From a virus (Duplodnaviria; Heunggongvirae; Uroviricota; Caudoviricetes; Crassvirales), in the IMG/VR virus record IMGVR_UViG_3300008267_000092, positions 24,022 through 88,021 of that record: a stretch of DNA of 64,000 nucleotides; one strand, given 5' to 3'. The position numbers and the translations under genes were made by a program. Shown here piece by piece: positions 1-64,000 of the stretch. How positions within the stretch are numbered: position 1 is the first letter of the stretch; the number at the start of each line of letters is the position of its first letter. The notes under the pieces are model-generated. The model saw only the letters and a program-made list of their open reading frames with translations. It searched no databases and was not told the DNA's origin.

Positions 1-4
1 TAAA

Positions 5-3000
5 ATGTTTACAGGAGATGTTGCATTTTATAAGAATATGATTGATTATAAAAAACGTGTACCTGCAACATATACGGATGGATTACAGTTGCGATTGAAA
101 AAAGGTGAAGAACATTTTACAGTAGCTACAATTGATAAGGTAGAAATAGGTTCACCATACCATAAGGAATTAGTTGAAATGTTAGGTGTTGAAGGTGCTA
201 AACCATATAGTGAAGGTAAGATAAATTCTGCGGATGCTCAAGCTTGGATAACACCTAAAAGGTGGAAGTTTTTAGTTGAACGTTTAGGTAAATGGACTTC
301 GGATCACGACTCATTGTACACTAAAATGATGTCTGATGGTGATCAGTCTTATACAGCTAAAGAATTAAAGATTGCAGCGCAACCTTTAAAAGGTGTATAT
401 TTTTATATGAACGGTAAAACACCAACGTATCTTAAATACTCACAAGCTGTATTGACACCTAGTATGTTAAAAAACTCACCTGGTTTACGATCTATTTATA
501 GTCAAATGGATAAACAAGGTGTTGACGAATTAATTACATTAGATGGCTTTAAAACAGGTTCTCCAAGACCTACAAGAGTACATAATGTTGACGGTACAGT
601 AAAATCTGAAATATCATTTAATACTGAACAGTTATCAAACTATGGTTGGAAATTACAACAAGATTTACCTGTTAAAACATTTAAACAAACTGACGTAGGT
701 TCTCAAATTCAAAAAAATATTTTTGCAGGTTTAATTCACAATTTAGAATTAGCAGGATTTAATTTAGATGGTTCTGAAACAAACGGACAAACAATCTCAG
801 ATAATATTGTAAATATTGTTTCAGGTTTAGTAGATAAAGGTATTTTAGACATTAAAGAGGAATTTGATGTATTTAGAAACGGTGAAATTAAAAACATTAA
901 GGGTTTTTATAAAGCACTTGTTCGTGAGTTGGAAAAAAGAGGTGGTTCTAAGAATGTTATAGACGCTTTAAATAAACAAACTGCATTATATGGTATGCCA
1001 CAATCAATGGATAAGATTGTTAGTGTATTTTCATCTATAATGAATGATCGTTTAATTAAAATTAAAACAAACGGTGGTGCATTTATACAAATGTCTAACT
1101 TTGGTATATCTAAAGAAGAAGGTGATAGTAAAGGTATTTTATGGAACCCTGATATTGAAAATGGTAGTACAACTTATGAACCACGTATTTATACTAAAGA
1201 AAATGGTCGTAAAAGTATAAAACCTGCAGGTATATTAATTTCAGGTTCATTTATTGCAAAATATATTCCTGATTATAAAAAATATAGTGCTGAAGAACTT
1301 TTTAAAGGTAAAGATGGTAATCCACCTATTATTGATAAAAAAATATTAGAAAATTTAGTTGGTTATAGAATTCCTAATCAAGGACTGTCATCAAATGATG
1401 CTTTAGAAATTATAGGTATTTTACCTGAAGAAAACGGTGATACTATTGTAGCATATACAGGTATTACAACTAAGACAGGGTCGGATTTTGATATTGATAA
1501 GATGTACTTAATGATGCCTAATTATTCTTTAGAGGATGATAGATTGGTATATACTACATACGATTCAACGTTATCAAATAAAAAACAATCTAAAGAAGCA
1601 TTACAAAATAGGTTAATTGAACTATATAAATCAGTTTTAACACATCCAAAAGTTATTAAAGATGTAATGACACCTTTAGATAATGATGTCTTAAAAGACG
1701 ATATCGTAGACTTAATACCTTCAGAGTCTTCAGGAACAATGTTTCATTTTGACGCATTTAATGATATTAAATTACGATATGAGTTTATTAATGGTAAAGC
1801 AGGTGTTGGTCAAGAAGCTAATGCTGTAGTTGATGTTAATAGACCTGGTAATTTAAGTATTAATAAATATAATATTGGATGGGGTCATGTTAATGAAAAA
1901 GGTGATACTAAATTAGATAACGAGTATTCTGAAGCATTATCTGAACAAGATTTAAATTATTATAAAGATGCACTTGTTGATATAAAAATAAAAGAGCTTG
2001 AAAAGAAACAGATGCATGTTAATAACGATGTTAGAGAAAAGATAAAAAAAGAGGTTTCTAACTATGTTAATAACGCAGTTAAAAAAATAAAAGTTGGTGA
2101 TTCATTAACTGCGATTCTTAATGCATTTGTGGATATTGCAAAAGATCCTTATATTACAAGAGGTAACTGGACAACATCTACTACAAATACAGGTAACTTA
2201 CTTATACGTGCAGGTGTTCACCCTTTATATGTTACGTCATTTATGGCACAACCTATAATTAAAGAATATATTGAGTATCAAGCAAGTAAAGAATCTATTA
2301 TTACAAAGAATACAGGTGATATTAAAAATAAATTTAAGAAGAATTTAGCAGTAAAGAATCTTGAAAAATTAAACGATAAACATCCTGAGTTATTGAAACC
2401 TTTAGAATTGATTTATCAAAAATTTGCTAAGTCTAATGGTGCTATAAATCCTTTTACAGCATCAAACGCGGCAGAAAGACTTCAAAAAATGTTAGGTAAA
2501 AAAAATACACTATCTGGTGAAGAATTAGAAAATGTATTGATAACATTAAAACGTGAACATGATAGAGTATTTAATGCTGAAAAATTAAATATTACAGATA
2601 GAAAAACTTATAATTTACAACATTATCGTGAACAAATAAAGAATGAGGCTTCTGCAGATTTTCAAATTGCGATATTAGATAAGTTTTACGAATTACAGAC
2701 CGTTAGTAAAGTAGTTAAAGAAAATGTAGATATTTCTAAATTAGATACTAATGGTATGGGTAAAAATGTTAATTCATTATTTAGCACCTTTAATTTAATT
2801 AAACACGTTTTAGATAAGGAGAAAACAGATAGAGTTGGTGTACTTAACGGTTTGGAATCTAAATTTGAAAATACAACTTTAGCTGTATATCATAAAGGAT
2901 TAAAAGAAATTTTAAGAATTGTTCAAGCAAATCCTTTATTATTTCCTCAAGCGGATAATAAAGTTCAAACAATGTTTAATGAGATATCTAATGACCTATA

Positions 3001-6000
3001 TGACACACCTGCAATTGATAAAGATTTAGTAAATGATTTAGAAAAAGAATATTATACTTATGTAATGTCTAATTTTACACCATTTAATTTAAGTTCTGTT
3101 GAAATAAGAAACTTATTAAGTGAATTACCTGTTGAATTTGAAAATTTTAAAAAGGCAAATAAAGGTAAATATGTGGTTATAGATGAGCTTCTAAATAAAT
3201 TTGATAAAAATTTTAAGTTAATAACTTTAAATAACAGAAAAAAATCAAGTTCTTTTGAAGAAAAGTTTACAGATTCTTGGAGAGATTTAATTACAGATCA
3301 TCCTGAATTTGCAGAAAATTTAATTAAATATTCATTTTTAACTTCAGGTTTTCAAATGAATACTAATCAGTTTTTTACATATATTCCCCATGAGTATTTA
3401 TTACAAAATAACATAAATCAATTTATTGTTAATTTTTCTAGACAGGATCAATTCGATTTCCTTGATAAATTTTACTTAAATAACACTGATAATTATAAAT
3501 ATGTACCTAAAGTATTTGATTCTGAAATTCAATCTGAAGATTTAACATCAGGTTTCACTTTAAAACAATCTGATAAAAGTGAAACAGGTAAAGCTCGTTA
3601 TTACGTATCGAGAGATGCTGGTGGAGGTATTTATAAACTAGAAGGGTATGATTCATTTAATAGAGCAATTTATACAAGAATTAAAGCATTAGGTCAAAAA
3701 CGTAAAGGTAGTACAATTGTTGAATATGGTGATCAATTTACAAAATCAAATCTTGAAACTAGTCCTGAATATATCACAAGATTAAAAAATTCAGTAGTTA
3801 CTGAACGTGATAAATATAATCCTAATTTTACTTTAGATAAAATTGCAGATAGAGAAGAAGATGATTCAACTAACGGATTAACTATAGAAGAACCTACTCA
3901 ACCATCTACTAGTATTTCTGAGTTTGATATAGCTGATAAATTATCACCTATAGAACAAAACTTTAAAGATGGTACAGGTGGTAGAAAAATGCAACCACAG
4001 TTTAAAGGTAAATCTACTATGGATCTTATTATATCAGGAGATAGAACTAGAACTACTAGAGCTAAAACTGATATACAAAGAATGACTAAAGATTATGGTT
4101 TATCTAAAATATCAGATCTTGTTGGTAAAGTTATAAGAATGACTGATAATACAGGAAGACAAGTATATACTATGATTACTAATGTAGTTCCATTTACACA
4201 AGAATATCAAGATGCTACGTGGCAAAATGAAGGTTGGGAAAAGTCTGTAACAGATAAACATGTAAATGATTATCCTTATGCAATTGAATTTAAAGTTGTA
4301 GATAAACCTACTCAACCATCTACTACTCAGGTAGAATCAGTTACGACTGAATTAACTCCAGGACAATATGTTAAATATAATGGTGAAACATACATTATTG
4401 TAAAACAGAATGCAAATGGAACATTTCAGATTTTAAATCCTACTTTAGAAGGTCCTTTATCTAAAATATCAGTTTCAAAAGAAAAACTTCAAGCAATCGG
4501 TAAAGAGGCAAAATTGGTTACCTATAAAGGTGTAGAATATTTAGTTACACCTAATAATACAATTATATCTACAGTTACCAATAAGGCGATGAATTGGACT
4601 GAAAATGATGGTAATAGACGTGCTATTTTAGAATTAGCTAATAACAATATCAAATCGTCCGATAAAATTGAAATTCCAACTGTTGAAAAAACTGTAGTTA
4701 GTAAACTTCAAGAAGTTACGATTTTTAAACCTGCAAATAAAGAGCAAGAGGTTGCAATTGAAGCTATTAAGGATTTTATTGAAAATGGTAATCCTAAAGA
4801 GATATTTACTTTAGAAGGTAAAGCTGGTACTGGTAAAACAACGTTAGTTCAAGAGGCATTAGCAGATTCTGTAGAAAAAGGTAAAAATATTCACATTGCG
4901 GCATTGTCACATAAAGCAAAATTAGTTTTAGCTCAAAAATTAGAACAAAGATTTCCTAAAAAAATAAGTAGTAGTAGTATTGCTGGTTTATTAGGAATGA
5001 AAATGAATGAGGAAACTGGTGAGTTTGAAACAGGATTTAGTGAGTTTGAAAGACCTGTAGAATCTGCAGATATTATTGTTATCGATGAAGCATCAATGGT
5101 AAATGAAGAAGCATTATCTTTAATTATGAGTGAAAAAAGATATGGTACTAAAGTTATATTTCTAGGTGATAGAGGTCAATTACCTCCTATTAGAAAATTA
5201 TCGAGTGATGAAATAAGTACAGTATTTGAATCTTCAAACAAAGCAAGTTTAGTTGAACGTGTAAGACAAGGTGAAGAATCTCCAATATTACCATTTGCTG
5301 ATTATTTTTGGGATAATTCAGAATCTGATAAACCTAAAGCGAATCCTATTCCTGAAGGTCAAATAAAAGATTCTTTAACAAGTAAAGGTAATTTAGTATT
5401 TGTAAATAATTTATTTGATGTGTTTGAGGATGTTGTAAGTAGTTTTAAACAGGGTATAGATTCTGGAAACTTCAACATAATTAAAATTGTAACATATAAA
5501 AATGCTACTAGGCAAAATTATAATAAGCAAATTAGAAAATCAATATTTGGAGAAGATGTACCTCAATTTGTGGTAAAAGATCAAATTATGTTTCAAAATA
5601 ATTACATGTCACAAGGTGTTGAATTTTCTAACAGTGATGAATTTTCAATTGAAGCCGTAATAACTTCTGAAAAAAATGGATATAAGGTATTCGATATAGG
5701 TGTTAAAGTAGATCCTACTAAAGATATAATTACTTATTTTTCAGTATTAGCTGAAGAAGATAAGTCTAAATTTAACGAAGAAGTGGCTAGATTATTTGAA
5801 GTGGCTAAAAAAATGGCACCTGGACAACTTAGGAAAATGGCATATAAAAGTGCATGGGCACTTAAAGCTACATTTGCGGAAATAGATTACTCTTATGCAA
5901 TAACATCACATAAATCACAAGGTTCAACATACGATAATGTTATTGTTGATTTAAAAGATATTTATTCTGTAGGTGCAACCACAAACGCATCTAAATCTCG

Positions 6001-6175
6001 TAGTGCTTATACAGGTTTAACAAGAGCTAAAAATACAGCAATTATTATAACAAGTAAGGCTGAAACTAATAGTGACAATGTTAAAAAAGCTTTAAACACA
6101 ATACCTCAAACAACTTTAACTAAAGAAGAGCAGACAAAGGCTGAAGAATTAAAAAAATATTGTAACCCAAGTTAA
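5..6175 (+). CDS. giant multidomain protein (5' partial, >=2056 aa): N-terminal/central region with RNAP-like DxDxD loop, C-terminal RecD/Pif1-like SF1 helicase domain
   Basis: uninterrupted ORF starting at window edge; SDFDIDKM (nt ~1480-1503) resembles the NADFDGDQM catalytic loop of two-barrel RNAPs; C-terminal GKAGTGKTT (Walker A, nt ~4820-4846), IVIDEASMV (Walker B), GDRGQLPPI, SHKSQGSTYDNVIV (SF1 motif VI-like, nt ~5905-5945). Confidence 0.6.
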   Translation: MFTGDVAFYKNMIDYKKRVPATYTDGLQLRLKKGEEHFTVATIDKVEIGSPYHKELVEMLGVEGAKPYSEGKINSADAQAWITPKRWKFLVERLGKWTSDHDSLYTKMMSDGDQSYTAKELKIAAQPLKGVYFYMNGKTPTYLKYSQAVLTPSMLKNSPGLRSIYSQMDKQGVDELITLDGFKTGSPRPTRVHNVDGTVKSEISFNTEQLSNYGWKLQQDLPVKTFKQTDVGSQIQKNIFAGLIHNLELAGFNLDGSETNGQTISDNIVNIVSGLVDKGILDIKEEFDVFRNGEIKNIKGFYKALVRELEKRGGSKNVIDALNKQTALYGMPQSMDKIVSVFSSIMNDRLIKIKTNGGAFIQMSNFGISKEEGDSKGILWNPDIENGSTTYEPRIYTKENGRKSIKPAGILISGSFIAKYIPDYKKYSAEELFKGKDGNPPIIDKKILENLVGYRIPNQGLSSNDALEIIGILPEENGDTIVAYTGITTKTGSDFDIDKMYLMMPNYSLEDDRLVYTTYDSTLSNKKQSKEALQNRLIELYKSVLTHPKVIKDVMTPLDNDVLKDDIVDLIPSESSGTMFHFDAFNDIKLRYEFINGKAGVGQEANAVVDVNRPGNLSINKYNIGWGHVNEKGDTKLDNEYSEALSEQDLNYYKDALVDIKIKELEKKQMHVNNDVREKIKKEVSNYVNNAVKKIKVGDSLTAILNAFVDIAKDPYITRGNWTTSTTNTGNLLIRAGVHPLYVTSFMAQPIIKEYIEYQASKESIITKNTGDIKNKFKKNLAVKNLEKLNDKHPELLKPLELIYQKFAKSNGAINPFTASNAAERLQKMLGKKNTLSGEELENVLITLKREHDRVFNAEKLNITDRKTYNLQHYREQIKNEASADFQIAILDKFYELQTVSKVVKENVDISKLDTNGMGKNVNSLFSTFNLIKHVLDKEKTDRVGVLNGLESKFENTTLAVYHKGLKEILRIVQANPLLFPQADNKVQTMFNEISNDLYDTPAIDKDLVNDLEKEYYTYVMSNFTPFNLSSVEIRNLLSELPVEFENFKKANKGKYVVIDELLNKFDKNFKLITLNNRKKSSSFEEKFTDSWRDLITDHPEFAENLIKYSFLTSGFQMNTNQFFTYIPHEYLLQNNINQFIVNFSRQDQFDFLDKFYLNNTDNYKYVPKVFDSEIQSEDLTSGFTLKQSDKSETGKARYYVSRDAGGGIYKLEGYDSFNRAIYTRIKALGQKRKGSTIVEYGDQFTKSNLETSPEYITRLKNSVVTERDKYNPNFTLDKIADREEDDSTNGLTIEEPTQPSTSISEFDIADKLSPIEQNFKDGTGGRKMQPQFKGKSTMDLIISGDRTRTTRAKTDIQRMTKDYGLSKISDLVGKVIRMTDNTGRQVYTMITNVVPFTQEYQDATWQNEGWEKSVTDKHVNDYPYAIEFKVVDKPTQPSTTQVESVTTELTPGQYVKYNGETYIIVKQNANGTFQILNPTLEGPLSKISVSKEKLQAIGKEAKLVTYKGVEYLVTPNNTIISTVTNKAMNWTENDGNRRAILELANNNIKSSDKIEIPTVEKTVVSKLQEVTIFKPANKEQEVAIEAIKDFIENGNPKEIFTLEGKAGTGKTTLVQEALADSVEKGKNIHIAALSHKAKLVLAQKLEQRFPKKISSSSIAGLLGMKMNEETGEFETGFSEFERPVESADIIVIDEASMVNEEALSLIMSEKRYGTKVIFLGDRGQLPPIRKLSSDEISTVFESSNKASLVERVRQGEESPILPFADYFWDNSESDKPKANPIPEGQIKDSLTSKGNLVFVNNLFDVFEDVVSSFKQGIDSGNFNIIKIVTYKNATRQNYNKQIRKSIFGEDVPQFVVKDQIMFQNNYMSQGVEFSNSDEFSIEAVITSEKNGYKVFDIGVKVDPTKDIITYFSVLAEEDKSKFNEEVARLFEVAKKMAPGQLRKMAYKSAWALKATFAEIDYSYAITSHKSQGSTYDNVIVDLKDIYSVGATTNASKSRSAYTGLTRAKNTAIIITSKAETNSDNVKKALNTIPQTTLTKEEQTKAEELKKYCNPS

Positions 6176-6177
6176 TT

Positions 6178-6681
6178 ATGGAAAATAATAAGAAAAAATT
6201 ATTAAACGATAAAGTTATTAAAACTTTAAATTACAGAATACAACAAGAAGAATATTCTTCAAGAATTTACGAACAATTATCATTATGGTTAAACAATAAA
6301 GGATATTTAAATTTTGCAGAGTTGTTTAAGAAATATTCAGAAGAAGAATTAGTACATGCTAAATTTTCTAAAGATTTTCTATTAGATTATGGTATTACAC
6401 CTTGTCTTGAAGCGTTACCTTCTCCTGAAATGGAAATAGAGTCATTATTAGACGTTTTAGAAGCAGCTTATGAACATGAGCTATTAGTTACTCAACAATG
6501 TGAAGAACTTGCCTCTATGGCTTTAAAAGAAGGTAATCACGTGTTATATCAATTAGCATTAAAGTACTGTGCTGAACAACAAGAAGAGATTGGTAAAGTT
6601 ATTACAAATTTAGATATTTATAAACTAAGTACTGACATGTTGGTTATTGACCATTATGTAGGTGAAAAACTGTTAGGATAA
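6178..6681 (+). CDS. ftn: ferritin (FtnA-like non-heme ferritin, ferroxidase-centre residues conserved)
   Basis: 167 aa; collinear similarity to E. coli FtnA from memory (LNYRIQQEEYSS / SEEELVHAKF / YEHELLVTQQCEELA / AEQQEE), with the ferroxidase-centre positions (E, ExxH, E, QxxE) occupied. Confidence 0.8.
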   Translation: MENNKKKLLNDKVIKTLNYRIQQEEYSSRIYEQLSLWLNNKGYLNFAELFKKYSEEELVHAKFSKDFLLDYGITPCLEALPSPEMEIESLLDVLEAAYEHELLVTQQCEELASMALKEGNHVLYQLALKYCAEQQEEIGKVITNLDIYKLSTDMLVIDHYVGEKLLG

Positions 6682-6682
6682 T

Positions 6683-9600
6683 ATGGTGTGTCCAAATAAA
6701 AGATTAAAGGCTTGGAAAGATTTAGTTAAAGTTGTAGGGGAAGATAAAGCTTATCTTTTATGGGATACCCATGAAGGAAATGTCCCACAACAATATTACA
6801 ATGAACAAAGTATTAATGAATCTGCTACTTTGGTAGCAGGTTCTAATATTTCTGAAGAAAATTTATTTCAATCTACTGTAGATTTTAATGATTTAATTGG
6901 AAATACCAACGAATCTATTTTTACAGATGGTTTTGAAAATAAATCAATTGATTCTGATTTAGGTAAAATAACTGATATTTTATTTAATGGTAATGTTGGT
7001 AATTTAAGAGTTGAACATATTTTAAATAATATTATAGAAAATGTACCTGATATTACAGAACATACTGCTGAAATTATTAACAGGTCTAAAAAACTTTTAA
7101 CTCGTGCAAATGTTAAAGTTGAATTAGTTAAAGATTCAGAAATGGTGTCTAATAATACTGTAATGCAGTATGAAGCTAATACAAATACTATTCAAATATC
7201 TTTAGATAGAATAAACCAATTTGATTCTAAAACTGTAGTTGTTGGATTTTTACACGAAATTGTACATAGTTTAACGGTACAGGCATTAGCTAAAGATCCA
7301 TCTAAAAGAACATTTTCAGAACAAGAATTAGTTGATGTTGTTGAAAACTTTTTAAAAAAATATAAAGACAGTAAATTAACTGAAGAATACGGTTTTAAAG
7401 ATAGGTTTGAATTTGTTGCAGAATTTTACGCAAATCCTGAATTTAGAGATGCTGTTAAAGCTGAATCAGATATTTGGTGGAAAAAAATAGTTGATGCTAT
7501 TAGGAGATTATTTGATGTTGCTAAAAATCCTGAATACACTAAATTATTTGACACTATTATTAAATATGTAGAAAATGATAATGTTGATTTAGAACATATT
7601 GAAAATTTAGATATAATATTTAGAAAAGAAGCAGAATATAAAAAACCTGAATTTGTTACATTTCAAGATAAATTAGATCGATTAAGTGGTAAAGCTATTG
7701 ATAATATTGCACAAGCTAGAGCTCGTACAGCAGCTTCTAAGAAAGCTAAATCTAAGAAGGATCAAAAGACTCATCTAAAGAATATTGATGACTTAATTGA
7801 GGAAATGGATAAGCTTAGTGAGATTAATAAATTACAAGTAATTGCTCAATATACAAATACATTAGCTAAAACGATTTATCAAATAGATAATGGTATGAAA
7901 CGTCTTTATACTAAAACTAAAGATTTTAGAAAAGAGGATTTACTTCCATTATTACAGAGTTATGAAGAGTACTTATTAGCTTACGATTTAACGAATGAAA
8001 TTAATGAACTTCTTGCTGCTTCTCGTAGAGAACTTAAAGTATTATCTGAAGAAGATCAAAAGTCATTAGATGAGATACGTAAAACACTTTCTTATGCTAT
8101 AAGTAGACGTGATGAGCTTGTTAAAGAATTTGTTGATTTAAAAAGAGAACAAGCGGTTAAGGTTTTTGCTAAACCTGAATATAATACCCAAGTTGAAACT
8201 GATTTTAGAAATAGATTATACAAGGAATATGCACAATTAAATATTCAAGGTGAATCGCGTGATCAGTATGTATCACGAATGTTAGCTACAAGAGATAAAG
8301 ATGAATATGAAAAAGCATTAGTTGCTTCTGCTGAAAAAATGATTAACAATCCTTCTTTAGATATAAGTTCTTTTAAAGCAAAATTTTCGGATCATTTAAA
8401 TATTAGTAGTAAACTTATTCAAATTATAACCAATATTACAAGTGCAGTAAGAGAAAAAATTACATCACAGTATAAGGATTATGATTTAATGTTAAATGAC
8501 CTGTTTAAAGATTTGGTAAAAGAAAAAGGTAATAAAAAACCTTCTGAGGCATTTAAGAATATATATGAGCAAGATAAAGACGGTAATTATTTCTTTAAAG
8601 GTGTGTATAGCATTAAATTTAGAGATATTTATTTAGAAGAATACATTCCATTAAAACAAGCGTTATCTGAAATTACTGAAAAATTAAAATTGCAGGGATT
8701 AACTAAAAAAGAATATCTTACAAATGATGAATATAAACAAGCTGATGCAAATGCAAAAGCTTGGATGAAAAAACATACACTTAAAGATCACAATGACCCT
8801 ACAGGTAAAGCTTGGTATCCTAGACCTATTTATAAGAATGCTGAGGTTACAGGTATGGATAAACAAGTTTTAAAAGAAGCAATCGCTTTAGCTAAACTCG
8901 GACATAAAGAATTTAAAGGTAAAAGGTCGTTAATTAGAAAAACAGGTAATGTCCAATTTTATAAGTTTCCAGCTATTACAAAATCTAATTTTGAAAGAGC
9001 TGTTGAAATGGATGCAAAAGGTATTGTTAAAGATATAAAAGCTGATTTAACTGAAATTAGACCTGATGATATAGGATATGGTGAACCTGTATCTAAAACA
9101 GGTGAATCTTTAAAAAGTATTAAAGTGCATTTTAGAGGTGAATTGAGTCCAGACCAACAATCTTTAGATGTTCTTTCAATACTTCGTAAAGAATATTTAA
9201 ATGTTATTAGTTATAAAGAAAAGTCAAAAGAAGAGGCTTCTATCTTATTAGTTGCTGATATTTCTAAAAATAAAGAATATCTACAAATATCTAAAAAAAC
9301 AGGATTACCATTATTAAATGCTTTTAATAAAAATGAACCTATTGAAACAATGTCAGGTGAATTTACAAATGAGTATTTGAAAATTAAAGGTATTATTGAA
9401 AGAACGGTATATGATACATTTCACGAACATGGTGGTAATTTTAGTGGTGTAGATATAAATAAAATTACAAGTTATGTCAATGGTATGACAGCTACAATCG
9501 CGATGTCTTTTGATATCGCATCAGGTACAGCAAACGTACTTAATGGTTTTACACAATTATTTATTGAATCCGTAGGTGGTGATGTATTTAGTACAAAATC

Positions 9601-10804
9601 ATTACTAAAAGCAGAGGCTAAATATACTTCAGATATGCCTAATATTTTACGTGATTTAAGTAGCCCTGTAAAAACTTCATTTACAAATCAATTATTAGAA
9701 ATGTATGATGTTTTTGGTGGGTTTGACCCTGCAACTCAAGAGTTTATTAGAAATAGTGTTGCTAAAAAATTAGCATCTAGACAAACATTAAATGGTTTGA
9801 ATGAGATGGGTGAACATGCTATGAACTCTGTAGTAACAATGAGTGTATTAGATGGTCTTAAAGTAATGAATGCTGAACATAAATATATTGACAAAGATGG
9901 TAAAATTGTAGATTCTGAAAATGAAGCAGCATCGTTACTTGATATGCTTATATTTAATGACAAAGGTAAGTTGGTAATGAGTGATAGTGTTAAATTTACT
10001 AAACAAAATTTAACTGTCGATTATCATAAGGGTGGTAAAGTTCACGTTAACTTATTAATCAAAAATAAAATATTTGATGTATTTGGTGTATATGATAACA
10101 ACTTTAAAAATGAATTTTCAAAAACTGTATTAGGTAAACTTACGATGATGTTTAAAAACTTTTTCCTAAGTGCTGCACAATATAGATTTACAGGTATTCA
10201 AACATCTTTAAAAAGTAAAGAAGATTTAACTGATGATGATTTAAATTATAACACAGCTAAAAAAGAATATACTGAAGGTACTTATGTCACGTTAATTCGA
10301 TATTTTAAAGAAGCTGTCATACCTGCGTTAAAAAATCTTGAATTAATGTATGTTAAAGAGGTATATAGTGGACTATCTGATCATGAAAAAGCAAACCTTA
10401 AAAAAGTAACGGTTGAAATAATGTTAACGTCTATTATTATACCTGCAATAGGTGCATTGATTGCATCGGCTGCAGGACCAGATGATGATGAAACATGGTT
10501 TATGGTTTATCAATTACGAAGACTTGAATCAGAATTATCTCAATTTAGAAACCCAATTGAGGCAGGTAAGATTATTACAAATCCTATTGCTGCAGTAAGA
10601 TTACTTCAACATGGTTTAAGTTTTGCGTATGAAGTTGCAACACCTTTGGATTTTGCACCAGATAAAGGTGATCATTTCTTTTCATATTTAAATGAAGATT
10701 CTAAACATCAAAACATTTTACTTAAAAAAGGTAAAAAAATAGTTCCAATTTGGTCAAAAATGGATCGTGATTATAAACAACTTTATTCACTTATTAATAA
10801 GTAA
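6683..10804 (+). CDS. giant protein (1373 aa) with HExxH zincin-like metallopeptidase motif and C-terminal hydrophobic segment; probable virion/ejection protein
   Basis: long ORF; VVGFLHEIVHSLT (HEIVH) at nt ~7250-7270; predicted TM helix IMLTSIIIPAIGALIASAAG near C-terminus; coiled-coil-rich central part. Confidence 0.5.
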   Translation: MVCPNKRLKAWKDLVKVVGEDKAYLLWDTHEGNVPQQYYNEQSINESATLVAGSNISEENLFQSTVDFNDLIGNTNESIFTDGFENKSIDSDLGKITDILFNGNVGNLRVEHILNNIIENVPDITEHTAEIINRSKKLLTRANVKVELVKDSEMVSNNTVMQYEANTNTIQISLDRINQFDSKTVVVGFLHEIVHSLTVQALAKDPSKRTFSEQELVDVVENFLKKYKDSKLTEEYGFKDRFEFVAEFYANPEFRDAVKAESDIWWKKIVDAIRRLFDVAKNPEYTKLFDTIIKYVENDNVDLEHIENLDIIFRKEAEYKKPEFVTFQDKLDRLSGKAIDNIAQARARTAASKKAKSKKDQKTHLKNIDDLIEEMDKLSEINKLQVIAQYTNTLAKTIYQIDNGMKRLYTKTKDFRKEDLLPLLQSYEEYLLAYDLTNEINELLAASRRELKVLSEEDQKSLDEIRKTLSYAISRRDELVKEFVDLKREQAVKVFAKPEYNTQVETDFRNRLYKEYAQLNIQGESRDQYVSRMLATRDKDEYEKALVASAEKMINNPSLDISSFKAKFSDHLNISSKLIQIITNITSAVREKITSQYKDYDLMLNDLFKDLVKEKGNKKPSEAFKNIYEQDKDGNYFFKGVYSIKFRDIYLEEYIPLKQALSEITEKLKLQGLTKKEYLTNDEYKQADANAKAWMKKHTLKDHNDPTGKAWYPRPIYKNAEVTGMDKQVLKEAIALAKLGHKEFKGKRSLIRKTGNVQFYKFPAITKSNFERAVEMDAKGIVKDIKADLTEIRPDDIGYGEPVSKTGESLKSIKVHFRGELSPDQQSLDVLSILRKEYLNVISYKEKSKEEASILLVADISKNKEYLQISKKTGLPLLNAFNKNEPIETMSGEFTNEYLKIKGIIERTVYDTFHEHGGNFSGVDINKITSYVNGMTATIAMSFDIASGTANVLNGFTQLFIESVGGDVFSTKSLLKAEAKYTSDMPNILRDLSSPVKTSFTNQLLEMYDVFGGFDPATQEFIRNSVAKKLASRQTLNGLNEMGEHAMNSVVTMSVLDGLKVMNAEHKYIDKDGKIVDSENEAASLLDMLIFNDKGKLVMSDSVKFTKQNLTVDYHKGGKVHVNLLIKNKIFDVFGVYDNNFKNEFSKTVLGKLTMMFKNFFLSAAQYRFTGIQTSLKSKEDLTDDDLNYNTAKKEYTEGTYVTLIRYFKEAVIPALKNLELMYVKEVYSGLSDHEKANLKKVTVEIMLTSIIIPAIGALIASAAGPDDDETWFMVYQLRRLESELSQFRNPIEAGKIITNPIAAVRLLQHGLSFAYEVATPLDFAPDKGDHFFSYLNEDSKHQNILLKKGKKIVPIWSKMDRDYKQLYSLINK

Positions 10805-10810
10805 AAGTCA

Positions 10811-10855
10811 AAAAAAAAGGGGTAGTCTACTTAATTGTAGCTACCCCTTTTTTCA
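10811..10855. terminator. bidirectional rho-independent terminator at the convergent junction of + and - blocks
   Basis: aaaaaaaaGGGGTAGtCTACttaattGTAGCTACCCCtttttt: GC stem flanked by A-run and T-run. Confidence 0.65.
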
Positions 10856-10857
10856 TT

Positions 10858-11028
10858 TTATTTAATTTGTATCTTTAATTCGTCAACAATCATCCATTGA
10901 CAATCATTAGAATTAAGATTTACTTCTTCAGATTCTATAAAATCTTCACCATTTTCCCATATATTAATATCATAATCATAAACAAATACATCAGATGTTC
11001 TAAAATCTAAAATTATAATTTTTTTCAT
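10858..11028 (-). CDS. small hypothetical protein (56 aa), start overlaps thyX stop (ATGA)
   Basis: unlisted ORF read from reverse complement; translational-coupling geometry. Confidence 0.3.
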   Translation of the reverse strand: MKKIIILDFRTSDVFVYDYDINIWENGEDFIESEEVNLNSNDCQWMIVDELKIQIK

Positions 11029-11678
11029 AGTTTAAATGCGTTAATAGTGTGTTTAAATGGATTACCTTCTATATTCTTAACAAGTTCTAACATTTCTGTT
11101 ACTATATCCCTAGTTTCTTTTTGTGTGTCTTCTTTTAAACGAAGATTACACATGTGAAAAAATGCCAATAAACTACCAGTCCATATAAACTCAGTTTCTA
11201 AAGATAAAGGTAACACAGAACGAGCTTGTTCTTTTGATATACCTAAATCAAGCAAGTCTATGTACGCTTTTTTACACCACTCTATAACTTTAGATTGTAT
11301 TTGCTTAGCGTGTTCATTATCAGCACCGTTTAAATTTTCTCCTGAACCTTGCTTACTACTTTTTGACTGTAATCTAAATTGTTCAATCTTATAGTAACTA
11401 TCTGAGAAATCCACATAACGACCTGATATACTATTTACAGAAATACCTACTTGATGTTTATGCAATTGTCTTTCTACATATATAGGACATTTAATCCTAA
11501 ATTGTAGTTGGGGATGTCTAAATGGACTTGTGTGTTTGTGATTTACTAAATAGTTAATTAATTTAGCATTTTGTTCTTCTTCATAGTTAGAAGACTCTTT
11601 TCCGTAGCTAACACGAGCTACATTTGAAACCATTTCATCACTTCCATAATGTGATAACAGTTCTACTGTATTATTCAT
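11025..11678 (-). CDS. thyX: flavin-dependent thymidylate synthase ThyX
   Basis: ARVSYGK N-terminal motif, RHPQ...S, SVNSISGRYVDF (ThyX S-x-R-Y signature). Confidence 0.8.
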   Translation of the reverse strand: MNNTVELLSHYGSDEMVSNVARVSYGKESSNYEEEQNAKLINYLVNHKHTSPFRHPQLQFRIKCPIYVERQLHKHQVGISVNSISGRYVDFSDSYYKIEQFRLQSKSSKQGSGENLNGADNEHAKQIQSKVIEWCKKAYIDLLDLGISKEQARSVLPLSLETEFIWTGSLLAFFHMCNLRLKEDTQKETRDIVTEMLELVKNIEGNPFKHTINAFKL

Positions 11679-11937
11679 TTAAATATTTTTTAGTTAATAA
11701 CCAGTCTATCTCTTCAATATTCCAAATTTTACATTCAGTATCAATACTTGTAACATATCTTAAAGTACACAATAATTGACCAAATCGCATATCTGGATAT
11801 TTTAACCATTCTTCTTTTACATGCTTGTAGTGTTTTAAAAATTTACGATATAACACTTCATCATCTGTAAATTCTAAAAATATAGATTTCCGTCTAAATA
11901 ATATTAGACATTTTGGTATTCTTTCAATATCTCTCAT
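11671..11937 (-). CDS. hypothetical protein
   Basis: ORF in operon context. Confidence 0.4.
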   Translation of the reverse strand: MRDIERIPKCLILFRRKSIFLEFTDDEVLYRKFLKHYKHVKEEWLKYPDMRFGQLLCTLRYVTSIDTECKIWNIEEIDWLLTKKYLNE

Positions 11938-12278
11938 TAAAAAGGTAGTTTTTGATTTTCAATCTTATCTATTATAGATGCTTTCTCTAAAATTAAATAG
12001 TTAATTGCGTCACCATATTTTTCATTAAGTAAATCTATAGAAGGTAATTTACCATTCTTAACATCATTTCTAATATCTTGTATTGAAATAATATGTTTTA
12101 AAGCCATACCGTAGATTATTTCTTCTCTACTTGATACATTATTAGACATTGCAACCCCTACATCAAAATTATGTAAAGGGTTGTTATTTCTACGATATTC
12201 TTTAGCTTTAATACTTAACACTTCTTTAATACTATCACAAATATTATCTACTTCGTGGTCAAATCTTTTTTCTGTCAT
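11937..12278 (-). CDS. hypothetical protein
   Basis: ORF in operon context, overlapping start/stop with neighbours. Confidence 0.4.
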   Translation of the reverse strand: MTEKRFDHEVDNICDSIKEVLSIKAKEYRRNNNPLHNFDVGVAMSNNVSSREEIIYGMALKHIISIQDIRNDVKNGKLPSIDLLNEKYGDAINYLILEKASIIDKIENQKLPF

Positions 12279-12469
12279 TTATTTAAATTATTTTTATTAT
12301 TATGTACTTCTTTTTCCATAATTTTATAAAAGGCTTCAATTTTGTCAATTTCATTTTGACAATTATCACAATATAATTTATCTACTTTTTTACCAGTAGC
12401 TATAATTGTACGACATCTGTTACAAATTGTAGCTCCATTACCATTGTTAAATTTATATATTGGTGTCAT
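12275..12469 (-). CDS. small zinc-ribbon protein
   Basis: CNRCRT...CDNCQ (two CxxC pairs). Confidence 0.4.
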   Translation of the reverse strand: MTPIYKFNNGNGATICNRCRTIIATGKKVDKLYCDNCQNEIDKIEAFYKIMEKEVHNNKNNLNK

Positions 12470-13143
12470 ATTTCTAATATATTACCGTTACTTGTTAATT
12501 TTCCAAATTTACCATCAGTAACTACACTACCATTACTAAAAATAGTTGGATAATTTGATAATTTTAACGTACCTGCATTTATAATATCTTCAGTATTATG
12601 AATATGACCAAAGCATACTAATTTAGGTTTAATTCTACCCAATATGTGCGTTTTAAGTGCATTACAACCACAATATTCTAAAACACCTTCTCTACTATAG
12701 GATAAATCTAATATTCCTTTAGGAGGTCCGTGAACGACAAATATGTCAACATCATCGTCCACTTTCTCCCAAACTTTATTAATCTTACTACGGTCTTTCA
12801 TGAAAGCCCAGTTACCAAATTGTGGTGTATGTGGTGAACCAAATATTTTAATCCCCTCAATAGTCACATAATCATTTTCTAAATAAATAATATTGTAAGC
12901 TTCAAAATCTTTTTTAGTTATTAAACCTTTTTCAATACTGGTATCATGATTACCTGCAACATATATTTTATGTTTAATTGGTAATGATTTAAACCAGTGA
13001 ATAAAATCTCTTACTTCAGGTTCATTAGTGTAGGGATCTCGTGGATTACTACAATCACCAGAGTGTATAATAACATCACAGGATTCGTCTATTTTTATTA
13101 ATGTGTGATAAGAGTGTGTATCACTGATGTGATGTATTTTCAT
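12466..13143 (-). CDS. calcineurin-like metallophosphoesterase
   Basis: HISDTH, GDCSNPRD, GNHD, GHIH motifs in canonical order. Confidence 0.7.
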   Translation of the reverse strand: MKIHHISDTHSYHTLIKIDESCDVIIHSGDCSNPRDPYTNEPEVRDFIHWFKSLPIKHKIYVAGNHDTSIEKGLITKKDFEAYNIIYLENDYVTIEGIKIFGSPHTPQFGNWAFMKDRSKINKVWEKVDDDVDIFVVHGPPKGILDLSYSREGVLEYCGCNALKTHILGRIKPKLVCFGHIHNTEDIINAGTLKLSNYPTIFSNGSVVTDGKFGKLTSNGNILEI

Positions 13144-13296
13144 TTTTAACTTTTTTATAAATTAATATTATTATTAAAATTAAAACAATTCCTGACAGAA
13201 TTCTATTTTCTATCGGGAGAGCTTCAACACATGATGGGTGATTAGGACGGGTTGTACACCAACATTCTGTTTTTGGAAGACAAGGAGGTTTCATAA
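13144..13296 (-). CDS. small Cys-rich membrane protein (~50 aa), unlisted
   Basis: MKPPCLPKTECWCTTRPNHPSCVEA + hydrophobic helix ILSGIVLILIIILIY; read from reverse complement. Confidence 0.3.
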
Positions 13297-14016
13297 TTAC
13301 ATTAAGTTTAATTTATTAACATATTCATCTATTCCAAAATTATGAATTTGACTAGAAGTTTTTATATTTAATTCATCATAATTAATTTTATGAAATTCAA
13401 CTTTATTAAGATTGTTGTAAAATCTTAAAATTGGAGATTTCATAAAATTATCATCATCAATAAAACACTTATGTTTTTTAATCATATTCACCACATCTTC
13501 ATCATTGACTGATTCATTATCAACATTGAAAAAGCATCTAATAATCAATGTGTAAACACTAATTAGTGCTGTAGTTTTATTCCAATATGCAGGAACTTTA
13601 AAAATTAACACATCTTCATCTACTGTAATTAATGTTTTGTTTTTTAAATTTAACACGTCTTCAATTTTATTTATAAATAATTGTAAATTGACATAATTAC
13701 TTATTAAAATTTCAGAAGCTTTACTTTTAGGTGTCCAGTTAGTATCACTTTTAAAATTTAAAGTATTTACTCCTAAATAAAAGTATTGTTTACGATTAAA
13801 ACAATTTAAAAGTTTATGATTATAACCATAAACACTACCTATTTCTTTTTTAGTATGTTCAACATAACTAAAATCATTTAAATAATCTCTACATGCTGTA
13901 AAAGGTAAATATGTTTCGTAGTTAGATTTAATTTTATTTAAAATTGTAAAACCTATACCAAAACTTCTACCTTCATTTAATTTACTCCTTTTTTGTAATT
14001 CTTTAATTTTTTTCAT
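13297..14016 (-). CDS. hypothetical protein
   Basis: 239 aa ORF overlapping helicase gene start. Confidence 0.45.
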   Translation of the reverse strand: MKKIKELQKRSKLNEGRSFGIGFTILNKIKSNYETYLPFTACRDYLNDFSYVEHTKKEIGSVYGYNHKLLNCFNRKQYFYLGVNTLNFKSDTNWTPKSKASEILISNYVNLQLFINKIEDVLNLKNKTLITVDEDVLIFKVPAYWNKTTALISVYTLIIRCFFNVDNESVNDEDVVNMIKKHKCFIDDDNFMKSPILRFYNNLNKVEFHKINYDELNIKTSSQIHNFGIDEYVNKLNLM

Positions 14017-15205
14017 TTTCTACATATTTTTTAATACATTCGTCAACATCTTTACAATACACAAATGTAAAGTCTGTTAAATTTTCAATCATTTTTGAAA
14101 ACCACACTTCTTCTTGTGTGTCTTTAGTTAATAATATAAACGCACTACCTACTTTATCTTTATTTTTACGCATTCGACCTAATCTTTGAATAATATCCTT
14201 TTCAGAACTATAATAAGACATCAATACACAATTATCTAAGTTCTTTAAATTGGCTCCCTGAAGAAGCTTTTTAAATGAACCGATAGTATTTATCTTACCA
14301 CTATCAAAGTTAGCTCTAATGGCTTTATTTTGATCCTCAGAGTATCTTGATGATACTGTATTACTTGTTATTTTTAATAATGAATCTAAACTATTACCAA
14401 ACACGATTGTTTGACCTTTAAGATATGTTAATAGTTTAGTAACTGTTCCTATTTTAGATGGTAAATTAAATAGTAAACTACTTCGTTTAGTAGATGTAAC
14501 TCTAATCTTTAAAGACTTTAGTTCTTGGTCTTCAATAAACCAAGATTTCTTATGTTCTCTATCCCAATAATCGTAAGCACTTTTTTCTGTTTGAAAGAAT
14601 TTCTTTTTAGCACTTCCTGCTTCAATAGTTTTATTTACAGCATCTAATTCTTGATAGATTACATAAATATTTAATTCTCTACCAATACCATCTTTTTTAG
14701 CTTGTTCTAACGTGTATGTAAAACATACAGGTGCAATATTATCTAATAACTCACCTTTTGTAAACGTATTAAAACCTTCTTGATAAGATGTAGTTCTATT
14801 TATTGTTGCAGATAATCCTACAATTGCGTCATAATGATTATTTAAAAAGAATTTACTATATTCAGGAGATAATGCAAAATGCAATTCATCCGCAATTACT
14901 AATCCAAAATCATAATTTTCTAACTTATAAACACCTTGATATGTTTTAAATTTTAAATTATAGTCTTTAAATACGTCCTTATTAAACAGTTCTTTATATA
15001 GTGTAATATCATCTAACAAATCCTTTTCTCGCTCAATAGTTTCTGCTAAAAATAAATGTAATTTACCGTCTTTTTTAGGCATTGTGTAGAGACAGTGCAA
15101 TGCTGCGATGGTTTTACCTGTACCTGTAGCGAGTTCTAATGTACCTTTTTTATTATTGTTAAGCCATGCAGTTACGCTTTGCTCTTGAATATCATTTCTT
15201 GTCAT
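14003..15205 (-). CDS. superfamily-2 DEAD/DEAH-box-like helicase
   Basis: ATGTGKT (motif I), ADELH (II), SAT (III), QRLGRMRK (VI). Confidence 0.7.
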   Translation of the reverse strand: MTRNDIQEQSVTAWLNNNKKGTLELATGTGKTIAALHCLYTMPKKDGKLHLFLAETIEREKDLLDDITLYKELFNKDVFKDYNLKFKTYQGVYKLENYDFGLVIADELHFALSPEYSKFFLNNHYDAIVGLSATINRTTSYQEGFNTFTKGELLDNIAPVCFTYTLEQAKKDGIGRELNIYVIYQELDAVNKTIEAGSAKKKFFQTEKSAYDYWDREHKKSWFIEDQELKSLKIRVTSTKRSSLLFNLPSKIGTVTKLLTYLKGQTIVFGNSLDSLLKITSNTVSSRYSEDQNKAIRANFDSGKINTIGSFKKLLQGANLKNLDNCVLMSYYSSEKDIIQRLGRMRKNKDKVGSAFILLTKDTQEEVWFSKMIENLTDFTFVYCKDVDECIKKYVENEKN

Positions 15206-15316
15206 TTATTTTATATAAATCCCTCTTACAGTCGATCTTAATGGGTATTTCAGGGTTTCTGAGAGGGATTAATTTAACTTACTACAAACCCTTTTTCAGT
15301 TATAATTTATTTAAAC

Positions 15317-17044
15317 TTATCCTTCACACATTACACATTCAGAATATAAATCTCTTTGTTGTGCAGAATCTGCTCTCAAATTAGATTCACTTCTAAAATA
15401 ATAAAGTGATTTTAAACCAACTTCCCATGCTCTATAATGTACTAAATTAATAAATTTAGCGGGAGCATCTTGTGAAAATGCTAAATTTATAGATTGTCCT
15501 TGATCTAAATATTGTTGTCTAAGACCCGCTTGATTTACCAATTCTAATTGGTTAATTTCCTTAAATGTTCTGAAAACTTCTTTTTCTTCATCTGATAAAC
15601 ATCGTACATTTACCACAGAACCTTTATCTTCAATGATTTGGTCCCATACTTCAGGAATATTACGTTCTTTACGTTCAAGTAATTTTACTAATTCAGGATT
15701 TCTTCTAATATGTAAACCTTTAGCATCGTCATCAACATAAATGTTTGCTGCGATTGGTTCTACACCTTGTGATAAACCACCTGCAAGTTTTGATGAGCTT
15801 CTGTTAGGTGCAATTGCAAGTAGTGTAAGATTTCTTTTACCTGTACCTTTACACCATTCTGGTTCTCCATATATTTCAGCTAATTCTTTAGATGCTTCCT
15901 CAGCTTGACTACGAATCTGACCAAATATTTTATTAGTTTGACCATTTGCATATATCGAAATAAAAGGAATATTTTTAGATTGTAAATATGTATGATAACC
16001 TAATGTCCCTAAACCTAATGCTCTACTTTTAATTGCAAATCTTGTAGCATCTTCAATACCTTTAATATGTTGTGATTTTTGAATAAATTCTTCAATTACA
16101 GCATCTAGAAAATAAGTTGCTAATTTTACAGTGTTTGTATCTTTCCATTCATCAAATTTGTATAAATTTAACGAACTTAAACAACATACTAATGTGTGTT
16201 CACCGTCTGTTGGTAAAAATATTTCACTGCAAAGATTTGAATGTTTAATTTTTAAATTGTTTCTTTGCCAATTTTCAGGTAAATTACGATTTGCATTGTC
16301 AATAAACATCACATAAGGTTCACCTGTTTTAACACGTTTTTTAAGTGTGTCAGTCCATAATTTACGTTCACGACCATCTGATGCTTTTACAGCACGCATA
16401 AAGTTATCTGTAACTACTGCACCTTGATGAATATTATGACATTGTCTATTAATATCACCTTTAGGTTCTCTAATTTCAAGAAAATCAGGATATTCTTTAT
16501 GCTCAATGTCTAAATACATTGCTACAGCACCACGTCTTAATTTACCTTGTTTCGATGATATAATTGTACTATCGTAAGATTTCATAAATGGTATAATACC
16601 ATCAGATGTACCTAATTCACCATTTTTAATAGGTGTACCGATAGGTCGGACAGCACTAAAATCATATGCTGTACCTCCACCATGTTTAGATAACATACGC
16701 ATTTCCAATTCTTTACGTCCAATATCGTACATATCGTCAGGAACAACCCCACTAAAACATGAAATTGGTAATCCTTTATTTGTACCAAAACTAGACATTA
16801 CAGGTGTTGAAGGTATTAACCAACCATTCCAAAATATAGTAAAGAAATCCTCATATAATGCATCGTTATTTAAAAAATGACATGCTGTTTTAGCTAGTCT
16901 TTCATACGCGATACGAGGTGTTTCATTTTTTTGAAGATAACCTCCTTTTATAGTTGTTAAATATAAATCATTATTACCCCATTCAGGATAATCTTTTCCT
17001 ACATTCCATCCTAATTCTTTAGCTATCTTATGTTCTTCAATCAT
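15317..17044 (-). CDS. nrdA: ribonucleotide reductase large subunit (class I, no ATP-cone)
   Basis: NLCSEI, CCLSSLNL, YYFRSE, C-terminal CVMCEG (CxxC tail). Confidence 0.85.
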   Translation of the reverse strand: MIEEHKIAKELGWNVGKDYPEWGNNDLYLTTIKGGYLQKNETPRIAYERLAKTACHFLNNDALYEDFFTIFWNGWLIPSTPVMSSFGTNKGLPISCFSGVVPDDMYDIGRKELEMRMLSKHGGGTAYDFSAVRPIGTPIKNGELGTSDGIIPFMKSYDSTIISSKQGKLRRGAVAMYLDIEHKEYPDFLEIREPKGDINRQCHNIHQGAVVTDNFMRAVKASDGRERKLWTDTLKKRVKTGEPYVMFIDNANRNLPENWQRNNLKIKHSNLCSEIFLPTDGEHTLVCCLSSLNLYKFDEWKDTNTVKLATYFLDAVIEEFIQKSQHIKGIEDATRFAIKSRALGLGTLGYHTYLQSKNIPFISIYANGQTNKIFGQIRSQAEEASKELAEIYGEPEWCKGTGKRNLTLLAIAPNRSSSKLAGGLSQGVEPIAANIYVDDDAKGLHIRRNPELVKLLERKERNIPEVWDQIIEDKGSVVNVRCLSDEEKEVFRTFKEINQLELVNQAGLRQQYLDQGQSINLAFSQDAPAKFINLVHYRAWEVGLKSLYYFRSESNLRADSAQQRDLYSECVMCEG

Positions 17045-17059
17045 ATATTATTTGTTTAA

Positions 17060-18019
17060 TTAAAATAAATCATCATTCCAATCCTCATTGGGTTTTGCAT
17101 AACCTGTTTCCCTATTAGCAAAAAAGTCTGTTTGCTGTTCACCTGAAATCATAATATAAAACCAACTCATCCTGTCTAATAACTCTTTATCTACAGCATA
17201 TTTAGGTTTTAAATTTAATTCTACAAGCTTTCTATTAGCTCTATCATACATAAAATTCTTCAATTCGTCTTTAGTTATTGTATCTAAATCACCCATTTCA
17301 AAAATCTTATTAATGTATGAGAACTCGTTACGAATTGCTAATTCTACACCTTCATATAAATCAGCACGTAATTTATCTGTCCATAATTCAGGATTTTCTT
17401 CAATAACCGTTCTAAATAATTTACATCCTGCTTCAGAGTGTAATGACTCATCACGACACGAAAAAATCATTTGCTGACCTATTCCTGTTAAACGGTTAGA
17501 TCTTCTAAATGATAGTAATACTGCAAACGAACTAAATAATTGAACACCTTCAGCACACGCACTAAATAGAGCAATGCTTTTTACAATTTCAGATAAATCT
17601 GTAGTATTAGGGTTTATAGACATTAAAACTTTAAGTTTATTCATTATAGTTTCATCTTCGAGAAACGCTTCAAAATCATCTAAACCTAATGTATCATTTA
17701 AATAACTATATGCTGTAGCATGAATATCTTCCCATGAACCAAAACCTTTAGACATCATTTTAATTTCAGGTATGGGGAACCATTTTGGAACATACGATGA
17801 CCAATAATCACCTACTTCACATTCCGTTTGAGTAAACCCTTTAAGAATATTACCAATAACGTTTTTTTCATTTTCGTTAAGATTTTCATTCCAATCTTTA
17901 ACATCTTGTTGCATGTTAATTTCTGTATGTAACCAATGTGCATTTTGCTGTGCAAACCAATAATCATAAGCCCACTGATATTCAAAAGGTTTAAAAGCTA
18001 TTCTTTTTTTATTTATCAT
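17060..18019 (-). CDS. nrdB: ribonucleotide reductase small subunit
   Basis: ferritin-like diiron motifs (DESLHSEAG), C-terminal aromatic tail ...WNDDLF; adjacent to nrdA. Confidence 0.8.
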   Translation of the reverse strand: MINKKRIAFKPFEYQWAYDYWFAQQNAHWLHTEINMQQDVKDWNENLNENEKNVIGNILKGFTQTECEVGDYWSSYVPKWFPIPEIKMMSKGFGSWEDIHATAYSYLNDTLGLDDFEAFLEDETIMNKLKVLMSINPNTTDLSEIVKSIALFSACAEGVQLFSSFAVLLSFRRSNRLTGIGQQMIFSCRDESLHSEAGCKLFRTVIEENPELWTDKLRADLYEGVELAIRNEFSYINKIFEMGDLDTITKDELKNFMYDRANRKLVELNLKPKYAVDKELLDRMSWFYIMISGEQQTDFFANRETGYAKPNEDWNDDLF

Positions 18020-18028
18020 AAATATTTA

Positions 18029-18457
18029 TTAGTTAGTACTACCGTATCCACCCTGACCTCGTTCAGTATTTGATAATTCTTCAACTTCTTCAAATATAAC
18101 ACTTGGATAAGGTATTATTATTAGTTGTGCAAATCTATCACCGACGTTGTACACATCTGTATTAGGGATAGCTTTAAATCTAGCTTTAATAGAGCCTCTA
18201 TATCCAGAATCTATAACTCCTACAGAATTACTCATTATTAAACCTTTATCAGATATACTACTTCTCGGATAAAGTAATCCTACATATCCTTCAGGTATTT
18301 CAATTGCTAAACCTGAATCGTATTCAATATAACCATAAGTTTTATGATCTTCAATACTTACAGATATTGCTGTCAAATCTAATCCTGCATCTCCAGGTTT
18401 TGCATATTTAGGTATAACACTATTAAAATGTAACCTTTTTATTTTTACATTAATCAT
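18029..18457 (-). CDS. dut: dUTP diphosphatase
   Basis: GDAGLDL, GVIDSGYRGSI, RGQGGYGSTN motifs. Confidence 0.85.
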   Translation of the reverse strand: MINVKIKRLHFNSVIPKYAKPGDAGLDLTAISVSIEDHKTYGYIEYDSGLAIEIPEGYVGLLYPRSSISDKGLIMSNSVGVIDSGYRGSIKARFKAIPNTDVYNVGDRFAQLIIIPYPSVIFEEVEELSNTERGQGGYGSTN

Positions 18458-19002
18458 TGTACATTAATTGTTTCGTTTTTAATGTCAATTGCATCACCTA
18501 ATTCTGAATTGTCATCAAGTTTAACCTTCAATTTCTTTTCAAGATCTTCTTTTAGACGTTTATCCTTATATAATATTTTTTTAACACTTAATACAAAGTT
18601 AACACCTACATGATTTTTACCATATATTTCTGTCCAAAAAGATAAAATTTGTTGTTTAGCATCTTCTTTAAATTCTGAATATCTACCGTCAATAAAGGAT
18701 CTGTATTCATGTAAATATTCTTTAGGGAATTTGAATATGTATAACACTTGATTGTTAGGTAGATCTATTGATTTTTGAAACAATTCATTATTTATTAAAC
18801 GATGCTCATACGCTGTAAATTCAGGATTTTTAAATTCAAAATCATGTGTTATAAAAAAACAATCAATGTAATCATCACCGTCATTTATTAAATATGTATT
18901 ATCAACATTATCAAAAAACTTTTTTTCAATACCTATTAAAGGTGCAATTAGTGGTAAGAGATATGTCTTACTCTTATTATATTTAGGTTTACTCATTAAC
19001 AT
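18454..19002 (-). CDS. hypothetical protein
   Basis: 182 aa ORF. Confidence 0.4.
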   Translation of the reverse strand: MLMSKPKYNKSKTYLLPLIAPLIGIEKKFFDNVDNTYLINDGDDYIDCFFITHDFEFKNPEFTAYEHRLINNELFQKSIDLPNNQVLYIFKFPKEYLHEYRSFIDGRYSEFKEDAKQQILSFWTEIYGKNHVGVNFVLSVKKILYKDKRLKEDLEKKLKVKLDDNSELGDAIDIKNETINVQ

Positions 19003-20017
19003 CTATAAAATCATCATTTAAATTTAAACTTCCTTTATTTTCATATATTTCTTGAGCATAATCAAATTGATTTGTTTTCCAATGAAAATATATTTTTTCA
19101 ATATTCTCATTTAGACCTACATATTTAAAACCTGATCTCGTTTTAAAACCATTTATAGCTGCATCATACCATTTATCAGTTAATGTATATATAAACGGAA
19201 TGTTTTCAGATTTACCTAAGTAAATATATTTAAACGGTAATAATGTGTAATTTTTTAATTTAAATTGTTCACATATTTGATTAAATGCTAGTGTATATAC
19301 TGCTCCTTGATAATAGTATCTATAATCAATGAAACTTTTCATAAAACTTTCACCTTTACCTGAACCCGTTTTTAAATCGTAAAATTGTACGGTTTTATCG
19401 GTGTGATTAATTGTTAACTTATCAATATACCCTCTAAATACAAAATACATATACTTATTTTCAAAATATACCTGATAATGATTTTCTAAATCATTGTTAA
19501 ATATATCTTTAGAATGACTATGTGTAAGTAATGTATCTACAGCTAATTCCGCAGACGCATATTCTGAAGTTGTTACTACTAACTTATCTTTAATACTTAA
19601 TTTTGTTTTAACATATTCCCAAAATTCAGGTTTATCAAAGTTTGCAATTAATTTTACTTCATCTTTAACATTACTCCAAAATGTGTTATTTTTTACAATT
19701 TTTAAGACGGTTGTTAAATCTGGTGTACTATCATAATTCTCAATAATTATGTCGGCTAATTGACCTAACATTGCTGACGGTTTATTACCATTAAACAATG
19801 CATATTTATCATTAAACAATGTTGAACCCGTCATTCTATCTGTTAAAATATCATCAACTAATGAACCATGTTTAATACCTTCGTTTTCTACAAACGATCT
19901 TCTAATTAAAGCTTGAGGTCCATTTCTATCAAAATCAGACACTCTTGTGTAACTTAACTGTAAGTCTATTTTTTCAGTATCACTAAGTAGTGAATCTAAC
20001 TTACTTTCTATCTCCAT
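18989..20017 (-). CDS. PD-(D/E)xK RecB/Cas4-like nuclease
   Basis: GYIDKLT (motif II), FYDLKTGSG (D-x-K-T-G motif III), QGAVY (QxxxY). Confidence 0.55.
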   Translation of the reverse strand: MEIESKLDSLLSDTEKIDLQLSYTRVSDFDRNGPQALIRRSFVENEGIKHGSLVDDILTDRMTGSTLFNDKYALFNGNKPSAMLGQLADIIIENYDSTPDLTTVLKIVKNNTFWSNVKDEVKLIANFDKPEFWEYVKTKLSIKDKLVVTTSEYASAELAVDTLLTHSHSKDIFNNDLENHYQVYFENKYMYFVFRGYIDKLTINHTDKTVQFYDLKTGSGKGESFMKSFIDYRYYYQGAVYTLAFNQICEQFKLKNYTLLPFKYIYLGKSENIPFIYTLTDKWYDAAINGFKTRSGFKYVGLNENIEKIYFHWKTNQFDYAQEIYENKGSLNLNDDFIDVNE

Positions 20018-20020
20018 TTA

Positions 20021-20467
20021 TTAGTTTATTTTAATATACACACCAGATTTTTCTTTATCTATTGTGTAAGCGTGATTGTTAATTTTTAAAGGATATGGTA
20101 AAAGATATCTCATGTTGTCATCTTCAATAATATTGTGTGCAACCATTAAATCTTGTATAATTTGTGTTGCATTATTAAAGTCAAAATCTCTTTTACTATC
20201 TCTTACAAAATGAAAACCTACATCAAAAGGTTCCTTTTTACCTTTCATAGCTTTTTCAAATTGAGGTCTTAGTTTTTCAAACTCATTAGGTCTTGTAGCA
20301 TAACCTTTTACTGTCTTTTTACTAGAAGAGTATTGTTGAATGCCAAGTAATCTTAAATATTTAGTAACAGTTGTTGATGCAAAAATACCTCTTGAGGTTT
20401 TTATTTTACTATTTTTTAACGATGGTACGTTATATGGTATAAAAATTAAATTTTCATATTCATTCAT
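20021..20467 (-). CDS. hypothetical protein
   Basis: 148 aa ORF. Confidence 0.4.
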   Translation of the reverse strand: MNEYENLIFIPYNVPSLKNSKIKTSRGIFASTTVTKYLRLLGIQQYSSSKKTVKGYATRPNEFEKLRPQFEKAMKGKKEPFDVGFHFVRDSKRDFDFNNATQIIQDLMVAHNIIEDDNMRYLLPYPLKINNHAYTIDKEKSGVYIKIN

Positions 20468-20528
20468 TTATTTATTAGGTTAAAACTACACCCTGAAAAC
20501 AAGGTGTAGTTGATTTAATACAAAATTT

Positions 20529-21998
20529 TTATATAAAAGGGTTAGATAAATAATCCGAAATGAGATCTTCTACACTTGTTGTAGTTGAAATTTCAGATAT
20601 TTTACTATACCAGTCAAAATAACTATGATTACCATAGTCTTCCTCATCAAATAATACACCTTTTAATTTTGAAAAATGGCAAGTATTCTCTTGTCTAGTT
20701 AAAATATAGTTGACCAGTCTATCATATATTGAGTATCTGTAAGATATATTATTTCTATTACAGTAATCTTTAATAATATACATTAAGCGATTTTGATTCT
20801 CACTACAATTTAATGCATTACCTTCTAGAATATTTTTAGTGTTTATTTTAGCATAATCTACAAGTATTGTACTTAATAATAAAAACATTGAAATTTTAGA
20901 CATATCATATGTTGGAGTATGAATTCTAAATTCAATTGTAGTTTTATTACCAAAAATTAAAGGTATTAAATTATGTATGAAATAACGATGTTTTATATTC
21001 CACTTTTGATTACCACTTGGATCATTTGGGTGATGAGTAACATTATTTAAATCGTTATTAAAATCATAAAATGAAACACCTCCTGACAAATAACTAAATA
21101 AAACATTAAAGTTATAATCAATATTTTTAGAAGTTATTACAGGATCCATTTTTGAAATTAAAGAATATGTAGGATAAGGTTTACTATAATTCTTATTTTT
21201 AATATTAAAATTATATTTTTTATATAACGGAAATAATTCAAAAATGTCGTCTTGTATAAAAGTTGTTAATTTAAAAAATGCTAAAATAAATTCTTTTGTT
21301 CTAGGTACATTTCCAATATGCATATGAAGAGCACAGCTATTATCAAATTCAGTTCTTTCTTTTAGAGCTTTTGTTGTATCAAATAGTGTCTGCACCCCTT
21401 TTACACCTTGTAATGGAATTGTTACATATTCAATACCTGAAATACTACCGTCACGTAAAGGAATTAATCCTAATTTATCTGTAATTCTTTGAGGTATGTA
21501 ACCTTTAATTGTTTCAAATTCAAGTCCAAAAGTGTAATCTTTTAAAGCTTTTCCAACCTCATTAGAGCCATGTAATACTTCAAATTCATATTTTGAGTTA
21601 TATCTCTGAATGTGTGAAATGTGAAAATAAAGACCCGATGATAATTCTTCACGATATTTTTTATTTTGAATTAAAATGTTTTCATTCATCGCAGGTATCA
21701 CGATTCCGTGTTTATTTTCAAAATACATAACGTGATTTGATCTCTGGAACCAACCTATTTTGTCATTTTCAATTAAACCTGAGAGTAAATTTGCATTTTT
21801 AAGAGTGTATTTCTTAAATGTATTACAATATACAATATTACCTTTTTCAACACGGTAATACTTATCATTAATTTTATAACAATCCCCTGAATTTTCAATT
21901 TCAGGATCTCCGATTTTATAATATTTACCTTCAAAAATTCTTGTTTTAGAAATAGGTAGAGACTCACCACTTACAGTTGTTACTATTTTTTCAATCAT
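20529..21998 (-). CDS. GCS2-like carboxylate-amine (COOH-NH2) ligase / amidoligase paralog with ~145 aa N-terminal extension
   Basis: FGLEFET (GvEeEf-like N motif) and ALHMHIGN (GxHxH motif), same motif pair as 23889-24686. Confidence 0.45.
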   Translation of the reverse strand: MIEKIVTTVSGESLPISKTRIFEGKYYKIGDPEIENSGDCYKINDKYYRVEKGNIVYCNTFKKYTLKNANLLSGLIENDKIGWFQRSNHVMYFENKHGIVIPAMNENILIQNKKYREELSSGLYFHISHIQRYNSKYEFEVLHGSNEVGKALKDYTFGLEFETIKGYIPQRITDKLGLIPLRDGSISGIEYVTIPLQGVKGVQTLFDTTKALKERTEFDNSCALHMHIGNVPRTKEFILAFFKLTTFIQDDIFELFPLYKKYNFNIKNKNYSKPYPTYSLISKMDPVITSKNIDYNFNVLFSYLSGGVSFYDFNNDLNNVTHHPNDPSGNQKWNIKHRYFIHNLIPLIFGNKTTIEFRIHTPTYDMSKISMFLLLSTILVDYAKINTKNILEGNALNCSENQNRLMYIIKDYCNRNNISYRYSIYDRLVNYILTRQENTCHFSKLKGVLFDEEDYGNHSYFDWYSKISEISTTTSVEDLISDYLSNPFI

Positions 21999-22005
21999 TG
22001 TTTAA

Positions 22006-23877
22006 TTATATTTTTAAAAAGTTATTCATTTGGTGTAAAGAATCATCAAGAAAATCAATTATATGTCCTGCTACATAATTATCTTTATATTTTTCTAATT
22101 TACTTTTAAGTTTTTGAAAATCTGAAAAACTTTCAGCTAAGTCTTCATCTGCAAGATTTAAAACTAATTCAGAAATTGATTCTTCTTCATCAATTAAAGT
22201 ATTTAATATGTCTTCATCAGAATCAGGTTCTACTACAACTTTCATAAATGAAGGATTATCCCAAGCATCTAATTTTGCTAATTCAGCATCTATAACTTTA
22301 TCAATTTCAGAAACTTCTTCAACAGGAAGTTCTTTTGAAAGATATGTATTTACAGAAGAACTTACAAGATTACCTAAACTTATAACATATTTCTTTTCGG
22401 AACCTAATGGACAAATTTGACCACTAAAAGGTTTTCCATTAAATAATATATTTTGATGTTTCACATCACAAACATCTTTATCTAAATCAATTACAGGGTG
22501 TGTTGATAAGCTTGATAAAGTGTGAAAATCTAAATACTTTCTATTTTTACCTAAATATCTAGTATATGCAATATTATAATCAATCGAAGTTCTTAAATTA
22601 ACACCTTCTACAAAATAAAATAAACTTGGATTTAGGCAGTTTTCACTTTTAAATGGTATAAATTGATTTTTAAGATTTGGATTAACTGCTTCAAACGCAC
22701 CATTAATAAATACTTTATCAATATGAAAATAAAAACGTTCCGTTGCCTCTTTAATATTAGATTCTAAATAATGAAAACCATAACCAGGTATCCATGTATA
22801 AATACCTGTAATAGGTAAACCTTTTTTTAAATATCTTAATTTATTAAAATATACCTTGTTATCATAACTACCAAGTGATTGTAAAGTGGTTTCGTTATAA
22901 ATATTAGAAGTTACAACCTTACTTTCAATAACAGAGTTAGAAGGACTTATAGTTTTTGTAGATTCATTACTTTTGTAACCATAATCGTAGTCCCAATCTT
23001 CATATCCATAATTATGTCCTGAATAGTTTCTTCCTGAATATTGTTTATTATAATTTGTAGAATAATCTTCTTTTTGATACGCTTTTTTACGACTAACTTT
23101 AATTTTTTTAGCGTTTTTAAAATCTCCATCTGTAATAACATATACTGTATTACTGTCTATCGCTTTAATTTTAGTATCATCATCACTAATTGTTTTCAAT
23201 GCTGATTCTAATGAAGACACGTACATACTATTATCATTTTCAAGATATACAAATAATGGACGTTCTTCTACCATTTTTGAATCATTATCTGAAGATAAAC
23301 TTTTTGAAGCACCTTTCCATAAATAACCTACATTGGGTGTATCTGTGTCTGTCCAAAATAAAGCAGCACCTCCAATATATTCACTCAAAACTTTAAAATT
23401 ATTTGAACGATATAATATTTCCAATAATAATTCAGAATCAATTTTAGTTCTAACTGAATCTACAATATTATTTTGATAAGTTGTTAATTTATAATCTGCA
23501 GTTAATTCAACATTGTATTTTTTAGCTAATTCTGTATGATTTGAAAGTGTTCCATTATGACAACCTATAAATTTAAAACCTGAATTAACATTATTTACAT
23601 CAAACCCAAAAGGATGGGCATTATAAGAATTTACCGCACCTACACTTGATTGGCGAGTGTGTCCAATTACAATAGGGTATTCAAAAGGTTTAATATTATT
23701 TTCAACTATAAAATCATAATATAATTTATTTTTATCTAAACCTATATAAATTTCTCCATCATAAGATACACCACAAGAACTTTTACCTCGTTCTACATTA
23801 TATATACCTAATTTGTCAAATTTATCTTTATTAAAATCTTTAGGATCTTTTCCTAAATAACCAAATATTCCACACAT
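22006..23877 (-). CDS. class-II glutamine amidotransferase (Ntn hydrolase) domain protein with Tyr/Asn-rich linker and acidic C-terminal tail
   Basis: N-terminal MCGIFGY (Cys2 nucleophile hallmark of GATase-II/Ntn); no PP-loop SGGxDS so not AsnB/QueC; C-terminal DSDEDILNTLIDEEES. Confidence 0.65.
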   Translation of the reverse strand: MCGIFGYLGKDPKDFNKDKFDKLGIYNVERGKSSCGVSYDGEIYIGLDKNKLYYDFIVENNIKPFEYPIVIGHTRQSSVGAVNSYNAHPFGFDVNNVNSGFKFIGCHNGTLSNHTELAKKYNVELTADYKLTTYQNNIVDSVRTKIDSELLLEILYRSNNFKVLSEYIGGAALFWTDTDTPNVGYLWKGASKSLSSDNDSKMVEERPLFVYLENDNSMYVSSLESALKTISDDDTKIKAIDSNTVYVITDGDFKNAKKIKVSRKKAYQKEDYSTNYNKQYSGRNYSGHNYGYEDWDYDYGYKSNESTKTISPSNSVIESKVVTSNIYNETTLQSLGSYDNKVYFNKLRYLKKGLPITGIYTWIPGYGFHYLESNIKEATERFYFHIDKVFINGAFEAVNPNLKNQFIPFKSENCLNPSLFYFVEGVNLRTSIDYNIAYTRYLGKNRKYLDFHTLSSLSTHPVIDLDKDVCDVKHQNILFNGKPFSGQICPLGSEKKYVISLGNLVSSSVNTYLSKELPVEEVSEIDKVIDAELAKLDAWDNPSFMKVVVEPDSDEDILNTLIDEEESISELVLNLADEDLAESFSDFQKLKSKLEKYKDNYVAGHIIDFLDDSLHQMNNFLKI

Positions 23878-23888
23878 AATTTATTTTT

Positions 23889-24686
23889 TTAATTTGTTAA
23901 AATGTAACTATCTTTTTCAATTTGTCTAAGTAGTAGTTTTGCTAGTTTTCTATCATTGTTATCAATTGCTTCCACTACTTGAGCTGAATATTTATCAATA
24001 TAGTGGGTATGCTTACCGTCTAATACGTGTTCTACAGCTTTTATTGTTTGATCAAATACCCATTTAATCAATGTGTTGTCGTGTATCCAAAAATTAGATA
24101 ATTGACGACATTCTAATCCAAAAAGTTTAGGTCTAAAAGAACCAGCTTTACCATATAGTTCTCTTCTTCGTTCATCGTTATCCAATAATAATGAAGGTAA
24201 TGTTACAAAAATATCAAACATTTTTACAATATTGACAGTTTTTTCAAATTCAGGATCTGGATAACCTATATGAATATGTCCGCCCACACATCTCAAATTA
24301 GTATTTGTATCAGGTTTAGGGTTTATCATTTCCGTATATACGTTGTAATCAGGTTCACAACCAAATAATTGTGCTTGTTCAGATTGCAAATGTATAGGGT
24401 TTATTTCATCTGAAGCTTTTGTAGATAGTTCAAATCCGTGTGAATTTGCAATGACTTCAAGATATTCTTTAACATAATTAATGTTTTCAATATATTCATC
24501 TGCAGTACTACAAGGAGGAATGTTAAATTCAAATGCAATATTATCGGTTTGAATGAAATGACCCTTATCTGTAATTGGATAAGGATCATCTTTAGTTCCA
24601 GGAATTAATCCTACTGCAGATACAATTTCAGTATCATTTTCAATAAATACTTCAGGGTCACTACCTAATTTAATGTCGTATTTCAT
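23889..24686 (-). CDS. GCS2-like carboxylate-amine ligase (amidoligase)
   Basis: KLGSDPEVFIE N-terminal motif and VGGHIHIGYP (GxHxH) typical of glutamate-cysteine-ligase family 2 / phage amidoligases. Confidence 0.5.
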   Translation of the reverse strand: MKYDIKLGSDPEVFIENDTEIVSAVGLIPGTKDDPYPITDKGHFIQTDNIAFEFNIPPCSTADEYIENINYVKEYLEVIANSHGFELSTKASDEINPIHLQSEQAQLFGCEPDYNVYTEMINPKPDTNTNLRCVGGHIHIGYPDPEFEKTVNIVKMFDIFVTLPSLLLDNDERRRELYGKAGSFRPKLFGLECRQLSNFWIHDNTLIKWVFDQTIKAVEHVLDGKHTHYIDKYSAQVVEAIDNNDRKLAKLLLRQIEKDSYILTN

Positions 24687-24705
24687 ATTTTTAATAATGT
24701 TTAAG

Positions 24706-25398
24706 TTATAGTAATTTTGAGTTTAAAAGTTTATCGTTAATTAAATTTAAAGTCATTTTGACTGTAGCATGTTCTTCACTCATCCATTCAGGATGACCTT
24801 GTATTGCCAAAGCTCTTGAATTAGGATACATTACAATTTCAGGTTCTACAAAGTTAGAAGGTAATTGAATTTCTTCATTATCCCCATTCAAATAAGTATC
24901 ACTATTAAAATATGTTGAATGATAAAGAATTTCATAAAATTCACTTTTAAGTTTAAAAGGGTACATCATTTGATGATGATCTCCTGACATTGTATATTCT
25001 TCAGCTCTACCATTAGATTTTGAAATTGTATGTGTGCAATTTCTATGTCCTGTTGTATGTTGGATTAACGCACCACCTTCCATCACTGTTAACAATTGAG
25101 CACCTCTACAAATTCCTAAAAAGGGAACCATTCCTCTAAAGTTAAGATATACAGTTCCTTCAACTAAATCTCGTTGTGTATCACAATTTGTGTATTTACC
25201 CTTTTTTTCTTCATATTTTCGAGGTTCTACATCTGCACCTCCTGTAAAAACGATTAGTGAAGGAGTATTTTCATAATCTACATCTGTTGTAAAATTTAAA
25301 ACTTCAACATCAAACATTACGTTTAGGTAGTTGACACAGGATTTATCTGTGATACCATCCGCAAACATTATTTTTAATTTTTGTTTATTACTTTCCAT
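24706..25398 (-). CDS. class-I glutamine amidotransferase-like / peptidase C26 (gamma-glutamyl hydrolase-like)
   Basis: GICRGAQLL (nucleophile elbow Cys), QGHPE (His-Glu). Confidence 0.65.
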   Translation of the reverse strand: MESNKQKLKIMFADGITDKSCVNYLNVMFDVEVLNFTTDVDYENTPSLIVFTGGADVEPRKYEEKKGKYTNCDTQRDLVEGTVYLNFRGMVPFLGICRGAQLLTVMEGGALIQHTTGHRNCTHTISKSNGRAEEYTMSGDHHQMMYPFKLKSEFYEILYHSTYFNSDTYLNGDNEEIQLPSNFVEPEIVMYPNSRALAIQGHPEWMSEEHATVKMTLNLINDKLLNSKLL

Positions 25399-26290
25399 TT
25401 TTAATTGCTTTTTTAATTATTAATTTTGGTAACATTTCAATATATTTTTGAGCACATATTGAAATATCTTCATTTTCTAAATTACCCATAGAACTTGCAC
25501 TATTACATTCTAAAAGTATGTAATCTTGATATTCTCTAGGTTCACCTTTTTTAGTATAGGGTGTTTGTACTTTAACATCAAATGATAAAATATCAGCACC
25601 TATACTAATCAGAGCGTTTACACAGTCATTAACAATATCATCCCAGCTATTTGGTTTATGGAAAGATTCATTTTCCTCTAAAAACCATACGCAGATATCG
25701 TCATGTCGTCGCCATTTTTCATTTTCAGGAACATTTTCCTTCAATGCTTTTCTACAGGTATAGAAGCAACCATCTTCTGTTACATGCAATCTAAATTCAT
25801 GACCATAGTTTACAAATTTTTCAAAGATATAATTACTAAGATTTTTACCTTCCATCCAAGATTCTAATTCTTCTTGAGATTTAATTAAAGTATTACCTTT
25901 ACCTTTAGAACCATAATGAGCTTTAGCTACAATAGGAAAAGGTAAGTTTTCAATTTCTACACGAGAGCTTTCAATATTTACAAAAAAATTTTGAGCATAT
26001 ATAAACATTTCTGCAGTTTTAACACCTGCTTCAGTAAACTTCTGTTTCATTAGAAGCTTATTTGCAGATATTTTAACTGCTTGAATGGTATTAATTTCAA
26101 TACGATTACCTCCATTATCAATAGTATCTTCTACCTCTGTAGATGATCCAAATCTTATTACCGATTTATATGGTAGCAAATTAAATTTTTTAAATTTAGA
26201 TCTGAATATATCATGACTTGGATGTCTTGATAAAATCATAGGTCTAAATAATGTAAACTTACTTTTACGACGTGTCATTAATTTGTTCAT
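25388..26290 (-). CDS. ATP-grasp ligase (RimK/glutathione synthetase-like)
   Basis: FPIVAKAHYGSKGKGNTLIKSQEEL, EFRLHV, ILLECNSASSMG (Mg-binding E-x-N). Confidence 0.7.
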   Translation of the reverse strand: MNKLMTRRKSKFTLFRPMILSRHPSHDIFRSKFKKFNLLPYKSVIRFGSSTEVEDTIDNGGNRIEINTIQAVKISANKLLMKQKFTEAGVKTAEMFIYAQNFFVNIESSRVEIENLPFPIVAKAHYGSKGKGNTLIKSQEELESWMEGKNLSNYIFEKFVNYGHEFRLHVTEDGCFYTCRKALKENVPENEKWRRHDDICVWFLEENESFHKPNSWDDIVNDCVNALISIGADILSFDVKVQTPYTKKGEPREYQDYILLECNSASSMGNLENEDISICAQKYIEMLPKLIIKKAIKNGK

Positions 26291-26961
26291 TATAAAGTTA
26301 ATAAGTGATTAATTAATTTGATAGCAAATTCATCGTGAATTTCTTCTGGATGATATTGTACAGTGTGTGCAGGGTAATAAGGATAATATGAAAGAGCTTC
26401 AACTTCTCGATCTTTTTCATGTACAGCTAAAACTGTAGCCGTGGTCGGTACTCTATCAACTGTTTGATGATGAATACTATTAATTTTAAATTTTGTAGGT
26501 ATTTCATTTAAAAATTTAAAATCTTCAATTTTTCTATTTATTAATGACACTTCATGTACTAATTTTCCACGATCAGAATCATTTGTTTCGTGATACATAT
26601 CTTGAACGAGTGTACCTCCAAAGTGAACTGCTAGAGATTGATGACCTCTACATATTCCAAATATTGGAATACCATCTAAAATATATTTAGGTAATAATAC
26701 ACGATCAAATCGCTCTCTAAAAGGACACGATTTACCCATATATAATGAAAGTTCATCACTTTCTTTTAAATATCTTGAAGGGTCCACATCTGGTCCTCCA
26801 GGTAATACTAATAAATCTAAATCTTTACGAGTTTCCATTTCATTATGGACAATCATTGTAACATAGCCAAATTGACTAAAAAAGTTTAAGTATGCTTCAG
26901 GTATTCCATATCCTCCAGCTACAGGGTATGCTACAATTCCAATATTTTTTAATGATTTCAT
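26290..26961 (-). CDS. class-I glutamine amidotransferase-like / peptidase C26
   Basis: GICRGHQ nucleophile elbow, QYHPEE His-Glu dyad. Confidence 0.7.
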   Translation of the reverse strand: MKSLKNIGIVAYPVAGGYGIPEAYLNFFSQFGYVTMIVHNEMETRKDLDLLVLPGGPDVDPSRYLKESDELSLYMGKSCPFRERFDRVLLPKYILDGIPIFGICRGHQSLAVHFGGTLVQDMYHETNDSDRGKLVHEVSLINRKIEDFKFLNEIPTKFKINSIHHQTVDRVPTTATVLAVHEKDREVEALSYYPYYPAHTVQYHPEEIHDEFAIKLINHLLTL

Positions 26962-26972
26962 GTTTATTTATT

Positions 26973-27395
26973 TTAATAGGTTAAATGTTTTGTTTCGTGA
27001 TAATCTTTCCAATCTCCAGATTCTACAATCTTTTGTAAATTTAAATTTTCTAATACATCGTTGTATAGATATACATAAATTTCACCATAAGGTGAATCAA
27101 TTTTACGACGATTATAATGATTTGTTGCAGAATTAAAAGAGTAATACCCTTCTAGACAATCTAATTTTTCTAAAGTATTTTCTGTAACTTCATAAACTTC
27201 AACGCTTATAGAAGTGTTACCTTTATTAATAATTGCAGGGTATGATCCTAAATCATACATTGAAAATTCAGGTAACGTTTGAAACGTACCCACTAATTTA
27301 GAATTACCTAATATTTTATGATTTGATAGTCCTTCACGAAGACTACCATACACCCCTACTAATATAGGGGAATTTGTTTGTTTGTTATTGTGCAT
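26973..27395 (-). CDS. gamma-glutamyl cyclotransferase (GGCT/AIG2-like)
   Basis: VGVYGSLREG, VEVYEV, LDCLEGY (catalytic Glu) signature. Confidence 0.75.
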   Translation of the reverse strand: MHNNKQTNSPILVGVYGSLREGLSNHKILGNSKLVGTFQTLPEFSMYDLGSYPAIINKGNTSISVEVYEVTENTLEKLDCLEGYYSFNSATNHYNRRKIDSPYGEIYVYLYNDVLENLNLQKIVESGDWKDYHETKHLTY

Positions 27396-27411
27396 ATTTA
27401 TGTTAATTTAA

Positions 27412-28428
27412 TTAGAATGGTAACATCATTTCCGTTAATAATATTCTAGATGCTTCTTTTATAGATGTGTTTTTAATTAGGTCACTAAAATCTTTAGATT
27501 TATATTTATCATCAATATAAATATCTATTAATCCAAATTCTGTAGCTAACTTGTCACCAAATTGTCTACCCCAATTTATTTCTTTGTCAAAATCGTTATC
27601 ATAAAAAGAATAAATGTCAATAAATCTTTCATTTAATTGTTCAAACACATGTCTTTTTGGTAATACATTTTCACATTGTAAGGCTACAGCAGGTATTTTA
27701 GCATTTTCATAAATAGCCATTACATCTTTTAAAGATTTAGTAATGATTAAATCAGTACCTTTATCAGGTAATTGTGACCACCCTTGCCAAATAGTATTGT
27801 TGTGACTATTTAACCATTTGTATGAACTATTATGTGGTTGATAAATTTTATAAGTTTCAACACTATCCTTATATTCAATAAACACATACGCGTATTTATC
27901 TGCAGTAATTATCTTACCGTTTATAAAGAAATGTGAAATTGGTTGTACATTAAATTTTTCTAATGTGGTTCGAGATATACCAAATTGTTGCCAAAATAAT
28001 ATATCGTGAGTTAACCAATTACGACTTTTTTTCAATAACTCAAATGTTGTAGCATTAGCTAAAAATTCATCACGATTGATACTTTTAATACTATTAGTAG
28101 GAGACTTTACAATTTGTTTAACTATAAAGTCATTTTCCATATCAAAATCAATTGCGATTTTACTTAACGCTTCAAAATAAGTCATATTAAATTTCATTTG
28201 TACAAATTTAATACAATCACCTGAACCTAATACGAAATCTTTAAAACATATTTCACCACTCTGACCTTTAAAGAATCCAAATGAAGGATTTCTTTCATTT
28301 CTTAATGGTGAATAAATCAACCGACCTGGTATAATTTCTTCATCAATATACTTTTGAAATATTTCAATATCTGTTACATATTTTAATAAATCTTGTTTAG
28401 TAATCATTTGTTTATTCAGATTTATCAT
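27412..28428 (-). CDS. DNA primase-like protein (degenerate CHC2 zinc finger + TOPRIM-like region)
   Basis: SPLRNERNPSFGFF...ICFKDFVLGSGDCIKFV resembles DnaG zinc-binding segment (CPFHxExTPSF...CFGCG..GDvIkFv) with Cys/His losses. Confidence 0.45.
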   Translation of the reverse strand: MINLNKQMITKQDLLKYVTDIEIFQKYIDEEIIPGRLIYSPLRNERNPSFGFFKGQSGEICFKDFVLGSGDCIKFVQMKFNMTYFEALSKIAIDFDMENDFIVKQIVKSPTNSIKSINRDEFLANATTFELLKKSRNWLTHDILFWQQFGISRTTLEKFNVQPISHFFINGKIITADKYAYVFIEYKDSVETYKIYQPHNSSYKWLNSHNNTIWQGWSQLPDKGTDLIITKSLKDVMAIYENAKIPAVALQCENVLPKRHVFEQLNERFIDIYSFYDNDFDKEINWGRQFGDKLATEFGLIDIYIDDKYKSKDFSDLIKNTSIKEASRILLTEMMLPF

Positions 28429-28502
28429 AATTTTAAGTGCTATTATTCATATTTACAGTATTTAATTTCTTTTTCTCTAACTTCTTCTTTGTACCGTACC
28501 AA

Positions 28503-28874
28503 TTAATCTTTTAAGTTCTGCTTCTTAACAATTTCAATCAACTTGACCAAACAAGCAAGTTCTGCTTCTTCGTAGGTATAAAAATCACCTTTTGAAATAT
28601 TTGATTGATGTAAACCATTTATATGATATGCAGATATATTTCCACCATAACTATATTCTGTCATTATACAAGAAAATATTTTATACTTCTCTCTAAACCA
28701 TTTAAATGCTTGTGAAAATGTTGGTGCTGAACAATTTAATAATAGTTCTTTTTCTTGTTTACTGTCATGCCAAAAAACAAACTCACCATTCTCATAATAA
28801 CCAAAACAAGGTTCATCAAAACCCAATTCTTTCAACTCCAACGCAATCTCGTAAGGTACAACTTCTTTTTCCAT
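28503..28874 (-). CDS. hypothetical protein
   Basis: 123 aa ORF. Confidence 0.4.
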   Translation of the reverse strand: MEKEVVPYEIALELKELGFDEPCFGYYENGEFVFWHDSKQEKELLLNCSAPTFSQAFKWFREKYKIFSCIMTEYSYGGNISAYHINGLHQSNISKGDFYTYEEAELACLVKLIEIVKKQNLKD

Positions 28875-29027
28875 ATTACTGTTGTTTTATTATTACTTTA
28901 TTTATTGAACTGCAAGTAGGACAAGTTGAATCACCACAGATAGATAAAAGAGTATTTTTATTTGAAATTTTAATCTTCCCTTTATTTTTACAATTTACCA
29001 CTACCATAAACTTCTTTTCTTTATCCA

Positions 29028-29267
29028 TTAGTTCTTTTTACATTTATTACATTCAACATAGTGCATTATAATATAACCATGGTCTCCATTACTCTCTAAG
29101 TAATCATGTCCATCAGAACATTTAATTACTTGCCAACTCCAAGTATCTGCTTTACTATAACTAGGAAATGTTATTTCTTTTGATGGTTCAGATTCAGAAA
29201 TTGTTACTCTTTTTTCTACACAACTTACTATAGTTAGTAACATTGTAAACATTAAAATTTTTTTCAC
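29028..29267 (-). CDS. small lipoprotein
   Basis: MKKILMFTMLLTIVSC lipobox-like signal; Cys-rich. Confidence 0.4.
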   Translation of the reverse strand: MKKILMFTMLLTIVSCVEKRVTISESEPSKEITFPSYSKADTWSWQVIKCSDGHDYLESNGDHGYIIMHYVECNKCKKN

Positions 29268-29575
29268 AATCCTTTTTCTTTTTTATAGATTTCTAATAGT
29301 TCTTTTGATGTGTATTCATCAAATATAATATCTTCATTATATCTAATTACTAACCATTCTGCAAATTTAATGGCAAAATTATCGCATATTTCTATACAAT
29401 CATTTGTGTCAAATTTTAAAAAATGAGGTTTAGAATTTTTTAATACTTTTTCAAACTTAATTATAGGAGCGTGTAGGCTGGCATCTACAAGCACCGAAAC
29501 GTTAGGCGTAATTTTTACCACACCTACTACATTTTGAAACTTTTGGCATTCTGCCATCATTAGGTATAAATCCAA
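29264..29575 (-). CDS. hypothetical protein
   Basis: 103 aa ORF. Confidence 0.35.
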   Translation of the reverse strand: MDLYLMMAECQKFQNVVGVVKITPNVSVLVDASLHAPIIKFEKVLKNSKPHFLKFDTNDCIEICDNFAIKFAEWLVIRYNEDIIFDEYTSKELLEIYKKEKGL

Positions 29576-29702
29576 ATTCGTCTATACAATCTTGCATTTT
29601 ACAAGTGAATTGATGCCAACCTATTTTGCAAAGTAATCTACCAATAAAACTACGCCTAACATCAGGTTGCTTCAATGGCTTGGTTACGTTTTCTTTTGAC
29701 AT
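29502..29702 (-). CDS. small zinc-ribbon protein
   Basis: C-x-W-H...CSRCGKNY. Confidence 0.3.
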   Translation of the reverse strand: MSKENVTKPLKQPDVRRSFIGRLLCKIGWHQFTCKMQDCIDEFGFIPNDGRMPKVSKCSRCGKNYA

Positions 29703-29778
29703 ATTTTCGTTTATTTAAAGTTTTTAATTCTAATTAAGTTTATCGGTTAAAGTCGCCACTAAAGCAACCTGCGTACCG

Positions 29779-30015
29779 TTATAAGATAGCCACACAATCA
29801 CGTAGATAATGAGAATTGCAATTATTTACACCTTCTAATTCTGAAATACAATACCCTTTTTCGTCTGAAAAATAAGCAGACAACTGACCATCGTCAAAAG
29901 ATAAAAAACCTATTTTCCCATCAGGCATTTTTAACTTTGTTGTTTCAAAAAATATTTCAATTCCGTTTTTATCTAATTCTTTTGTTGATATTCCATACAT
30001 AATTGATTTTCTCAT
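29779..30015 (-). CDS. hypothetical protein
   Basis: 78 aa ORF. Confidence 0.35.
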   Translation of the reverse strand: MRKSIMYGISTKELDKNGIEIFFETTKLKMPDGKIGFLSFDDGQLSAYFSDEKGYCISELEGVNNCNSHYLRDCVAIL

Positions 30016-30142
30016 AATAATTCTAATTTAAAGCCATCATATAACAAGTGTTTGCCATCAGTGGCAGGCTTGGGTTTTATTTAATTTTAATTCGGAAATA
30101 TCTAAACTTCCTTTGTATTTGTTGACTTTGTTGTTTTATTTT

Positions 30143-30166
30143 GTCCCCGACATCAATGTCGGGGAC
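30143..30166. terminator. GC-rich perfect hairpin GTCCCCGACAT-caa-TGTCGGGGAC
   Basis: 11-bp perfect stem in AT-rich intergenic region just downstream of 30183..30467 gene. Confidence 0.5.
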
Positions 30167-30182
30167 ATTTAAGTTGTAAATA

Positions 30183-30467
30183 TTACATCATTTTCTCAAT
30201 TATAGCTTCTATTCTGCCTTTCATTCCGTGACCTGTAACTTTAAGTACTTCGTGAACTTTCCAAAGTTCGTCTATAATTTCGTTTCTAATTTTATTAATT
30301 TCATGCAAATTTTCAGTTGCTAATGCTTCTGAAAGGTTCTCAATTTTTTTAGTTTCTGTTTTCATATTAGTTTTTGTTTCGTGAATTTCTCCGTTTTTTA
30401 TGTAGTACTTAGGAATATTGTGAGTTGGTATCAATCTTCCTTGCCATTTTTTAGGGAATATACACAT
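30183..30467 (-). CDS. hypothetical protein
   Basis: 94 aa ORF. Confidence 0.4.
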   Translation of the reverse strand: MCIFPKKWQGRLIPTHNIPKYYIKNGEIHETKTNMKTETKKIENLSEALATENLHEINKIRNEIIDELWKVHEVLKVTGHGMKGRIEAIIEKMM

Positions 30468-30638
30468 ATTAAAAGTATTTAGTTTTGTGCATTGATTTGT
30501 AGGCTACTTCGTTATCGTAAATGCTGCTATATCTATTTTACCTGTATTACCAAGTTCATATTCTTTTAAAAATTCTTCTGCTGTTGGTATTGTGTTTAAA
30601 TTTTCCATAACTTCTATTTGTTTTAAATTAATATTTAG

Positions 30639-30713
30639 TGGTCAGAATGGGACTCGAACCCATGTAACAGTCTTCCATGCAGTGTCTGTACCTTGCCACT
30701 CAGTCACCTGACC
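30639..30713 (-). tRNA. tRNA-like gene (75 nt), canonical acceptor stem and T-arm but non-canonical D/anticodon arms; possible tRNA-Pro(UGG)-derived pseudogene
   Basis: reverse complement GGTCAGG...ATGGGTTCGAGTCCCATTCTGACCA: 7-bp acceptor helix, perfect T-stem with TTCGAGT loop; anticodon stem does not pair cleanly in my manual fold. Confidence 0.4.
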
Positions 30714-31075
30714 ATTTTCTTCATGTGAGGACACTTATTTATTAGCACCTTTCTCTTATTAAAATACCTTGTTTACTGCTCAGTGTGGTATCAACTGTAA
30801 TAACTAATAAGAGTTAAGGTCACGTAGTTAATTCGCAGAAAGTTTCTAATGTTTCAGTTCTACCTTATAACTACTTGCTGAGACTCATTTGTGTTGTGTG
30901 GAACCATTCATTATCCACCTTAACTCGCATATTCCTTTCTCAAGGGAACAACACATCTAGGATTTCTCCATTACTACCAGAATTGACTTGTTACAGCCTA
31001 TCTTCATAATACCCTGTAATTCAGGATTAGTATCTTTATGTAAATTTAAAAGTTTTGCTTTTATTAAACTACCGA

Positions 31076-31102
31076 CCCACTAAGTAGACCCACTAAGTAG
31101 AC
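31076..31102. repeat. tandem direct repeat 2x CCCACTAAGTAGAC
   Basis: exact 13-14 nt unit repeated head-to-tail, followed by hairpin + T7 at 31106-31129. Confidence 0.6.
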
Positions 31103-31105
31103 CAG

Positions 31106-31129
31106 GTGAGATTAGAACTCACTTTTTTT
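31106..31129 (+). terminator. short hairpin GTGAG-attagaa-CTCAC followed by TTTTTTT
   Basis: 5-bp stem + T-run. Confidence 0.35.
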
Positions 31130-31204
31130 AAATTTACAAACCATCAATGTTTAGGGTATATTTTAACTATTTTACATTTTTTACAAACGGTAAAGTACTC
31201 CCAT

Positions 31205-31360
31205 TTACTTTTTATTTTTAAATATTAATTTTGCTGAGATATACATCCCAAATATAAAAATTCCTATTCCTAACCATGCGTCGATATGGTTAAAACTCCA
31301 GATTGACGTAAATATCAAAAATACTGTTGTTAATGTAATTTTTGTAAATTTATTTACCAT
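31205..31360 (-). CDS. small membrane protein (51 aa), paralog of 32414-32566
   Basis: MVNKFTKITLTTVFLIFTSIWSFNHIDAWLGIGIFIFGMYISAKLIFKNKK; shares IW(S/I)FNH(I/V)DAW(L/V)GIG..(F/V)..G.YISAKL core with the second copy; unlisted (<60 aa). Confidence 0.55.
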   Translation of the reverse strand: MVNKFTKITLTTVFLIFTSIWSFNHIDAWLGIGIFIFGMYISAKLIFKNKK

Positions 31361-31378
31361 AATTTATTTATTATTAAA

Positions 31379-31584
31379 AACCAACACATCCATCAAGATT
31401 GGGATAAGTTAGAAGTTTTACGTTCAATATTAGTAGGAATTATTGAGCACTGCTCCACCATACTTTTCACTTATCTTACTCAATAAACATAACACTTCTT
31501 GTAGCGTTAGTGATAGTGAGCTACAGCATTTTATCTCACAGAGCTGTTATCACTTTGTCTACCTTTCTATGTGTTGGTTTATTT
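31379..31584 (-). repeat. conserved ~200-bp intergenic element, copy 1, bounded by 11-bp inverted repeat AACCAACACAT / ATGTGTTGGTT
   Basis: blocks CCAACACATCCATCAAGATTGGGATA, AACATAACACTTCTTG, TCTATGTGTTGGTTTATTTT shared with copy 2. Confidence 0.6.
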
Positions 31585-31585
31585 T

Positions 31586-32395
31586 TTATCTTACTGTCTT
31601 AACAAATGGTAAACCACTACCACCAGCATAGGTTGATGGTAAAACACCATTCCAACGGTTAATTGTTTTTTCTTGTAACACTTCTGGTGTTAAACCTCTA
31701 GAACGAATAATAGATTGTTCTGTTTTTAAAATTTCCAATTCATTCTTTTTCTTTTGTTCTGAAATTAATTGGTCCAATACTGAAATATTTGTATTTACTT
31801 CATTACGATTATCAATTTTTTCTTTAACTTTCTTAGAGAAATCTAAATTTAAACTGAAACTGATTAATTCTAAACCAGATTTTTCAAATTCTTTTTTAAC
31901 AATATCTTGTACATATTGTTCAAATTTTAACGAACCTCCATTCGCCATTAATTGTTCTGTTGTGTAACTTCTAGAAGCCTCTTTAATTACATCATAAATT
32001 CTTGGTTCTAGTACGTTATCTTGCAAAGCGGACATAAAATTATCTCCAGAACCTAATCTAGAATTTTGAAATACAACGTCTACTACCCTAGTTTCAATAA
32101 CTTTAAACGAATATAAAGGTTTTGATGTAAATGCTGTATTATCAGCAGCCTTGATATTTAAAATTCGTTCAGTTCCTTCATCAGTTGTATACTGTCCTCT
32201 CTGTTCCCACGCTGGTACTTGGAATAATTCAGTTCCAGGAGCAATCGTAACAACCTTACCTTGTTGTTTAGAATAATCTGATTTACCATTCTTACCATAA
32301 TTTTCCATCAACACCCCATAATAATTAGGGGCAACCCTTGTTGTACATGAAGTTAACAACACAAAAACCAACATAACACTTAATAATTTTTTCAT
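31586..32395 (-). CDS. SPFH/band-7-like lipoprotein
   Basis: lipoprotein signal MKKLLSVMLVFVLLTSC; central SPFH-like region, C-terminal coiled coil. Confidence 0.4.
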   Translation of the reverse strand: MKKLLSVMLVFVLLTSCTTRVAPNYYGVLMENYGKNGKSDYSKQQGKVVTIAPGTELFQVPAWEQRGQYTTDEGTERILNIKAADNTAFTSKPLYSFKVIETRVVDVVFQNSRLGSGDNFMSALQDNVLEPRIYDVIKEASRSYTTEQLMANGGSLKFEQYVQDIVKKEFEKSGLELISFSLNLDFSKKVKEKIDNRNEVNTNISVLDQLISEQKKKNELEILKTEQSIIRSRGLTPEVLQEKTINRWNGVLPSTYAGGSGLPFVKTVR

Positions 32396-32413
32396 TTTTT
32401 TTTCATTTTTTTT

Positions 32414-32566
32414 TTATTTTAATTTTTTTATTAATAATTTTGCTGAGATATATAAACCTAACACAAAAACACCTATCCCAACCCAAGCGTCAACGTGATT
32501 AAAAATCCAAACAGTTCCGTAAAGGTATAAAAACGATACAATTACAACTTTAAATACTTTTTCCAT
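32414..32566 (-). CDS. small membrane protein (~50 aa), paralog of 31205-31360 (ORF track start at 32614 likely too far upstream)
   Basis: MEKVFKVVIVSFLYLYGTVWIFNHVDAWVGIGVFVLGLYISAKLLIKKLK. Confidence 0.55.
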   Translation of the reverse strand: MEKVFKVVIVSFLYLYGTVWIFNHVDAWVGIGVFVLGLYISAKLLIKKLK

Positions 32567-32589
32567 TTTTTTATTATAATTAATAATTA

Positions 32590-32812
32590 ATAAAATAAAT
32601 AACACATCCATCAAGATTGGGATACAGCATTTAAGTTAGAGTTTTAAGAAGGATATTACTCCTTACACCATTGCTTTTATCATACTCAACAAAACATAAC
32701 ACTTCTTGATAGTGTTTATAATACGCTAAAATGGATCTTGATACTTGATTCGCCCTTTAGCTTCGAGTATCCTATATTATATTGTCTGTTTTTCTATGTG
32801 TTGGTTTATTTT
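32590..32812 (-). repeat. conserved ~200-bp intergenic element, copy 2
   Basis: same three sequence blocks as copy 1 in the same order, upstream of the paralogous small membrane protein gene. Confidence 0.6.
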
Positions 32813-32820
32813 AATTTATT

Positions 32821-33396
32821 CTACCATGCTGAAGCTTCAGATGATGTACTAGAGGTTGATTGTGTAGGTGCATCAGCAACTAATCTTTCCATCATATCTC
32901 CATTTTTACGATTTAATTTTGATGGTGAAGTCTCTGCAGATTCTACAAAATCAAAATATCTTAATCCGATATATTGAGATGGTTTTTGAATAGTACCATA
33001 GGTAACAAATACATTTAAAGATTTACCTTCTGAATTATCTTTAATAAGCTTAAATAAGCTATCTAAAGCTTCTTTAGAAGTAGACACTTCAGGAAATACA
33101 AAATCTTTAGCAACTACAGCTTTAGCTGCAGATAATACTCTACCTACTGTCCAACGTTCAAGGTCTGCATTTCTTTTAGCGTCATACATTTCATTATTTT
33201 TATGATAGTAAAAACCTTGATTTACAAGACCACCATTTACATCTTTAAAAATAAGTTTGTAATCAGGTACATTATCTGCGTCACCTGGTTGTTTTTTCTC
33301 AACCGACATTGTTACATTCTCTACTTTACCTGCTACACCATTGTTGAAAATTACAACACTACTTTCGAAACTTGAATCATTTAAATTGAAACTCAT
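32821..33396 (-). CDS. hypothetical protein, possibly ssDNA-binding protein
   Basis: 191 aa, Ser/Thr/acidic C-terminal tail, position next to recombination ATPase; weak. Confidence 0.3.
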   Translation of the reverse strand: MSFNLNDSSFESSVVIFNNGVAGKVENVTMSVEKKQPGDADNVPDYKLIFKDVNGGLVNQGFYYHKNNEMYDAKRNADLERWTVGRVLSAAKAVVAKDFVFPEVSTSKEALDSLFKLIKDNSEGKSLNVFVTYGTIQKPSQYIGLRYFDFVESAETSPSKLNRKNGDMMERLVADAPTQSTSSTSSEASAW

Positions 33397-33564
33397 ATTA
33401 ATTATTATTTATTGATTATTAAAATTATTTTTTGTTAAAAACTGTTTCTATTTTTAGAAAATACCCTTCTTGGAAACAGTCAAAGCAAGACGCCAACCTA
33501 CGATTTGGAGATTTAGTGGCACTAAGTTGTGACTTATCTGTCTTCGATCCTTTGTACTTCAGGC

Positions 33565-34335
33565 TTATTCTTTTACAAAAATCTTATCCCAATGAGATGT
33601 GAATTTACCAGTTTCATCAGATTCTAGTACCACGATTTCTCTATTTTTAAGATGCTCAGGTCGAGCACCTACAGTTAAAGATTCTGCAGGTTTAAAGTTG
33701 GCAATTGTTTTATTATCTTTTCTATAAAGATATGCAATGGCATCAGATTGTGAACATACAATAGATGACAGTTTACCCGCTAAATCTAAACCTCTTGCTG
33801 TCATTTCTTTACCTTCATGCTCAATGATTTTATCTTTAGTATGTCCTGCAATAATCAATGTATCACATAATTGTTCTAATTCATTAAGAATGATTAAAAC
33901 TGCCTCCCTGAGGGGTCCGTAGCCAGCGCCATTTGCAAGCGTTCTAACATCTGTACCTTTGAAGTTTTTACCCATTGGTGTATCTAAATACAGTTTTAAT
34001 GCTAAATCTGTAGCATAGTTTTCTTCTAATGCTGAAATAGTATCAATAGTGATGTATTTATATGTGTGACTTTTATTTGATGTGTTAGATTCTTTTAATT
34101 TGTCAATAACCATCTTTAAAGCTGCAATAGGTTTTACATTTTCTTTACGAGCAATGTCTAACACATTGATTTTTAAACCTGATACAAACCCTGAACCATC
34201 TTCTAAATCTAAAATTAGATTATTTTCAAGACGGCTCAAACTTTCTGTTTTACCACATTTAGGTTGTGAAAATAATATTAACCTTTTAGGGTTAACTCTT
34301 GTAGGTTTTGTAACCTTACTTGGTAATTCTACCAT
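33565..34335 (-). CDS. RecA-superfamily P-loop ATPase (Sak4/AAA_24-like recombination protein?)
   Basis: N-terminal Walker A SQPKCGKTE, Walker B-like LIIAGH; size ~250 aa. Confidence 0.4.
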   Translation of the reverse strand: MVELPSKVTKPTRVNPKRLILFSQPKCGKTESLSRLENNLILDLEDGSGFVSGLKINVLDIARKENVKPIAALKMVIDKLKESNTSNKSHTYKYITIDTISALEENYATDLALKLYLDTPMGKNFKGTDVRTLANGAGYGPLREAVLIILNELEQLCDTLIIAGHTKDKIIEHEGKEMTARGLDLAGKLSSIVCSQSDAIAYLYRKDNKTIANFKPAESLTVGARPEHLKNREIVVLESDETGKFTSHWDKIFVKE

Positions 34336-34336
34336 A

Positions 34337-35245
34337 TTATACGTTTCTTATATTGTTAATAAATTGTTTAACTTTACTTATTCCCTGACTATCATCAGGA
34401 AGTGGTAATTCTTTAAAATAATTGACAGCTCCGTCAAAATACAAAGGACATATTGCACCAGCACCGCCTTCACGACCACCTAATATTTCTAAAAATCTGA
34501 TATTATCTTTAAAGAAAGTTATATCATATCCATAATAGTCAGGTATTTCGTGTCTAAACGGACTAAATAATCCTAAAATTACGTTTGCATCTCTAGCTGT
34601 TAATTTATTATCGGCAAGACCGTCTAATGTAGGTTTAAGTTTGTTAAACTTTTTGTTTTCAATTGATTCTTGAGCCGCGCTCTGCTGTTGAATTACTACA
34701 GGTATATAATTAAATCTATTTCTTAATTTAATTAAATAATCTGACGATAATACAGACATACTTTCATGTAATGATAATTGTACACCGTTACGTTTTTCAC
34801 TTGATATCAATGAAATGTGATCAACTATAATCATAACATATTCATCAGGATCGTTTGGTTCATAATAATCATTTACTTCTGTAAGCTTACCTTCTATTTC
34901 AATCGTACGTTTGTGTAATTTACCATTCGCTAATGCATAATCTCTTACAAGATTAAACATTCCAAAACCATGACGTATGTCATCAATAAATTCAACAATT
35001 TCTTCTATTTTATCAAAATAAACTTCATATTTTGCAATAATGTCTAATATTCCTTGAGATAAAACGTTATCTGCTTTTGTACTTTTAAGGTCTTTTGGGC
35101 TGATTCGTAACCCTTCTTTAACATATAAAATGTTTGCAAATGCGGATAACATCTTTTCTTCTTTAGACATTTCTAATGTAAAATAGAAGATTTTTAATCT
35201 AATATCTAGTTTATTATCTATTATTTGTTGTATTGTATTATACAA
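34337..35245 (-). CDS. DnaB-like replicative helicase, C-terminal portion (motifs H1a-H4) lacking Walker A
   Basis: IFYFTLEMS (H1a), YVMIIVDHISLI (Walker B/H2), QQQSAAQES (H3), ARDANVILGLFSP (H4). Confidence 0.6.
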   Translation of the reverse strand: MYNTIQQIIDNKLDIRLKIFYFTLEMSKEEKMLSAFANILYVKEGLRISPKDLKSTKADNVLSQGILDIIAKYEVYFDKIEEIVEFIDDIRHGFGMFNLVRDYALANGKLHKRTIEIEGKLTEVNDYYEPNDPDEYVMIIVDHISLISSEKRNGVQLSLHESMSVLSSDYLIKLRNRFNYIPVVIQQQSAAQESIENKKFNKLKPTLDGLADNKLTARDANVILGLFSPFRHEIPDYYGYDITFFKDNIRFLEILGGREGGAGAICPLYFDGAVNYFKELPLPDDSQGISKVKQFINNIRNV

Positions 35246-35281
35246 AAATAACCAATCCGCAATTTGTGTTTTCTTTTGAAA

Positions 35282-35752
35282 TTATACAAACCATGTAGTT
35301 TCATCATGACCCATTAACGTTAAAATGTCTTTTAATGAACGTTCACCATTACCTTTTTCTTCAAATTTTGATTTACTATTATTAAAATCAACTAAGTATA
35401 TATAATATTCTGAAGTGTTATTACCAGACTCATACATTACCCATTTTTGTACATCTGGACAAAATAAAAATCTTAAATGCATTTTATTACATATGGATAA
35501 AGGTTTTGTTAACTTTTCAATTTGTGAAGCAATATGTTTTTTTGAAGCATGTGGGTAATAGGTTTTTACAACTGTTAACAATTCATCAAAACTTCTTCTT
35601 TTTTTACCACATTGTGAATTTGTACAATGTACATCGTGATAGGTTTCACAAAAAGTATAATTGTAACTGTGTTGACCCTCATCATAACATCTTTTTAAAA
35701 AAGAAACAATTTTTTCTCTGGGGTGTTTTTCAACGTTTACATATAATTTCAT
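35282..35752 (-). CDS. Cys/His-rich ORF inside the helicase-interrupting insertion (candidate intron-encoded endonuclease)
   Basis: 156 aa, CYDEGQHSYNYTFCETYHDVHCTNSQCGKKRR; located between helicase fragments. Confidence 0.35.
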   Translation of the reverse strand: MKLYVNVEKHPREKIVSFLKRCYDEGQHSYNYTFCETYHDVHCTNSQCGKKRRSFDELLTVVKTYYPHASKKHIASQIEKLTKPLSICNKMHLRFLFCPDVQKWVMYESGNNTSEYYIYLVDFNNSKSKFEEKGNGERSLKDILTLMGHDETTWFV

Positions 35753-36012
35753 ACTATAATTTAATAATTAATTTAACTTGTTTTATTTATTTAATTTTGG
35801 TAGTCGTGGTTATAAAATTAATATTTTATATTTATAGCCTGGACTATCTCTTCATCCACGTAGGATGCTGGACGCTAATAATGTATTACATAACACGCTT
35901 GTTAAACCATTTAGTCTCTACACCTTCCTTATAAGATCGTATAAGGCTTGGCACGGTATTGTCATCTTTCAATGAGTTTCACCGTTTTCATCCAGTTTTC
36001 ATCTAAATATTA
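35753..36012 (-). ncRNA. GC-richer structured segment, candidate group I intron core interrupting DnaB-like helicase gene
   Basis: CCTGGACTATCTCTTCATCCACGTAGGATGCTGGACGCT and CTTATAAGATCGTATAAGGCTTGGCACGG paired-looking segments in otherwise AT-rich DNA. Confidence 0.35.
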
Positions 36013-36219
36013 CTATTTAGCGGAGCAAAACATACCCACTTTACTATTTGCCGAGATAAGGTAATACTTACCTTGTTCTATACCTGGTGATTCTTTCTCA
36101 AATCTTGGAAAACCCCATGGTATGCAGTTAATTTTACCTGATAATAATCTATCTCTACGTTCAGTAATAGATTTAAATACTCTATTATAAAGGCTTTTTG
36201 GTTTATTTAATAAATCCAT
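36013..36219 (-). CDS. DnaB-like helicase N-terminal fragment up to (degenerate) Walker A region
   Basis: SGKINCIPWGFPRFEKESPGIEQGKYYLISANSKVGM aligns to DnaB G..GIPTGF..LD..TGG...G.LIIIAARPSMGKT; ORF stops immediately after. Confidence 0.5.
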   Translation of the reverse strand: MDLLNKPKSLYNRVFKSITERRDRLLSGKINCIPWGFPRFEKESPGIEQGKYYLISANSKVGMFCSAK

Positions 36220-36222
36220 ACA

Positions 36223-36819
36223 TTATTTAAGTTGTGAGGTCCATCCCTCTGATTTTGTTTCAATCTCATCAATAAAAGCACTTAATTTTGAAGATTCACC
36301 GTGAGCATCTTTTTTATAAATAAAATAATCTGCCGCCTGTAAATAAGTGTAATTATTTAATGATTTAATATAAATGTCTGCCGCTTTTAAGATTTGTTCT
36401 CGACTGTATGACGGATTTTCACGCATCCATTTTAACATCTTATCTGTACAAGCACCAACACTACCCATACTACCAGGTTTCAAACCTTTCCATTTATTTC
36501 TAAATGTTTCTACAAAATCATTTAAATCTGTATTTAAAAGTCTTTCAGATTTTTTTACAACTCTTTTATTTGAAATACTCCCTACTCGATCTATAGATAC
36601 AAAATCTATAAATAACTTACCTTTTTCTCTAAGTACTACTTCATCTTTATTGTTTTGATTAATTTTAATAAATTGTTTTTTTTCTAATGATTCTAAATGA
36701 TCAAACGAGTTTTCACGAATTACACTGTCATTTAAATATAACAATGTTGTAAATTCATCAAGACTTAAATCTTGCTCGTTTAATAATTTAAAATCTAATA
36801 CGAACGCGTGGTTCTTCAT
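36223..36819 (-). CDS. hypothetical protein
   Basis: 198 aa ORF upstream of helicase. Confidence 0.4.
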   Translation of the reverse strand: MKNHAFVLDFKLLNEQDLSLDEFTTLLYLNDSVIRENSFDHLESLEKKQFIKINQNNKDEVVLREKGKLFIDFVSIDRVGSISNKRVVKKSERLLNTDLNDFVETFRNKWKGLKPGSMGSVGACTDKMLKWMRENPSYSREQILKAADIYIKSLNNYTYLQAADYFIYKKDAHGESSKLSAFIDEIETKSEGWTSQLK

Positions 36820-36905
36820 AGGCTTATTCTTTATCTATTTTACATATTACACAACCACTAATAATTAAAAACAATATTAAAAATATTGCAAACATAATAT
36901 TATGA

Positions 36906-37088
36906 TTATTCATCTAAACCTTCGTCTTCATTTAATGAAAATACAAAATCTTCAGCTAACTCTATAGTAACGTGACCTGCACCTTTACAAAGATTACATG
37001 TTGTTTTTTCTAATTTTTTATTATTTTCAGAAGGTTCAAGTGTTTCACCAACACCCATACATTTAGGACATACAATTAAGTTTGACAT
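36906..37088 (-). CDS. small DnaJ-type zinc-finger protein
   Basis: CPKCMGVGE...CNLCKGAGH (two CxxCxGxG). Confidence 0.4.
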   Translation of the reverse strand: MSNLIVCPKCMGVGETLEPSENNKKLEKTTCNLCKGAGHVTIELAEDFVFSLNEDEGLDE

Positions 37089-37291
37089 ACTTTTAAATTA
37101 TTAGTTTTTAATTTTTGATAATTGGTTTTTATTCTATTTATATCTAAATAGTCACTAATTGCATGAATACTTAATTCCATATCCAAATCTTGTTGAATAT
37201 ATTCTGCAATTAGTAATGGGTTACTTGTTTGATAATGATTCATTACCAAGTCAACAGCTAAGGCTTGTTCACTATATTTGTGATACGACAT
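37076..37291 (-). CDS. hypothetical protein
   Basis: 71 aa ORF. Confidence 0.3.
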   Translation of the reverse strand: MSYHKYSEQALAVDLVMNHYQTSNPLLIAEYIQQDLDMELSIHAISDYLDINRIKTNYQKLKTNNLKVCQT

Positions 37292-37293
37292 AA

Positions 37294-38199
37294 TTAAAAA
37301 AGTGACAGTTGATTAAAATTATTTACTTCGTCTATTATTTCTTGTGTTTTACGAATATAATATGAATAATTTATTTGATATTCGTCAAATGGTTTTTCTT
37401 TATACTCGTTAAAGATTTCAACACCTTCTCCCACATTAACATGTTGCATTGTACCCATACCATGCTTTTGTTTGAATAAATATGGTTTATTCTTGCTGAA
37501 ATAATACCTATTAAGTTGTTGCTGAATTTCGTTATTCCAATATACCACATAGTCTTTACTTATTTTATTAGATTTACAATAGTCATAGATGTGTAGGTTG
37601 TGTTTATCAGGATTTGATATATATTCATTAGGGGGTATCCCTCTAATATAATATTCATTCAATGCCTTAGATATAATTAATTCATTACATGAATCACCTA
37701 ATGGTATTTCTCTTTTATTGTCCTCATTAAAAGGTAATTTGAAAAAACCTTTACGTTTTATTTTACCACCACCTGTTTCACAAATATAATTATTGACATT
37801 TTTATAAATGATTTTATTATAATTCTCATGTTCAAATTCAAGATTAAATTTTCGAGCTGTAATATCTAAAATATCTTGATATTGTTTTAACATATGCATA
37901 GGTACTAACACTTCAATTCCGTCAGTATTTGCAGAGACAACTTGCCATTTGTTAATAATACAAATTTCAATACATTTAGTTAAAAATATTTGACCTATTA
38001 ATCGTAATCTCATTGCACCTTCAGGATAATATAACCAGCTATGGGAATTATCCAATAAACCTGATGTTGAATTAAGAATAAGTTTAAGAAATGAATCTTT
38101 AGCTTTATTTTTATTACGTTTAGCCTCAATACGTTCTGTTTTTACTTGTCTGTATCGATCTAACACTTCAGGTTGTCTAATACATCCATAATTTAACAT
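37294..38199 (-). CDS. family-B-like DNA polymerase, C-terminal fragment (motifs B and C)
   Basis: KLILNSTSGLL (KxxxNSxYG-like motif B), SANTDGIEVL (DTD motif C). Confidence 0.5.
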   Translation of the reverse strand: MLNYGCIRQPEVLDRYRQVKTERIEAKRNKNKAKDSFLKLILNSTSGLLDNSHSWLYYPEGAMRLRLIGQIFLTKCIEICIINKWQVVSANTDGIEVLVPMHMLKQYQDILDITARKFNLEFEHENYNKIIYKNVNNYICETGGGKIKRKGFFKLPFNEDNKREIPLGDSCNELIISKALNEYYIRGIPPNEYISNPDKHNLHIYDYCKSNKISKDYVVYWNNEIQQQLNRYYFSKNKPYLFKQKHGMGTMQHVNVGEGVEIFNEYKEKPFDEYQINYSYYIRKTQEIIDEVNNFNQLSLF

Positions 38200-38225
38200 T
38201 ATATTTGGATATAGTGCTTATATCC

Positions 38226-38966
38226 TTAATCCAGTATGTTTCCATCTGGCTGGACTATATCATTATTTAAAACTTTAACCCATTTAAAACCATACATTGA
38301 TGGTTTTTCACCACTACAACACGCGTAAATATTATGTACTTTATAGGTGGGATTATCAATTATAATATCCTTTACCTTTTTCCATTCTTTTATTAGTGTT
38401 GTACCGTTTTTAGAATATTGTAAAATTGTGTATTTTGTGTGAATATCCGATACCTTTTTCTTCATTTGTTCTTTTATTTCTGGATTTTCTTTCCAAAATT
38501 TAGATGAAGATTTACTTATTTTAATTCTTTCTTCAGGATTTTCATATCTTTTTTTATGTGAAATACTCATTTTAATACGTGTATTTTCATGACAAATCAT
38601 ATTTGTAGAAGAATCTCTTCTCAAATTGTATCCTAATTTAGAATCTGTTGTTTTGTAAAAATCTATCCAAAACAATTCTTTTTCTTTAATTATTGATTCA
38701 AAATCTTTAATATTTTTATCAATAATTTCAAGTACAAAATATTCAAATTTTTCTTTTCCGTATTTCCACCACGCATTTATAAAATATTGATTTTCTCTTT
38801 TGGGGTCTTTAGCGTTAAGTCCTCCAATATGATTATATATTCGTTGTCTAATATTTATAGATTTTCCAATATATTTTTTATCCGTTTCAATATTTCTAAT
38901 GCAGTAAATACCACAAAGACCCTCATGTAATTTATTTGTTTTCATATAAAATTTTATTTTATACAA
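38226..38966 (-). CDS. GIY-YIG homing endonuclease
   Basis: GIYCIRNIETDKKYIGKSINIRQRIYNH (GIY..YIG..R..H). Confidence 0.8.
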   Translation of the reverse strand: MYKIKFYMKTNKLHEGLCGIYCIRNIETDKKYIGKSINIRQRIYNHIGGLNAKDPKRENQYFINAWWKYGKEKFEYFVLEIIDKNIKDFESIIKEKELFWIDFYKTTDSKLGYNLRRDSSTNMICHENTRIKMSISHKKRYENPEERIKISKSSSKFWKENPEIKEQMKKKVSDIHTKYTILQYSKNGTTLIKEWKKVKDIIIDNPTYKVHNIYACCSGEKPSMYGFKWVKVLNNDIVQPDGNILD

Positions 38967-39222
38967 AGATACATTATTTTGAGGTAATATCCTAATTAAT
39001 TAGGGTAAATTTTACATAAATTTTATATTACTATAGCGTTTATGTGTTTTAAATACTTCCTGTTTAGTCTCTGAACCTTTATCCCATTAGGACACTTGGC
39101 TGCGGATTGACCAATCTTTATCTTTTTTACTATACTGAGGTAATTATTCTCACCACATAGTATGTTACCACCTATGTTTAGTAGATAAAGCTCTAAGGTT
39201 ATTCCCGTCAATTTAAGAAGTT
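38967..39222 (-). ncRNA. GC-richer structured segment, candidate group I intron core upstream of the GIY-YIG ORF
   Basis: GGACACTTGGCTGCGGATTGACC, GCGCCACTTTAACGC; the 70-aa ORF 39023..39235 here is probably not coding. Confidence 0.35.
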
Positions 39223-40194
39223 TTAATTGCGCCACTTTAACGCAATATCTGAGGTCATAATTTGTAAATCATTATCTGTATAATATTGTTCATTTTCATT
39301 AACAGAATGAAGACCTCCAATACCATATGTTAATCTAATATTTGTATTATTGTAATTAACTAAAAGTTCTTTACTGAATGTATCTTTACCATTTAATATT
39401 TCTAACCATAAATTTTGAAATATTGGTAATTTAAATTCAGGGTCAAAACCTTTTAAGATTTCATTTAAATACAATGTAGGTTTTTCATATCTTGTATTTC
39501 TGACTTCATTTATCTTTCTAGATGTTATCTTACAATAATCTGATAATAAAGCTTCTGATGCAATTTTTGGTGCATCCCAAGACCAACAATTTAAATTATA
39601 CTCTTTAATAATATTACCTCTTAAACGAATTTCTCCCTCCATTTCTAAAGTTAATAATTCTAATATACCTAAGTCGTGGGTATAATTATAATATCTTAAC
39701 TTAGGGAGATCTTCTAAAGATAATATAGAGTTTGGTTTAAATGGTAATTCTTGTACAACAGGATAACCTAATTGAATACCTAAAGATTTTAAACTTATCT
39801 TTTTAGAAATTCTTAACATTTTTGACCAATATGCAAACAAATCTATATCAATCCATTTAGATTTCATATATTTAATTTGTTTAACATCTTCGTCAAAAAT
39901 GTCATCTATTATTTTATCTGAGAAATATTTTAATTCTAGACATATATTTGAATATCCTAAGTACTTCAAATTTTCATAATTTTTAACTAAATACTTGACA
40001 ACCATGTTATCGTAATGTAATCCGTTAAAACTTATTAAAAATCCAGTATAACTTTTAAAAAATCCATATATTTTATCTATATCGTTTCTTTCTTCAGATA
40101 TTTCATAAAATGTAATTTCTTTAGTGACGAAATCTTTTATACCAACACAGAAATAATTTTTGTAACATTCTATATCGTATAGTTTTTTATTCAT
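39223..40194 (-). CDS. DNA polymerase N-terminal fragment with 3'-5' exonuclease motifs
   Basis: YDIECYKNYF (Exo I DxE), FNGLHYDNMVV (Exo II N..YD). Confidence 0.55.
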   Translation of the reverse strand: MNKKLYDIECYKNYFCVGIKDFVTKEITFYEISEERNDIDKIYGFFKSYTGFLISFNGLHYDNMVVKYLVKNYENLKYLGYSNICLELKYFSDKIIDDIFDEDVKQIKYMKSKWIDIDLFAYWSKMLRISKKISLKSLGIQLGYPVVQELPFKPNSILSLEDLPKLRYYNYTHDLGILELLTLEMEGEIRLRGNIIKEYNLNCWSWDAPKIASEALLSDYCKITSRKINEVRNTRYEKPTLYLNEILKGFDPEFKLPIFQNLWLEILNGKDTFSKELLVNYNNTNIRLTYGIGGLHSVNENEQYYTDNDLQIMTSDIALKWRN

Positions 40195-40319
40195 CGTAGT
40201 GGTGTAATACTTCTTAAATCATATTTTATTAATTTAGCTTTTGAGAATTTCTCAATTAAATAACTTCTCACTTCTTTTTGAGTTTTAAAAGGTTTAACAA
40301 ATTGTTTTTCGAACATATA
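40194..40319 (-). CDS. small ORF (41 aa) whose TGA overlaps the polymerase ATG
   Basis: MFEKQFVKPFKTQKEVRSYLIEKFSKAKLIKYDLRSITPLR; ATGA overlap. Confidence 0.25.
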
Positions 40320-40609
40320 TAATTATTTAAAGGTTACTTAATAAATAATAGAGCTTAACATACTACTTATCCTACTCTATTTGGTAACACTGAGCTGTTA
40401 CAGGGAAATCCGTGAGTTGTAAACCTCCGATTTCATGATAGTATATTTGTTTACACTCAACTATCCCATACTTTTAATAAAATAATAGTGTAGGTTGTTA
40501 ATCTACATTTCCGTTAGGGTTTTACACTTAAACTAACTATTATTTCTCACCATTTACACGGATGGTTGTATTTTTGATTTAATTTGTATTTCCATATATA
40601 ACTATATGA

Positions 40610-41143
40610 TTATCTTATAATATTTTTTATTATTTCTTCAATTTCAGATCGTTGTTCAGTTGTAAATAATGGTTGTTTAATTTTAGACCATTGATTTAAA
40701 CTTTGATTTAAAAATTCACCATACCAACCACTCAAGTTTCCTTGAATAATTTCAAAATCTAAAGAATTATTTTTAACTCTAAAAGATTTTATTTTACAAT
40801 CTTTTTTACCCCAACCTTCATTTAAAGCTACAATATCACCAACTGTAAATATTTCACCGTCACTTAAACGTTTAATTGAATGTATTCTAGCATTATCACA
40901 TTTTAACATAGCTTCAATATATCCACAACCATAATTAGAAACATCTGTTATTGTAGGCTTTATTGTACATAATCTAGCTAAAGATAATATTTCATACTCT
41001 TTTTCAATAACTTCTTCCCAAAATTCAGGATAATCACAACATTTTAAAAAGATAACACCATTACTAGTATAATTTTCAGTGGTAATGATATATCCTAATT
41101 TAGGGCTTCCTGGATAGGTTTTAATTAAAATGTATTTTTTCAT
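40610..41143 (-). CDS. hypothetical protein
   Basis: 177 aa ORF. Confidence 0.4.
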   Translation of the reverse strand: MKKYILIKTYPGSPKLGYIITTENYTSNGVIFLKCCDYPEFWEEVIEKEYEILSLARLCTIKPTITDVSNYGCGYIEAMLKCDNARIHSIKRLSDGEIFTVGDIVALNEGWGKKDCKIKSFRVKNNSLDFEIIQGNLSGWYGEFLNQSLNQWSKIKQPLFTTEQRSEIEEIIKNIIR

Positions 41144-41195
41144 TGTTATTTGTTTTAAATGTTATTATTTAATTCGTGGAGACGATATTTTAATA

Positions 41196-41696
41196 TTATT
41201 TATTAATGTAAGTTCTACCACAAGAAATATCTCGAATTGTAGTGTATGGTAAATTATATTGAATTGCTAAATTTCTTAAATTTAACTTTTCATTATTTTT
41301 TCTACGAGTTTTAATAATATTGTAAATAGTTAAAGCTATTTCATTATTTATTAACATGTTTGGTGGTGTATTTCCTTTTTCAAATCTTTTACCTATTGGT
41401 ACAATCATTCTGTTTTTATTATAACAATCTTTCATATTTTCACTTTGTGTACCTAAAAATAAATGATTAGGATTGACACATTTACGGTTATCACATTTAT
41501 GACAAACATTTAATGTTTTATCTGTAATTATACCATACGTTAACTCATAAGATAATCTATGAGAACTATGTGTTTTTTCTTTTGTTTTAAACGCACCGTA
41601 TCCATTTAATCTGCATGATGCAGTCCATTCCCAACAATCATCTTCTGATTTAATATTTACTTTATCCCAGAATTTTTTAATTTGTTGTTCATTCAT
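41196..41696 (-). CDS. HNH homing endonuclease
   Basis: [23 protein letters not shown] (His-Me finger). Confidence 0.8.
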
Positions 41697-41730
41697 AATT
41701 TATTAAATTTTAATTATTAGGGTGTTATTT

Positions 41731-41788
41731 CGTCTCCAAACATCATAGGATATACCCTGAGTTTGGAGACGGTGGGATTCGAACCCAC
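41731..41788 (-). pseudogene. tRNA 3'-half remnant (T-arm + 3' acceptor strand) fused to an 11-bp hairpin in the 5' leader of the HNH gene
   Basis: reverse complement GTGGGTTCGAATCCCAC-CGTCTCCA...; CGTCTCCAAAC pairs with downstream GTTTGGAGACG; no D/anticodon arm upstream. Confidence 0.5.
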
Positions 41789-42207
41789 GTCGATCAATGC
41801 GTTTGTTATATAATTTTATACAGCTTTTTGTAGTATTTAATCTTTAATGTCCCTTAAACACTACTAAATGTGGACAGCTATGGCAATGTTATACTCTAGC
41901 CAGTGTTGAGTTTGATTTGGGATTAGCGCACACGCGAATTCTAATTTACCAAATCATTTTAAACTATGCTGCCATTAATACTTCTTCTTTAGAAGAGTTA
42001 ATCAATGAAAAAACTTTAGCCATATTGGCTTTTGCTTGATTTTTGCCGTTTAAAATATTCACCTTAGTTTACAGTTATCTCTCTGGCTGAATTATATAAT
42101 TACTGACACAACCTCAAAGCCAGTCGTCCCCTTATTAATTGTTTAAAGTACAATCATAAACTTATTATTAGAAGGTGACACTTAATGTAATCACCTTCTA
42201 TAATTTA

Positions 42208-42531
42208 TTATCTTAATGAATCTAACAAGCTCAAACCAATATGTTGAGGTTTTAATTCAATGTCTGATATTTTAGCACTTGTTAGTTTTTTAGATTTGTC
42301 ATCAAATCTATAATCATTCAATACAAAGTTCCAATATATATTCCACAGAAGATTCATTTCTGGTTTGGATATATAACCTGTTTTAAAGTATTTGTTATTG
42401 ATTTTAGATAACGCATCTAATTGTACAAGTCTTAAATGTGGTTTCATTTCCACACATAAACATGCTTTTAACATAGATGTTACTTTTAATCCTCTGTATC
42501 CTTCTTTTTGTAAATTTGTTACTGTTTTCAT
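42208..42531 (-). CDS. hypothetical protein
   Basis: 107 aa ORF followed by AGAAGGTGA...TCACCTTCT hairpin. Confidence 0.4.
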   Translation of the reverse strand: MKTVTNLQKEGYRGLKVTSMLKACLCVEMKPHLRLVQLDALSKINNKYFKTGYISKPEMNLLWNIYWNFVLNDYRFDDKSKKLTSAKISDIELKPQHIGLSLLDSLR

Positions 42532-42534
42532 TGT

Positions 42535-42909
42535 TTAATTGTTTATGTTTGAAAATTCAATGTAATTTTGACCTTCGTGTATTCTAAAATAGTTTTCAAA
42601 TAATTGTAATGCTACTTTAGCACCATCTTTTTCTGAAATACATTCAAATACTTGGTATTCATAACCACCTTTTGTTTTACCCTTGACCACTTCACTTATT
42701 ACATGATATCTGAACACTTCTGTATCAATATACATCGCGATAGTAGTTTGATTGTTTTCATTAAATACAACTGTCACATCGGTTTCTAATGATTTAGATT
42801 CGACGTTTTCAACACTTGTAAAATAACTTGTATATTTTCTTACAAATGTGGATTGTGCGTTTACAGTGATGCATACTAGCAACATTGTAATAGTAATTAG
42901 CTTTTTCAT
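42535..42909 (-). CDS. secreted hypothetical protein
   Basis: signal peptide MKKLITITMLLVCITVNAQ. Confidence 0.4.
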   Translation of the reverse strand: MKKLITITMLLVCITVNAQSTFVRKYTSYFTSVENVESKSLETDVTVVFNENNQTTIAMYIDTEVFRYHVISEVVKGKTKGGYEYQVFECISEKDGAKVALQLFENYFRIHEGQNYIEFSNINN

Positions 42910-43148
42910 AATGTTGCTTTTATAATTAGTTTTAAATCATCTGGATCAGCATCTAGAATAGAAACCATTAGTTTATCTTCAGATTCTGAAGTTTCTAATA
43001 TATTACTCAAAATTCTTATTTTATCATAAGATAATGTTTTACCTTCTGCAAATACATGAATCTTTTTTATTATTTTAGATAAATCTTTTTTTTCAAATAT
43101 TGACAAATCAGTATTATCCGATTGCCATCTTCCGTTTGCTATTTTCAT
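42906..43148 (-). CDS. hypothetical protein
   Basis: 80 aa ORF. Confidence 0.35.
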   Translation of the reverse strand: MKIANGRWQSDNTDLSIFEKKDLSKIIKKIHVFAEGKTLSYDKIRILSNILETSESEDKLMVSILDADPDDLKLIIKATL

Positions 43149-43200
43149 CGTGTTTGTGTAAAATGGTTATAATTATTGCGAATACTGTAGTTAGCAGTAA

Positions 43201-43515
43201 TTATTCCAAAATACGCTCAACCAAATCTTCTGCTAATTCTTGTCCGTAAACTGAAAGCATATTTTCAGAAATAAATCTTTGCAATAGTTCAAGCATTTTT
43301 TTTGAGTTTGCAAATAATTTAGCATTTGCCATTACTTCTTCTTGTGATAATCCAAAAACGTGAGCAACATTATGCGTATTTACTTCTTTTGAAAATATAA
43401 TTATTTGCATTAATTCGTCATTGTGTCCTAACAAATCAATTCCTAAATCTTCTTTAAAGTTTCCTTTTGTTCCTTTGAAATCCATCTCGTTTAGTATTAT
43501 AACTACTGCTAACAA
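43201..43515 (-). CDS. hypothetical protein
   Basis: 104 aa ORF. Confidence 0.35.
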   Translation of the reverse strand: MLAVVIILNEMDFKGTKGNFKEDLGIDLLGHNDELMQIIIFSKEVNTHNVAHVFGLSQEEVMANAKLFANSKKMLELLQRFISENMLSVYGQELAEDLVERILE

Positions 43516-43675
43516 CGGTTATACAATAGTTGGGTTAATTTATTAATTTAAAGTCTGTTTTGTGTCGGGATAATTTGTGTTTTCGAAAAAATTACGGATA
43601 TATTATCCCAACCATCGTATAGCCGTCGAACGTTATTAGTGTTAGTGTTAAAAATAGTTTAATTTCGTACATTGT

Positions 43676-43864
43676 TTAGTTGTTTTTCCTGTTGTTAATA
43701 ATCGCAATAATGAATAATACTGGTAATGATATTGGAGCTGTTAATAATAAAAATATTGATTCTGCAGCTTCTTCTTCTGTGATATGTTTATAGTTTATTG
43801 TTGATGTTATAAATGCACACATCGTAATATAACATATCCCCGCGTATAAAAGTAATAAAAGCAT
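43676..43864 (-). CDS. small membrane protein
   Basis: two hydrophobic helices. Confidence 0.35.
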   Translation of the reverse strand: MLLLLLYAGICYITMCAFITSTINYKHITEEEAAESIFLLLTAPISLPVLFIIAIINNRKNN

Positions 43865-43888
43865 AATTATTTGTTTTAGTTGTTTAAT

Positions 43889-44377
43889 TTATGATAATAA
43901 TAATCTGATATCATATGTAAAATGTTTTACAATTGGTTGTAAATTTATTTCCACATTTACAGTTGTTTGTTCGTGTGATGTAGGTACATCCTGTGCAATA
44001 ATAAATTCATATATTTCATGACTTGTACCACCAAGACCTGTTATCATACCATTTGAAATGTCTGTACGATAAAAATTATTTTCACCTTGTTTGTTGGTGT
44101 ACATTAGATAAATTTTCTTTTTTAATTTTATCGCAATTTCTAATTCTTTTTTTACACCTGAAGGTAACATATTTATAGGTTGTATCCAATTATTTGTAAC
44201 ACCTGTAAAAATAAATATATCACAATTTTCAACACGACTTTCATTGTAAGGAAAACCTTGTCTCCACATATATGTAGAAATTAAATTATTTGTAGAATTA
44301 TCTAATTTATATACACAATGATTATAAGATTTTTCCCTGTCAACCATTGCGACAGGGAAGCTGAAATAGACATTCAT
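43889..44377 (-). CDS. hypothetical protein
   Basis: 162 aa ORF. Confidence 0.4.
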   Translation of the reverse strand: MNVYFSFPVAMVDREKSYNHCVYKLDNSTNNLISTYMWRQGFPYNESRVENCDIFIFTGVTNNWIQPINMLPSGVKKELEIAIKLKKKIYLMYTNKQGENNFYRTDISNGMITGLGGTSHEIYEFIIAQDVPTSHEQTTVNVEINLQPIVKHFTYDIRLLLS

Positions 44378-44700
44378 TACTTTTTATCTTTAAAGTACTT
44401 GTTATACGAATCTTGTTTGATTTTTAATTCTCTTTCAAGTAATTCTTTTTCGTATTCTAATTGAATTATTTGTTCAAATCTTTTTTGACATTCGGTCATT
44501 GTTAGAGCTTGTTGTCCTTGATTTAGATTTGTGTTTAAAGAGAAGTCTTTAGCTTCTAAAATCTGATCGTTTTTTCTTTCTACTTCTTCTTCAAGACCAT
44601 CTAATAATGTTTTTTGAAGATTACGTTTAATACGTTTGAAAAAGTCTTCAGCTCTTTCTGATACAGATTGTGATCTCGATAAAATGTTTTTTGCTTCCAT
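44377..44700 (-). CDS. coiled-coil hypothetical protein
   Basis: 107 aa, heptad-rich. Confidence 0.4.
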   Translation of the reverse strand: MEAKNILSRSQSVSERAEDFFKRIKRNLQKTLLDGLEEEVERKNDQILEAKDFSLNTNLNQGQQALTMTECQKRFEQIIQLEYEKELLERELKIKQDSYNKYFKDKK

Positions 44701-45720
44701 GATTATTTATTTGTTAAATTGTTTTTGTTTATAATTATAATTAAATGAATTAGTTAATATGTAATGAATAATAAATAAAATACATTATAAGATTTACTTA
44801 ATAGTTATATCTTTCAAATGTTCTTGATATGGAATTTATGCAATTTATATCAACTCATAATGTATTTTAATTTTAATATAATCAGTCAACCCAGCATAAC
44901 CTGTAATTGACTGACTAAAGTGTTGTTATTAATCCTCTGTTAAAGGATTATCATGAATACAATCTTCTGAATTGTATACCATGCATATTTCACAATAATA
45001 ATCATTTTCCATAATTTTGTTATTTAGTTAGTTTAATAATAATGGTAATATATACATTGAATCTAATAGTGCACATATTGCAAAACAATATGTTTTTTGT
45101 AAAATAGACATCTTCTCGTCTAAAGCTGGTATTACACAGATTGTAATCATGATTTTGTTATTTAGTCAGTTAATAATTTGTTTTAAAAATAAACTCTACA
45201 AGGTTGCACCTTGAATTACACCAGATATAACTATACAGACTGTATTGTGTTACCAGCAATTGGATAGAGTTTTGTTAAACATATAACATCTCCAGGAGAA
45301 ATACTACACTACTAGACTTAATCTAGGTTCAAAAGAGTGCTGATTATATGTTTTATTGTAAATAATTAGTATCTAAATACTATTTGTAGGATGAAATATG
45401 CAATAATACACACACCCAATGCAATCTGATTATTCTGTTTTGAAAGTAATTGTTTTAACATAATAGCTATATTTAATTATTGAATGATTAATTAATTGTG
45501 TGAGAGTAATGGTTGAAATGTTGTGTGGAGTTTTAACACAACATATACAACATCACTTTTATTGTGACAACATATAACTTATAAAGTGACAAACACTAAT
45601 ATTTTTTTGTGAGACGTTTTACATAGGTACGCTAAACATACGCAAACAAACTAACGTAATGTAAATAACATAACGATAAACGCAACCAAAATAACTCAAT
45701 ATATTACGTACTAAAAGTCA

Positions 45721-45748
45721 AAAAATATAAGGCACCCGAAGGTGCCTA
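45721..45748 (-). terminator. rho-independent terminator GGCACC-cgaa-GGTGCC + U-tract (minus orientation)
   Basis: perfect 6-bp GC stem, tetraloop, reverse complement followed by TTATATTTTTT, immediately after stop of 45754..46215. Confidence 0.7.
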
Positions 45749-45753
45749 TATAT

Positions 45754-46215
45754 CTATGCTTCAGCCTTAACAGTACTTGCTTTAGCAAGAATGTCTGTAA
45801 GACTACGTTTCTTCGCAACAACTGCTTTAGCAGGAGTGTACGATTTAGGCATAAGAACCTCTGTCTCAACACCCTCAATGTCAACAGTAACCATATGACA
45901 TACAAGTGTTCCAGGAACACCTTTAGCTAAATCCTGCGCTTTGTCAATAGACATACGCATAGTAAGCTTATGGTTAGAAGCAGACTCGAAATCTTCATTC
46001 TTGAAGTCCTCTACAGATTGTTGAAAACCATATTCACTAACAGCTTTGAAGCTAACAATAGCAAATTCAGTACCGTCTTCCCAAACAAATGGTTCTCCGT
46101 CTCCGTCAGTATAACCAACGTGAGTTACTTCAATACCTTTATAAGGCACCATAGCTTGTTCAATTACAGGTTTAGATTCAATGATTCTTAACGCAATTTC
46201 TTGAGTAATTTCCAT
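45754..46215 (-). CDS. GC-richer, probably highly expressed early protein with Lys/Ala-rich C-terminal tail (possible DNA-binding)
   Basis: 153 aa; local GC clearly above genome background; strong terminator; C-terminal PAKAVVAKKRSLTDILAKASTVKAEA. Confidence 0.5.
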   Translation of the reverse strand: MEITQEIALRIIESKPVIEQAMVPYKGIEVTHVGYTDGDGEPFVWEDGTEFAIVSFKAVSEYGFQQSVEDFKNEDFESASNHKLTMRMSIDKAQDLAKGVPGTLVCHMVTVDIEGVETEVLMPKSYTPAKAVVAKKRSLTDILAKASTVKAEA

Positions 46216-46743
46216 AATATAACAGCTTTACGTCCTGCCGACGTTGTTTGTATTGGAAGTGCTGAGTCATCGCTACATTCCAAGATTAGACATATTTTAG
46301 GTATCTCGTAGCAATAAGCCACGGGTATATCCCAAAATTTAAAAAGGGTCGGGGCATGATCTTGGGTTATCCCACACTCACATCAACAATAAAAATTTTC
46401 AAAAATTTTAAAAAAAAATATTTTTCAATTCATCCATTTTAAGACACTATTTATACCTCAGATAATAACTAATACCAGACATGCTATTACAGTGTCTTAA
46501 ATCAAACAAAACACATCAAATTTTAGATGTTGCAAAGTTACGTAACATCGTTCAGGTTATATAATACAAAATATCCACCTAAACTAATTAACAAATCATT
46601 TTCTGCTAAGAAGAAAAGAAAGTAACCAAAGAAAAGAAGAATATATATAATATATTCTCCAATTGCGCGTACACGCGCGCGTATTTATATAGCTTTTATG
46701 TGTCAATAAAAAATATTTTAAAAATAACTGTTAAAAAATTAGG

Positions 46744-46770
46744 AATTGTCATTTATTTTTCGTATCTTTG
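46744..46770 (+). promoter_or_regulatory. Bacteroidetes-type promoter (weaker -33, TATCTTTG -7)
   Basis: aTTG...19 nt...TATCTTTG. Confidence 0.4.
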
Positions 46771-46890
46771 TAATGTTATAAACAACACGACAAAAACACA
46801 ACAGAGTCGGACCGAGAGGCATAAAGGTTTTGGCAGGGAGGTGTATTATAAAAGAGGAGGGTTACCTTTAGTAAAATAATTAAAAATAAA

Positions 46891-46922
46891 TTTGCATATT
46901 TTAAAAATATTTCGTATATTTG
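46891..46922 (+). promoter_or_regulatory. Bacteroidetes sigma-A-type promoter TTTG-N20-TATATTTG upstream of first + strand early gene
   Basis: TTTGCATAT...TTCGTATATTTGTA; matches -33 TTTG / -7 TAnnTTTG consensus; ATG at 46946. Confidence 0.55.
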
Positions 46923-46945
46923 TATAAAATAAAAATAACAACTTT

Positions 46946-47134
46946 ATGACAAGACCTAAGTTTAATATTGGTGAAAAAGTGTATCATAATACACCAGACT
47001 CCGATGAAGCTATTGTAGTAGATATACTTTATTCACATCTACTAGATAAAACAACATACATTGTATCTACAGGATTTGGTGCTGAATTTGAATGTATGGA
47101 ACACGAATTAACTGATGAAAAATTATTATTTTAA
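46946..47134 (+). CDS. hypothetical early protein
   Basis: 62 aa ORF after promoter. Confidence 0.4.
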   Translation: MTRPKFNIGEKVYHNTPDSDEAIVVDILYSHLLDKTTYIVSTGFGAEFECMEHELTDEKLLF

Positions 47135-47139
47135 ATAAC

Positions 47140-47364
47140 ATGGATAATGAAACAAATGGGGTTTGGTTTGAACCTACAATAATTTATAGTAACGATCAAC
47201 CTGCAGGATTTAAAGAGTGGTCTAAAGGAATCATCTATAATAAATACAAAATCACATTACCAGATGGTACATCTATGAATGCTAAAATGTTCTTAGATCT
47301 ACAACAAAGATTTGAATCAGGTAATTATACAACATATTTGGTTAACAGATATGTTGAACAATAA
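47140..47364 (+). CDS. hypothetical early protein
   Basis: 74 aa ORF. Confidence 0.4.
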   Translation: MDNETNGVWFEPTIIYSNDQPAGFKEWSKGIIYNKYKITLPDGTSMNAKMFLDLQQRFESGNYTTYLVNRYVEQ

Positions 47365-47391
47365 AATAATTTAAAAAAAAGTTACTAAAAG

Positions 47392-47422
47392 TTTGCATAT
47401 GTCAAATATTATTCGTATCTTT
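47392..47422 (+). promoter_or_regulatory. Bacteroidetes sigma-A-type promoter TTTG-N19-TATCTTTG
   Basis: GTTTGCATATG...ATTCGTATCTTTGTA, same extended motif as 46891 copy; ATG at 47449. Confidence 0.55.
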
Positions 47423-47448
47423 GTAGAGAATTTAAAATACATATAAAA

Positions 47449-47715
47449 ATGGTAGATACGATACACGAAGTAATAAGAGAAGATTTATTATCAAATCAAA
47501 AAGAATTATTCAATTTATATAATTATTACACACATAAATATAGAAGTAACGATAGATTATTAGACATTAATGTTGGGTTATTTATTAATGATAAACAACA
47601 ATTTGTAGCTCAAATTTATGTTGCTGATAAACATACTAAAATAAGAGAACAATTAATTCTGGATGAAAACCACACAGTTAAAGATACTAATATTATAGTT
47701 AAAAGATATGAATAA
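47449..47715 (+). CDS. hypothetical protein
   Basis: 88 aa ORF. Confidence 0.4.
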   Translation: MVDTIHEVIREDLLSNQKELFNLYNYYTHKYRSNDRLLDINVGLFINDKQQFVAQIYVADKHTKIREQLILDENHTVKDTNIIVKRYE

Positions 47716-48001
47716 AGATAAACACATTCACGTAAGTTCAACTGTCAATATCCCATGTAGCAATGGGATATTAGATGAAACAGTTGACTTTTATAAAAGG
47801 ACATTATTGTTTGATGCCGTCCGTAATGAAATTAATCTGGTCAAGTCAAAACAGAGTTACCCTCTAGATAACAGATCAGATGTAGAATTAACACTAGATG
47901 TAGTAATTGTATCTAAAGCTAGATACAATAGGTTAATTGAATTAGAAAAAGTTAATGAGCACACACACGAACAATTTAAAGAACTTAAAGTAAATGAGTA
48001 G
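47708..48001 (+). CDS. hypothetical protein
   Basis: 97 aa ORF. Confidence 0.4.
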   Translation: MNKDKHIHVSSTVNIPCSNGILDETVDFYKRTLLFDAVRNEINLVKSKQSYPLDNRSDVELTLDVVIVSKARYNRLIELEKVNEHTHEQFKELKVNE

Positions 48002-48254
48002 TTTTAATACATCCTCTCGTAAAAAAAGTCTTATGTCTGATGATCGTAAGATTAAAAAACACGTTACAGCTTTTTACAAAATCATAGATGAAATTGAAGC
48101 TTTAGCTGTTAAAATTAAAGAATTAAATCTTGAAGTTACAGAAGAAAATGTAAAAGACATTGCTTCAGATATTATGGGTAGAGATTTAGATTCAATGGAA
48201 ATCTTTTTATTAATGGGTAAATTAGAATCACATGTTGAACAAAGTGACAATTAA
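47994..48254 (+). CDS. hypothetical protein
   Basis: 86 aa ORF. Confidence 0.4.
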   Translation: MSSFNTSSRKKSLMSDDRKIKKHVTAFYKIIDEIEALAVKIKELNLEVTEENVKDIASDIMGRDLDSMEIFLLMGKLESHVEQSDN

Positions 48255-48507
48255 AAATGTATCTGCTTTTCTAGAAGGTAATTCTAAACAAATATTAGCA
48301 GGAATGGGATTACAACCTAAACATATTGAAGAGCAGGTTATGTACAGAGCATCCGTTTGTTCAGATTGTATGCAGGTAGGTAAATGTAAGATGTGTGGAT
48401 GCTCACTACCTGGTAAATTACATGTTGCAAAATCATGTAATCCTGAAAGATTTCCAGATTTAATGAGTAGTAAAGAATGGGAAGAATTTAAAACAAAATT
48501 AAAATAA
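48232..48507 (+). CDS. Cys-rich zinc-binding protein
   Basis: CSDCMQVGKCKMCGC...C; co-directional with operon (antisense ORF 48228..48530 rejected). Confidence 0.4.
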   Translation: MLNKVTIKNVSAFLEGNSKQILAGMGLQPKHIEEQVMYRASVCSDCMQVGKCKMCGCSLPGKLHVAKSCNPERFPDLMSSKEWEEFKTKLK

Positions 48508-48737
48508 TGATTAAAGAATATATAATACATAATGAACCTTTAAATGTTATTTTAGATAAGATTGCTACGTTTATTAAACATGTAACTAAGTTTGATGAAT
48601 TACATGGTAATTATAATTACGAAGTATCAATATCTAAAAATAGAGATTTATGGAGTGCAAAATTAAAAATTGACAATGAAACGAAACATGACACTAAAAT
48701 ATCTAAAACAATTACTGAAGCACCTTCAGTATTATAA
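48507..48737 (+). CDS. hypothetical protein
   Basis: 76 aa ORF. Confidence 0.35.
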   Translation: MIKEYIIHNEPLNVILDKIATFIKHVTKFDELHGNYNYEVSISKNRDLWSAKLKIDNETKHDTKISKTITEAPSVL

Positions 48738-48990
48738 TGATATGGCACCTTTCCCTGTATATGATACAGAATATGTTGAGGAGGTGAAAACTAAAATAAA
48801 AGAAATGGAAGAAAAAAGTAATGAATACGATGAGTTACCTGTAGTAGCTTGTAGACACTGTAAAAGTTTACATGTTGTATCTGATGAGTTAGACAATTCA
48901 ATATGCATGCGTTGTGGTTCTGTAAATGAATTACAGGAGTTTGAAAATATTTATAAATATAAAGAATTTAAAGATGGCGAGAATTCCTAA
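48670..48990 (+). CDS. zinc-ribbon protein
   Basis: CRHCKS...CMRCGS. Confidence 0.4.
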   Translation: MTMKRNMTLKYLKQLLKHLQYYNDMAPFPVYDTEYVEEVKTKIKEMEEKSNEYDELPVVACRHCKSLHVVSDELDNSICMRCGSVNELQEFENIYKYKEFKDGENS

Positions 48991-49639
48991 TACCGAGAAG
49001 AGAACATTAAAGACTGAGCCAAAATTAATGGTTGATCTTAATTTTGAACAGAAAGAATTTGTAGAATTGTTTTATCAGTACGATGTTAATTTCTTATTAG
49101 GAGATTTTGGATCAGGTAAGTCATTAGCTGCTGTACATACAGCATTAAAAGCTTTTAGAAAAAAGCAATTTAATAATATTTGGATTACTAGACCTATGAT
49201 TAAAAATAATCTAGGAGCTTTACCTGGGGAGATTGAAGATAAATTAAGTCCTTACATATTCCCAATTATTCAAAATTTAGAAGTTTGTCAAGGTAAGGAA
49301 ATGACTGAAAAGATGCAGAAAGAAGGTTTAATTAAGATTATGCCAATAGAGGTTGCCAAAGGTGTAACATTTATGAAATCTGTAGTTATTGTTGATGAAT
49401 TTCAAGATATGGATTACGAAGATTTTAGAACAATTTTAACTAGATTGGGTAATGGAAGTAAAATGATATTTTGTGGATCCACCCAACAAGTAGCAAGACA
49501 AATTGGTAAAAACAGTTGTATTGAAAGAGTTGAAACTTTAAAAAATTCTAATCTTGTAGGTTTTAAAACACTAACTTCAAATCATAGAAATCCAATATTA
49601 ACTGAAATAATTAAATATTTAGAAACTAAAAATGAATAA
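48926..49639 (+). CDS. phoH: PhoH-like P-loop ATPase
   Basis: LLGDFGSGKS (Walker A), VVIVDEFQDMD (Walker B), FCGSTQQV. Confidence 0.55.
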   Translation: MNYRSLKIFINIKNLKMARIPNTEKRTLKTEPKLMVDLNFEQKEFVELFYQYDVNFLLGDFGSGKSLAAVHTALKAFRKKQFNNIWITRPMIKNNLGALPGEIEDKLSPYIFPIIQNLEVCQGKEMTEKMQKEGLIKIMPIEVAKGVTFMKSVVIVDEFQDMDYEDFRTILTRLGNGSKMIFCGSTQQVARQIGKNSCIERVETLKNSNLVGFKTLTSNHRNPILTEIIKYLETKNE

Positions 49640-50027
49640 TACTAAAATTGCGAATCTTAATGTTAAATTAAAAGATTTATTCTTTAAATGGTTGGATGTA
49701 ACTAAAGCGTGGCATAAACTAAATAATCAACAACAGCAAGTATTAGCACTTTTATTATATTATCATTATCGATACAAAAAAGATATAACAAATAATAAAG
49801 TTCTTTGGAGACTTTTATTTGATTACGATACAAAAATTAAAATAAAAGAAGATCCTGTATTTGAAAAAGAATTGAGTGATAGTGCTTTAAATAATATTTT
49901 TTCAATATTAAGAAAAAAGAAGATTATTATAGATGGTGAAATATCACCATTGTATATTCCCGAGTTAGCATCTAAAAGTAATAATTTTAAAATCATTTTT
50001 AATTTTAACATCATAGACAATGACTAA
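49632..50027 (+). CDS. hypothetical protein
   Basis: 131 aa ORF. Confidence 0.4.
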   Translation: MNNTKIANLNVKLKDLFFKWLDVTKAWHKLNNQQQQVLALLLYYHYRYKKDITNNKVLWRLLFDYDTKIKIKEDPVFEKELSDSALNNIFSILRKKKIIIDGEISPLYIPELASKSNNFKIIFNFNIIDND

Positions 50028-50295
50028 ATCAGACAATGATAAAATTAAAAAACTTATACATCGTATAGGGTTAAAGTATAATCTTAGAGATGAAGATGTA
50101 AATAAAATAATAACTTCACCATACATATATGTTAGACAGATTATCACAAATATGGAAATTGAAGAGAATATAACAGAAGACGAATTTAACAAATTAAAAA
50201 CAAATTTTATATTTCCAAATATTGGAAAATTATATATTAAATACGGTACTGTATTGAGGTACCAAAATCAAAAAAAACATGATAGAACAAAGTAA
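50020..50295 (+). CDS. hypothetical protein
   Basis: 91 aa ORF. Confidence 0.4.
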   Translation: MTKSDNDKIKKLIHRIGLKYNLRDEDVNKIITSPYIYVRQIITNMEIEENITEDEFNKLKTNFIFPNIGKLYIKYGTVLRYQNQKKHDRTK

Positions 50296-50644
50296 TTTTA
50301 CGCAGGAAGAAGTATTAAAAATCGCTAAAGATTTTAACATTGAACCAATGTTCAATAAAGTGATTATCACATTAAACAAATTAGAAGAAGATGGTAATCT
50401 TGTATTATCTGAAAACATGTTGTCTGAAGAACAATATATTGTATCTAAGGGTGATACGGTTCGAGGTTTAGAAATTGGTCAAAAGGTAATTATTGATATT
50501 GAAAGAATGATGATTACTGTAAAATCAGAATCTGTAAATGCTTATGAGGATGTAAAACAAATTAAAATTGAACCTATATTGTATAATCATACAATGTTTG
50601 CAATCATTGAAGATAGATTAATTAAAGCTAAATATAAAAACTAA
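50279..50644 (+). CDS. hypothetical protein
   Basis: 121 aa ORF. Confidence 0.4.
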   Translation: MIEQSNFTQEEVLKIAKDFNIEPMFNKVIITLNKLEEDGNLVLSENMLSEEQYIVSKGDTVRGLEIGQKVIIDIERMMITVKSESVNAYEDVKQIKIEPILYNHTMFAIIEDRLIKAKYKN

Positions 50645-50645
50645 T

Positions 50646-50921
50646 ATGGAATTATTTTTACACATTATTGTAGGTCTAGCAATTGTAGGTCTTATTTATG
50701 AATATATACGATTACTTAAAGGTTATGAAAATCTTGCAGAAGTATTTGTAGATTCTGAAGCGGAATATTTTTATAACGAAAAAGAACTTCAGAAAACAAT
50801 TGAAGAATTAAAACTTGAAATTGAATTACTTAAAACAGAGTCTGAAAAACAAACTCTTGAAGTAACACCTAAACCTGTAAGAAAGAAACCCGTTTCTAAA
50901 AAAATACCAAACGTAGAATAA
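50646..50921 (+). CDS. small membrane/coiled-coil protein
   Basis: N-terminal TM helix IIVGLAIVGLIY, coiled coil. Confidence 0.4.
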   Translation: MELFLHIIVGLAIVGLIYEYIRLLKGYENLAEVFVDSEAEYFYNEKELQKTIEELKLEIELLKTESEKQTLEVTPKPVRKKPVSKKIPNVE

Positions 50922-51181
50922 TGAAATTATTTGAAATGCGTGACTTCAATCTCCAAGTGATTCCAGAAGCTTGGGGATTGTTGCCGTTTAAGGCAATACT
51001 TAAACGAGATAAAAACCGTAATAAAGAAACTGCATTTAAGGAAATGTTATTTATATATTTTTATTGTGATATACGATCAGATTATGTTTATATAACAGAC
51101 AATGTAGTTAGAACTACAGAAATTAAAAAAGATATTGGACTTTCTGAAGACTGGAAAATAGATGATGTAATCAATCGTTAA
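50921..51181 (+). CDS. hypothetical protein
   Basis: 86 aa ORF. Confidence 0.4.
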   Translation: MKLFEMRDFNLQVIPEAWGLLPFKAILKRDKNRNKETAFKEMLFIYFYCDIRSDYVYITDNVVRTTEIKKDIGLSEDWKIDDVINR

Positions 51182-51430
51182 AAGCTGCGGATGATATATC
51201 TAAATATCTTGAAAAAACAGATGCATTATTAGATGAGAGAACGATTAATGGTGGTACTGTTACAACATTGGCTACAATTACAGCATCGCTTAAATCTGTC
51301 CCAGTAATTATGCGAGATCTTAAAGCAGCATATAAAGAAGTTTTAAGTGAACAAAAAGAAATGGAAGGTAGAACTAAAGGAAGTAAAACGATGGGACTTT
51401 TTGAGGATGGTCTTGGTGAAATAGGATAAT

Positions 51431-52897
51431 ATGGAAGAAATATATTTTAAAGAGGAAGCTAGAAATAAACTTTTAAGTGGTATAAATAAATTACACGATG
51501 CTGTAGCATCTACAATGGGACCAAATGGTAAGACGGTTATTATAAGTGATGTGTATGGTAAACCTAAAGTAACTAAAGATGGTGTATCTGTTGCAAGAGC
51601 GATTTCATTTAAAGATCCTGTTGAAAATATGGGTGCAGAATTAATCAAAGAAGTAGCAGAACTTACTGTAGATATCGCGGGAGATGGTACTACTACAGCT
51701 ACAGTTTTAGCTACTGCTTTTATTAACAATTTAATAACCTTTGAATCTAAAGACATTAATAAAGCCTTTGATGAAATAATACCTAAAGTATTAGAACAAT
51801 TAAAAATAAATTCTAGAACATTGGAACGTGATAATATTAAACACGTTGCTACAATTTCTGCAAACAACGATATAACTATAGGTGAGGTTATTCAAAACGC
51901 ATATAACCATTCAGATATTATTAAAATTGAAGAATCAACATCTAATAGTGATATATTGGAATTAGTTGAGGGTATGCAGTTAGATGTATCTTATTTATCA
52001 AAAGCATTTGTAAATATTGATCGTAAAGCAGAATGTGAATTGACTAATCCACATGTATTAATTATAGATGGTAAACTTGAGAACTTAAAAGTTTTTGAAC
52101 AATTATTAAACACTGTTGCTGCAAACAACGAATCATTATTAATTATAACAGAACATGTTTCAGAACAAGTATTAAGAATGCTTGAAACAAATGCATTAAG
52201 CGGTAATATTAAACTATGTGTAATTAAATCACCTGGATTTGGACAACATAGAAAAGATTTACTGAAGGATATTGCAAAGTTTACACAATCTACAATTATA
52301 ACAGATTTAAGCAAACCTTATACGTTAAGTATTGCAGGTAAACTGCAGTCTGTAAGAGTTACTAAAAATAATTCTATCTTGGTTAAGGATTCATCAATAG
52401 ATGTTACAGAAGCAATTGCAGATTTAAATGAATTGTCTAAATCTATAGATCTATCTGAACACGATAAGGATTTGATTATCCAACGAAGAGATAGACTTAC
52501 AGGTAAGATATCAATCATTAAAGTTGGAGGTGTTTCTGAGATTGAGATGAAAGAACGTAAAGATAGATATGATGATGCGGTATTAGCTGTAGCCTGTGCA
52601 TTAGAAGAAGGAATTGTACAAGGTGCGGGTTTAGCATTATATCACAGTATTCAAAATGTTTATGATGTAAAATATGATGAAAAAACACCATATCATTTTA
52701 TAATGAAAAGTCTACTTTCACCATATGATAACATTTGTAAAAATGGGACATGTATTCCTGTAATGAGTAATATGTTTGATCAAAACATTATAGATCCACT
52801 TAAAGTTACAAGATGTGCATTAGAGAATGCAGTATCTGTAGCTAAAACAATATTATCAACAGACACAATTATTTTAAATGAGCGTCAATGGAGTTAA
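51431..52897 (+). CDS. groEL: GroEL/Cpn60-family chaperonin (488 aa, lacks C-terminal GGM tail)
   Basis: ARNKLLSGINKLHDAVASTMGPNGKTV...VTKDGVSVARAI...GDGTTTATVLA collinear with GroEL N-terminus/ATP-binding loop. Confidence 0.85.
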   Translation: MEEIYFKEEARNKLLSGINKLHDAVASTMGPNGKTVIISDVYGKPKVTKDGVSVARAISFKDPVENMGAELIKEVAELTVDIAGDGTTTATVLATAFINNLITFESKDINKAFDEIIPKVLEQLKINSRTLERDNIKHVATISANNDITIGEVIQNAYNHSDIIKIEESTSNSDILELVEGMQLDVSYLSKAFVNIDRKAECELTNPHVLIIDGKLENLKVFEQLLNTVAANNESLLIITEHVSEQVLRMLETNALSGNIKLCVIKSPGFGQHRKDLLKDIAKFTQSTIITDLSKPYTLSIAGKLQSVRVTKNNSILVKDSSIDVTEAIADLNELSKSIDLSEHDKDLIIQRRDRLTGKISIIKVGGVSEIEMKERKDRYDDAVLAVACALEEGIVQGAGLALYHSIQNVYDVKYDEKTPYHFIMKSLLSPYDNICKNGTCIPVMSNMFDQNIIDPLKVTRCALENAVSVAKTILSTDTIILNERQWS

Positions 52898-55149
52898 ACA
52901 ATTATCAAACACCTATAGATGATAAACTGAAAGCGTCATTACATAAAGAAATATATGGTGACATTTTAGAATATGTATCTAGTGTTAAGTTTATACAAAG
53001 ACTTGTTGCACCTGAAAGCATTAGAGGGTTTGCTAAAGATAGGGAAAAAGAAGTTGAGTTTTATAATGATGGTAGAATTAAAATTGATTTAACAAACCCT
53101 CACATTCTTGAAGATATGGACTTTTTTAGAGAAAAGGCTTTATTTTTTGAAAAGAATGGTAGATATACAAATATACCTCCTAATAGTAATCCTAAGTCTG
53201 AGTATGCTGAGTTTTGGAAAGAAGAACTTCGTAAATGGAAACATGGTGTTGTGAGACCTAGTGATGGTGAATGGATTCCAGGAACATTATATTTTTATTG
53301 GAACTACAGTCCAATATGGTTAGTTGAAAAGGTAGGTAAGGAATCTGCAAACAAGAAGACTAAGGGAGAACGTCTTCGTAAGTTCCCTAAACCATGGTTA
53401 GGTGATTACTTATATTTTCATTATACACAACAAGCTAAGGATAACGGTAAACATGGTAAAGTATTAAAGACTAGGGGAATTGGTTTCAGTTTTAAAAATG
53501 CTGCAGAATCACCAAGAAATATGTATGTATATCCTGGTTCAGGTAATCCTAATTTTCACTTAGCTTCAGATAAAACCTTTTTATCAGGTGATAAAGGTAT
53601 ATGGGGTAAAATCTTAGATGTTTTAGACTGGGTTGCAGAACACACACCTTTACCAAAGATGAGAATTGTCGATGGTAAAAAAGCAATGGAACTTCAACTT
53701 GGTTACCCTGATGAGTATGGTAACCGTAAAGGATTGTTATCTTCTGTATTTGGAATATCCTTAAAAGATAATCCTGATAAAGCAAGGGGTATTCGTGGAC
53801 CACTTATTCATTATGAGGAAGACGGATTATTTCCTGACTTAGAAAAAGCATGGAACGTAAATAGAAAAGCGGTAGAGGATGGTGATGTTGCATTTGGATT
53901 TATGTTGGCAGGAGGTACAGGTGGTACACAAGGTGCATCATTTGCAGGATCTGAAAAGTTATTTTATAAACCTGATGCATATAACATTTATGGTTTACCA
54001 AATGTATATGATAAAAACAATAATGGTGAAACAGAATGTGGTTTCTTTTGGGGAGCATATTTAAATCGAAATAACTGTTACGATGAAACAACAGGAGAAC
54101 CTGATGTAATCAAGGCTTTAGTGGAGATACTTTCTGATAGATTTGTTGTTAAATATGGATCATCAGATTCATCAGCAATTACACAAAAGAAAGCTGAGGA
54201 ACCTATTACACCACAAGAGGCAATTATGCGTACTGAAGGTACTGTATTTCCTGTTGCAGATATTAAAGAATATCTTGAAAGTGTGGCTCCTAAAAAAGAA
54301 TCATTTTTAGCAGAACATTATGTTGGAGAATTAGTTCTTAATAACCTAGGTGATGTAGAATGGAAACCTAATGGAGATATACATCCATTGAGAGCATACG
54401 ATTCATCTGATGGTAATAAAACTGGATGTTTAGAGATATTTGAGATGCCTCGAAAAAACGCTAATGGTGATATCCCTAGAGGTAGATATATTTTTGGTAT
54501 TGACCCTATTGATGCCGATACAGGTACATCATTATTTAGTATAATTGGTTTAGATACATTTACAGATAGAATTGTGTGTGAATATTCAGGTAGACCTAGA
54601 TTAGCTAATGAGGCTTACGAAATCGCGTTACGTACACTTAAATTTTATAATGGTGAAGCAAATTATGAAAGTAACTTAAAAGGTTTATTTAGTTACTTTG
54701 ATAGTAAAAACTGTTTACACTTTTTATCAGATGTACCTCAAGTATTACGTGATATGGATATGGTTAAAGCAACTAACCTATATGGTAATAAAGCTAAAGG
54801 TACACACGCAAATAAAGAAATTAATAAGTGGGGTAGATTGTTACAATCACAATGGATGCAAACTAAAGCCCACGGTGATGATGAAGATAATAGACTTAAT
54901 CTTCATCGTATTCGAAGTATTCCTTATTTAGAAGAATGTATTGCCTGGAATAGTGATGGTAACTTTGACCGTGTATCTGCAATGGGTATGTTGATGATTT
55001 TACGTGAAGATAGATTTAAACGTACTAATTCTTTAAAAGGAAACGTAGATAAAACTGTTAAAAAATTATCAAATGATTCGTTCTTTAATAAAAATTATCA
55101 AACGTCAAACACAATAGCTATTACTAATACTTTGAATTTCAATAAATAA
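52888..55149 (+). CDS. terminase large subunit (putative)
   Basis: 753 aa; C-terminal RNase-H-like nuclease motif FGIDPIDADTGTSLFSIIGLD; deviant Walker A-like KTRGIGFS; position immediately upstream of portal. Confidence 0.5.
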   Translation: MELNNYQTPIDDKLKASLHKEIYGDILEYVSSVKFIQRLVAPESIRGFAKDREKEVEFYNDGRIKIDLTNPHILEDMDFFREKALFFEKNGRYTNIPPNSNPKSEYAEFWKEELRKWKHGVVRPSDGEWIPGTLYFYWNYSPIWLVEKVGKESANKKTKGERLRKFPKPWLGDYLYFHYTQQAKDNGKHGKVLKTRGIGFSFKNAAESPRNMYVYPGSGNPNFHLASDKTFLSGDKGIWGKILDVLDWVAEHTPLPKMRIVDGKKAMELQLGYPDEYGNRKGLLSSVFGISLKDNPDKARGIRGPLIHYEEDGLFPDLEKAWNVNRKAVEDGDVAFGFMLAGGTGGTQGASFAGSEKLFYKPDAYNIYGLPNVYDKNNNGETECGFFWGAYLNRNNCYDETTGEPDVIKALVEILSDRFVVKYGSSDSSAITQKKAEEPITPQEAIMRTEGTVFPVADIKEYLESVAPKKESFLAEHYVGELVLNNLGDVEWKPNGDIHPLRAYDSSDGNKTGCLEIFEMPRKNANGDIPRGRYIFGIDPIDADTGTSLFSIIGLDTFTDRIVCEYSGRPRLANEAYEIALRTLKFYNGEANYESNLKGLFSYFDSKNCLHFLSDVPQVLRDMDMVKATNLYGNKAKGTHANKEINKWGRLLQSQWMQTKAHGDDEDNRLNLHRIRSIPYLEECIAWNSDGNFDRVSAMGMLMILREDRFKRTNSLKGNVDKTVKKLSNDSFFNKNYQTSNTIAITNTLNFNK

Positions 55150-55214
55150 TAAATAATTATTTGGAATAATTAATAAAATTTGTTATATTAGCAAGTTATA
55201 TAAAAATAGAAAAA

Positions 55215-57608
55215 ATGCCAAGAATAAATAACTTAACATTACCTCTGCAGAGATTAGCTTTTAAGAAAAAAGATAAACAGTGGAGGACGGATTGTATTGA
55301 TTATGCAGATCGACATTCCTTCTATAACAATGAAAGAGTTCGTAAAAGTTTACAAAATAAGATTATAAATCTTAATCTTTATAATGGTATTGTAGATATT
55401 AGAGACTTAACTAATGTTGTAAACCCACATCAGGTTGATGCAAGTTTTGTACCTGATAATATCCCACACCACCCAATACTCGTCCCTAAAATTGATCTTT
55501 TAGTGGGTGAAGAAATAAAACGAAGATTTGATTATTCAATCATTGTTACAAATCCTGATGCTATTACCAAAAAAGAAGAAGATAAGAAGGAGTTTTTAAA
55601 ACAGAAACTTGTTGAATTTCTTCAGAGTCATTATTCAGATGAGGAATTGAAAGTTAAAATGGAGGAGTTGGAAAAACACATGAAATATAATTGGCAAGAC
55701 CTTCGTGAAAAAACAGCTAATCAAATATTAAAACATTACAGTCAAGAACAACGTTTTGACCTCACATTTAATTTAGGATTTAAAGATGCCTTAATCTTCG
55801 CAGAAGAAATTTATCAATGTGATATTATACACGATGAACCTGTATTGCTTAAACTTAACCCTTTAAAAGTACACTCTGTAAGATCTGGTAATTCAGATAG
55901 AATTGAAGATTCTTCTATAATTATTATACAAGATCACTGGAGTCCAAATAAAATTGTAGATGTATATCACGATGAGTTAAAACCTGAAGATATTGATTAC
56001 ATTTTAACATATAGTACAAATTCATCTAAAGGATCTTATTCAGATGATCAAAATAACCACGTACTACTTCGCGACGCATTGAATACAGGGGTTGAGGGTA
56101 TGTATGATACCATTTTTAATTTAGCAGAACTTAACGGGCACTTTTTTGGGTCTAACTACACCGATGACACAGGAAACATTAGAGTACTTAAAGTATTTTG
56201 GAAATCAATTAAACAGATTAAAAAAATTAAGTATTACGATGAATATGGTGAAGAACAATATAAGATAGCGTCTGAAGAATACATTCCTAATAAGGATATG
56301 GGTGAAGAAGTTACTACCATGTGGGTTAATGAATGGTGGGAAGGTGTTAAGGTAGGTAAAGATATTTATTTAAATATTAGACCTCGAAAAGTTCAATATA
56401 ATAAAATACATAATCCTTCACTCTGTCATCCAGGAATTGTAGGTCAAATTTATAATACAAGTCAATCTAAAGCTGTTTCATTAGTTGATAGATGTAAAAA
56501 CTATCAATACATGTATGATGTAATTTGGGATAGACTGAATAAAGCTATTGCTACAAACTACGGTAAGATATTTGAATTAGACCTTGCTAAAGTTCCTGAA
56601 AACTGGGAAGTTGAAAAATGGATGCACTTTGCTGTAGTAAATAAGATTGCAGTTATTGATTCATTTAAAGAGGGTCAACAAGGTGCAGCTACAGGTAAAC
56701 TTGCAGGTTCTATGAATACTCAAGGTGGACGTGTGATGGATATGGAAACAGGTTCTTATATTCAACAACACATTCAATTATTGGAGTTTATTAAAATGGA
56801 AATGGGTGAAATTGCAGGAGTATCTGCTCAACGTCAAGGACAAGTTTCAAATCGAGAAACTGTAGGTGGTGTTGAACGATCTGTAAATCAATCTAGTCAT
56901 ATTACAGAATGGTGGTTTATGTTGCATGAACAGTGTAAAATTCGTGTACTTGAAACATTTATAGAAACTGCTAAAGTTGCATTAAAAGGGAATAATAAAA
57001 AAGTACAATTTCTTTTAGATGATCAATCAATACAAGTTTTAAATTTAGAAGATAATGATTTTTCAGAACAAGACTACGGAATTGTAATTACAACTTCTGG
57101 TAAGACAATGGAGCTTGAACAGATGATTAAACAAAATGCTCAAGCATTTTTACAAAATGGAGGTTCTATGTCTACAATCATGGATATATATTTTAGTTCA
57201 TCGTTAATGGATATGCGTAGAAAACTTGAAGATGCTGAAGAGCAAATGCATCAACGACAATCTGAACAATCTCAAGAAGCTAATAAAATTCAACAAGAAC
57301 ACAATCAGGCATCTATTGATTTAGAAAATAGAAAACTTGAACTTGAAGATTTGAAAAATCAACGAGATAATCAGACTAGATATGATATTGCACTTTTATC
57401 ACAAGAAACTAATGCTGGTGATTTAAATGGTGATGGGGTTGAAGACCCGATGGAGCGTGAAAAATTTAATCTGAGTGTAGATCAAAAGCGTCAAGATTAC
57501 ATTTTAAAAATGAAACAACTTGAGAATGATATGAGTAAACATAAGGATAACGTAGCATTAACTAAGGAAGCACACGCAATTTCAAGAATAAAAAAGTCAA
57601 CAAAATAG
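55215..57608 (+). CDS. portal protein (putative)
   Basis: 797 aa, follows terminase; long C-terminal coiled-coil/charged region. Confidence 0.45.
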   Translation: MPRINNLTLPLQRLAFKKKDKQWRTDCIDYADRHSFYNNERVRKSLQNKIINLNLYNGIVDIRDLTNVVNPHQVDASFVPDNIPHHPILVPKIDLLVGEEIKRRFDYSIIVTNPDAITKKEEDKKEFLKQKLVEFLQSHYSDEELKVKMEELEKHMKYNWQDLREKTANQILKHYSQEQRFDLTFNLGFKDALIFAEEIYQCDIIHDEPVLLKLNPLKVHSVRSGNSDRIEDSSIIIIQDHWSPNKIVDVYHDELKPEDIDYILTYSTNSSKGSYSDDQNNHVLLRDALNTGVEGMYDTIFNLAELNGHFFGSNYTDDTGNIRVLKVFWKSIKQIKKIKYYDEYGEEQYKIASEEYIPNKDMGEEVTTMWVNEWWEGVKVGKDIYLNIRPRKVQYNKIHNPSLCHPGIVGQIYNTSQSKAVSLVDRCKNYQYMYDVIWDRLNKAIATNYGKIFELDLAKVPENWEVEKWMHFAVVNKIAVIDSFKEGQQGAATGKLAGSMNTQGGRVMDMETGSYIQQHIQLLEFIKMEMGEIAGVSAQRQGQVSNRETVGGVERSVNQSSHITEWWFMLHEQCKIRVLETFIETAKVALKGNNKKVQFLLDDQSIQVLNLEDNDFSEQDYGIVITTSGKTMELEQMIKQNAQAFLQNGGSMSTIMDIYFSSSLMDMRRKLEDAEEQMHQRQSEQSQEANKIQQEHNQASIDLENRKLELEDLKNQRDNQTRYDIALLSQETNAGDLNGDGVEDPMEREKFNLSVDQKRQDYILKMKQLENDMSKHKDNVALTKEAHAISRIKKSTK

Positions 57609-57612
57609 CTAT

Positions 57613-57660
57613 TAGTGACAATCTCAATTTAAAAGGTTGTCACTAATTAATTTGCTTTTA
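57613..57660 (+). terminator. rho-independent terminator
   Basis: TTAGTGACAA...TTGTCACTAA stem followed by T-rich tract. Confidence 0.5.
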
Positions 57661-57709
57661 AATAAAAAAAACATTATATTTGCAAACTTTATAACATAGG
57701 GAGAAAATT

Positions 57710-58789
57710 ATGGAAGATGAAAACGATTTAATGTCAATTTTTGGTTCTAATCAAGAACTTAATTTTGACGGTGATTTTACAAATACACTTGATGAAGATC
57801 AAGTAGATGAAGGTGATCAAGATGACACCTTAGATATGAATAAACAACCTGTCGAGGAAGAAGAAGATTCTCCAGAGGACGTAGATGGGGATGAAGACAA
57901 CACTGATGAGGGTGACGATTCCTCTGATGAAAATTCTCCCAACCTATATTCTTCCATCGCAGATGTTCTTTTTGAACAAGGAATTATACCCTCATTGGAG
58001 TCTTCACAAGAAATTAAATCCGTTGACGATTTTGTTGACGTGTTTAAAAAAGAAATAGGTGTTCAAGCAGATCGAAAACTTGAAGAGTATTTAAACAATT
58101 TAGATTTAGAAAAAATTGCTACATCTCGCAAAACACAACTTGAATTAAATAGTATTGACGAAGATTATTTAAAAGATAATTTGGAAATCGCTAAAGATAT
58201 TATTTTTAGAGATTATTTAAATCAAGGTTTGTCAGAAGATCGCGCTCGTAAAATGTTACGAAAAACAATAGATCTAGGTGAAGATACTGTTTTAGAGGAT
58301 GCCCTGGAGTCTGTTCAAAGTTTAAAAGAGTTTGAAGCTAAACAAGAAGAAGTTGAAAGAGCTCGTTATACTCAGTCATTAGAAGAGCAACGAAAACATC
58401 AGGAACAGTTAGATACAACTATAAAGAATTACATTTATAATTCTAATGAAATTGTTAAAGGTATTCCTAATACTAAAGCCTTACAAGAAAAAGTCTTTAG
58501 AACAATGACTGAAGTTGTTTCTAAGAATCCTCAAACAGGAGAATTAGAAAATAAATTAATGAAAGAACGTTCAGCTAATCCTATTGAGTTTGATACAAAA
58601 ATGTATTACCTCTACGAATTAACAAATGGTTTTTCTGATTTAAGTAAAATTTCAAACACTGTAAATTCAAAAGCTGTTAAAAAATTAGAAACAGTTTTAC
58701 GTAAAACAAAGTTTGAAGATAATGGTACTCCAGGGTACATGCAGGATCCAAATAGTTACAATGGTTTTGGGTCAGAATTAGTTTTATAA
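57710..58789 (+). CDS. highly acidic protein (scaffolding-like?)
   Basis: N-terminal DEDQVDEGDQDD...EEEDSPEDVDGDEDNTDEGDDSSDE; position between portal and putative capsid gene. Confidence 0.35.
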   Translation: MEDENDLMSIFGSNQELNFDGDFTNTLDEDQVDEGDQDDTLDMNKQPVEEEEDSPEDVDGDEDNTDEGDDSSDENSPNLYSSIADVLFEQGIIPSLESSQEIKSVDDFVDVFKKEIGVQADRKLEEYLNNLDLEKIATSRKTQLELNSIDEDYLKDNLEIAKDIIFRDYLNQGLSEDRARKMLRKTIDLGEDTVLEDALESVQSLKEFEAKQEEVERARYTQSLEEQRKHQEQLDTTIKNYIYNSNEIVKGIPNTKALQEKVFRTMTEVVSKNPQTGELENKLMKERSANPIEFDTKMYYLYELTNGFSDLSKISNTVNSKAVKKLETVLRKTKFEDNGTPGYMQDPNSYNGFGSELVL

Positions 58790-58814
58790 AGTATTAATAA
58801 TTAAATAAATAAAT

Positions 58815-60320
58815 ATGTCTTTAGGTAAATTTGTAATGACCAAGGGTAAAGCTTGGTCAGGATTGACTCTAAAAAATCACATCGGTGCTATTTTTGGAAG
58901 TCAGCCACAATTAATCTCTCCACTAACAACTGTGTTGTTACAAAATTCAGGAATGAAAAATTTAGATACTACGTTATCATTATTTCCTGAAAAAGTTTTA
59001 AATACTGCTGACGATTTCGTTTGGAAAGTTGTAGGTAGTGATGAGAGAAATATTCCACTTGTTGAAGCAAGATTTCAAGGTGCTGTAGTTAACGGTGCTA
59101 GTGTAGGTGTGGGTGTTGCTAGAACAAAATTTCAATTAGTATTTGCTGAGAAGTGGTTTACTAAAATGCACGTAATTGCAGGACCTCGTCCAGATGTATA
59201 TCAAATCAGAATTCTTGAAGATGCGTATGAAGAAGGTACTAACTACATTTATGATTGTGAAGTTTGGGGTGGTCAAGAATCATTAGCTGGTATTCCTGGA
59301 GATGAACTTTTACCAGGTAACAGATTCTCTATCGAGGGTGCTCCTGTTGAGGATGAACTTTCTATCAAAGGTGCAGGTATTCAATTTACTTCTCCATACT
59401 TAATTAGAAACTCAGTTTCTACAATGCGTGTTGAGCATAAAGTATCTGGAGCAATGATTGATTGTAAAGTAGAGCCTGTATATTTTGCAGGTATTGAAAC
59501 AAGAGATCCTAACACTGGAAAAGTTCACAAGTCAAGCACTTGGATGCAGGAAGTTTACTGGCAGTTTGAAAAAGCATTCTCTCGTATTAAATCACGTACA
59601 ATTATGTTTGGTAAAACAAACCGTGATGAAAATGGTCGTTTCTTAAACAAAGGTAATGCTAACATTGAGATTAAAGCTGGTTCAGGTATTCGTGAGCAAA
59701 TGGAAGTATCTAATACAATTACTTACAACCGATTCTCTATGCGTCTTTTAGAAGATGTATTGTCTGAATTATCTGAAGGTAAATTAGATTGGACTGAAAG
59801 AAAGTTCATGTTGAGAACAGGAGAAAGAGGAGCTGCTCAATTTAATAGAGCTGCAACTGCTGCTGCTTCAGGATGGAAAGCTATCTTTGATAACACTAAC
59901 CAAAACGCAGTTAAACAAGTTTCATCTAAATTTAGTGAGAACGCATTTAAAGCAGGATTCCAATTTACAGAATGGATAGCACCTAATAACATTCACATTA
60001 TGTTAGAGGTAGATCCAATGTATGATGATAAAGTTCGTAATAAAATTTTACATCCTGATGGAGGAGTTGCTGAATCTTACAGATATGATATTCTTTATAT
60101 CGGTTCTATGGAAGAACCTAATATCCAAAAAGTAAAAGTACGTGGTGATGATGAATTACGTGGTTATATGGCAGGTATTAGAGATCCATTCTCTGGACGT
60201 AGAGGTGGTGTTATGCAATTGATGGAAGACTCTGCTACAATGACTGCAATGTGTGGTACTGGAGCAATGGTTAAAGATCCATCAAGAACAGCTACTTTAA
60301 AACCAGCGTTGTTAGATTAA
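58815..60320 (+). CDS. major capsid protein (putative)
   Basis: 501 aa, elevated GC/codon bias, strong terminator downstream, canonical position after portal/scaffold. Confidence 0.4.
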   Translation: MSLGKFVMTKGKAWSGLTLKNHIGAIFGSQPQLISPLTTVLLQNSGMKNLDTTLSLFPEKVLNTADDFVWKVVGSDERNIPLVEARFQGAVVNGASVGVGVARTKFQLVFAEKWFTKMHVIAGPRPDVYQIRILEDAYEEGTNYIYDCEVWGGQESLAGIPGDELLPGNRFSIEGAPVEDELSIKGAGIQFTSPYLIRNSVSTMRVEHKVSGAMIDCKVEPVYFAGIETRDPNTGKVHKSSTWMQEVYWQFEKAFSRIKSRTIMFGKTNRDENGRFLNKGNANIEIKAGSGIREQMEVSNTITYNRFSMRLLEDVLSELSEGKLDWTERKFMLRTGERGAAQFNRAATAAASGWKAIFDNTNQNAVKQVSSKFSENAFKAGFQFTEWIAPNNIHIMLEVDPMYDDKVRNKILHPDGGVAESYRYDILYIGSMEEPNIQKVKVRGDDELRGYMAGIRDPFSGRRGGVMQLMEDSATMTAMCGTGAMVKDPSRTATLKPALLD

Positions 60321-60336
60321 TAATATGTAGGTTTTT

Positions 60337-60368
60337 AGAGGTGTACCTTAAACACCTCTTAATTTTAA
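60337..60368 (+). terminator. rho-independent terminator AGAGGTGT-accttaa-ACACCTCT + T-tract
   Basis: 8-bp perfect stem. Confidence 0.6.
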
Positions 60369-60375
60369 TAAATTA

Positions 60376-61245
60376 ATGGGAGAAATAATGGGAGAAATTA
60401 CAAAAGAAAAAAAGTTTACTTTACCTGAAAAAATAGTTACAGTAAAATATATTCCTCGTAAAAAAGGAATGGCATCAAATGTTGGCGAAGATCACGTATT
60501 AGCTGGAGGAATGTTGAGTGGTTCAATAAAAAAGTTCCAAGCACCCTTGTTGAGAAATGGTTCAATTGTAAACATTTTAACGTCTGAAGAAAAAGAATAT
60601 CTTGAAGGAGTTACAGGTTTAAATTTATCAGTTTATGGTGAATTTTGGACAACACATTTTGTATCACTATTTAAAGACGATAATAGATTTGATTTAGGTA
60701 ATCCGATGGATTATATTTCATATAAAATTTTAACGTTTTTAAAAGATGATATATCACCTAATTGGGCAGATCGTAATAAAAAACAAACCTACCAATTTGT
60801 TGTTACAGATAGTGATGAAGAACTTTCTGAAAGAAAACAAACTTTTGACTTTAAGAAAAATGCTTTTAAACTTTATGGTAAAATTGAGGATGATAAAGAA
60901 AAACTTCTTAGTATTTTAAAACTTCTCACAAATAAACCAGTGTCTGAAGATACTTCTTTAAAATGGTTACAAACTAAAGTTGAGGAGCATCTAGATAAAG
61001 AACCAAAATCATTTGTAGAATTAATGACAGATTCTAATTTAGAAACTAAAATGTTAATTCAACTTGCTGAGGATAAAGGTGTTATCATTAAAGCTGGAAA
61101 TAAATATGCTACGGTAGATGGTTTAGATTTATGTGAAAATGGTCAAACCGCTTCTTTTGAAAATACTGTTACATATTTAAATAACCCAAAACATCAAGAA
61201 GTTAGAAGTCTAATTGAGGCTAAGATTTTAAAATCTAAAAAATAA
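60376..61245 (+). CDS. structural-module hypothetical protein
   Basis: 289 aa ORF. Confidence 0.45.
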   Translation: MGEIMGEITKEKKFTLPEKIVTVKYIPRKKGMASNVGEDHVLAGGMLSGSIKKFQAPLLRNGSIVNILTSEEKEYLEGVTGLNLSVYGEFWTTHFVSLFKDDNRFDLGNPMDYISYKILTFLKDDISPNWADRNKKQTYQFVVTDSDEELSERKQTFDFKKNAFKLYGKIEDDKEKLLSILKLLTNKPVSEDTSLKWLQTKVEEHLDKEPKSFVELMTDSNLETKMLIQLAEDKGVIIKAGNKYATVDGLDLCENGQTASFENTVTYLNNPKHQEVRSLIEAKILKSKK

Positions 61246-61247
61246 CT

Positions 61248-61985
61248 ATGACTACTGCTGAATTTAAAAATGAGTTTCAAATACACTATAATGCAATAGC
61301 ATCACAAAGTGCACCAGGGTTAGATGATTATGAAATAAGTCTTTTTCTAACTAAGGCTCAATTGGAAATTGTTAAGAATTATTATAATACCCTAGGTAAT
61401 AAGTATAAGAAAGGATTTGAAGGTTCAGAAAAAAGAAGAGTTGATTTAAAAGAACTTATTAAAACATATGAATCATCAACAATCATTTCCTCTACAGAGG
61501 GTATTGTGGATACTTCTAAATTTTTTAAAATACCCGATGATGTATTTTTAATTGTATATGAAAATGCAACATTAGGTGAAGATGTGTGTTACAAAGATAA
61601 ACAAATTAAAGTTATTCCTAAAACACATGATGAATTTAATATTCAATATAATAATCCTTTTAAACAACCTGATCATACTGTAGCATGGAGATTAAACGTG
61701 TCTAAAATAAATAATAATAAAGTTGTAGAATTAGTTTCTAAATATACAATTGACAAATATCAAATACGATATATTAAGTATCCAAGACCAATAATTCTAT
61801 CTAATTTTGACACAACATTTCCTAATGAGAATATTTCTATAGATGGTTATAAATTAGCTTATAGTTGTGAATTGGATGATAGTATCCATCGCGAAATAAT
61901 AGACCGTGCTGTAGAATTAGCGTTAAGGGATTATAAACCGTCTAACCTAGAAAGTAAAGTTCAGTTAGATCAACGAAATGAATAA
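61248..61985 (+). CDS. structural-module hypothetical protein
   Basis: 245 aa ORF. Confidence 0.45.
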   Translation: MTTAEFKNEFQIHYNAIASQSAPGLDDYEISLFLTKAQLEIVKNYYNTLGNKYKKGFEGSEKRRVDLKELIKTYESSTIISSTEGIVDTSKFFKIPDDVFLIVYENATLGEDVCYKDKQIKVIPKTHDEFNIQYNNPFKQPDHTVAWRLNVSKINNNKVVELVSKYTIDKYQIRYIKYPRPIILSNFDTTFPNENISIDGYKLAYSCELDDSIHREIIDRAVELALRDYKPSNLESKVQLDQRNE

Positions 61986-62011
61986 ATTATAAATAATAAA
62001 AATAAAAAATT

Positions 62012-63034
62012 ATGTTTGGACCAAATCAAGTTGGTGAATTAATTATTGGGGCAACCGCTTCTTCAAGCACTACCACACAAGATTTTGTAGCTAATGCTGC
62101 AGATAAAGCGTTGGTTGTACATTCTGAAAATGGTACAGTTGCTGCTGCAAATATACCATTTAGAGTATTACAAAAAACAGCAGGTGACGCAGGTAAGGGA
62201 TTAAATTACGAATTTTCAGATGTTGTAATTCCTAGAAATGTGGAGAAAGTAACAGTTGCTACATATGCACCTGAAATTCAAAAATCTGTAACTGTTTCAG
62301 GTTTTACAGGTAATGTACTTGCAAATACAACTTATGTTGCTGAAATTAGATTATATAACGACGGTGGTTCGTTATCACCTGAAAACTTTACAATCATTCA
62401 AGGATTTTATGTTACAGGTGCTTCAGTAACTGCTGAAACTGCAACTACAATTCGTGATGGACTATTGTCTTCTTTAAGAAAGAATATCATCAGAAGAGGT
62501 GATTTCGAATTTGCAACTGCTACAGTTGCATCACCTATTGGATTTACAATTGCAGGTAAAGTACAAAAAGTTGTTCCTGGTAAAATCATTGGTAAGCAAA
62601 TTGAATTTGATGTGACTGCTAAGACATATCAAAATCTTCAAGATTTAACACAACCTCAACAAAACTTAGGTTTACTTACAGCTGTAACTACAGCTAATAA
62701 CAACCCTGGTTCAGGTACTGCAAAAGCAGCTATCAATTACGAATGGTTTGTTAAAGGTGTTAAATATGAGCCTTACAGAGCAACAGGATATCCTGCAGAC
62801 TTTAATACACCGTATTATGCATCTGCTGCTGGATTGTATAACACAATTCAAGTTGTTTATTTTGCGGATCGTAAAGAAACTTCTGTTGAAAGACAATACA
62901 AAGTATTGACTATCATGGTTGATAAAGTAACTGATACTTTAGCAAACAACGCTGCAACAAACACTATCCTTACAAGTATTCGTACGGCTGTAGGAAGTAA
63001 TGCGGTAGTTCCTGCTAACTTAGCTGTAGCATAA
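62012..63034 (+). CDS. Thr/Ala/Val-rich abundant structural protein (major tail or head-decoration candidate)
   Basis: 340 aa, beta-rich low-charge composition, strong terminator directly downstream. Confidence 0.4.
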   Translation: MFGPNQVGELIIGATASSSTTTQDFVANAADKALVVHSENGTVAAANIPFRVLQKTAGDAGKGLNYEFSDVVIPRNVEKVTVATYAPEIQKSVTVSGFTGNVLANTTYVAEIRLYNDGGSLSPENFTIIQGFYVTGASVTAETATTIRDGLLSSLRKNIIRRGDFEFATATVASPIGFTIAGKVQKVVPGKIIGKQIEFDVTAKTYQNLQDLTQPQQNLGLLTAVTTANNNPGSGTAKAAINYEWFVKGVKYEPYRATGYPADFNTPYYASAAGLYNTIQVVYFADRKETSVERQYKVLTIMVDKVTDTLANNAATNTILTSIRTAVGSNAVVPANLAVA

Positions 63035-63053
63035 ACATTATAAAATTAACCTT

Positions 63054-63088
63054 AAAGGAAGAAGACATAAATCTTCTTCCTTTTTTTA
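63054..63088 (+). terminator. rho-independent terminator AAAGGAAGAAGA-cataaa-TCTTCTTCCTTT + T7
   Basis: 12-bp stem + U-tract. Confidence 0.7.
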
Positions 63089-63098
63089 TATCTATAAA

Positions 63099-63674
63099 AT
63101 GGTAAAAATAAACAATTTTGAAATATTAGAAGAAGGTGGTAAATTGGCAATTGATGTTGAAACTACTGTGGGATTTAGTATCACTTCTATTTTACTATGG
63201 GATAGTACAACTTTTAAAGATTATACAGCCGCAGTAGATTTATCATATAAGTTGGTAAATATTAATAATAAGGAAGTATTTTTTGTAACCGCTATAGAAT
63301 TAGGTATTACATCTTTTGATAATGTTAATTTTATAGAAGTTGAAACAAATGACACTACAGACACAAGTTGTGATACATGTCAACTTCCAACATTGGGAAT
63401 TACTTATAATTTAGCAGAATTTAAAACCTGTTTAATTAATTATATACTAGAACTTAAAAATACAGGATGTCCTACCTGTAATGGAGCTATGTTCAATGAC
63501 ACAGTGTTAATGATTAACCTCCTAATAGAAACAATAGAGAATTGTTTTGAAATAGGTTACTATACACAAGCTTTAGATGCGCTTGTAAAATTAAAAAAGA
63601 TATGTTCATTCAATACTTGTAAAGATTGTAAGACTGTAGCTTGTGCGTCTTGTAATAAATTTAAACAACACTAA
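63099..63674 (+). CDS. Cys-rich hypothetical structural protein
   Basis: 191 aa; CDTCQ, CPTCNG, CKDCKTVACASCNKF. Confidence 0.45.
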   Translation: MVKINNFEILEEGGKLAIDVETTVGFSITSILLWDSTTFKDYTAAVDLSYKLVNINNKEVFFVTAIELGITSFDNVNFIEVETNDTTDTSCDTCQLPTLGITYNLAEFKTCLINYILELKNTGCPTCNGAMFNDTVLMINLLIETIENCFEIGYYTQALDALVKLKKICSFNTCKDCKTVACASCNKFKQH

Positions 63675-63676
63675 TA

Positions 63677-64000
63677 TGTTACCAGTTAATGATAAAAATC
63701 ATACATCATTAGTAATAGGTTCAATTGAAAAGATTTACAACAAATCTAAAATTTATGGTAAGTTTAAAATTAAAAATTTATACTTTATAGATATAATTTC
63801 AAACTTATTAAAAAGTAAATGTGTAACACTAACTAATGAACAGACTAATGAATTATTATCAATTTATTATGCTGTAACTTTTCAATCTGATGAAATTTGT
63901 AGACCTACAATTTGTAAAACATATCAAACTTCAGCAAGACCTAAATTTATACAAGCCGATAGTGAAGATTGTAACGATGTACCTGCTTTTCCTAAAATAT
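63677..64000 (+). CDS. hypothetical protein (3' partial, runs off window)
   Basis: ATG at 63677, 108 codons with no stop to window end. Confidence 0.4.

Follow-up and report, generated by a model that had tools for sequence, protein, structure and literature searches.

The first open reading frame of the window (the whole 64,000-nucleotide stretch of viral DNA that was analysed) codes for a giant virion RNA polymerase (vRNAP) of a crAss-like phage that carries a helicase at its C-terminus. A preliminary description had proposed a polymerase with a C-terminal helicase. Both parts are real, with the correction that a domain of the ASCH fold and a small beta-rich domain stand between them. The fusion itself is not unique to this phage but is found in several crAss lineages. 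The sole characterised enzyme of the family, gp66 of Cellulophaga phage phi14:2, transcribes single-stranded and not duplex DNA in vitro, and these fusions bear on the question of how such an enzyme initiates when a double-stranded genome enters the cell.

The polymerase core and the extent of its reading frame

The single ORF spans 5..6175 on the + strand, as do all features given with coordinates below, and comprises 2056 codons plus a stop. It represents the C-terminal 2056 aa of a vRNAP-ASCH-helicase polyprotein of ~2900 aa, so that the window contains the 3' two-thirds of the gene. As the preliminary description had stated, it is truncated by the window start. Bases 2-4 (AAA, Lys) are in frame with it, so the frame is already open from 2, and the K-M-F-T-G-D at its beginning matches an internal consensus of full-length homologues (...IEYSKMFTGDVAFYK). 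This match indicates that the ORF is cut by the window edge and that the ATG at 5 is not its start. Residue 1 of the window protein pairs with residue 858 of the full-length homologue P0043 (3058 aa, 68% identical), which places ~857 N-terminal residues outside the window. P0043 aligns to gp66 from residue 1 and possesses the cleft-blocking domain along with the rest of the N-terminal ~870 residues.

Residues 1-1230 are homologous to gp66 (PDB 6VR4). A phmmer search against 6vr4_A gave a whole-protein E=8.8e-178 in four collinear stretches, the first of which alone reached 1.4e-121. In blastp, query residues 1-766 fell on gp66 877-1668 and residues 857-1230 on gp66 1690-2086, with 25-35% identity over the core (35% over 849 aa, 26% over 407 aa). 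Homology to gp66, the relative named beforehand, extends in this way over gp66 877-2086, and the vRNAP core (2..3889, aa 1 to ~1295) corresponds to gp66 residues 877 to ~2180. The loop SDFDIDKM (aa 493-500), previously likened to RNA polymerase loops and to the crAss vRNAP motif, indeed pairs residue by residue with GSDFDIDKMY of 6vr4_A. Its DFDID (aa 494-498) falls exactly on the catalytic 1361-DFDID-1365 of gp66, with which it is identical, and has the DFDxD form of the family, in which position four is Ile or Val and here Ile. The loop belongs to the beta'-like barrel active-site segment (1361..1498; GYRIPNQGLSSND ... with DFDID at nt 1484-1498), which was aligned to gp66 and contains invariant columns.

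Further upstream, a conserved AAQPLKGVYF...YLKYSQAVL block (374..454) aligns with gp66 ahead of its connector (1095-1238). Its K/G/F/P/L/K/Y/S/Q columns are invariant among 17 aligned vRNAPs, and it would represent the beta-like double-psi barrel region. Stretches 2 and 3 of the HMMER alignment place the counterparts of the bridge helix (gp66 1529-1559) and of the trigger loop (gp66 1598-1636) approximately at 1757..1846 and 2090..2206, respectively, using the published landmarks of gp66 (bioRxiv 10.1101/2020.03.07.982082). Altogether the alignment extends over the beta-like barrel, the connector, the bridge helix and the trigger loop, and the barrel region around the DFDID loop has a homologue of known crystal structure.

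The gene order of crAss phages is also kept. A homologue of gp65, the RNA-polymerase-associated virion protein, follows downstream on the same strand (6683..10804; blastp against phi14:2 gp65, 26% identity, 1336 aa, E=5e-100) and contains a zincin-type HEIVH motif. GroEL, TerL, portal and capsid genes come further on, and the opposite strand holds nucleotide-metabolism and replication genes (Thy1, RNR, SNF2 helicase). The strength of the gp66 match, the identical catalytic loop, the gp65 homologue and the crAss-type context show, at the level of homology, that the ORF encodes the catalytic vRNAP of a phi14:2-like crAss-like phage.

An artefact could be suspected, in which a frameshift, a sequencing error or a chimeric assembly had attached an independent helicase gene to the polymerase, as gene calling in the related scaffold L014 divides the region into two overlapping ORFs. 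This split was rejected as a true gene break, since a run of 10 N forms a gap in the scaffold. Neither a stop nor a frame change was found within the 6171 nt of the ORF. An independent NCBI contig from a different assembly (L015) is 100% identical to window 4147-11000, and three relatives (L004, P0043 and P0044, 60-76% identical) are read in one frame too, L004 and P0043 retaining one ORF at 63-68% identity. Between the window and L004 the helicase part is better conserved than the polymerase core (71% versus 63% identity). The identical contig, the retained ORF and this higher conservation indicate that the fusion is real and selected; an artefact is almost certainly not its origin.

The helicase and the exchangeable modules before it

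In phi14:2, gp66 stops after the core at 2180 aa, whereas the window protein continues for another ~760 aa with the ASCH fold, the beta-rich domain and a Dda-like helicase. By its motifs, its PHROG and Pfam matches and its predicted fold, the C-terminal part (4622..6094, residues about 1574-2030) is an intact Dda/RecD-type SF1B helicase. The complete RecD/Pif1-type motif set noticed at the outset was recovered in the same frame: Walker A GKAGTGKTT (nt 4817-4843, aa 1605-1613, with Lys1611), Walker B VIDEASM (nt 5078-5098, aa 1692-1698), motif III GDRGQLPP (nt 5165-5188, aa 1721-1728) and motif VI SHKSQGST (nt 5906-5929, aa 1968-1975). In an alignment with 13 homologues the residues of motifs I, II, III and VI are invariant. 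The family matches, to PHROG 325 ‘Dda-like helicase’ (8.5e-77) and to Pfam AAA_30 (3.9e-19), AAA_19 (1e-15) and UvrD_C_2 (2.6e-8), are, as sequence scores, far above chance. Foldseek with the AF2 model (pLDDT 82) retrieved DSH9 (8jx6, E=2.6e-28) and T4 Dda (3upu, E=4.1e-26) as best structures, with TM 0.76-0.77 on target, followed by RecD2, RecD and Pif1. With all of these the window helicase shares the full motif set, its predicted fold being closest to Dda and DSH9. T4 Dda is a free protein of ~440 aa that is made after infection, whereas the window helicase would be packaged as the C-terminal part of a polymerase.

The first of the intervening domains (3932..4309, aa ~1310-1435) is an ASCH-fold (PUA-like) domain with the motif SGDRTRTTR. 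The beta-barrel of the ASCH fold was recognised in it, and Pfam ASCH gave no match for the window protein even at E<=10. Here the signature GxKxxExR takes the variant form G-D-R-T-R-T-T-R, which presumably resembles the GxKxxTxR form of YqfB; R58/T59/R60/T61/T62/R63 do not vary across 27 sequences. Compared with E. coli YqfB/ASCH domains, the window domain has Arg for Lys and bears an N-terminal extension. A repeat search located 27-nt direct repeats on both sides of this cassette. The left copy (3885..3911) codes for the linker EPTQPST and marks the left boundary, the right copy (4299..4325) codes for KPTQPST, and the two are 25/27 identical at a spacing of 414 nt, i.e. 138 codons. Next comes the small beta-rich domain, consisting of two similar strands-only repeats and then a disordered linker (4340..4609). 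Its AF2 model is all beta over residues 9-77, and its only match was a weak one to CBM_5_12 (E=0.011). Within this helicase clade the domain was found only in fused forms (P0001-P0003, L004, P0043, P0044) and is absent from the standalone helicases P0004-P0009.

Behind the polymerase core lies a swap site, where the window has ASCH, L014, L004 and P0043 have a cpYpsA/SLOG-like module, P0001 has an AlkB-like module and P0044 has none. In L014 the flanks are 98-99% identical to the window, and the cpYpsA/SLOG-like module stands in place of ASCH, with the left breakpoint at window 3914/3915. At the C-terminal position L005 has NADAR and DUF7831, and L006 has DUF7831; in other proteins, ART-PolyVal, HATPase and AlkB stand after the same ASCH module. 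Throughout the window's clade the middle module varies and the helicase is constant. These observations reveal a modular slot at the C-terminal end of the injected polymerase, with modules exchanged between phages, and this slot bears on counter-defence in early infection. The ASCH module is probably an exchangeable accessory that recognises or removes a modified nucleic-acid base.

Polymerase-helicase fusions in other lineages

AAA_30 is the commonest recognisable extra domain among long-tailed vRNAP representatives (6 of 17), and helicase-bearing polymerases occur in at least five scattered places among helicase-less ones. The helicases fused to vRNAPs fall into at least four distant groups, 24-34% identical to that of the window, whose own clade is closer to standalone helicases (46-50%). 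L085 is an additional distant fusion. In L030 the order is different: the vRNAP is split, and a helicase with 42-43% identity to that of the window precedes its beta'-like half. Overall, the fusions take three arrangements in several lineages, including the abundant Suoliviridae of the human gut.

In the Suoliviridae cr50_1 (YP_010110216, ‘DNA helicase’) and cr118_1 (YP_010110531, ‘exonuclease V’), as in the window, one CDS joins a DFDxD region to a C-terminal AAA_30/UvrD_C_2 helicase. They belong to a gut lineage, whereas the window belongs to the phi14:2-like lineage, and their helicase is of a different group (24-25% identical to the window's). Their CDS measure 14.3-14.8 kb, and the polymerase region begins ~1780 aa deeper than in gp66. 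This offset is close to the size of gp67 (1797 aa), which, judging by size alone, suggests that a gp67-like N-terminal part is fused as well. The annotation names the helicase only, so that RefSeq labels giant crAss polymerase genes ‘DNA helicase’ or ‘exonuclease V’. The earlier statement that such a fusion had not been described therefore needs dividing: in the literature searched, no discussion of an ASCH-module and helicase extension of a crAss vRNAP was found, but the fusion was already contained in deposited Suoliviridae genomes under these two names.

Possible roles of the helicase and a variable neighbouring gene

According to the published work, gp66 of phi14:2 transcribes single-stranded and denatured DNA and not double-stranded DNA, no motif is shared upstream of its early transcripts, and QDE-1, a structural relative, requires the QDE-3 helicase and RPA (bioRxiv 10.1101/2020.03.07.982082). 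We propose, on about even terms of belief and disbelief, that the helicase enters the cell together with the polymerase, which needs single-stranded templates, and opens duplex DNA for it. By analogy with gp66, the polyprotein would be packed in the capsid, leave it before the DNA in a partly unfolded state and refold in the cell, where it would transcribe early genes; virion packaging and rifampicin-resistant early transcription have been described for phi14:2 only (bioRxiv 10.1101/2020.03.07.982082). The helicase would then be present at time zero, tethered to the polymerase. Moving 5'->3' on the non-template strand, it would travel in the same direction as the polymerase, which reads the template 3'->5', an argument based on the established polarities of SF1B helicases and RNA polymerases. 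In doing so it would open the incoming duplex, clear bound host proteins and supply the polymerase with single-stranded template.

The recurrent association of helicases with vRNAPs, across lineages and helicase groups and including L085, L030 and the Suoliviridae, argues for this unwinding role. Against it, the same C-terminal position carries conflict-type modules (NADAR, DUF7831, AlkB-like, cpYpsA/SLOG-like, ART-PolyVal, HATPase), which would fit a mere co-delivery of unrelated effectors. Most crAss vRNAPs, that of phi14:2 included, are without a helicase and still work, so that the helicase is no general requirement. The polyprotein may also be cleaved, as has been proposed for fused crAss polyproteins, and SF1B enzymes need a 5' single-stranded tail for loading.

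Functional analogues of an RNA-synthesising enzyme that needs single-stranded DNA and is coupled to a helicase are known, without homology being implied. In Neurospora, QDE-1 works with QDE-3 and RPA, QDE-3 being a separate protein of the RecQ family. In T7 gp4, a hexameric SF4 helicase is fused to a primase and not to a two-barrel RNA polymerase. As natural fusions, these proteins offer a testable hypothesis together with ready-made constructs, and close polymerase relatives with and without the helicase provide a built-in comparison. More tentatively, the helicase may be integral to the transcription machine: crAss-type two-barrel vRNAPs would be promoter-independent single-stranded-DNA transcriptases to which some lineages add a 5'->3' helicase on the non-template strand to open the duplex, the linker-flanked slot being a recombination cassette site for readers or erasers of nucleic-acid modification (ASCH, SLOG, AlkB). 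If this is true, the genome would be accompanied into the cell by a self-contained enzyme of the ‘unwind-and-transcribe’ kind, and a coupling of this sort would be new for DNA-dependent two-barrel RNA polymerases.

Alternatively, the vRNAP could serve as an injection vehicle only, with the ASCH module and the helicase as independent early effectors that have no part in transcription, a possibility we regard as rather doubtful. Released or acting alone, they would counter host defences or limit damage to the incoming genome, e.g. by stripping restriction or nucleoid proteins or by processing modified or damaged nucleic acid. The swap site, the modules in L005 and L006, those found after the same ASCH module elsewhere and the direct repeats around the cassette all speak for this. 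So does the resemblance to polyvalent proteins, multi-domain proteins delivered by virion or conjugation and often containing helicases (Iyer et al. 2017, PMC5512222; archetype P1 DarB). Like these, the window protein is very large and multi-domain, with delivery inferred from gp66, and its relatives carry variable enzymatic modules on linkers, among them ART-PolyVal at the same site. Unlike these, its scaffold is a two-barrel RNA polymerase and its helicase is of the SF1B (Dda/RecD) type rather than a SNF2/methylase dyad or UvrD type (PMC5512222), and Pfam detected none of the hallmark polyvalent domains, e.g. ART-PolyVal, in the window protein. The constancy of the helicase next to a changing middle module also weighs against it. 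Finally, helicases of different lineages were joined in three arrangements, one of them inside a split polymerase, which suggests more than random cargo.

We consider it unlikely that a Dda-like accessory helicase was moved from the crAss replication module to the end of the polymerase gene, to be delivered pre-made with the genome and to serve initiation of replication or recombination (origin opening, fork passage, primosome-like action with RNA synthesis) instead of early transcription. Its nearest standalone relatives do lie in replication modules (P0006 near DnaB). In other crAss families the homologue of the cr50_1 helicase is a standalone replication-module gene, adjoining UDG and DNA polymerase genes in crAssphage, Rudgehvirus and cr127_1, and in cr50_1 and cr118_1 the fused copy is the only one. 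No second Dda-like helicase was found in the 64-kb window, its replication and nucleotide-metabolism side included, but the window is part of a genome only. The phi14:2 genome has no match to this helicase, and a replication helicase would profit little from packaging, as early transcription precedes the expression of replication genes.

A role of the helicase as an ATP-driven translocase, assisting in the transfer of the genome from the capsid into the cell, is very improbable: transcription-driven entry in T7 and N4 is an analogue and SF1B enzymes are strong directional translocases, but they follow single strands and the domain is missing from most crAss phages. Arrival of the helicase with the first proteins, which are ejected before the DNA (PMC10172136), would fit such a motor.

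Outside the fusion, the window differs from phi14:2, where gp65 comes directly after gp66, by a ferritin-like gene (6178..6681; Pfam Ferritin 3.3e-20) inserted before the gp65 homologue. No ORF >=150 aa stands at this place in L007 and L009; the gene is 39-43% identical in L005/L006 and 95% identical in L004.

Polymerase and helicase parts of the fused protein

Pfam and PHROGs gave no match in the first 1500 residues of the product of the polymerase-helicase gene (5..6175, +), so that its kinship with gp66, the virion RNA polymerase of Cellulophaga phage phi14:2, is visible by PDB sequence search only. The best match in this search was gp66 itself (6vr4_A, E 8.8e-178, four collinear stretches, query 1-1192). 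The preliminary description had proposed a comparison with gp66 and a two-barrel fold around the DFDID loop; the proteins proved homologous, and the fold is answered via this homology to the gp66 crystal structure. The SDFDIDKM motif that it had pointed out is present at aa 493, within a stretch (TGSDFDIDKMY) identical in gp66. The DFDID of the window aligns with the catalytic residues 1361-DFDID-1365, and gp66 activity depends on each of the three aspartates (bioRxiv 10.1101/2020.03.07.982082). In gp66 the connector comprises residues 1095-1238, the bridge helix 1529-1559 and the trigger loop 1598-1636 (bioRxiv 10.1101/2020.03.07.982082). On this basis the alignment predicts that the window part takes in all three, together with the DFDID barrel and the sequence preceding the connector. 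The blocks PLKGVYF...YLKYSQ, YRIPNQG...S and GSDFDxDK were invariant across 17 diverse homologues. This polymerase belongs to a known family, as a new and divergent member.

In many homologous genes an end or a beginning falls exactly inside DFDID: P0099, P0113, P0114, P0117 and P0129 end at query 494, and P0104, P0107 and P0138 begin at query 495. Such breaks agree with a report of crAss polymerase genes being disrupted inside the DxDxD motif (PMC7886860).

The window begins T-AAA-ATG, and the frame of the ORF is open already at bases 2-4 (Lys); after 2056 codons it closes with a stop at 6173-6175. At the corresponding point full-length homologues read ...IEYSKMFTGDVAFYK, which places Met1 of the window, and the Lys that precedes it here as there, inside the protein. 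A start at ATG 5, behind the out-of-frame TAA of bases 1-3, was ruled out because K-M-F-T-G-D is an internal consensus of the homologues. The best match among 1.84 billion representatives, of which 1854 were vRNAP homologues, was P0043 (3058 aa, 68% identical), whose residue 858 corresponds to query residue 1. P0043 aligns to gp66 from residue 1, and both begin with MACK. By this alignment about 857 residues are missing, as the suspected truncation at the window start had implied, and the complete protein is expected to have about 2900 aa. Contigs with identical neighbour genes also start inside the polymerase-helicase gene. With window 1-12000 as query, megablast gave no match among 50,697 phage records; the phage is not a sequenced isolate.

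In the case of the helicase, every motif listed in the preliminary description was found: GKAGTGKTT at aa 1605, VIDEASM at aa 1692, GDRGQLPP at aa 1721 and SHKSQGST at aa 1968. PHROG 325, 'Dda-like helicase', matched residues 1537-2024 (8.5e-77), and the region was also hit by Pfam AAA_30, AAA_19, UvrD_C_2 and PIF1. The nearest solved sequences were of Dda type (9kwf, 8jx6, T4 Dda 3upu), followed by RecD and Pif1. The predicted structure of residues 1446-2056 (pLDDT 82) superposed best on DSH9 and T4 Dda (TM 0.76-0.77 on target), and the catalytic residues were invariant in the 14 homologues aligned. By motifs and model, the helicase is a complete SF1B enzyme, and presumably an active one. No second copy of it was found in the 64-kb window.

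The junction and the exchangeable middle slot

Using the neighbouring ferritin-like protein as a look-up, three contigs were returned. One of them, L015 (NCBI GCA_031546345.1), is 100% identical to window 4147-11000. In another, L014 (ENA ERZ19571604 scaffold_103), two overlapping ORFs are called, raising the option of a frameshift or a separate helicase gene; this was ruled out, as the break is a scaffold gap, a run of 10 N. The L014 split, which could have been a sign of an artefactual joining of helicase to polymerase, is accounted for by the same gap, and such an artefact has a negligible probability.

Between polymerase and helicase, the ASCH and beta-rich segments gave only noise against Pfam at E<=10. 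Because no Pfam model matches the cassette of residues 1298-1445, its assignment to the ASCH fold is a prediction from the structure model. The cassette is 56-86% identical to a segment of 26 other proteins; those that have a polymerase part share only 23-43% identity with the window in it. On both sides the cassette is bounded by (E/K)PTQPST linkers, which are encoded by the two copies (3885-3911 and 4299-4325, +) of a 27-nt direct repeat that match at 25/27 positions and are spaced by 138 codons. Residues 1446-1535 are predicted to fold into two similar repeats, which together make a small all-beta domain, with a disordered linker behind it; this domain is confined to fused members of the window's helicase clade. 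A perfect 17-nt direct repeat, TTTATCTAAAATATCAG, was also seen at 4099-4115 and 4456-4472 (+; spacing 357 nt, 119 codons); both copies encode LSKIS, one within the ASCH module and the other within the beta-rich domain. No tandem repeats were detected in window 1-11000.

L014 is 98-99% identical to the window on both flanks, and window 3915-4345, the ASCH cassette, is replaced there by 1206 nt (L014 1909-3114) coding for a different module. The replacement is clean and in frame, and consists of a SLOG-like module, with a weak match to cpYpsA/SLOG (E 8e-5, below the Pfam cut-off), and a second segment. This difference suggests a recent cassette exchange. The SLOG-like module occupies the same position in L004, a related contig, and in P0043. 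The annotation of P0001 includes an AlkB-like domain (PF13532) that we assign to the unmatched middle segment of this protein, and P0044 has a middle slot without any module. All four (L004, P0043, P0001 and P0044) terminate in the beta-rich domain and the helicase. Against L004 the window shows 71% identity in its helicase part and 63% in its polymerase core. These identities, together with the module swaps among relatives, indicate that the helicase is the stable component and the middle slot the exchanged one. The exchange probably occurs by recombination at the linker-coding repeats.

Distribution of the fusion among relatives

In phi14:2-like relatives from IMG/VR (91-97 kb contigs), the polymerase ORFs have 2456-2622 aa and no helicase. 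Two of them have other domains at the C-terminus instead, NADAR and DUF7831 in L005 and DUF7831 in L006. More than 120 residues past the gp66-type end were present in 55 of the 150 best vRNAP representatives, and among 17 long-tailed ones AAA_30 was found in six, DUF7831 in two, and AlkB-like, NADAR and ART-PolyVal domains in one each. Polymerases with a helicase fall in at least five separate places among those without (average-linkage clustering of the polymerase-core identity matrix), and the fused helicase domains form at least four distant groups, these being rough groupings by NJ and average linkage without support values. The window's helicase group is 46-50% identical to standalone helicases of about 485 aa, such as P0006, located near DnaB in a replication module. 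Its identity to the helicases of the other fusions is just 24-34%.

The arrangement also varies. In L030 (IMGVR_UViG_3300027861_000016) the polymerase is split over two ORFs, 51-6407 and 6473-13321. The first carries the N-terminal polymerase half, has roughly 1000 unassigned residues at its N-terminus and gave no Pfam hit; the second begins with a Dda-like helicase (aa 183-621; 42-43% identical to the window's), behind which comes the beta'-like half, containing DFDVD. Among the matches listed was also L085, another distant fusion of the C-terminal kind. A related helicase is present at aa 836-1297 of an ORF of more than 3630 aa in L021 (IMGVR_UViG_3300001765_000124), which runs past the locus end. 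Polymerase similarity was not detectable in this ORF, which may represent a different type of giant phage protein with several domains.

The helicase fusion is already in public records, as well as in several metagenomic lineages. In two gut Suoliviridae genomes, cr50_1 (14,325-nt CDS, NC_055868.1 65825-80149) and cr118_1 (14,841-nt CDS, NC_055872.1 16381-31221), polymerase and helicase are encoded together, and the fused copy is the sole copy of the helicase. In crAssphage, Rudgehvirus jaberico and cr127_1 the helicase homologue stands alone, close to the genes for UDG and DNA polymerase. The two fused CDSs are named 'DNA helicase' and 'exonuclease V' in RefSeq, and other crAss polymerase genes carry the labels 'nuclear pore complex protein-like' or 'DprA-like'; such names are misleading for polymerase-containing CDSs. 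The preliminary claim that the fusion was undescribed thus holds for the text of the literature searched (the gp66 preprint, Yutin 2021 with supplements, the Crassvirales review, the crAss001 atlas, the zeta-crAss paper and the polyvalent-protein paper) but not for deposited sequences, and a prior depiction, e.g. in a figure, is possible. The word "helicase" is absent from the Crassvirales review, and the sole fusion mentioned in the gp66 preprint is that of three cargo proteins into a polyprotein (bioRxiv 10.1101/2020.03.07.982082).

Possible role of the tethered helicase and its genomic setting

gp66 is packaged, enters alongside the DNA and produces the early transcripts, which have no upstream motif in common; it uses ssDNA and denatured DNA as templates, not duplex DNA, and its structural relative QDE-1 needs a helicase and RPA (bioRxiv 10.1101/2020.03.07.982082). 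Cargo proteins of crAss001 are thought to exit partly unfolded before the DNA and then refold (PMC10172136). If tethered to the polymerase, a Dda-type helicase would be on hand from the first moment of infection. Its 5'->3' movement along the non-template strand would take it the same way as the polymerase, which it could supply with single-stranded template. To such a coupling of helicase and transcription we assign an even chance. It is favoured by the repeated joining of helicases of different lineages to the crAss polymerase, by the three arrangements of joining and by the retention of the helicase while the adjoining module is swapped; it is disfavoured by the fact that most crAss polymerases, including that of phi14:2, have no helicase. 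Alternatively, the helicase could be an independent payload that is delivered together with the polymerase. The same site houses conflict-type domains in relatives, which also counts against the coupling to transcription and fits the 'polyvalent protein' idea of effectors delivered together yet independent (PMC5512222); we regard this as possible, if rather unlikely. That the helicase is a relocated replication function seems improbable, and a role as DNA-entry motor very improbable.

The window shows a crAss-like gene layout. Between the polymerase-helicase gene and a homologue of the phi14:2 virion protein gp65, in the virion-cargo block, lies a ferritin-like gene (6178-6681, +; Pfam Ferritin 3.3e-20). 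Its ExxH pattern and conserved Glu residues are kept, and its product is 95% identical to that of L004, where the flanking polymerase is only 63% identical. Relatives have this gene at 8017-8520 (L004), 14896-15405 (L005) and 14954-15436 (L006), and no ORF >=150 aa was found at its position in L007 and L009. The gp65 homologue (6683-10804, +) is 26% identical over 1336 aa (E 5e-100) and has a HEIVH motif; in phi14:2, gp65 directly follows gp66. From 11 kb, Thy1, a metallophosphatase, a SNF2-type helicase, ribonucleotide reductase and an amidoligase/amidotransferase cluster follow on the minus strand. This cluster (amidoligase, glutamine-amidotransferase-like and COOH-NH2 ligase genes, 20529-24686, -; PHROGs 2443, 4736 and 3815) may represent a small-molecule or nucleic-acid modification pathway. 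From 49 kb, PhoH, GroEL, TerL, portal and major capsid protein are encoded on the plus strand, with the PhoH-like ATPase gene at 48926-49639 (+) and the GroEL-like chaperonin gene at 51431-52897 (+), directly upstream of TerL (PHROG 5725, 1.5e-122). A phage-encoded tmRNA gene is located at 41763-42131 (-; Rfam RF00023, 55.3 bits against a gathering score of 47, full-length model), with the tag peptide GKNQAKANMAKVFSLINSSKEEVLMAA according to ARAGORN.

What the first reader, a model, noticed from the sequence alone, without database searches (positions are those of the whole stretch)
6178..6681. Phage-encoded bona fide ferritin wedged between two giant virion-type proteins
The 167-aa ORF aligns collinearly with E. 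coli FtnA, and the ferroxidase-centre positions (E, ExxH, E, QxxE) are occupied. It lies between a >2000-aa and a 1373-aa protein on the same strand with overlapping or abutting stop-start junctions, so it is probably co-expressed and perhaps co-packaged with them. A catalytically intact ferritin in a virion or ejection module is unusual. It could deliver or sequester iron for RNR or a 2-barrel polymerase, or protect injected proteins from Fenton chemistry.
Basis: partly seen in the sequence, partly recalled or inferred. Interest (0 to 1): 0.75.

Follow-up and report, generated by a model that had tools for sequence, protein, structure and literature searches.

The report
Ferritin gene inside crAss-like phage virion operon
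A crAss-like phage carries an intact iron-storage ferritin gene between its virion RNA polymerase gene and a second virion-protein gene; relatives of this ferritin sit in the virion-gene blocks of at least 187 uncultured phage contigs and are better conserved than the capsid genes, but whether the protein enters the particle is untested.

Summary
ORF 6178..6681 (+, 167 aa) is a canonical bacterial-type non-heme ferritin. It matches Pfam PF00210 at E 3e-20. Its AF2 model (pLDDT 94) superposes on E. coli FtnA at TM 0.9 and rmsd 1.3 A. Every ferroxidase and site-C residue is present.

The window is a Crassvirales phage; its capsid protein is 63% identical to that of Cellulophaga phage phi14:2. 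The upstream giant gene is the gp66-type virion RNA polymerase (DFDID motif) fused to an SF1 helicase. The downstream gene is the gp65-type zincin-motif virion protein. The gaps are 2 nt and 1 nt. In phi14:2 and crAss001 these two genes abut with no ferritin.

The ferritin is old and strongly selected:
- dN/dS is 0.04, against 0.28 for the flanking genes.
- It is 44-56% identical across phages whose portal and capsid proteins are only 21-33% identical.
- At least 187 IMG/VR contigs carry a relative. In all 80 examined it lies co-directionally inside virion-gene arrays, in at least four different slots, and never in the replication module.

My best reading is an active ferritin co-expressed with virion proteins that sequesters iron during particle production. 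Packaging as capsid cargo is plausible (about 0.3) but untested. I found no paper describing it.

The parts
2..6175 (+). Giant gene, cut by the left edge of the window. It is a phi14:2 gp66-type virion two-barrel RNA polymerase fused to a C-terminal helicase.
   Evidence: BLASTP against gp66 residues 876-2086: 36% identity, E 3e-126. tblastn against phages gives gp66 as the top hit. The homologous ORF in L001, the locus with a 95%-identical ferritin, is 2611 aa.
1484..1498 (+). DFDID catalytic motif of the virion RNA polymerase.
   Evidence: Regex hit at residue 495 of the translation from base 2. gp66 carries 1361-DFDID-1365, which is essential for activity.
4613..6076 (+). Dda-like SF1 helicase domain at the C-terminus of the giant protein.
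   Evidence: PF13604 E 3.9e-19 and PF13538 E 2.6e-08. phrog_325, Dda-like helicase, E 8.5e-77, residues 1537-2024.
6173..6180 (+). Stop-start junction between polymerase-helicase and ferritin: TAA, 2 nt, ATG.
   Evidence: Read directly from the sequence.
6178..6681 (+). Non-heme (Ftn-type) ferritin: 167 aa, 19.4 kDa, pI 4.8.
   Evidence: Homology and structure. Size and charge. dN/dS 0.042 against L001.
6247..6249 (+). E24 codon (FtnA E17, ferroxidase site A).
   Evidence: Alignment. Invariant in 119/119 relatives.
6268..6270 (+). Y31 codon (FtnA Y24, the conserved tyrosine near the di-iron site).
   Evidence: 119/119.
6343..6357 (+). E56-E57-L-V-H60 (FtnA E49, E50, H53: site C, the bridging Glu, and the site A His).
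   Evidence: E57 and H60 are 119/119. E56 is E or D in 117/119.
6478..6480 (+). E101 codon (FtnA E94, site B).
   Evidence: 119/119.
6574..6588 (+). E133-Q134-Q-E136-E137 (FtnA E126, Q127, E129, E130: sites B and C).
   Evidence: E133 and Q134 are 119/119, E136 is 115/119, E137 is 118/119.
6679..6685 (+). Stop-start junction between ferritin and the gp65-like gene: TAA, 1 nt, ATG.
   Evidence: Read directly from the sequence.
6683..10804 (+). phi14:2 gp65-type 'RNA polymerase-associated' virion protein, 1373 aa.
   Evidence: BLASTP against gp65: 26% identity over about 1340 columns, E 5e-100. tblastn. gp65 is a virion protein by MS.
7253..7267 (+). HEIVH zincin-type motif in the gp65-like protein.
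   Evidence: Regex hit at residue 191. It aligns with LHEIMH of gp65. The gp65 zincin-like domain is described in the paper.
17060..18019 (-). Class I ribonucleotide reductase small (di-iron) subunit. It is the only obvious iron-dependent phage enzyme in the window and a possible client. It is context, not part of the operon.
   Evidence: PF00268 E 2.5e-61. The large subunit is at 15317..17044.

Best explanation
The gene encodes a catalytically competent, cage-forming non-heme ferritin that an environmental lineage of crAss-like phages has kept for a long time. It is transcribed, and probably translationally coupled, with the virion RNA polymerase-helicase gene and the gp65-like virion-protein gene. 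By analogy with phi14:2, it would be made in the middle-to-late phase by the host RNA polymerase, when virion proteins accumulate.

In the infected cell it would oxidise Fe2+ at its di-iron centre and lock the iron away as a mineral core. This would limit Fenton damage to replicating and packaging DNA and to the large cargo proteins, and/or hoard iron released from the dying host.

Shown: ferritin identity, intact active site, strong purifying selection, operon embedding, and recurrent placement in virion-gene arrays.

Inferred: 24-mer assembly, timing of expression, and the physiological role.

Packaging into the particle is not required by this explanation. It is treated as the main rival or extension.
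For: Ferritin identity and structure.

Active-site residues are invariant or nearly so in 119 relatives down to 44% identity.

Selection:
- dN/dS is 0.042, against 0.28-0.29 for the two flanking genes in the same genome pair.
- G+C is 27.5%, the same as the flanks, so this is not a recent arrival.
- The ferritin is 52-56% identical where portal, MCP and TerL are 32%, 26% and 29%. It is 44-50% identical where portal and MCP are 21-24%.

Operon embedding: junctions of 1-2 nt here and -1 to +11 nt upstream in most of the 80 loci. No terminator-like site lies at either junction, and promoter-like sites are no more frequent than in shuffled sequence.

The orthologous block g065-g067 of phi14:2 is middle-class, stays active late, and is transcribed by the rifampicin-sensitive host RNAP.

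Distribution: at least 187 IMG/VR contigs carry a relative. In all 80 examined the gene is co-directional with, and inside, virion-gene arrays.

The protein is acidic (pI 4.8, net charge -12) like cellular Ftn, and has no Dps-like basic tail.

Precedent: ferritin-superfamily stress genes (Dps, Mn-catalase) are known in other phages (PMC8008677).
Against: No expression, assembly or activity data exist for any member.

A purely cytoplasmic auxiliary gene does not obviously need to sit inside virion operons in four or more different slots. That pattern fits a particle-associated role at least as well.

Close relatives phi14:2 and crAss001 manage without it. No crAss-like record in GenBank phages has it. 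The function is therefore conditional on a habitat that I could not identify.

The NCBIfam equivalog model for enterobacterial FtnA is not reached (75.5 bits against a cut-off of 178). It is therefore a divergent ferritin, not an FtnA orthologue.

The window's subclade has a 4-residue deletion in the D-E loop. Its effect on cage assembly is unknown.
Confidence: 0.55

Rival explanations
1. Virion cargo. The ferritin is loaded into the capsid cargo zone with the RNA polymerase and the gp65-like protein. It could enter as a roughly 470 kDa cage that stays in the head and scavenges iron and peroxide near the packaged DNA and cargo. Alternatively it could enter as subunits that are extruded and refold in the next host. 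Either way the particle would be an iron-carrying HK97-fold shell, analogous to an encapsulin with ferritin-like cargo.
For: The gene sits between two genes whose orthologues are MS-verified virion proteins.

In other crAss-like lineages the ferritin lies directly after the portal gene, directly after a tail ring 3/4 homologue, or between other giant genes. It is always in virion arrays.

A ferritin of type C origin (79% identical to that of L083, while the portals are 24% identical) was transferred into a type B-like genome, L069. It again landed between portal and MCP.

Type B and type C ferritins carry N-terminal extensions of about 15 aa and 25-50 aa. In type C there is a semi-conserved 'xLKRxLK' start followed by a Pro/Thr/Ala/Lys-rich linker. 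Ferritin N-termini face the outside of the cage; this is established knowledge, and the N-terminal antigen fusions among the PDB hits illustrate it. The extensions could therefore be tethers.

The crAss001 capsid has a cargo zone of about 5.1 MDa, and cargo sets vary among crassviruses (PMC10172136).
Against: There are no proteomic data.

The window's own ferritin has almost no extension (7 aa) and no recognisable targeting peptide.

A 12 nm cage cannot pass tail constrictions narrower than 50 A, so a loaded cage could not be injected.

The protein is strongly acidic, which is unfavourable next to DNA.

No fusion of this ferritin to a giant virion protein appears among the best 150 representatives, although the neighbouring giant genes fuse and split freely.

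Gene position alone does not prove packaging.
Confidence: 0.3
2. Iron depot for phage enzymes. The ferritin buffers or donates iron for the phage's own di-iron ribonucleotide reductase small subunit, or other iron enzymes, in an iron-poor habitat.
For: The RNR small subunit (PF00268, E 2.5e-61) and large subunit are encoded about 9-12 kb away in the same genome. The nearest cultured relative is a marine phage.
Against: phi14:2 has the same RNR pair and no ferritin.

In phi14:2 the RNR genes are in the early replicative module, while the polymerase block is middle/late. The ferritin would therefore be made after RNR is needed, unless it is injected.

Ferritins store iron rather than hand it directly to RNR. 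No reductase or release partner is seen beside the gene; the small ORF downstream in type B phages has no Cys cluster and no Pfam hit.
Confidence: 0.1
3. Structural repurposing. A ferritin-fold protein is used as a building block or spacer of the particle, with no iron chemistry.
For: Its position in structural modules.
Against: Ten of ten catalytic and site-C positions are kept in 119 relatives down to 44% identity. That is not expected if only the fold mattered. The fold is indistinguishable from active ferritins.
Confidence: 0.03
4. A neutral passenger or a recently captured host gene (moron) with no role for the phage.
For: GIY-YIG-like ORFs lie beside the ferritin in L003 and L045 (identified by eye from the motif, with no Pfam hit). 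One clear inter-phage transfer was found.
Against: dN/dS is 0.04. Base composition matches the flanks. The gene is present in at least 187 viral contigs, and ferritin identity tracks portal identity (Spearman 0.73). A motif scan of 185,579 species genomes found only two loci, one of which is itself a mis-binned phage contig.
Confidence: 0.02

Closest known systems
Bacterial non-heme ferritin, Ftn (E. coli FtnA, PDB 1EUM/9BYE; Pfam PF00210)
   Same: Same five-helix fold (TM about 0.9, rmsd 1.3 A). Same intrasubunit di-iron centre plus site C: E17, Y24, E49, E50, H53, E94, E126, Q127, E129, E130 are all matched. Similar length and acidity.
   Different: Only 28-30% identical. It falls below the NCBIfam FtnA equivalog cut-off. 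It is phage-encoded and sits inside a virion-protein operon. It has a 7-aa N-terminal extension and a 4-aa shorter D-E loop. It belongs to a phage-restricted subfamily.
Phage-encoded Dps and Mn-catalase (Lactobacillus phages; 'Gratiaviridae' gut phages, PMC8008677)
   Same: These are ferritin-superfamily genes carried by phages and interpreted as oxidative-stress protection.
   Different: They are Dps-type (12-mer, intersubunit site, DNA-binding) or catalases. This one is a maxi-ferritin of Ftn type with an E helix and no basic tail. No virion-module placement is mentioned for them in the passage read.
Crassvirus cargo/ejection block (phi14:2 gp65-gp66-gp67; crAss001 gp45-gp50)
   Same: The ferritin lies inside this block, between the gp66 and gp65 orthologues, on the same strand with 1-2 nt gaps.
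   Different: Neither cultured phage has a gene at this junction: gp66|gp65 and gp50|gp49 abut. No ferritin has been reported among crassvirus virion proteins (literature searches).
Encapsulin nanocompartments with ferritin-like cargo (HK97-fold shell plus Flp/EncFtn)
   Same: An HK97-fold shell gene and a ferritin-family gene lie in one structural operon. In some lineages the ferritin carries a short terminal peptide plus linker, as cargo-loading peptides do.
   Different: Encapsulated ferritins are open, non-cage oligomers that rely on the shell for storage (my own knowledge). This is a complete cage-type ferritin in a genuine virus, and encapsidation is unproven.
Ferrojan Horse hypothesis (iron bound in phage tail fibres; Bonnain, Breitbart and Buck 2016)
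   Same: It links phage particles to iron budgets.
   Different: That idea concerns a few structural iron ions in tail proteins used as a receptor lure. A ferritin could hold thousands of iron atoms (my own knowledge), and nothing here points to receptor mimicry.

Membership tests
Non-heme ferritin (Ftn), Pfam PF00210 | Sequence match above the curated family threshold | tested here: met
   72.9 bits against a cut-off of 24.5, E 3.3e-20.
Non-heme ferritin (Ftn), Pfam PF00210 | Four-helix bundle with a long B-C loop and a short fifth (E) helix | tested here: met
   AF2 pLDDT 94.2. Helices at 11-41, 44-70, 90-117, 121-150 and 154-166. TM 0.89-0.92 to 1eum/9bye.
Non-heme ferritin (Ftn), Pfam PF00210 | Intrasubunit ferroxidase centre: site A (E17, E50, H53) and site B (E50, E94, E130, with Q127), plus Y24 | tested here: met
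   E24, E57, H60, E101, E137, Q134 and Y31 are present. They are 118-119 of 119 in relatives.
Non-heme ferritin (Ftn), Pfam PF00210 | Third iron site C typical of prokaryotic Ftn (E49, E126, E129, E130) | tested here: met
   E56, E133, E136 and E137 are present.
Non-heme ferritin (Ftn), Pfam PF00210 | Assembly into a 24-subunit cage and mineralisation of iron | not testable with these tools
   Only a monomer could be modelled. This needs SEC-MALS or cryo-EM plus iron-loading assays.
Enterobacterial FtnA orthologue (NCBIfam NF007638, equivalog) | Score at or above the equivalog cut-off | tested here: not met
   75.5 bits against a cut-off of 178. It is a divergent ferritin, not an FtnA orthologue.
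Dps (mini-ferritin) | No E helix, a short helix in the B-C loop, an intersubunit ferroxidase site, and often a basic DNA-binding tail | tested here: not met
   An E helix is present and the B-C loop is unstructured. The intrasubunit Ftn ligands are present. All 50 top PDB fold hits listed are ferritins, none a Dps. Phage Dps models match only at TM 0.5-0.6. pI is 4.8.
Bacterioferritin (Bfr) | A second ExxH motif (E127/H130) in helix D | tested here: not met
   Helix D reads E133-Q134-Q-E136-E137, with no His. The Bfr motif is from my own knowledge of E. coli Bfr.
Crassvirales virion cargo proteins | Gene located in the cargo/virion-RNAP block, co-directional with it | tested here: met
   The same slot is used in about 20 related loci.
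Crassvirales virion cargo proteins | Detected in purified virions | not testable with these tools
   No cultured phage has the gene: only two remote hits (26-30% identity) in 50,697 phage records.
Crassvirales virion cargo proteins | Broad conservation across the order | tested here: not met
   Absent from phi14:2 and crAss001 at this junction and from all crAss-like GenBank records.
Encapsulin-type cargo | A short conserved terminal targeting peptide joined by a flexible linker | tested here: inconclusive
   Type C relatives have such an N-terminal arrangement. The window's protein has only MENNKKK.

The most novel reading that the evidence does not exclude
The ferritin is a genuine component of the crass-like virion. 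A ferritin cage, or its subunits, would be loaded into the HK97-fold capsid's cargo zone along with the virion RNA polymerase. These abundant environmental phage particles would then carry a mineralisable iron store. That would make them a viral counterpart of encapsulin-ferritin nanocompartments and a much larger iron reservoir per particle than the tail-fibre iron of the Ferrojan Horse hypothesis. The N-terminal peptide-plus-linker in some lineages would be the loading signal.
Probability: 0.27. Interest if true: 0.85.

Novelty: new member of a known kind. Interest (0 to 1): 0.55.

Why it matters
Ferritin is ordinary. A phage family that keeps it under tighter constraint than its own capsid, portal and terminase genes, and always inside virion operons, is not.

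If it acts only in the infected cell, it is a clear case of a phage managing host iron and oxidative stress during particle production. It is then a new auxiliary function for Crassvirales, an order mostly studied in the gut, where this gene is absent.

If it is packaged, phage particles would be mobile iron stores. That would bear on colloidal iron budgets in water and sediments. It would also be a living link between viral capsids and encapsulin-ferritin compartments.

Either way the hypothesis is directly testable once one ferritin-bearing phage is isolated or the 167-aa protein is expressed.

Tried and rejected
- Nucleotide search of 5000-12000 against GenBank phages: no match.
- tblastn of the ferritin against 50,697 phage records: only two remote hits (26-30% identity) on short unannotated human-faecal contigs, and no crAss-like record.
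- Promoter/terminator scan of 4500-11500: no more sites than in shuffled sequence and none at the gene's borders, so it gives no information beyond 'no obvious own signals'.
- Search for ferritin fused to giant virion proteins: none in the top 150 representatives. The longer hits (P0194, P0240, P0250, P0261 and others) show only a ferritin domain, and P0195 adds a lumazine-synthase fragment.
- Search for an iron-release partner such as Bfd. The conserved 68-69 aa ORF after the ferritin in type B phages has no Pfam hit and no Cys cluster. It is absent from the window at phmmer E<1.
- Dps and bacterioferritin readings: rejected on structure and ligands.
- Habitat. Sample labels (GROS21-1_SAMEA9561428, IMG taxon numbers) could not be resolved, and the literature search for 'GROS21' returned irrelevant papers.
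- AFDB50 fold search, meant to find the nearest cellular donor lineage, was not available.
- Literature. 'phage-encoded ferritin' returned 0 papers and 'Crassvirales' plus 'ferritin' returned 0. Of the 4 papers holding 'crAss-like' plus 'ferritin', I read the ferritin passages of one only, and it concerns Dps and Mn-catalase in Gratiaviridae.
- The p-value printed for the ferritin-portal correlation is not valid, because the pairs are not independent. Only the trend and the L069 outlier are used.
Full report
**1. The observation**

ORF 6178..6681 (+) is real: 167 aa, ATG start, TAA stop. It matches Pfam Ferritin PF00210 at E 3.3e-20, with 72.9 bits against a cut-off of 24.5. It matches solved bacterial non-heme ferritins at E 7e-21 to 1e-17. 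The alignment to E. coli FtnA (1eum) is gap-free over residues 9-139 at a constant offset of +7.

An AF2 model built on 25 family members has pLDDT 94.2. It shows the five ferritin helices: A 11-41, B 44-70, a long B-C loop, C 90-117, D 121-150 and E 154-166. Its best PDB fold matches are FtnA 9bye/1eum and Vibrio, Thermotoga and archaeal ferritins, at TM 0.88-0.92 and rmsd 1.3-1.8 A over about 160 residues.

All ligands are present: E24, Y31, E56, E57, H60, E101, E133, Q134, E136 and E137. These correspond to FtnA E17, Y24, E49, E50, H53, E94, E126, Q127, E129 and E130. Three points place it in the Ftn type:
- It has an E helix and intrasubunit ligands, so it is not Dps.
- Helix D reads EQQEE, not ExxH, so it is not bacterioferritin.
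- It is acidic (pI 4.8, net charge -12, 19.4 kDa), like FtnA.

It does not reach the NCBIfam equivalog cut-off for enterobacterial FtnA (75.5 against 178 bits). It is a divergent ferritin, not an FtnA orthologue.

**2. The surroundings**

The window is a Crassvirales genome. TerL, portal and MCP match crAss-type PHROGs. The MCP is 63% identical to that of Cellulophaga phage phi14:2 and 47% to that of crAss001. Ring 3/4, auxiliary capsid and tail hub A Pfam families are present.

The upstream giant ORF is cut by the left edge of the window. The frame is open from base 2, and the homologous ORF in L001 is 2611 aa. Its first roughly 1230 residues align with residues 876-2086 of phi14:2 gp66, the virion two-barrel RNA polymerase (36% identity, E 3e-126). 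It carries the catalytic DFDID motif. gp66 has 1361-DFDID-1365, which is essential for activity and Mg-dependent. Residues 1537-2024 form a Dda-like SF1 helicase that gp66 lacks.

The downstream 1373-aa ORF aligns over almost its whole length with phi14:2 gp65 (26% identity, E 5e-100), and the HExxH motif is aligned.

gp65, gp66 and gp67 are in phi14:2 virions by MS. Their genes are middle-class and still active late. [quoted passage not shown] The crAss001 orthologues are capsid cargo.

In phi14:2 (g066|g065) and crAss001 (gp50|gp49) the two genes abut, with nothing between them. The ferritin is therefore an insertion at exactly this junction. The gaps are 2 nt and 1 nt. No terminator-like site lies at either junction, and promoter-like sites are no more frequent than in shuffled sequence.

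**3. The family**

The word-indexed protein search found 133 clusters at E<=1e-5, of which the best 120 are 43-95% identical. Many lie on contigs of 90-130 kb. JGI's pipeline already labels them 'ferritin'.

In 119 relatives the catalytic positions are invariant (E24, Y31, E57, H60, E101, E133, Q134) or nearly so (E56 E/D, E136, E137).

An IMG/VR scan with a family alignment found 187 viral contigs with a relative, and 80 loci were fetched. A motif scan of 185,579 species genomes found only two loci. One is a 104.8 kb contig with RNAP|ferritin|1658 aa that has been binned into an Omnitrophota MAG; it is clearly a phage.

An exhaustive HMMER search gave 17 representatives at E<=1e-30. Below that, hits run continuously down to ordinary ferritins at about 30% identity. 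No fusion to a giant protein was found.

**4. Genomic slots**

In every locus examined the ferritin is co-directional with, and inside, virion-gene arrays. The slot differs:
- **Type A** (21 loci, including the window's relatives): RNAP(-helicase)|Ftn|gp65-like.
- **Type B** (35 loci): TerL-portal|Ftn|(68-aa ORF)-roughly 377 aa-MCP. The upstream overlap is almost always -1 nt.
- **Type C** (23 loci): MCP-roughly 340 aa-roughly 80 aa-ring 3/4 homologue|Ftn|roughly 450-570 aa-roughly 185 aa.
- **Type D and others**: between other giant ORFs (1543|Ftn|969-1007, 2639|Ftn|517, and L007).

It is never in the opposite-strand replication module. Placement in virion arrays could be chance for one insertion, since these arrays are roughly half of such a genome (my estimate). 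It is less likely to be chance for four or more slots.

**5. Selection and history**

- Between the window and L001, ferritin dN/dS is 0.042. The two flanking genes give 0.28 and 0.29, though their dS is near saturation.
- Ferritin is 95% identical where the flanks are 63%. It is 52-56% identical where portal, MCP and TerL are 32%, 26% and 29%. It is 44-50% identical where portal and MCP are 21-24%.
- Its G+C and GC3 equal those of the flanks.
- Pairwise ferritin identity tracks portal identity (Spearman 0.73, trend only). This indicates mostly vertical descent.
- L069 is a clear exception: its ferritin is 79% identical to that of L083 while the portals are 24% identical. That is a transfer between distant crass-like phages, and it again landed between portal and MCP.
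- GIY-YIG-like ORFs lie beside the ferritin in L003 and L045. They were recognised by eye; the L003 ORF has no Pfam hit and the L045 ORF was not scanned. They may help such moves.

**6. Termini**

Compared with FtnA, type A proteins have 0-8 extra N-terminal residues; the window has MENNKKK. Type B have about 15. Type C have 25-50, with a semi-conserved start (xLKRxLK) followed by a Pro/Thr/Ala/Lys-rich stretch. Ferritin N-termini point outward from the cage. This is established knowledge and the basis of N-terminal antigen display, and one search lists such fusions. These extensions could be tethers, which is inference. The window's subclade also has a 4-residue shorter D-E loop. The model still superposes on FtnA through helix E.

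**7. How it most likely works**

Shown:
- An intact, strongly constrained Ftn-type ferritin.
- Embedded without its own signals in the virion-RNAP operon.
- Recurrent placement in virion modules.

Inferred:
- It assembles into a 24-mer.
- It is made in the middle/late phase.
- It oxidises and stores Fe2+.

My preferred reading (0.55) is that it works in the infected cell while virions are built. It would remove Fenton-active iron near replicating and packaging DNA and the large cargo proteins, and/or hoard iron.

The main rival (0.3) is that it is itself capsid cargo. The crAss001 cargo zone of about 5.1 MDa would hold a 0.47 MDa cage. However, constrictions narrower than 50 A would stop a cage from being injected. 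The window's protein has no evident loading peptide.

Iron supply to the phage's di-iron RNR is possible but poorly timed, and phi14:2 does not need it. A non-catalytic structural role and a neutral-passenger role are disfavoured.

**8. Comparison and novelty**

As a protein it is a new, divergent member of a well-known family. Phage Dps and Mn-catalase genes are known (PMC8008677). A few metagenomic phage 'ferritins' exist in BFVD at 20-24% identity, and PHROG 16594 ('unknown function') covers this family. I found no paper on a ferritin in crAss-like phages.

Three things are new: the scale of the family, constraint stronger than on hallmark capsid genes, and consistent placement in virion operons. 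Absence from gut crass-like phages would fit an oxidant-dependent function, but the habitat could not be established.

**9. Verdict**

Novelty: new member of a known kind. Interest: 0.55. The packaged-ferritin reading has a probability of about 0.27 and would be of high interest.

Noticed in passing
window 41763..42131 (-): A full-length tmRNA gene in the phage genome. Rfam RF00023 gives 55.3 bits against a gathering score of 47, E 5.7e-19, matching model positions 1-374. ARAGORN also calls it, with an unusual tag peptide ending ...EEVLMAA.
   Followed up: partly
window 2..6175 (+); L002, L011, L014, L091: The gp66-type virion RNA polymerase is fused to a C-terminal Dda-like SF1 helicase, which phi14:2 gp66 lacks. 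In L002, L011 and L014 the helicase part is a separate ORF of 803-994 aa. In L091, which has an identical ferritin, the gene is called as 893+770 aa with an overlap. The fusion is therefore variable, or involves a frameshift or an assembly error.
   Followed up: partly
window 51431..52897 (+): A GroEL-like chaperonin gene lies directly upstream of TerL (phrog_5725, E 1.5e-122). In L069 a GroES (Cpn10, E 5.5e-23) gene lies directly after the ferritin.
   Followed up: no
window 20529..25398 (-): A cluster of amidoligase, COOH-NH2 ligase and glutamine amidotransferase genes: phrog_2443, PF14395, and PF07722/PF00117, plus an N-terminal GATase-like 623-aa protein. This suggests a peptide or nucleotide modification pathway.
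   Followed up: no
L069 9552..9959; L080/L081 10495..10923: A second, small ferritin-like gene lies immediately beside the ferritin in some crass-like phages: DUF5856 (PF19174) at E 7e-16 and 3e-12, with a weak PF00210 match. It is absent from the window.
   Followed up: partly
L024, L045 and about 18 other type B loci, directly downstream of the ferritin: A conserved 68-70 aa ORF (MSLIHEV.QILWV.TPHGDG...) always follows the ferritin in the portal-adjacent arrangement. In L069 its homologue (8438..8647) lies upstream, just after the portal gene. It has no Pfam hit and no Cys cluster. It may be a functional partner.
   Followed up: partly
L003 8825..9556; L045 9414..9956: ORFs with GIY-YIG-like N-terminal motifs lie next to the ferritin. 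They were recognised by eye; Pfam found nothing for the L003 ORF, and the L045 ORF was not scanned. They are possible homing endonucleases that could mobilise the adjacent gene.
   Followed up: no
L088 (JALNZI010000005.1, 104,799 bp): A contig deposited as part of a Candidatus Omnitrophota MAG carries RNAP-homologue|ferritin|1658-aa ORF and has crass-phage genome size. It is most likely a phage genome that was mis-binned.
   Followed up: partly
Type C loci (e.g. L060, L071, L074, L083), ferritin N-termini: N-terminal extensions of 25-50 aa with a semi-conserved 'N-[VIM]-L-K-R-[ST]-L-K' start and a low-complexity Pro/Thr/Ala/Lys linker. This resembles a targeting-peptide-plus-linker layout.
   Followed up: partly

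Follow-up and report, generated by a model that had tools for sequence, protein, structure and literature searches.

A phage cassette found in phiEco32, LUZ24 and RIO-1-type phages has been described since 2009, and Iyer et al. 2009 and Hardies et al. 2013 are credited with its description. The cassette gave its name to the Pfam family PF14395, titled 'Phage phiEco32-like COOH.NH2 ligase-type 2', and was worded as a 'seven-gene peptidoglycan modification cassette' by Duhaime et al. 2017 (PMC5498523). The hypothesis published with the cassette description (PMC5498523, PMC10580990, PMC3890496) holds that a peptidoglycan stem-peptide precursor is the substrate, resulting in an altered envelope and blocked superinfection; this hypothesis was itself reached by inference only. 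No substrate, product or phenotype of the cassette is reported in the literature found, in agreement with the first-pass annotation, which had described the target as lacking experimental proof.

The cluster analysed here, which the first-pass annotation had put forward as a candidate peptide-tagging or DNA hypermodification system, is a copy of this known cassette. It lies in a 64-kb window (the whole stretch of DNA analysed) of a ~94-kb genome. The phage behind the window is uncultured and crAss-like; it is related to Cellulophaga phage phi14:2, and the two major capsid proteins share 63% identity. The enzyme families of the window (PF14395, PF12224, Ntn GATase, GATase-I, ATP-grasp and GGCT) are in common with those of the phiEco32, LUZ24-PaP3-tf, PA11, 7-11, RIO-1 and CW02 cassette, as are the conserved gene pairs and the location in the early/replication module beside the primase. 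Gene order differs, being C-g-A-g-L-N-M in the window and g-L-x-M-N-A(-C) in the phiEco32/LUZ24/RIO-1-type cassette (C, GGCT; g, GATase-I; A, ATP-grasp; L, PF14395 ligase; N, Ntn GATase; M, Amidoligase_2). The window also carries a second, divergent GATase-I and a different Ntn C-terminal domain, and it is missing a ~200-aa conserved protein that is located between the ligases in those phages. Identity of the PF14395 ligase to those of known cassette phages is at most 43%.

The closest cultured relative, phi14:2 (Crassvirales, Steigviridae; NC_021806), carries 5/7 of the cassette genes at the same position (g037-g041, RefSeq-annotated) and in the same order: primase, GGCT, ATP-grasp, PF14395 ligase, Ntn GATase and Amidoligase_2, followed by RusA, exonuclease and RNR. 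It has no class-I GATase gene, whereas the window has two; it differs further by a uracil-DNA glycosylase after the amidoligase, and the two Amidoligase_2 proteins are only 36% identical. The replicative module of phi14:2 belongs entirely to the early class and depends on the virion RNA polymerase for its transcription (bioRxiv 10.1101/2020.03.07.982082).

Position of the cluster

The first-pass annotation had described seven contiguous genes on one strand, and the ORFs were recovered at exactly those positions, all on the minus strand (Table 1). Adjacent ORFs overlap by at most 11 nt or lie at most 19 nt apart, and the cluster directly follows the primase, inside the replicative module. It had been placed next to ThyX, RNR and dUTPase; its real neighbours are instead the primase, the RusA-like resolvase and the PD-(D/E)XK exonuclease, with dUTPase and RNR 2-5 kb downstream. 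The position reflects conserved post-primase placement within the early replicative module rather than a tie to thymidylate genes.

Table 1 Features of the cassette and its surroundings, in window coordinates
Feature	Length (aa)	Position	Strand	Remark
Primase		27412-28428		immediate neighbour
AIG2/GGACT cyclotransferase (GGCT)	140	26973-27395	-	first gene past primase; accessory
Class-I GATase/Peptidase_C26-like, GAT1a	223	26290-26961	-	second, extra copy
ATP-grasp carboxylate-amine ligase	300	25388-26290	-	accessory
Class-I GATase/Peptidase_C26-like, GAT1b	230	24706-25398	-	core copy, directly upstream of PF14395 ligase
COOH-NH2 ligase type 2 (PF14395)	265	23889-24686	-	core; cassette anchor
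Ntn class-II GATase	623	22006-23877	-	core
Ntn GATase C-terminal domain	~200	22249-22926
Amidoligase_2 (PF12224)	489	20529-21998	-	core
RusA-like resolvase		20021-20467		immediate neighbour
PD-(D/E)XK exonuclease		18989-20017		neighbour
ThyX		11025-11678		9 kb from cluster

Enzyme families and catalytic residues

Profile searches (Pfam, PHROG), which the first-pass annotation had proposed as a check, supported its family call for each ORF and placed all seven in named families. Three belong to ATP-dependent carboxylate-amine ligase families (PF14395, PF12224 and ATP-grasp), and four to families that cleave glutamine or gamma-glutamyl amides (two C26/GATase-I proteins, one Ntn GATase and one GGCT). 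Catalytic residues were shown to be kept in 7/7 of the proteins, and the enzymes are predicted to be catalytically intact. None of the seven reached an NCBIfam equivalog cutoff, and homology therefore gives no indication of substrate specificity.

The PF14395 ligase scored 36 bits in Pfam (cutoff 25), matched phrog_3815 across its full length (1.2e-76), and was assigned as a minimal carboxylate-amine ligase of the glutamine-synthetase/GCS superfamily. Across 85 homologues, the invariant positions are D10, E12, E53, H137, R174, G179 and G182, with 98% conservation at R185, E192 and R194. Amidoligase_2 (PF12224, 29.6 bits, cutoff 22; phrog_2443, 1e-34) consists of a beta-rich N-terminal domain (residues 1-~115) and a ligase domain of the glutamine-synthetase/GCL/PafA fold. 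The two proteins, both previously called 'GCS2-like', have no BLASTP similarity to each other and are separate families with one fold. The GxHxH motif ascribed to both is present in the 265-aa ligase (G135-G-H137-I-H139), whereas Amidoligase_2 has A-L-H225-M-H227. Its G-L-E-F-E motif, described as N-terminal, is not so, since it is preceded by a 150-aa N-terminal domain and sits at residues 158-162. The Amidoligase_2 copy in the window has a 93-nt in-frame deletion (junction 21615/21614) and may be impaired, because the missing 31-aa segment includes a nearly invariant motif.

The N-terminal MCGIFGY of the Ntn GATase was confirmed. GATase_6 covers only the N-terminal ~180 aa (31.4 bits, cutoff 27); the overall layout is a glutaminase domain (residues 1-~265), a low-complexity linker, a conserved C-terminal domain and an acidic tail. 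The PurF glutamine-site segments are retained complete, and a substrate with free alpha-amino and alpha-carboxylate groups would be consistent with the Ntn domain. The C-terminal domain matched no known fold and has no catalytic-looking invariant residues.

Both GATase-I proteins score higher with Peptidase_C26 than with GATase (GAT1a, 1.4e-31 and 1.1e-19; GAT1b, 4.2e-15 and 1.9e-11, with phrog_7218 at 2.6e-26), and they are only 26% identical. GAT1a residues C104, H204 and E206, read as a Cys-His-Glu triad, are kept along with H164-H165-Q166 (conservation of 95% or more across 109 homologues); C97, H202 and E204 are conserved in GAT1b. The top PDB sequence matches of GAT1a are Lin1909, TrpG, GuaA-A, PuuD and gamma-glutamyl peptidase 1. 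The GGCT (Pfam PF06094, 3e-23; phrog_2520, 1.6e-25) has a YGSL motif at residues 16-19 and a 100% conserved E66 (39 homologues), which we take, from knowledge of the family, to be the catalytic Glu. The ATP-grasp ligase barely exceeds the cutoff of Pfam PF02222 (2e-6; 28.1 bits against 27), scores 20.5 against 21 with the RimK profile and 39.5 against 143 with NCBIfam rimK_fam, and matches phrog_2599 (2.3e-20). Its K78, E165, R167, K181, D238, E261 and N263 are 100% conserved (64 homologues), and it can be placed at superfamily level only, with the RimK and PurK profiles nearest.

Conservation of the cassette across loci

With the PF14395 ligase as anchor, we surveyed 85 loci. The co-occurrence of Ntn GATase (84/85), Amidoligase_2 (82/85), GATase-I (81/85), ATP-grasp (64/85) and GGCT (34/85) indicates that the seven-gene grouping is not due to chance. 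The core consists of GATase-I, PF14395 ligase, Ntn GATase and Amidoligase_2, with ATP-grasp and GGCT as accessory members; some jumbo-phage contigs carry the four core genes only. Since the two accessory genes are absent at many loci, the full pathway logic cannot depend on them. GATase-I lies within 300 nt of the PF14395 ligase in 70/81 loci, and Ntn GATase and Amidoligase_2 are equally close in 81/82; both adjacent pairs persist although their order is rearranged between lineages. In 26/29 loci, no more than 300 nt separates GGCT from the primase; two or three GATase-I copies occur in 25/85, and the gene order of the window recurs in the IMG/VR loci L007, L009, L011 and L021. At every locus compared, the cassette lies in the replication/nucleotide module.

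Homologues of the PF14395 ligase were found in 314 phage records (identity at most 43%), and the family forms 4,936 clusters when grouped at 50% identity; almost all of these are single-domain proteins of 250-290 aa. Among 185,579 cellular species genomes, only 25 loci were found, mostly on MAG contigs; the ligase is all but restricted to phage sequence. Named isolate hosts of PF14395 phages, among the 100 matches listed, are all Gram-negative or other diderm bacteria. This apparent limit could partly be an effect of which phage lineages swap genes.

Candidate functions

Our preferred reading, to which we give a probability of roughly 0.45, is that of an early-expressed cassette building and trimming amide bonds of the gamma-glutamyl type on something other than DNA, the likeliest substrate being a small metabolite (an amine or a peptide) or a peptidoglycan stem-peptide precursor. 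Early in infection, the ligases would use ATP to couple an amine with the gamma-carboxyl of glutamate or with a comparable carboxylate; the gamma-glutamyl group would then be stripped or transferred by the thiol amidohydrolases paired with the ligases and by the cyclotransferase. Ligases that attach, combined with hydrolases and a cyclotransferase that remove or transfer, therefore suggest build-and-trim chemistry, by which gamma-glutamyl-type amide (isopeptide) bonds would be made and trimmed in the host cytoplasm. The earlier idea that the cluster forms amide bonds, hydrolyses gamma-glutamyl ones and serves recycling fits the confirmed families.

Ligase/hydrolase operon pairs of GS-like and GATase-I-like proteins include PuuA/PuuD, AtdA1/AtdA2 and IpuC/IpuF; EgtA/EgtC combines a GCS with an Ntn amidohydrolase, and BtrJ/BtrG an ATP-grasp with a GGCT-like protein. 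In these pathways, the gamma-glutamyl group serves as a temporary handle. By analogy, each ligase type in the window would have its matching amide-cleaving type. However, no window protein reaches the family cutoff of these enzymes, and oxidase, carrier-protein and sulfoxide-synthase partners are missing here.

Peptide tagging, suggested in the first-pass annotation, is rather unlikely. The ligases would put glutamate or a short peptide on host or phage proteins, as in RimK polyglutamylation or PafA pupylation, with the hydrolases as erasers or tag-maturing enzymes. The window holds no tag gene, no Pup-like gene, and no proteasome or Mpa; PafA and Dop have no sequence-level similarity to its proteins, and GCL and GS match almost equally.

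The role of the GATase-type proteins could also be to donate ammonia and not to hydrolyse gamma-glutamyl compounds. We consider it unlikely that two glutamine-dependent amidotransferase complexes are formed, one pairing GATase-I and the PF14395 ligase and the other pairing Ntn GATase and Amidoligase_2, in which the glutaminase would supply ammonia, the ligase would activate a carboxylate as acyl-phosphate, and two carboxylates would become carboxamides. Near-universal pair adjacency despite changed pair order, the complete PurF-type glutamine site, and a C-terminal domain that has the features expected of a docking domain argue for such complexes. The diderm hosts (among the 100 matches listed) also favour them, a possible target being the free carboxyl groups on D-iso-Glu and meso-DAP in the Gram-negative peptidoglycan precursor. 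Such amidations are carried out in Gram-positives by MurT/GatD and AsnB1/LtsA, and diderms are usually without them. Against these complexes, Peptidase_C26 is a better fit than GATase for the GATase-I proteins, the GGCT is left without a role, and the known GS-like and GATase-I-like operon pairs are ligase/hydrolase pairs; we know of no characterised GS/GCL-fold ligase that draws ammonia from a partner glutaminase.

Degradation or re-routing of glutathione, gamma-glutamyl-polyamines or similar compounds, yielding free amino acids or polyamines for the phage, appears improbable. A GCS-like ligase, an ATP-grasp, a GGCT and a C26 gamma-glutamyl peptidase do match the gamma-glutamyl cycle, and the set also matches polyamine handling of the Puu/Pau type; PHROGs tags several members as auxiliary metabolic genes, and PuuD and GGP1 are among the structural-sequence matches. 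However, unlike auxiliary metabolic genes copied from hosts, the PF14395 ligase is nearly absent from cellular genomes; PuuD, GshA/B-type and RimK equivalog matches are all far under cutoff, no oxidase or dehydrogenase partners were found among the ORFs scanned, and Bacteroidota are generally considered to be without glutathione.

A nucleobase or nucleotide precursor with an appended amino acid or amine, which the first-pass annotation had held to be an equally plausible product, is highly improbable, and nothing in the analysis ties the cassette to DNA modification. Thymidine hypermodification clusters (5-HMUDK, aGPT-Pplase, PLP, radical-SAM) are likewise phage multi-enzyme clusters of the nucleotide/replication region, and amidoligase/amidotransferase Pfam matches lie beside 5-HMUDK/aGPT-Pplase genes on some viral metagenome contigs (Lee et al., PMC8989533). 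The invariable location of the cassette in the replication/nucleotide module and one sub-threshold NCBIfam match, to gamma-glutamyl-CDP-amidate hydrolase, also favour this reading. However, a Pfam scan of 37 ORFs in the window (the cluster and 30 others) detected no ThyA-type dUMP hydroxymethylase, TET/JBP, TGT/DpdA, kinase or glycosylase-like families; ThyX and dUTPase are encoded instead, constituting the canonical dTMP route. The cassette is common to many well-sequenced model phages, and virion DNA of one bearer, phage tf, was cut by RsaI, HpaI, EcoRV, SmaI and HaeIII and Sanger-sequenced directly (PMC3517423).

Gene content and conserved residues of the cluster

The ORF list contains seven packed minus-strand ORFs, whose junctions range from 11 nt of overlap to 19 nt of separation, at coordinates identical to those of the seven contiguous same-strand genes described in the first-pass annotation, and Pfam and PHROG searches agree with its family calls for all seven. 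Both ligases had been described there as GCS2-like, with a GxHxH motif and an N-terminal G-[SL]-[DE]-[PF]-E motif. Their family assignments hold, and the two share no BLASTP similarity with each other; of the two, the 265-aa ligase alone has GxHxH, with ALHMH in Amidoligase_2, and the other motif of Amidoligase_2, GLEFE, sits at residues 158-162, away from the N-terminus. Scanned for promoters and terminators, the sequence gave chance-level counts and no internal terminator of convincing quality.

Features of the cluster, of the surrounding window and of comparison loci, with supporting profile matches
Feature	Sequence	Coordinates	Strand	Match
GGACT/AIG2 cyclotransferase (GGCT)	window	26973-27395	-	3e-23
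Peptidase_C26/class-I GATase	window	26290-26961	-	1.4e-31
ATP-grasp	window	25388-26290	-	PF02222 28.1 bits vs 27 (weak); phrog_2599 2e-20
Peptidase_C26/class-I GATase	window	24706-25398	-	4.2e-15
COOH-NH2 ligase type 2, PF14395	window	23889-24686	-	36 bits vs cutoff 25; phrog_3815 1.2e-76, full length
Ntn class-II GATase	window	22006-23877	-	confined to N-terminal domain
Amidoligase_2, PF12224	window	20529-21998	-	phrog_2443 1e-34
Ferritin-like protein	window	6178-6681	+	Pfam Ferritin 3.3e-20
SPFH/Band-7 protein	window	31586-32395	-	
GIY-YIG endonuclease	window	38226-38966	-	
HNH endonuclease	window	41196-41696	-	
tmRNA, full-length	window	41763-42131	-	Rfam RF00023 55.3 bits vs gathering score 47
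GroEL-like chaperonin	window	51431-52897	+	phrog_5725 1.5e-122
NAD-salvage neighbours	L004 (Leptolyngbya phage Lbo-JY46)	148-10467		
NAD-salvage neighbours	L002 (Salmonella phage 7-11)	5-2568		
Conserved cassette protein(s), example	L001	5442-7343		
Conserved cassette protein(s), example	L031	10760-11374		
Conserved cassette protein(s), example	L005	8841-9311		

Strongly conserved residues are kept in all seven proteins (39-109 homologues each), with catalytic roles that we presume from family knowledge. The Cys-His-Glu set is conserved in the GATase-I copies, including the one adjoining the PF14395 ligase. In the ATP-grasp protein, K78, E165, R167, K181, D238, E261 and N263 are each 100% conserved, as is E66 in GGCT. 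Both ligases carry conserved Glu/His/Arg sets; in the PF14395 ligase D10, E12, E53, H137 and R174 are invariant, and R185, E192 and R194 are 98% conserved. Conserved residues of the Ntn domain comprise C2, R30, H73/R75, N108-G109 and D147, the first four of these sets aligning with the MCG, HRGQ, GHVR and HNG segments of E. coli PurF, which we take to be glutamine-site residues. Judging from this alignment, the Ntn domain should act on glutamine or on a gamma-glutamyl amide whose alpha-amino acid head is free. Peptidase_C26 is a better fit than GATase for the GATase-I proteins, which also match structures of PuuD and gamma-glutamyl peptidase. None of the seven proteins reached any NCBIfam equivalog cutoff, PADLOC gave no match for any of them, with none resembling a defence-system protein, and PDB sequence searches with both ligases returned no match.

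Compared with an otherwise near-identical NCBI contig (L110/P0121), whose Amidoligase_2 has 520 aa, the Amidoligase_2 of the window carries a 93-nt in-frame deletion (junction 21615/21614). The deleted segment, flanked by an imperfect direct repeat CACATT(T)CA, encodes RKKANAFIEIKKPSSEYKTSLPYDSKGRLDS; within this stretch is a motif that hardly varies among 30 homologues. The deletion may reflect natural variation or an error of assembly, and this copy of the enzyme may be impaired by it.

A cassette shared among tailed phages

The cluster is a fresh copy of a known phage cassette. As in the phiEco32-type cassette, the PF12224 amidoligase adjoins an Ntn GATase with an N-terminal Cys, a class-I GATase/Peptidase_C26 gene lies directly upstream of the PF14395 ligase, and ATP-grasp and AIG2/GGCT genes, which are accessory across the family, are found within the same block. 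In Cellulophaga phage phi14:2, the closest cultured relative, the series primase-GGCT-ATP-grasp-COOH.NH2 ligase-Ntn aminotransferase-amidoligase occupies the same position as in the window and is already named in RefSeq, and a related block in gut crAssphage cr108_1 is syntenic with the window. The PF14395 ligase is present in 314 phage records, phiEco32, PA11, LUZ24/PaP3/tf and 7-11 among them, and Pfam's own description of the family names phage phiEco32. COOH-NH2_lig, Amidoligase_2, GATase II, ATP-grasp and AIG2 genes were annotated beside primase/helicase in the LUZ24-like phage UFV-P2 in 2014 (PMC3890496). Duhaime et al. reported conservation of the cassette in RIO-1, phiEco32, 7-11, PA11, tf, MR299-2, LUZ24, PaP3 and CW02, with the hypothesis that it alters the cell surface and so prevents superinfection (PMC5498523); it is credited to Iyer et al. 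2009 in PMC10580990 as well. Our literature search, in which Iyer 2009 and Hardies 2013 are known second-hand, found no experimental substrate, product or phenotype for the cassette.

We compared 85 loci, comprising 80 from IMG/VR with aligned PF14395 ligases, four annotated phages and the window, with genes labelled by jackhmmer using the window proteins as queries. The Ntn GATase was found in 84/85 loci, Amidoligase_2 in 82/85, GATase-I in 81/85, ATP-grasp in 64/85 and GGCT in 34/85, with two or three GATase-I copies in 25 of them. The window order, primase-GGCT-GATase-ATP-grasp-GATase-ligase-Ntn-Amidoligase_2-RusA-exonuclease, is repeated in four individual loci (L007, L009, L011 and L021), and contigs of 160-350 kb carry a four-gene core only (GATase-I, PF14395 ligase, Ntn GATase and Amidoligase_2). 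In spite of rearrangements, two pairs mostly stay within 300 nt: GATase-I and the PF14395 ligase in 70/81 loci, the Ntn GATase and Amidoligase_2 in 81/82. At 50% identity the PF14395 family splits into 4,936 clusters; a search for its gene fusions among 1.84 billion representatives gave nearly all single-domain proteins, with no evident partner, among the best 150 matches.

PF14395 is almost absent from cellular genomes, with 25 loci in 185,579 species genomes, most on MAG contigs; nine such contigs measure 41-161 kb, and the MAG contigs are taken to be candidate mis-binned phage contigs. Among 100 phage rows listed, all named isolate hosts are diderm, namely Proteobacteria and, through phi14:2 and Lbo-JY46, Bacteroidota and a cyanobacterium. 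The carriers span crAss-like phages, LUZ24-, phiEco32-, PA11- and 7-11-like podoviruses, and contigs in the size range of jumbo phages (160-350 kb). The cassette is among the most widespread tailed-phage enzyme modules without a known product. Solving it would explain the early effect on the host of many phages that infect Gram-negative bacteria, some of them candidates for therapy and others abundant in the gut or the sea. To this question the window contributes one more crAss-like example, of marine type, along with comparative facts on the four-gene core, on the pairing of ligase and hydrolase genes and on the diderm hosts of isolates; the cultured carriers phi14:2, phiEco32 and LUZ24 already make it testable, and there the window adds nothing.

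Cassettes of other lineages contain three conserved protein families of ~330 aa (17 loci), ~200 aa (15) and ~150 aa (9), all absent from the cassette of the window and lacking any Pfam match. The idea that they represent a detached Ntn C-terminal domain was rejected because hhalign probabilities were <1%. In two unrelated phages, PRPP synthetase and nicotinate/nicotinamide phosphoribosyltransferase genes (NAD salvage) lie beside the cassette or a few kb from it; neither enzyme was found in the window.

Predicted chemistry and candidate substrates

The family assignments support a cassette devoted to gamma-glutamyl-type amide chemistry, in which three ATP-dependent ligases would make, and four enzymes would cleave, gamma-glutamyl-type amides. 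In PuuA/PuuD, AtdA1/AtdA2, EgtA/EgtC and BtrJ/BtrG, the same enzyme types form pairs, one partner attaching a transient gamma-glutamyl handle and the other removing it. We favor a non-DNA small molecule or a peptidoglycan precursor as the substrate, with a probability of about 0.45. The cassette differs from the Puu/Pau pathway in that the PuuD model NF008471 scored 44.6 and 28.2 against a cutoff of 266, and no oxidoreductases that could be Puu/Pau-type oxidase/dehydrogenase partners were found among the cluster neighbours. Its likeness to peptidoglycan amidation by MurT/GatD is a functional analogy only; none of the seven proteins matched a Mur-ligase domain. The virion RNA polymerase of phi14:2 transcribes the early gene class, to which the entire replicative module belongs (bioRxiv 10.1101/2020.03.07.982082); by analogy with this one phage, the cassette of the window probably acts early, in the cytoplasm.

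Protein tagging, close to one of the activities first proposed for the cluster, is unlikely. The ATP-grasp protein resembles RimK at the superfamily level only, scoring below cutoff for RimK-family models (Pfam RimK, 20.5 vs 21; NCBIfam TIGR00768, 39.5 vs 143), and similarity of the ligases to PafA/Dop is confined to the fold, no better than that to GCL or GS. The window also has no Pup-like tag gene, and none of its ORFs of at least 30 aa ends in GGQ, GGE, GQ or GE. A variant of the favored chemistry, which we rank next as rather improbable, is that each conserved pair works as a glutamine-dependent amidotransferase, two carboxylates being amidated in all; the adjacency data fit such pairs, but we know of no precedent for them in this ligase fold.

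More speculative still, and a long shot in our estimate, is that the phage-restricted four-gene core makes a previously unknown gamma-glutamyl-linked molecule, for example a conjugate of a nucleotide or cofactor, or an envelope precursor that has been amidated. In phages of diderm bacteria it would have a general role in takeover or counter-defence. The Ntn GATase of this core has a C-terminal domain without a known fold. If the long shot holds, the metabolite or modification made by these phages would be of a new class, and no mere variant of a cellular pathway.

DNA hypermodification, which the first-pass annotation held equally plausible, is highly improbable: although amidoligase/amidotransferase matches lie beside 5-HMUDK/aGPT-Pplase genes on some metagenomic contigs (PMC8989533), the 37 ORFs scanned, from a window covering about two thirds of the genome, gave no Thymidylat_synt or TET_JBP match and, for the 7-deazaguanine route, no TGT or QueC Pfam match, the window encoding ThyX (Thy1, 1.4e-46) and dUTPase instead of a ThyA-type hydroxymethylase, while DNA of the cassette-carrying phage tf is restriction-digestible and was Sanger-sequenced directly (PMC3517423). 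Pfam/PHROG scans of this part of the genome gave no match to 5-HMUDK/aGPT-Pplase, with libraries that may not include these models and several ORFs matchless.

Genome setting

In its major capsid protein the window shares 63% identity with phi14:2 and 47% with gut crAss-like phages, and it encodes a crAss-type terminase and primase. The Ntn protein recurs at 100% identity on a JGI metagenome contig of 94,131 bp, the source contig, so that the window would represent some two thirds of the genome of an uncultured crAss-like (Steigviridae-like) phage, with ~28% GC. A near-identity DNA search with the cluster against 50,697 phage records gave no match, and a distant-mode search recovered short pieces only, in phi14:2 and in PF14395 genes. 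The cluster had been placed next to ThyX, RNR and dUTPase; ThyX is 9 kb off, and the flanks are formed by primase and by the RusA-like resolvase, PD-(D/E)XK exonuclease and RNR, as in a tailed-phage early/replication module.

The window yielded no tRNA genes; for its tmRNA, ARAGORN predicts the tag peptide to be GKNQAKANMAKVFSLINSSKEEVLMAA. The ferritin-like gene is flanked by two giant ORFs (2056 and 1373 aa), of which the first has a Dda-like helicase domain at its end, and the large terminase gene is directly downstream of the GroEL-like chaperonin gene. The early module further contains the SPFH/Band-7 gene and the two endonuclease genes, GIY-YIG and HNH, which may encode homing endonucleases.
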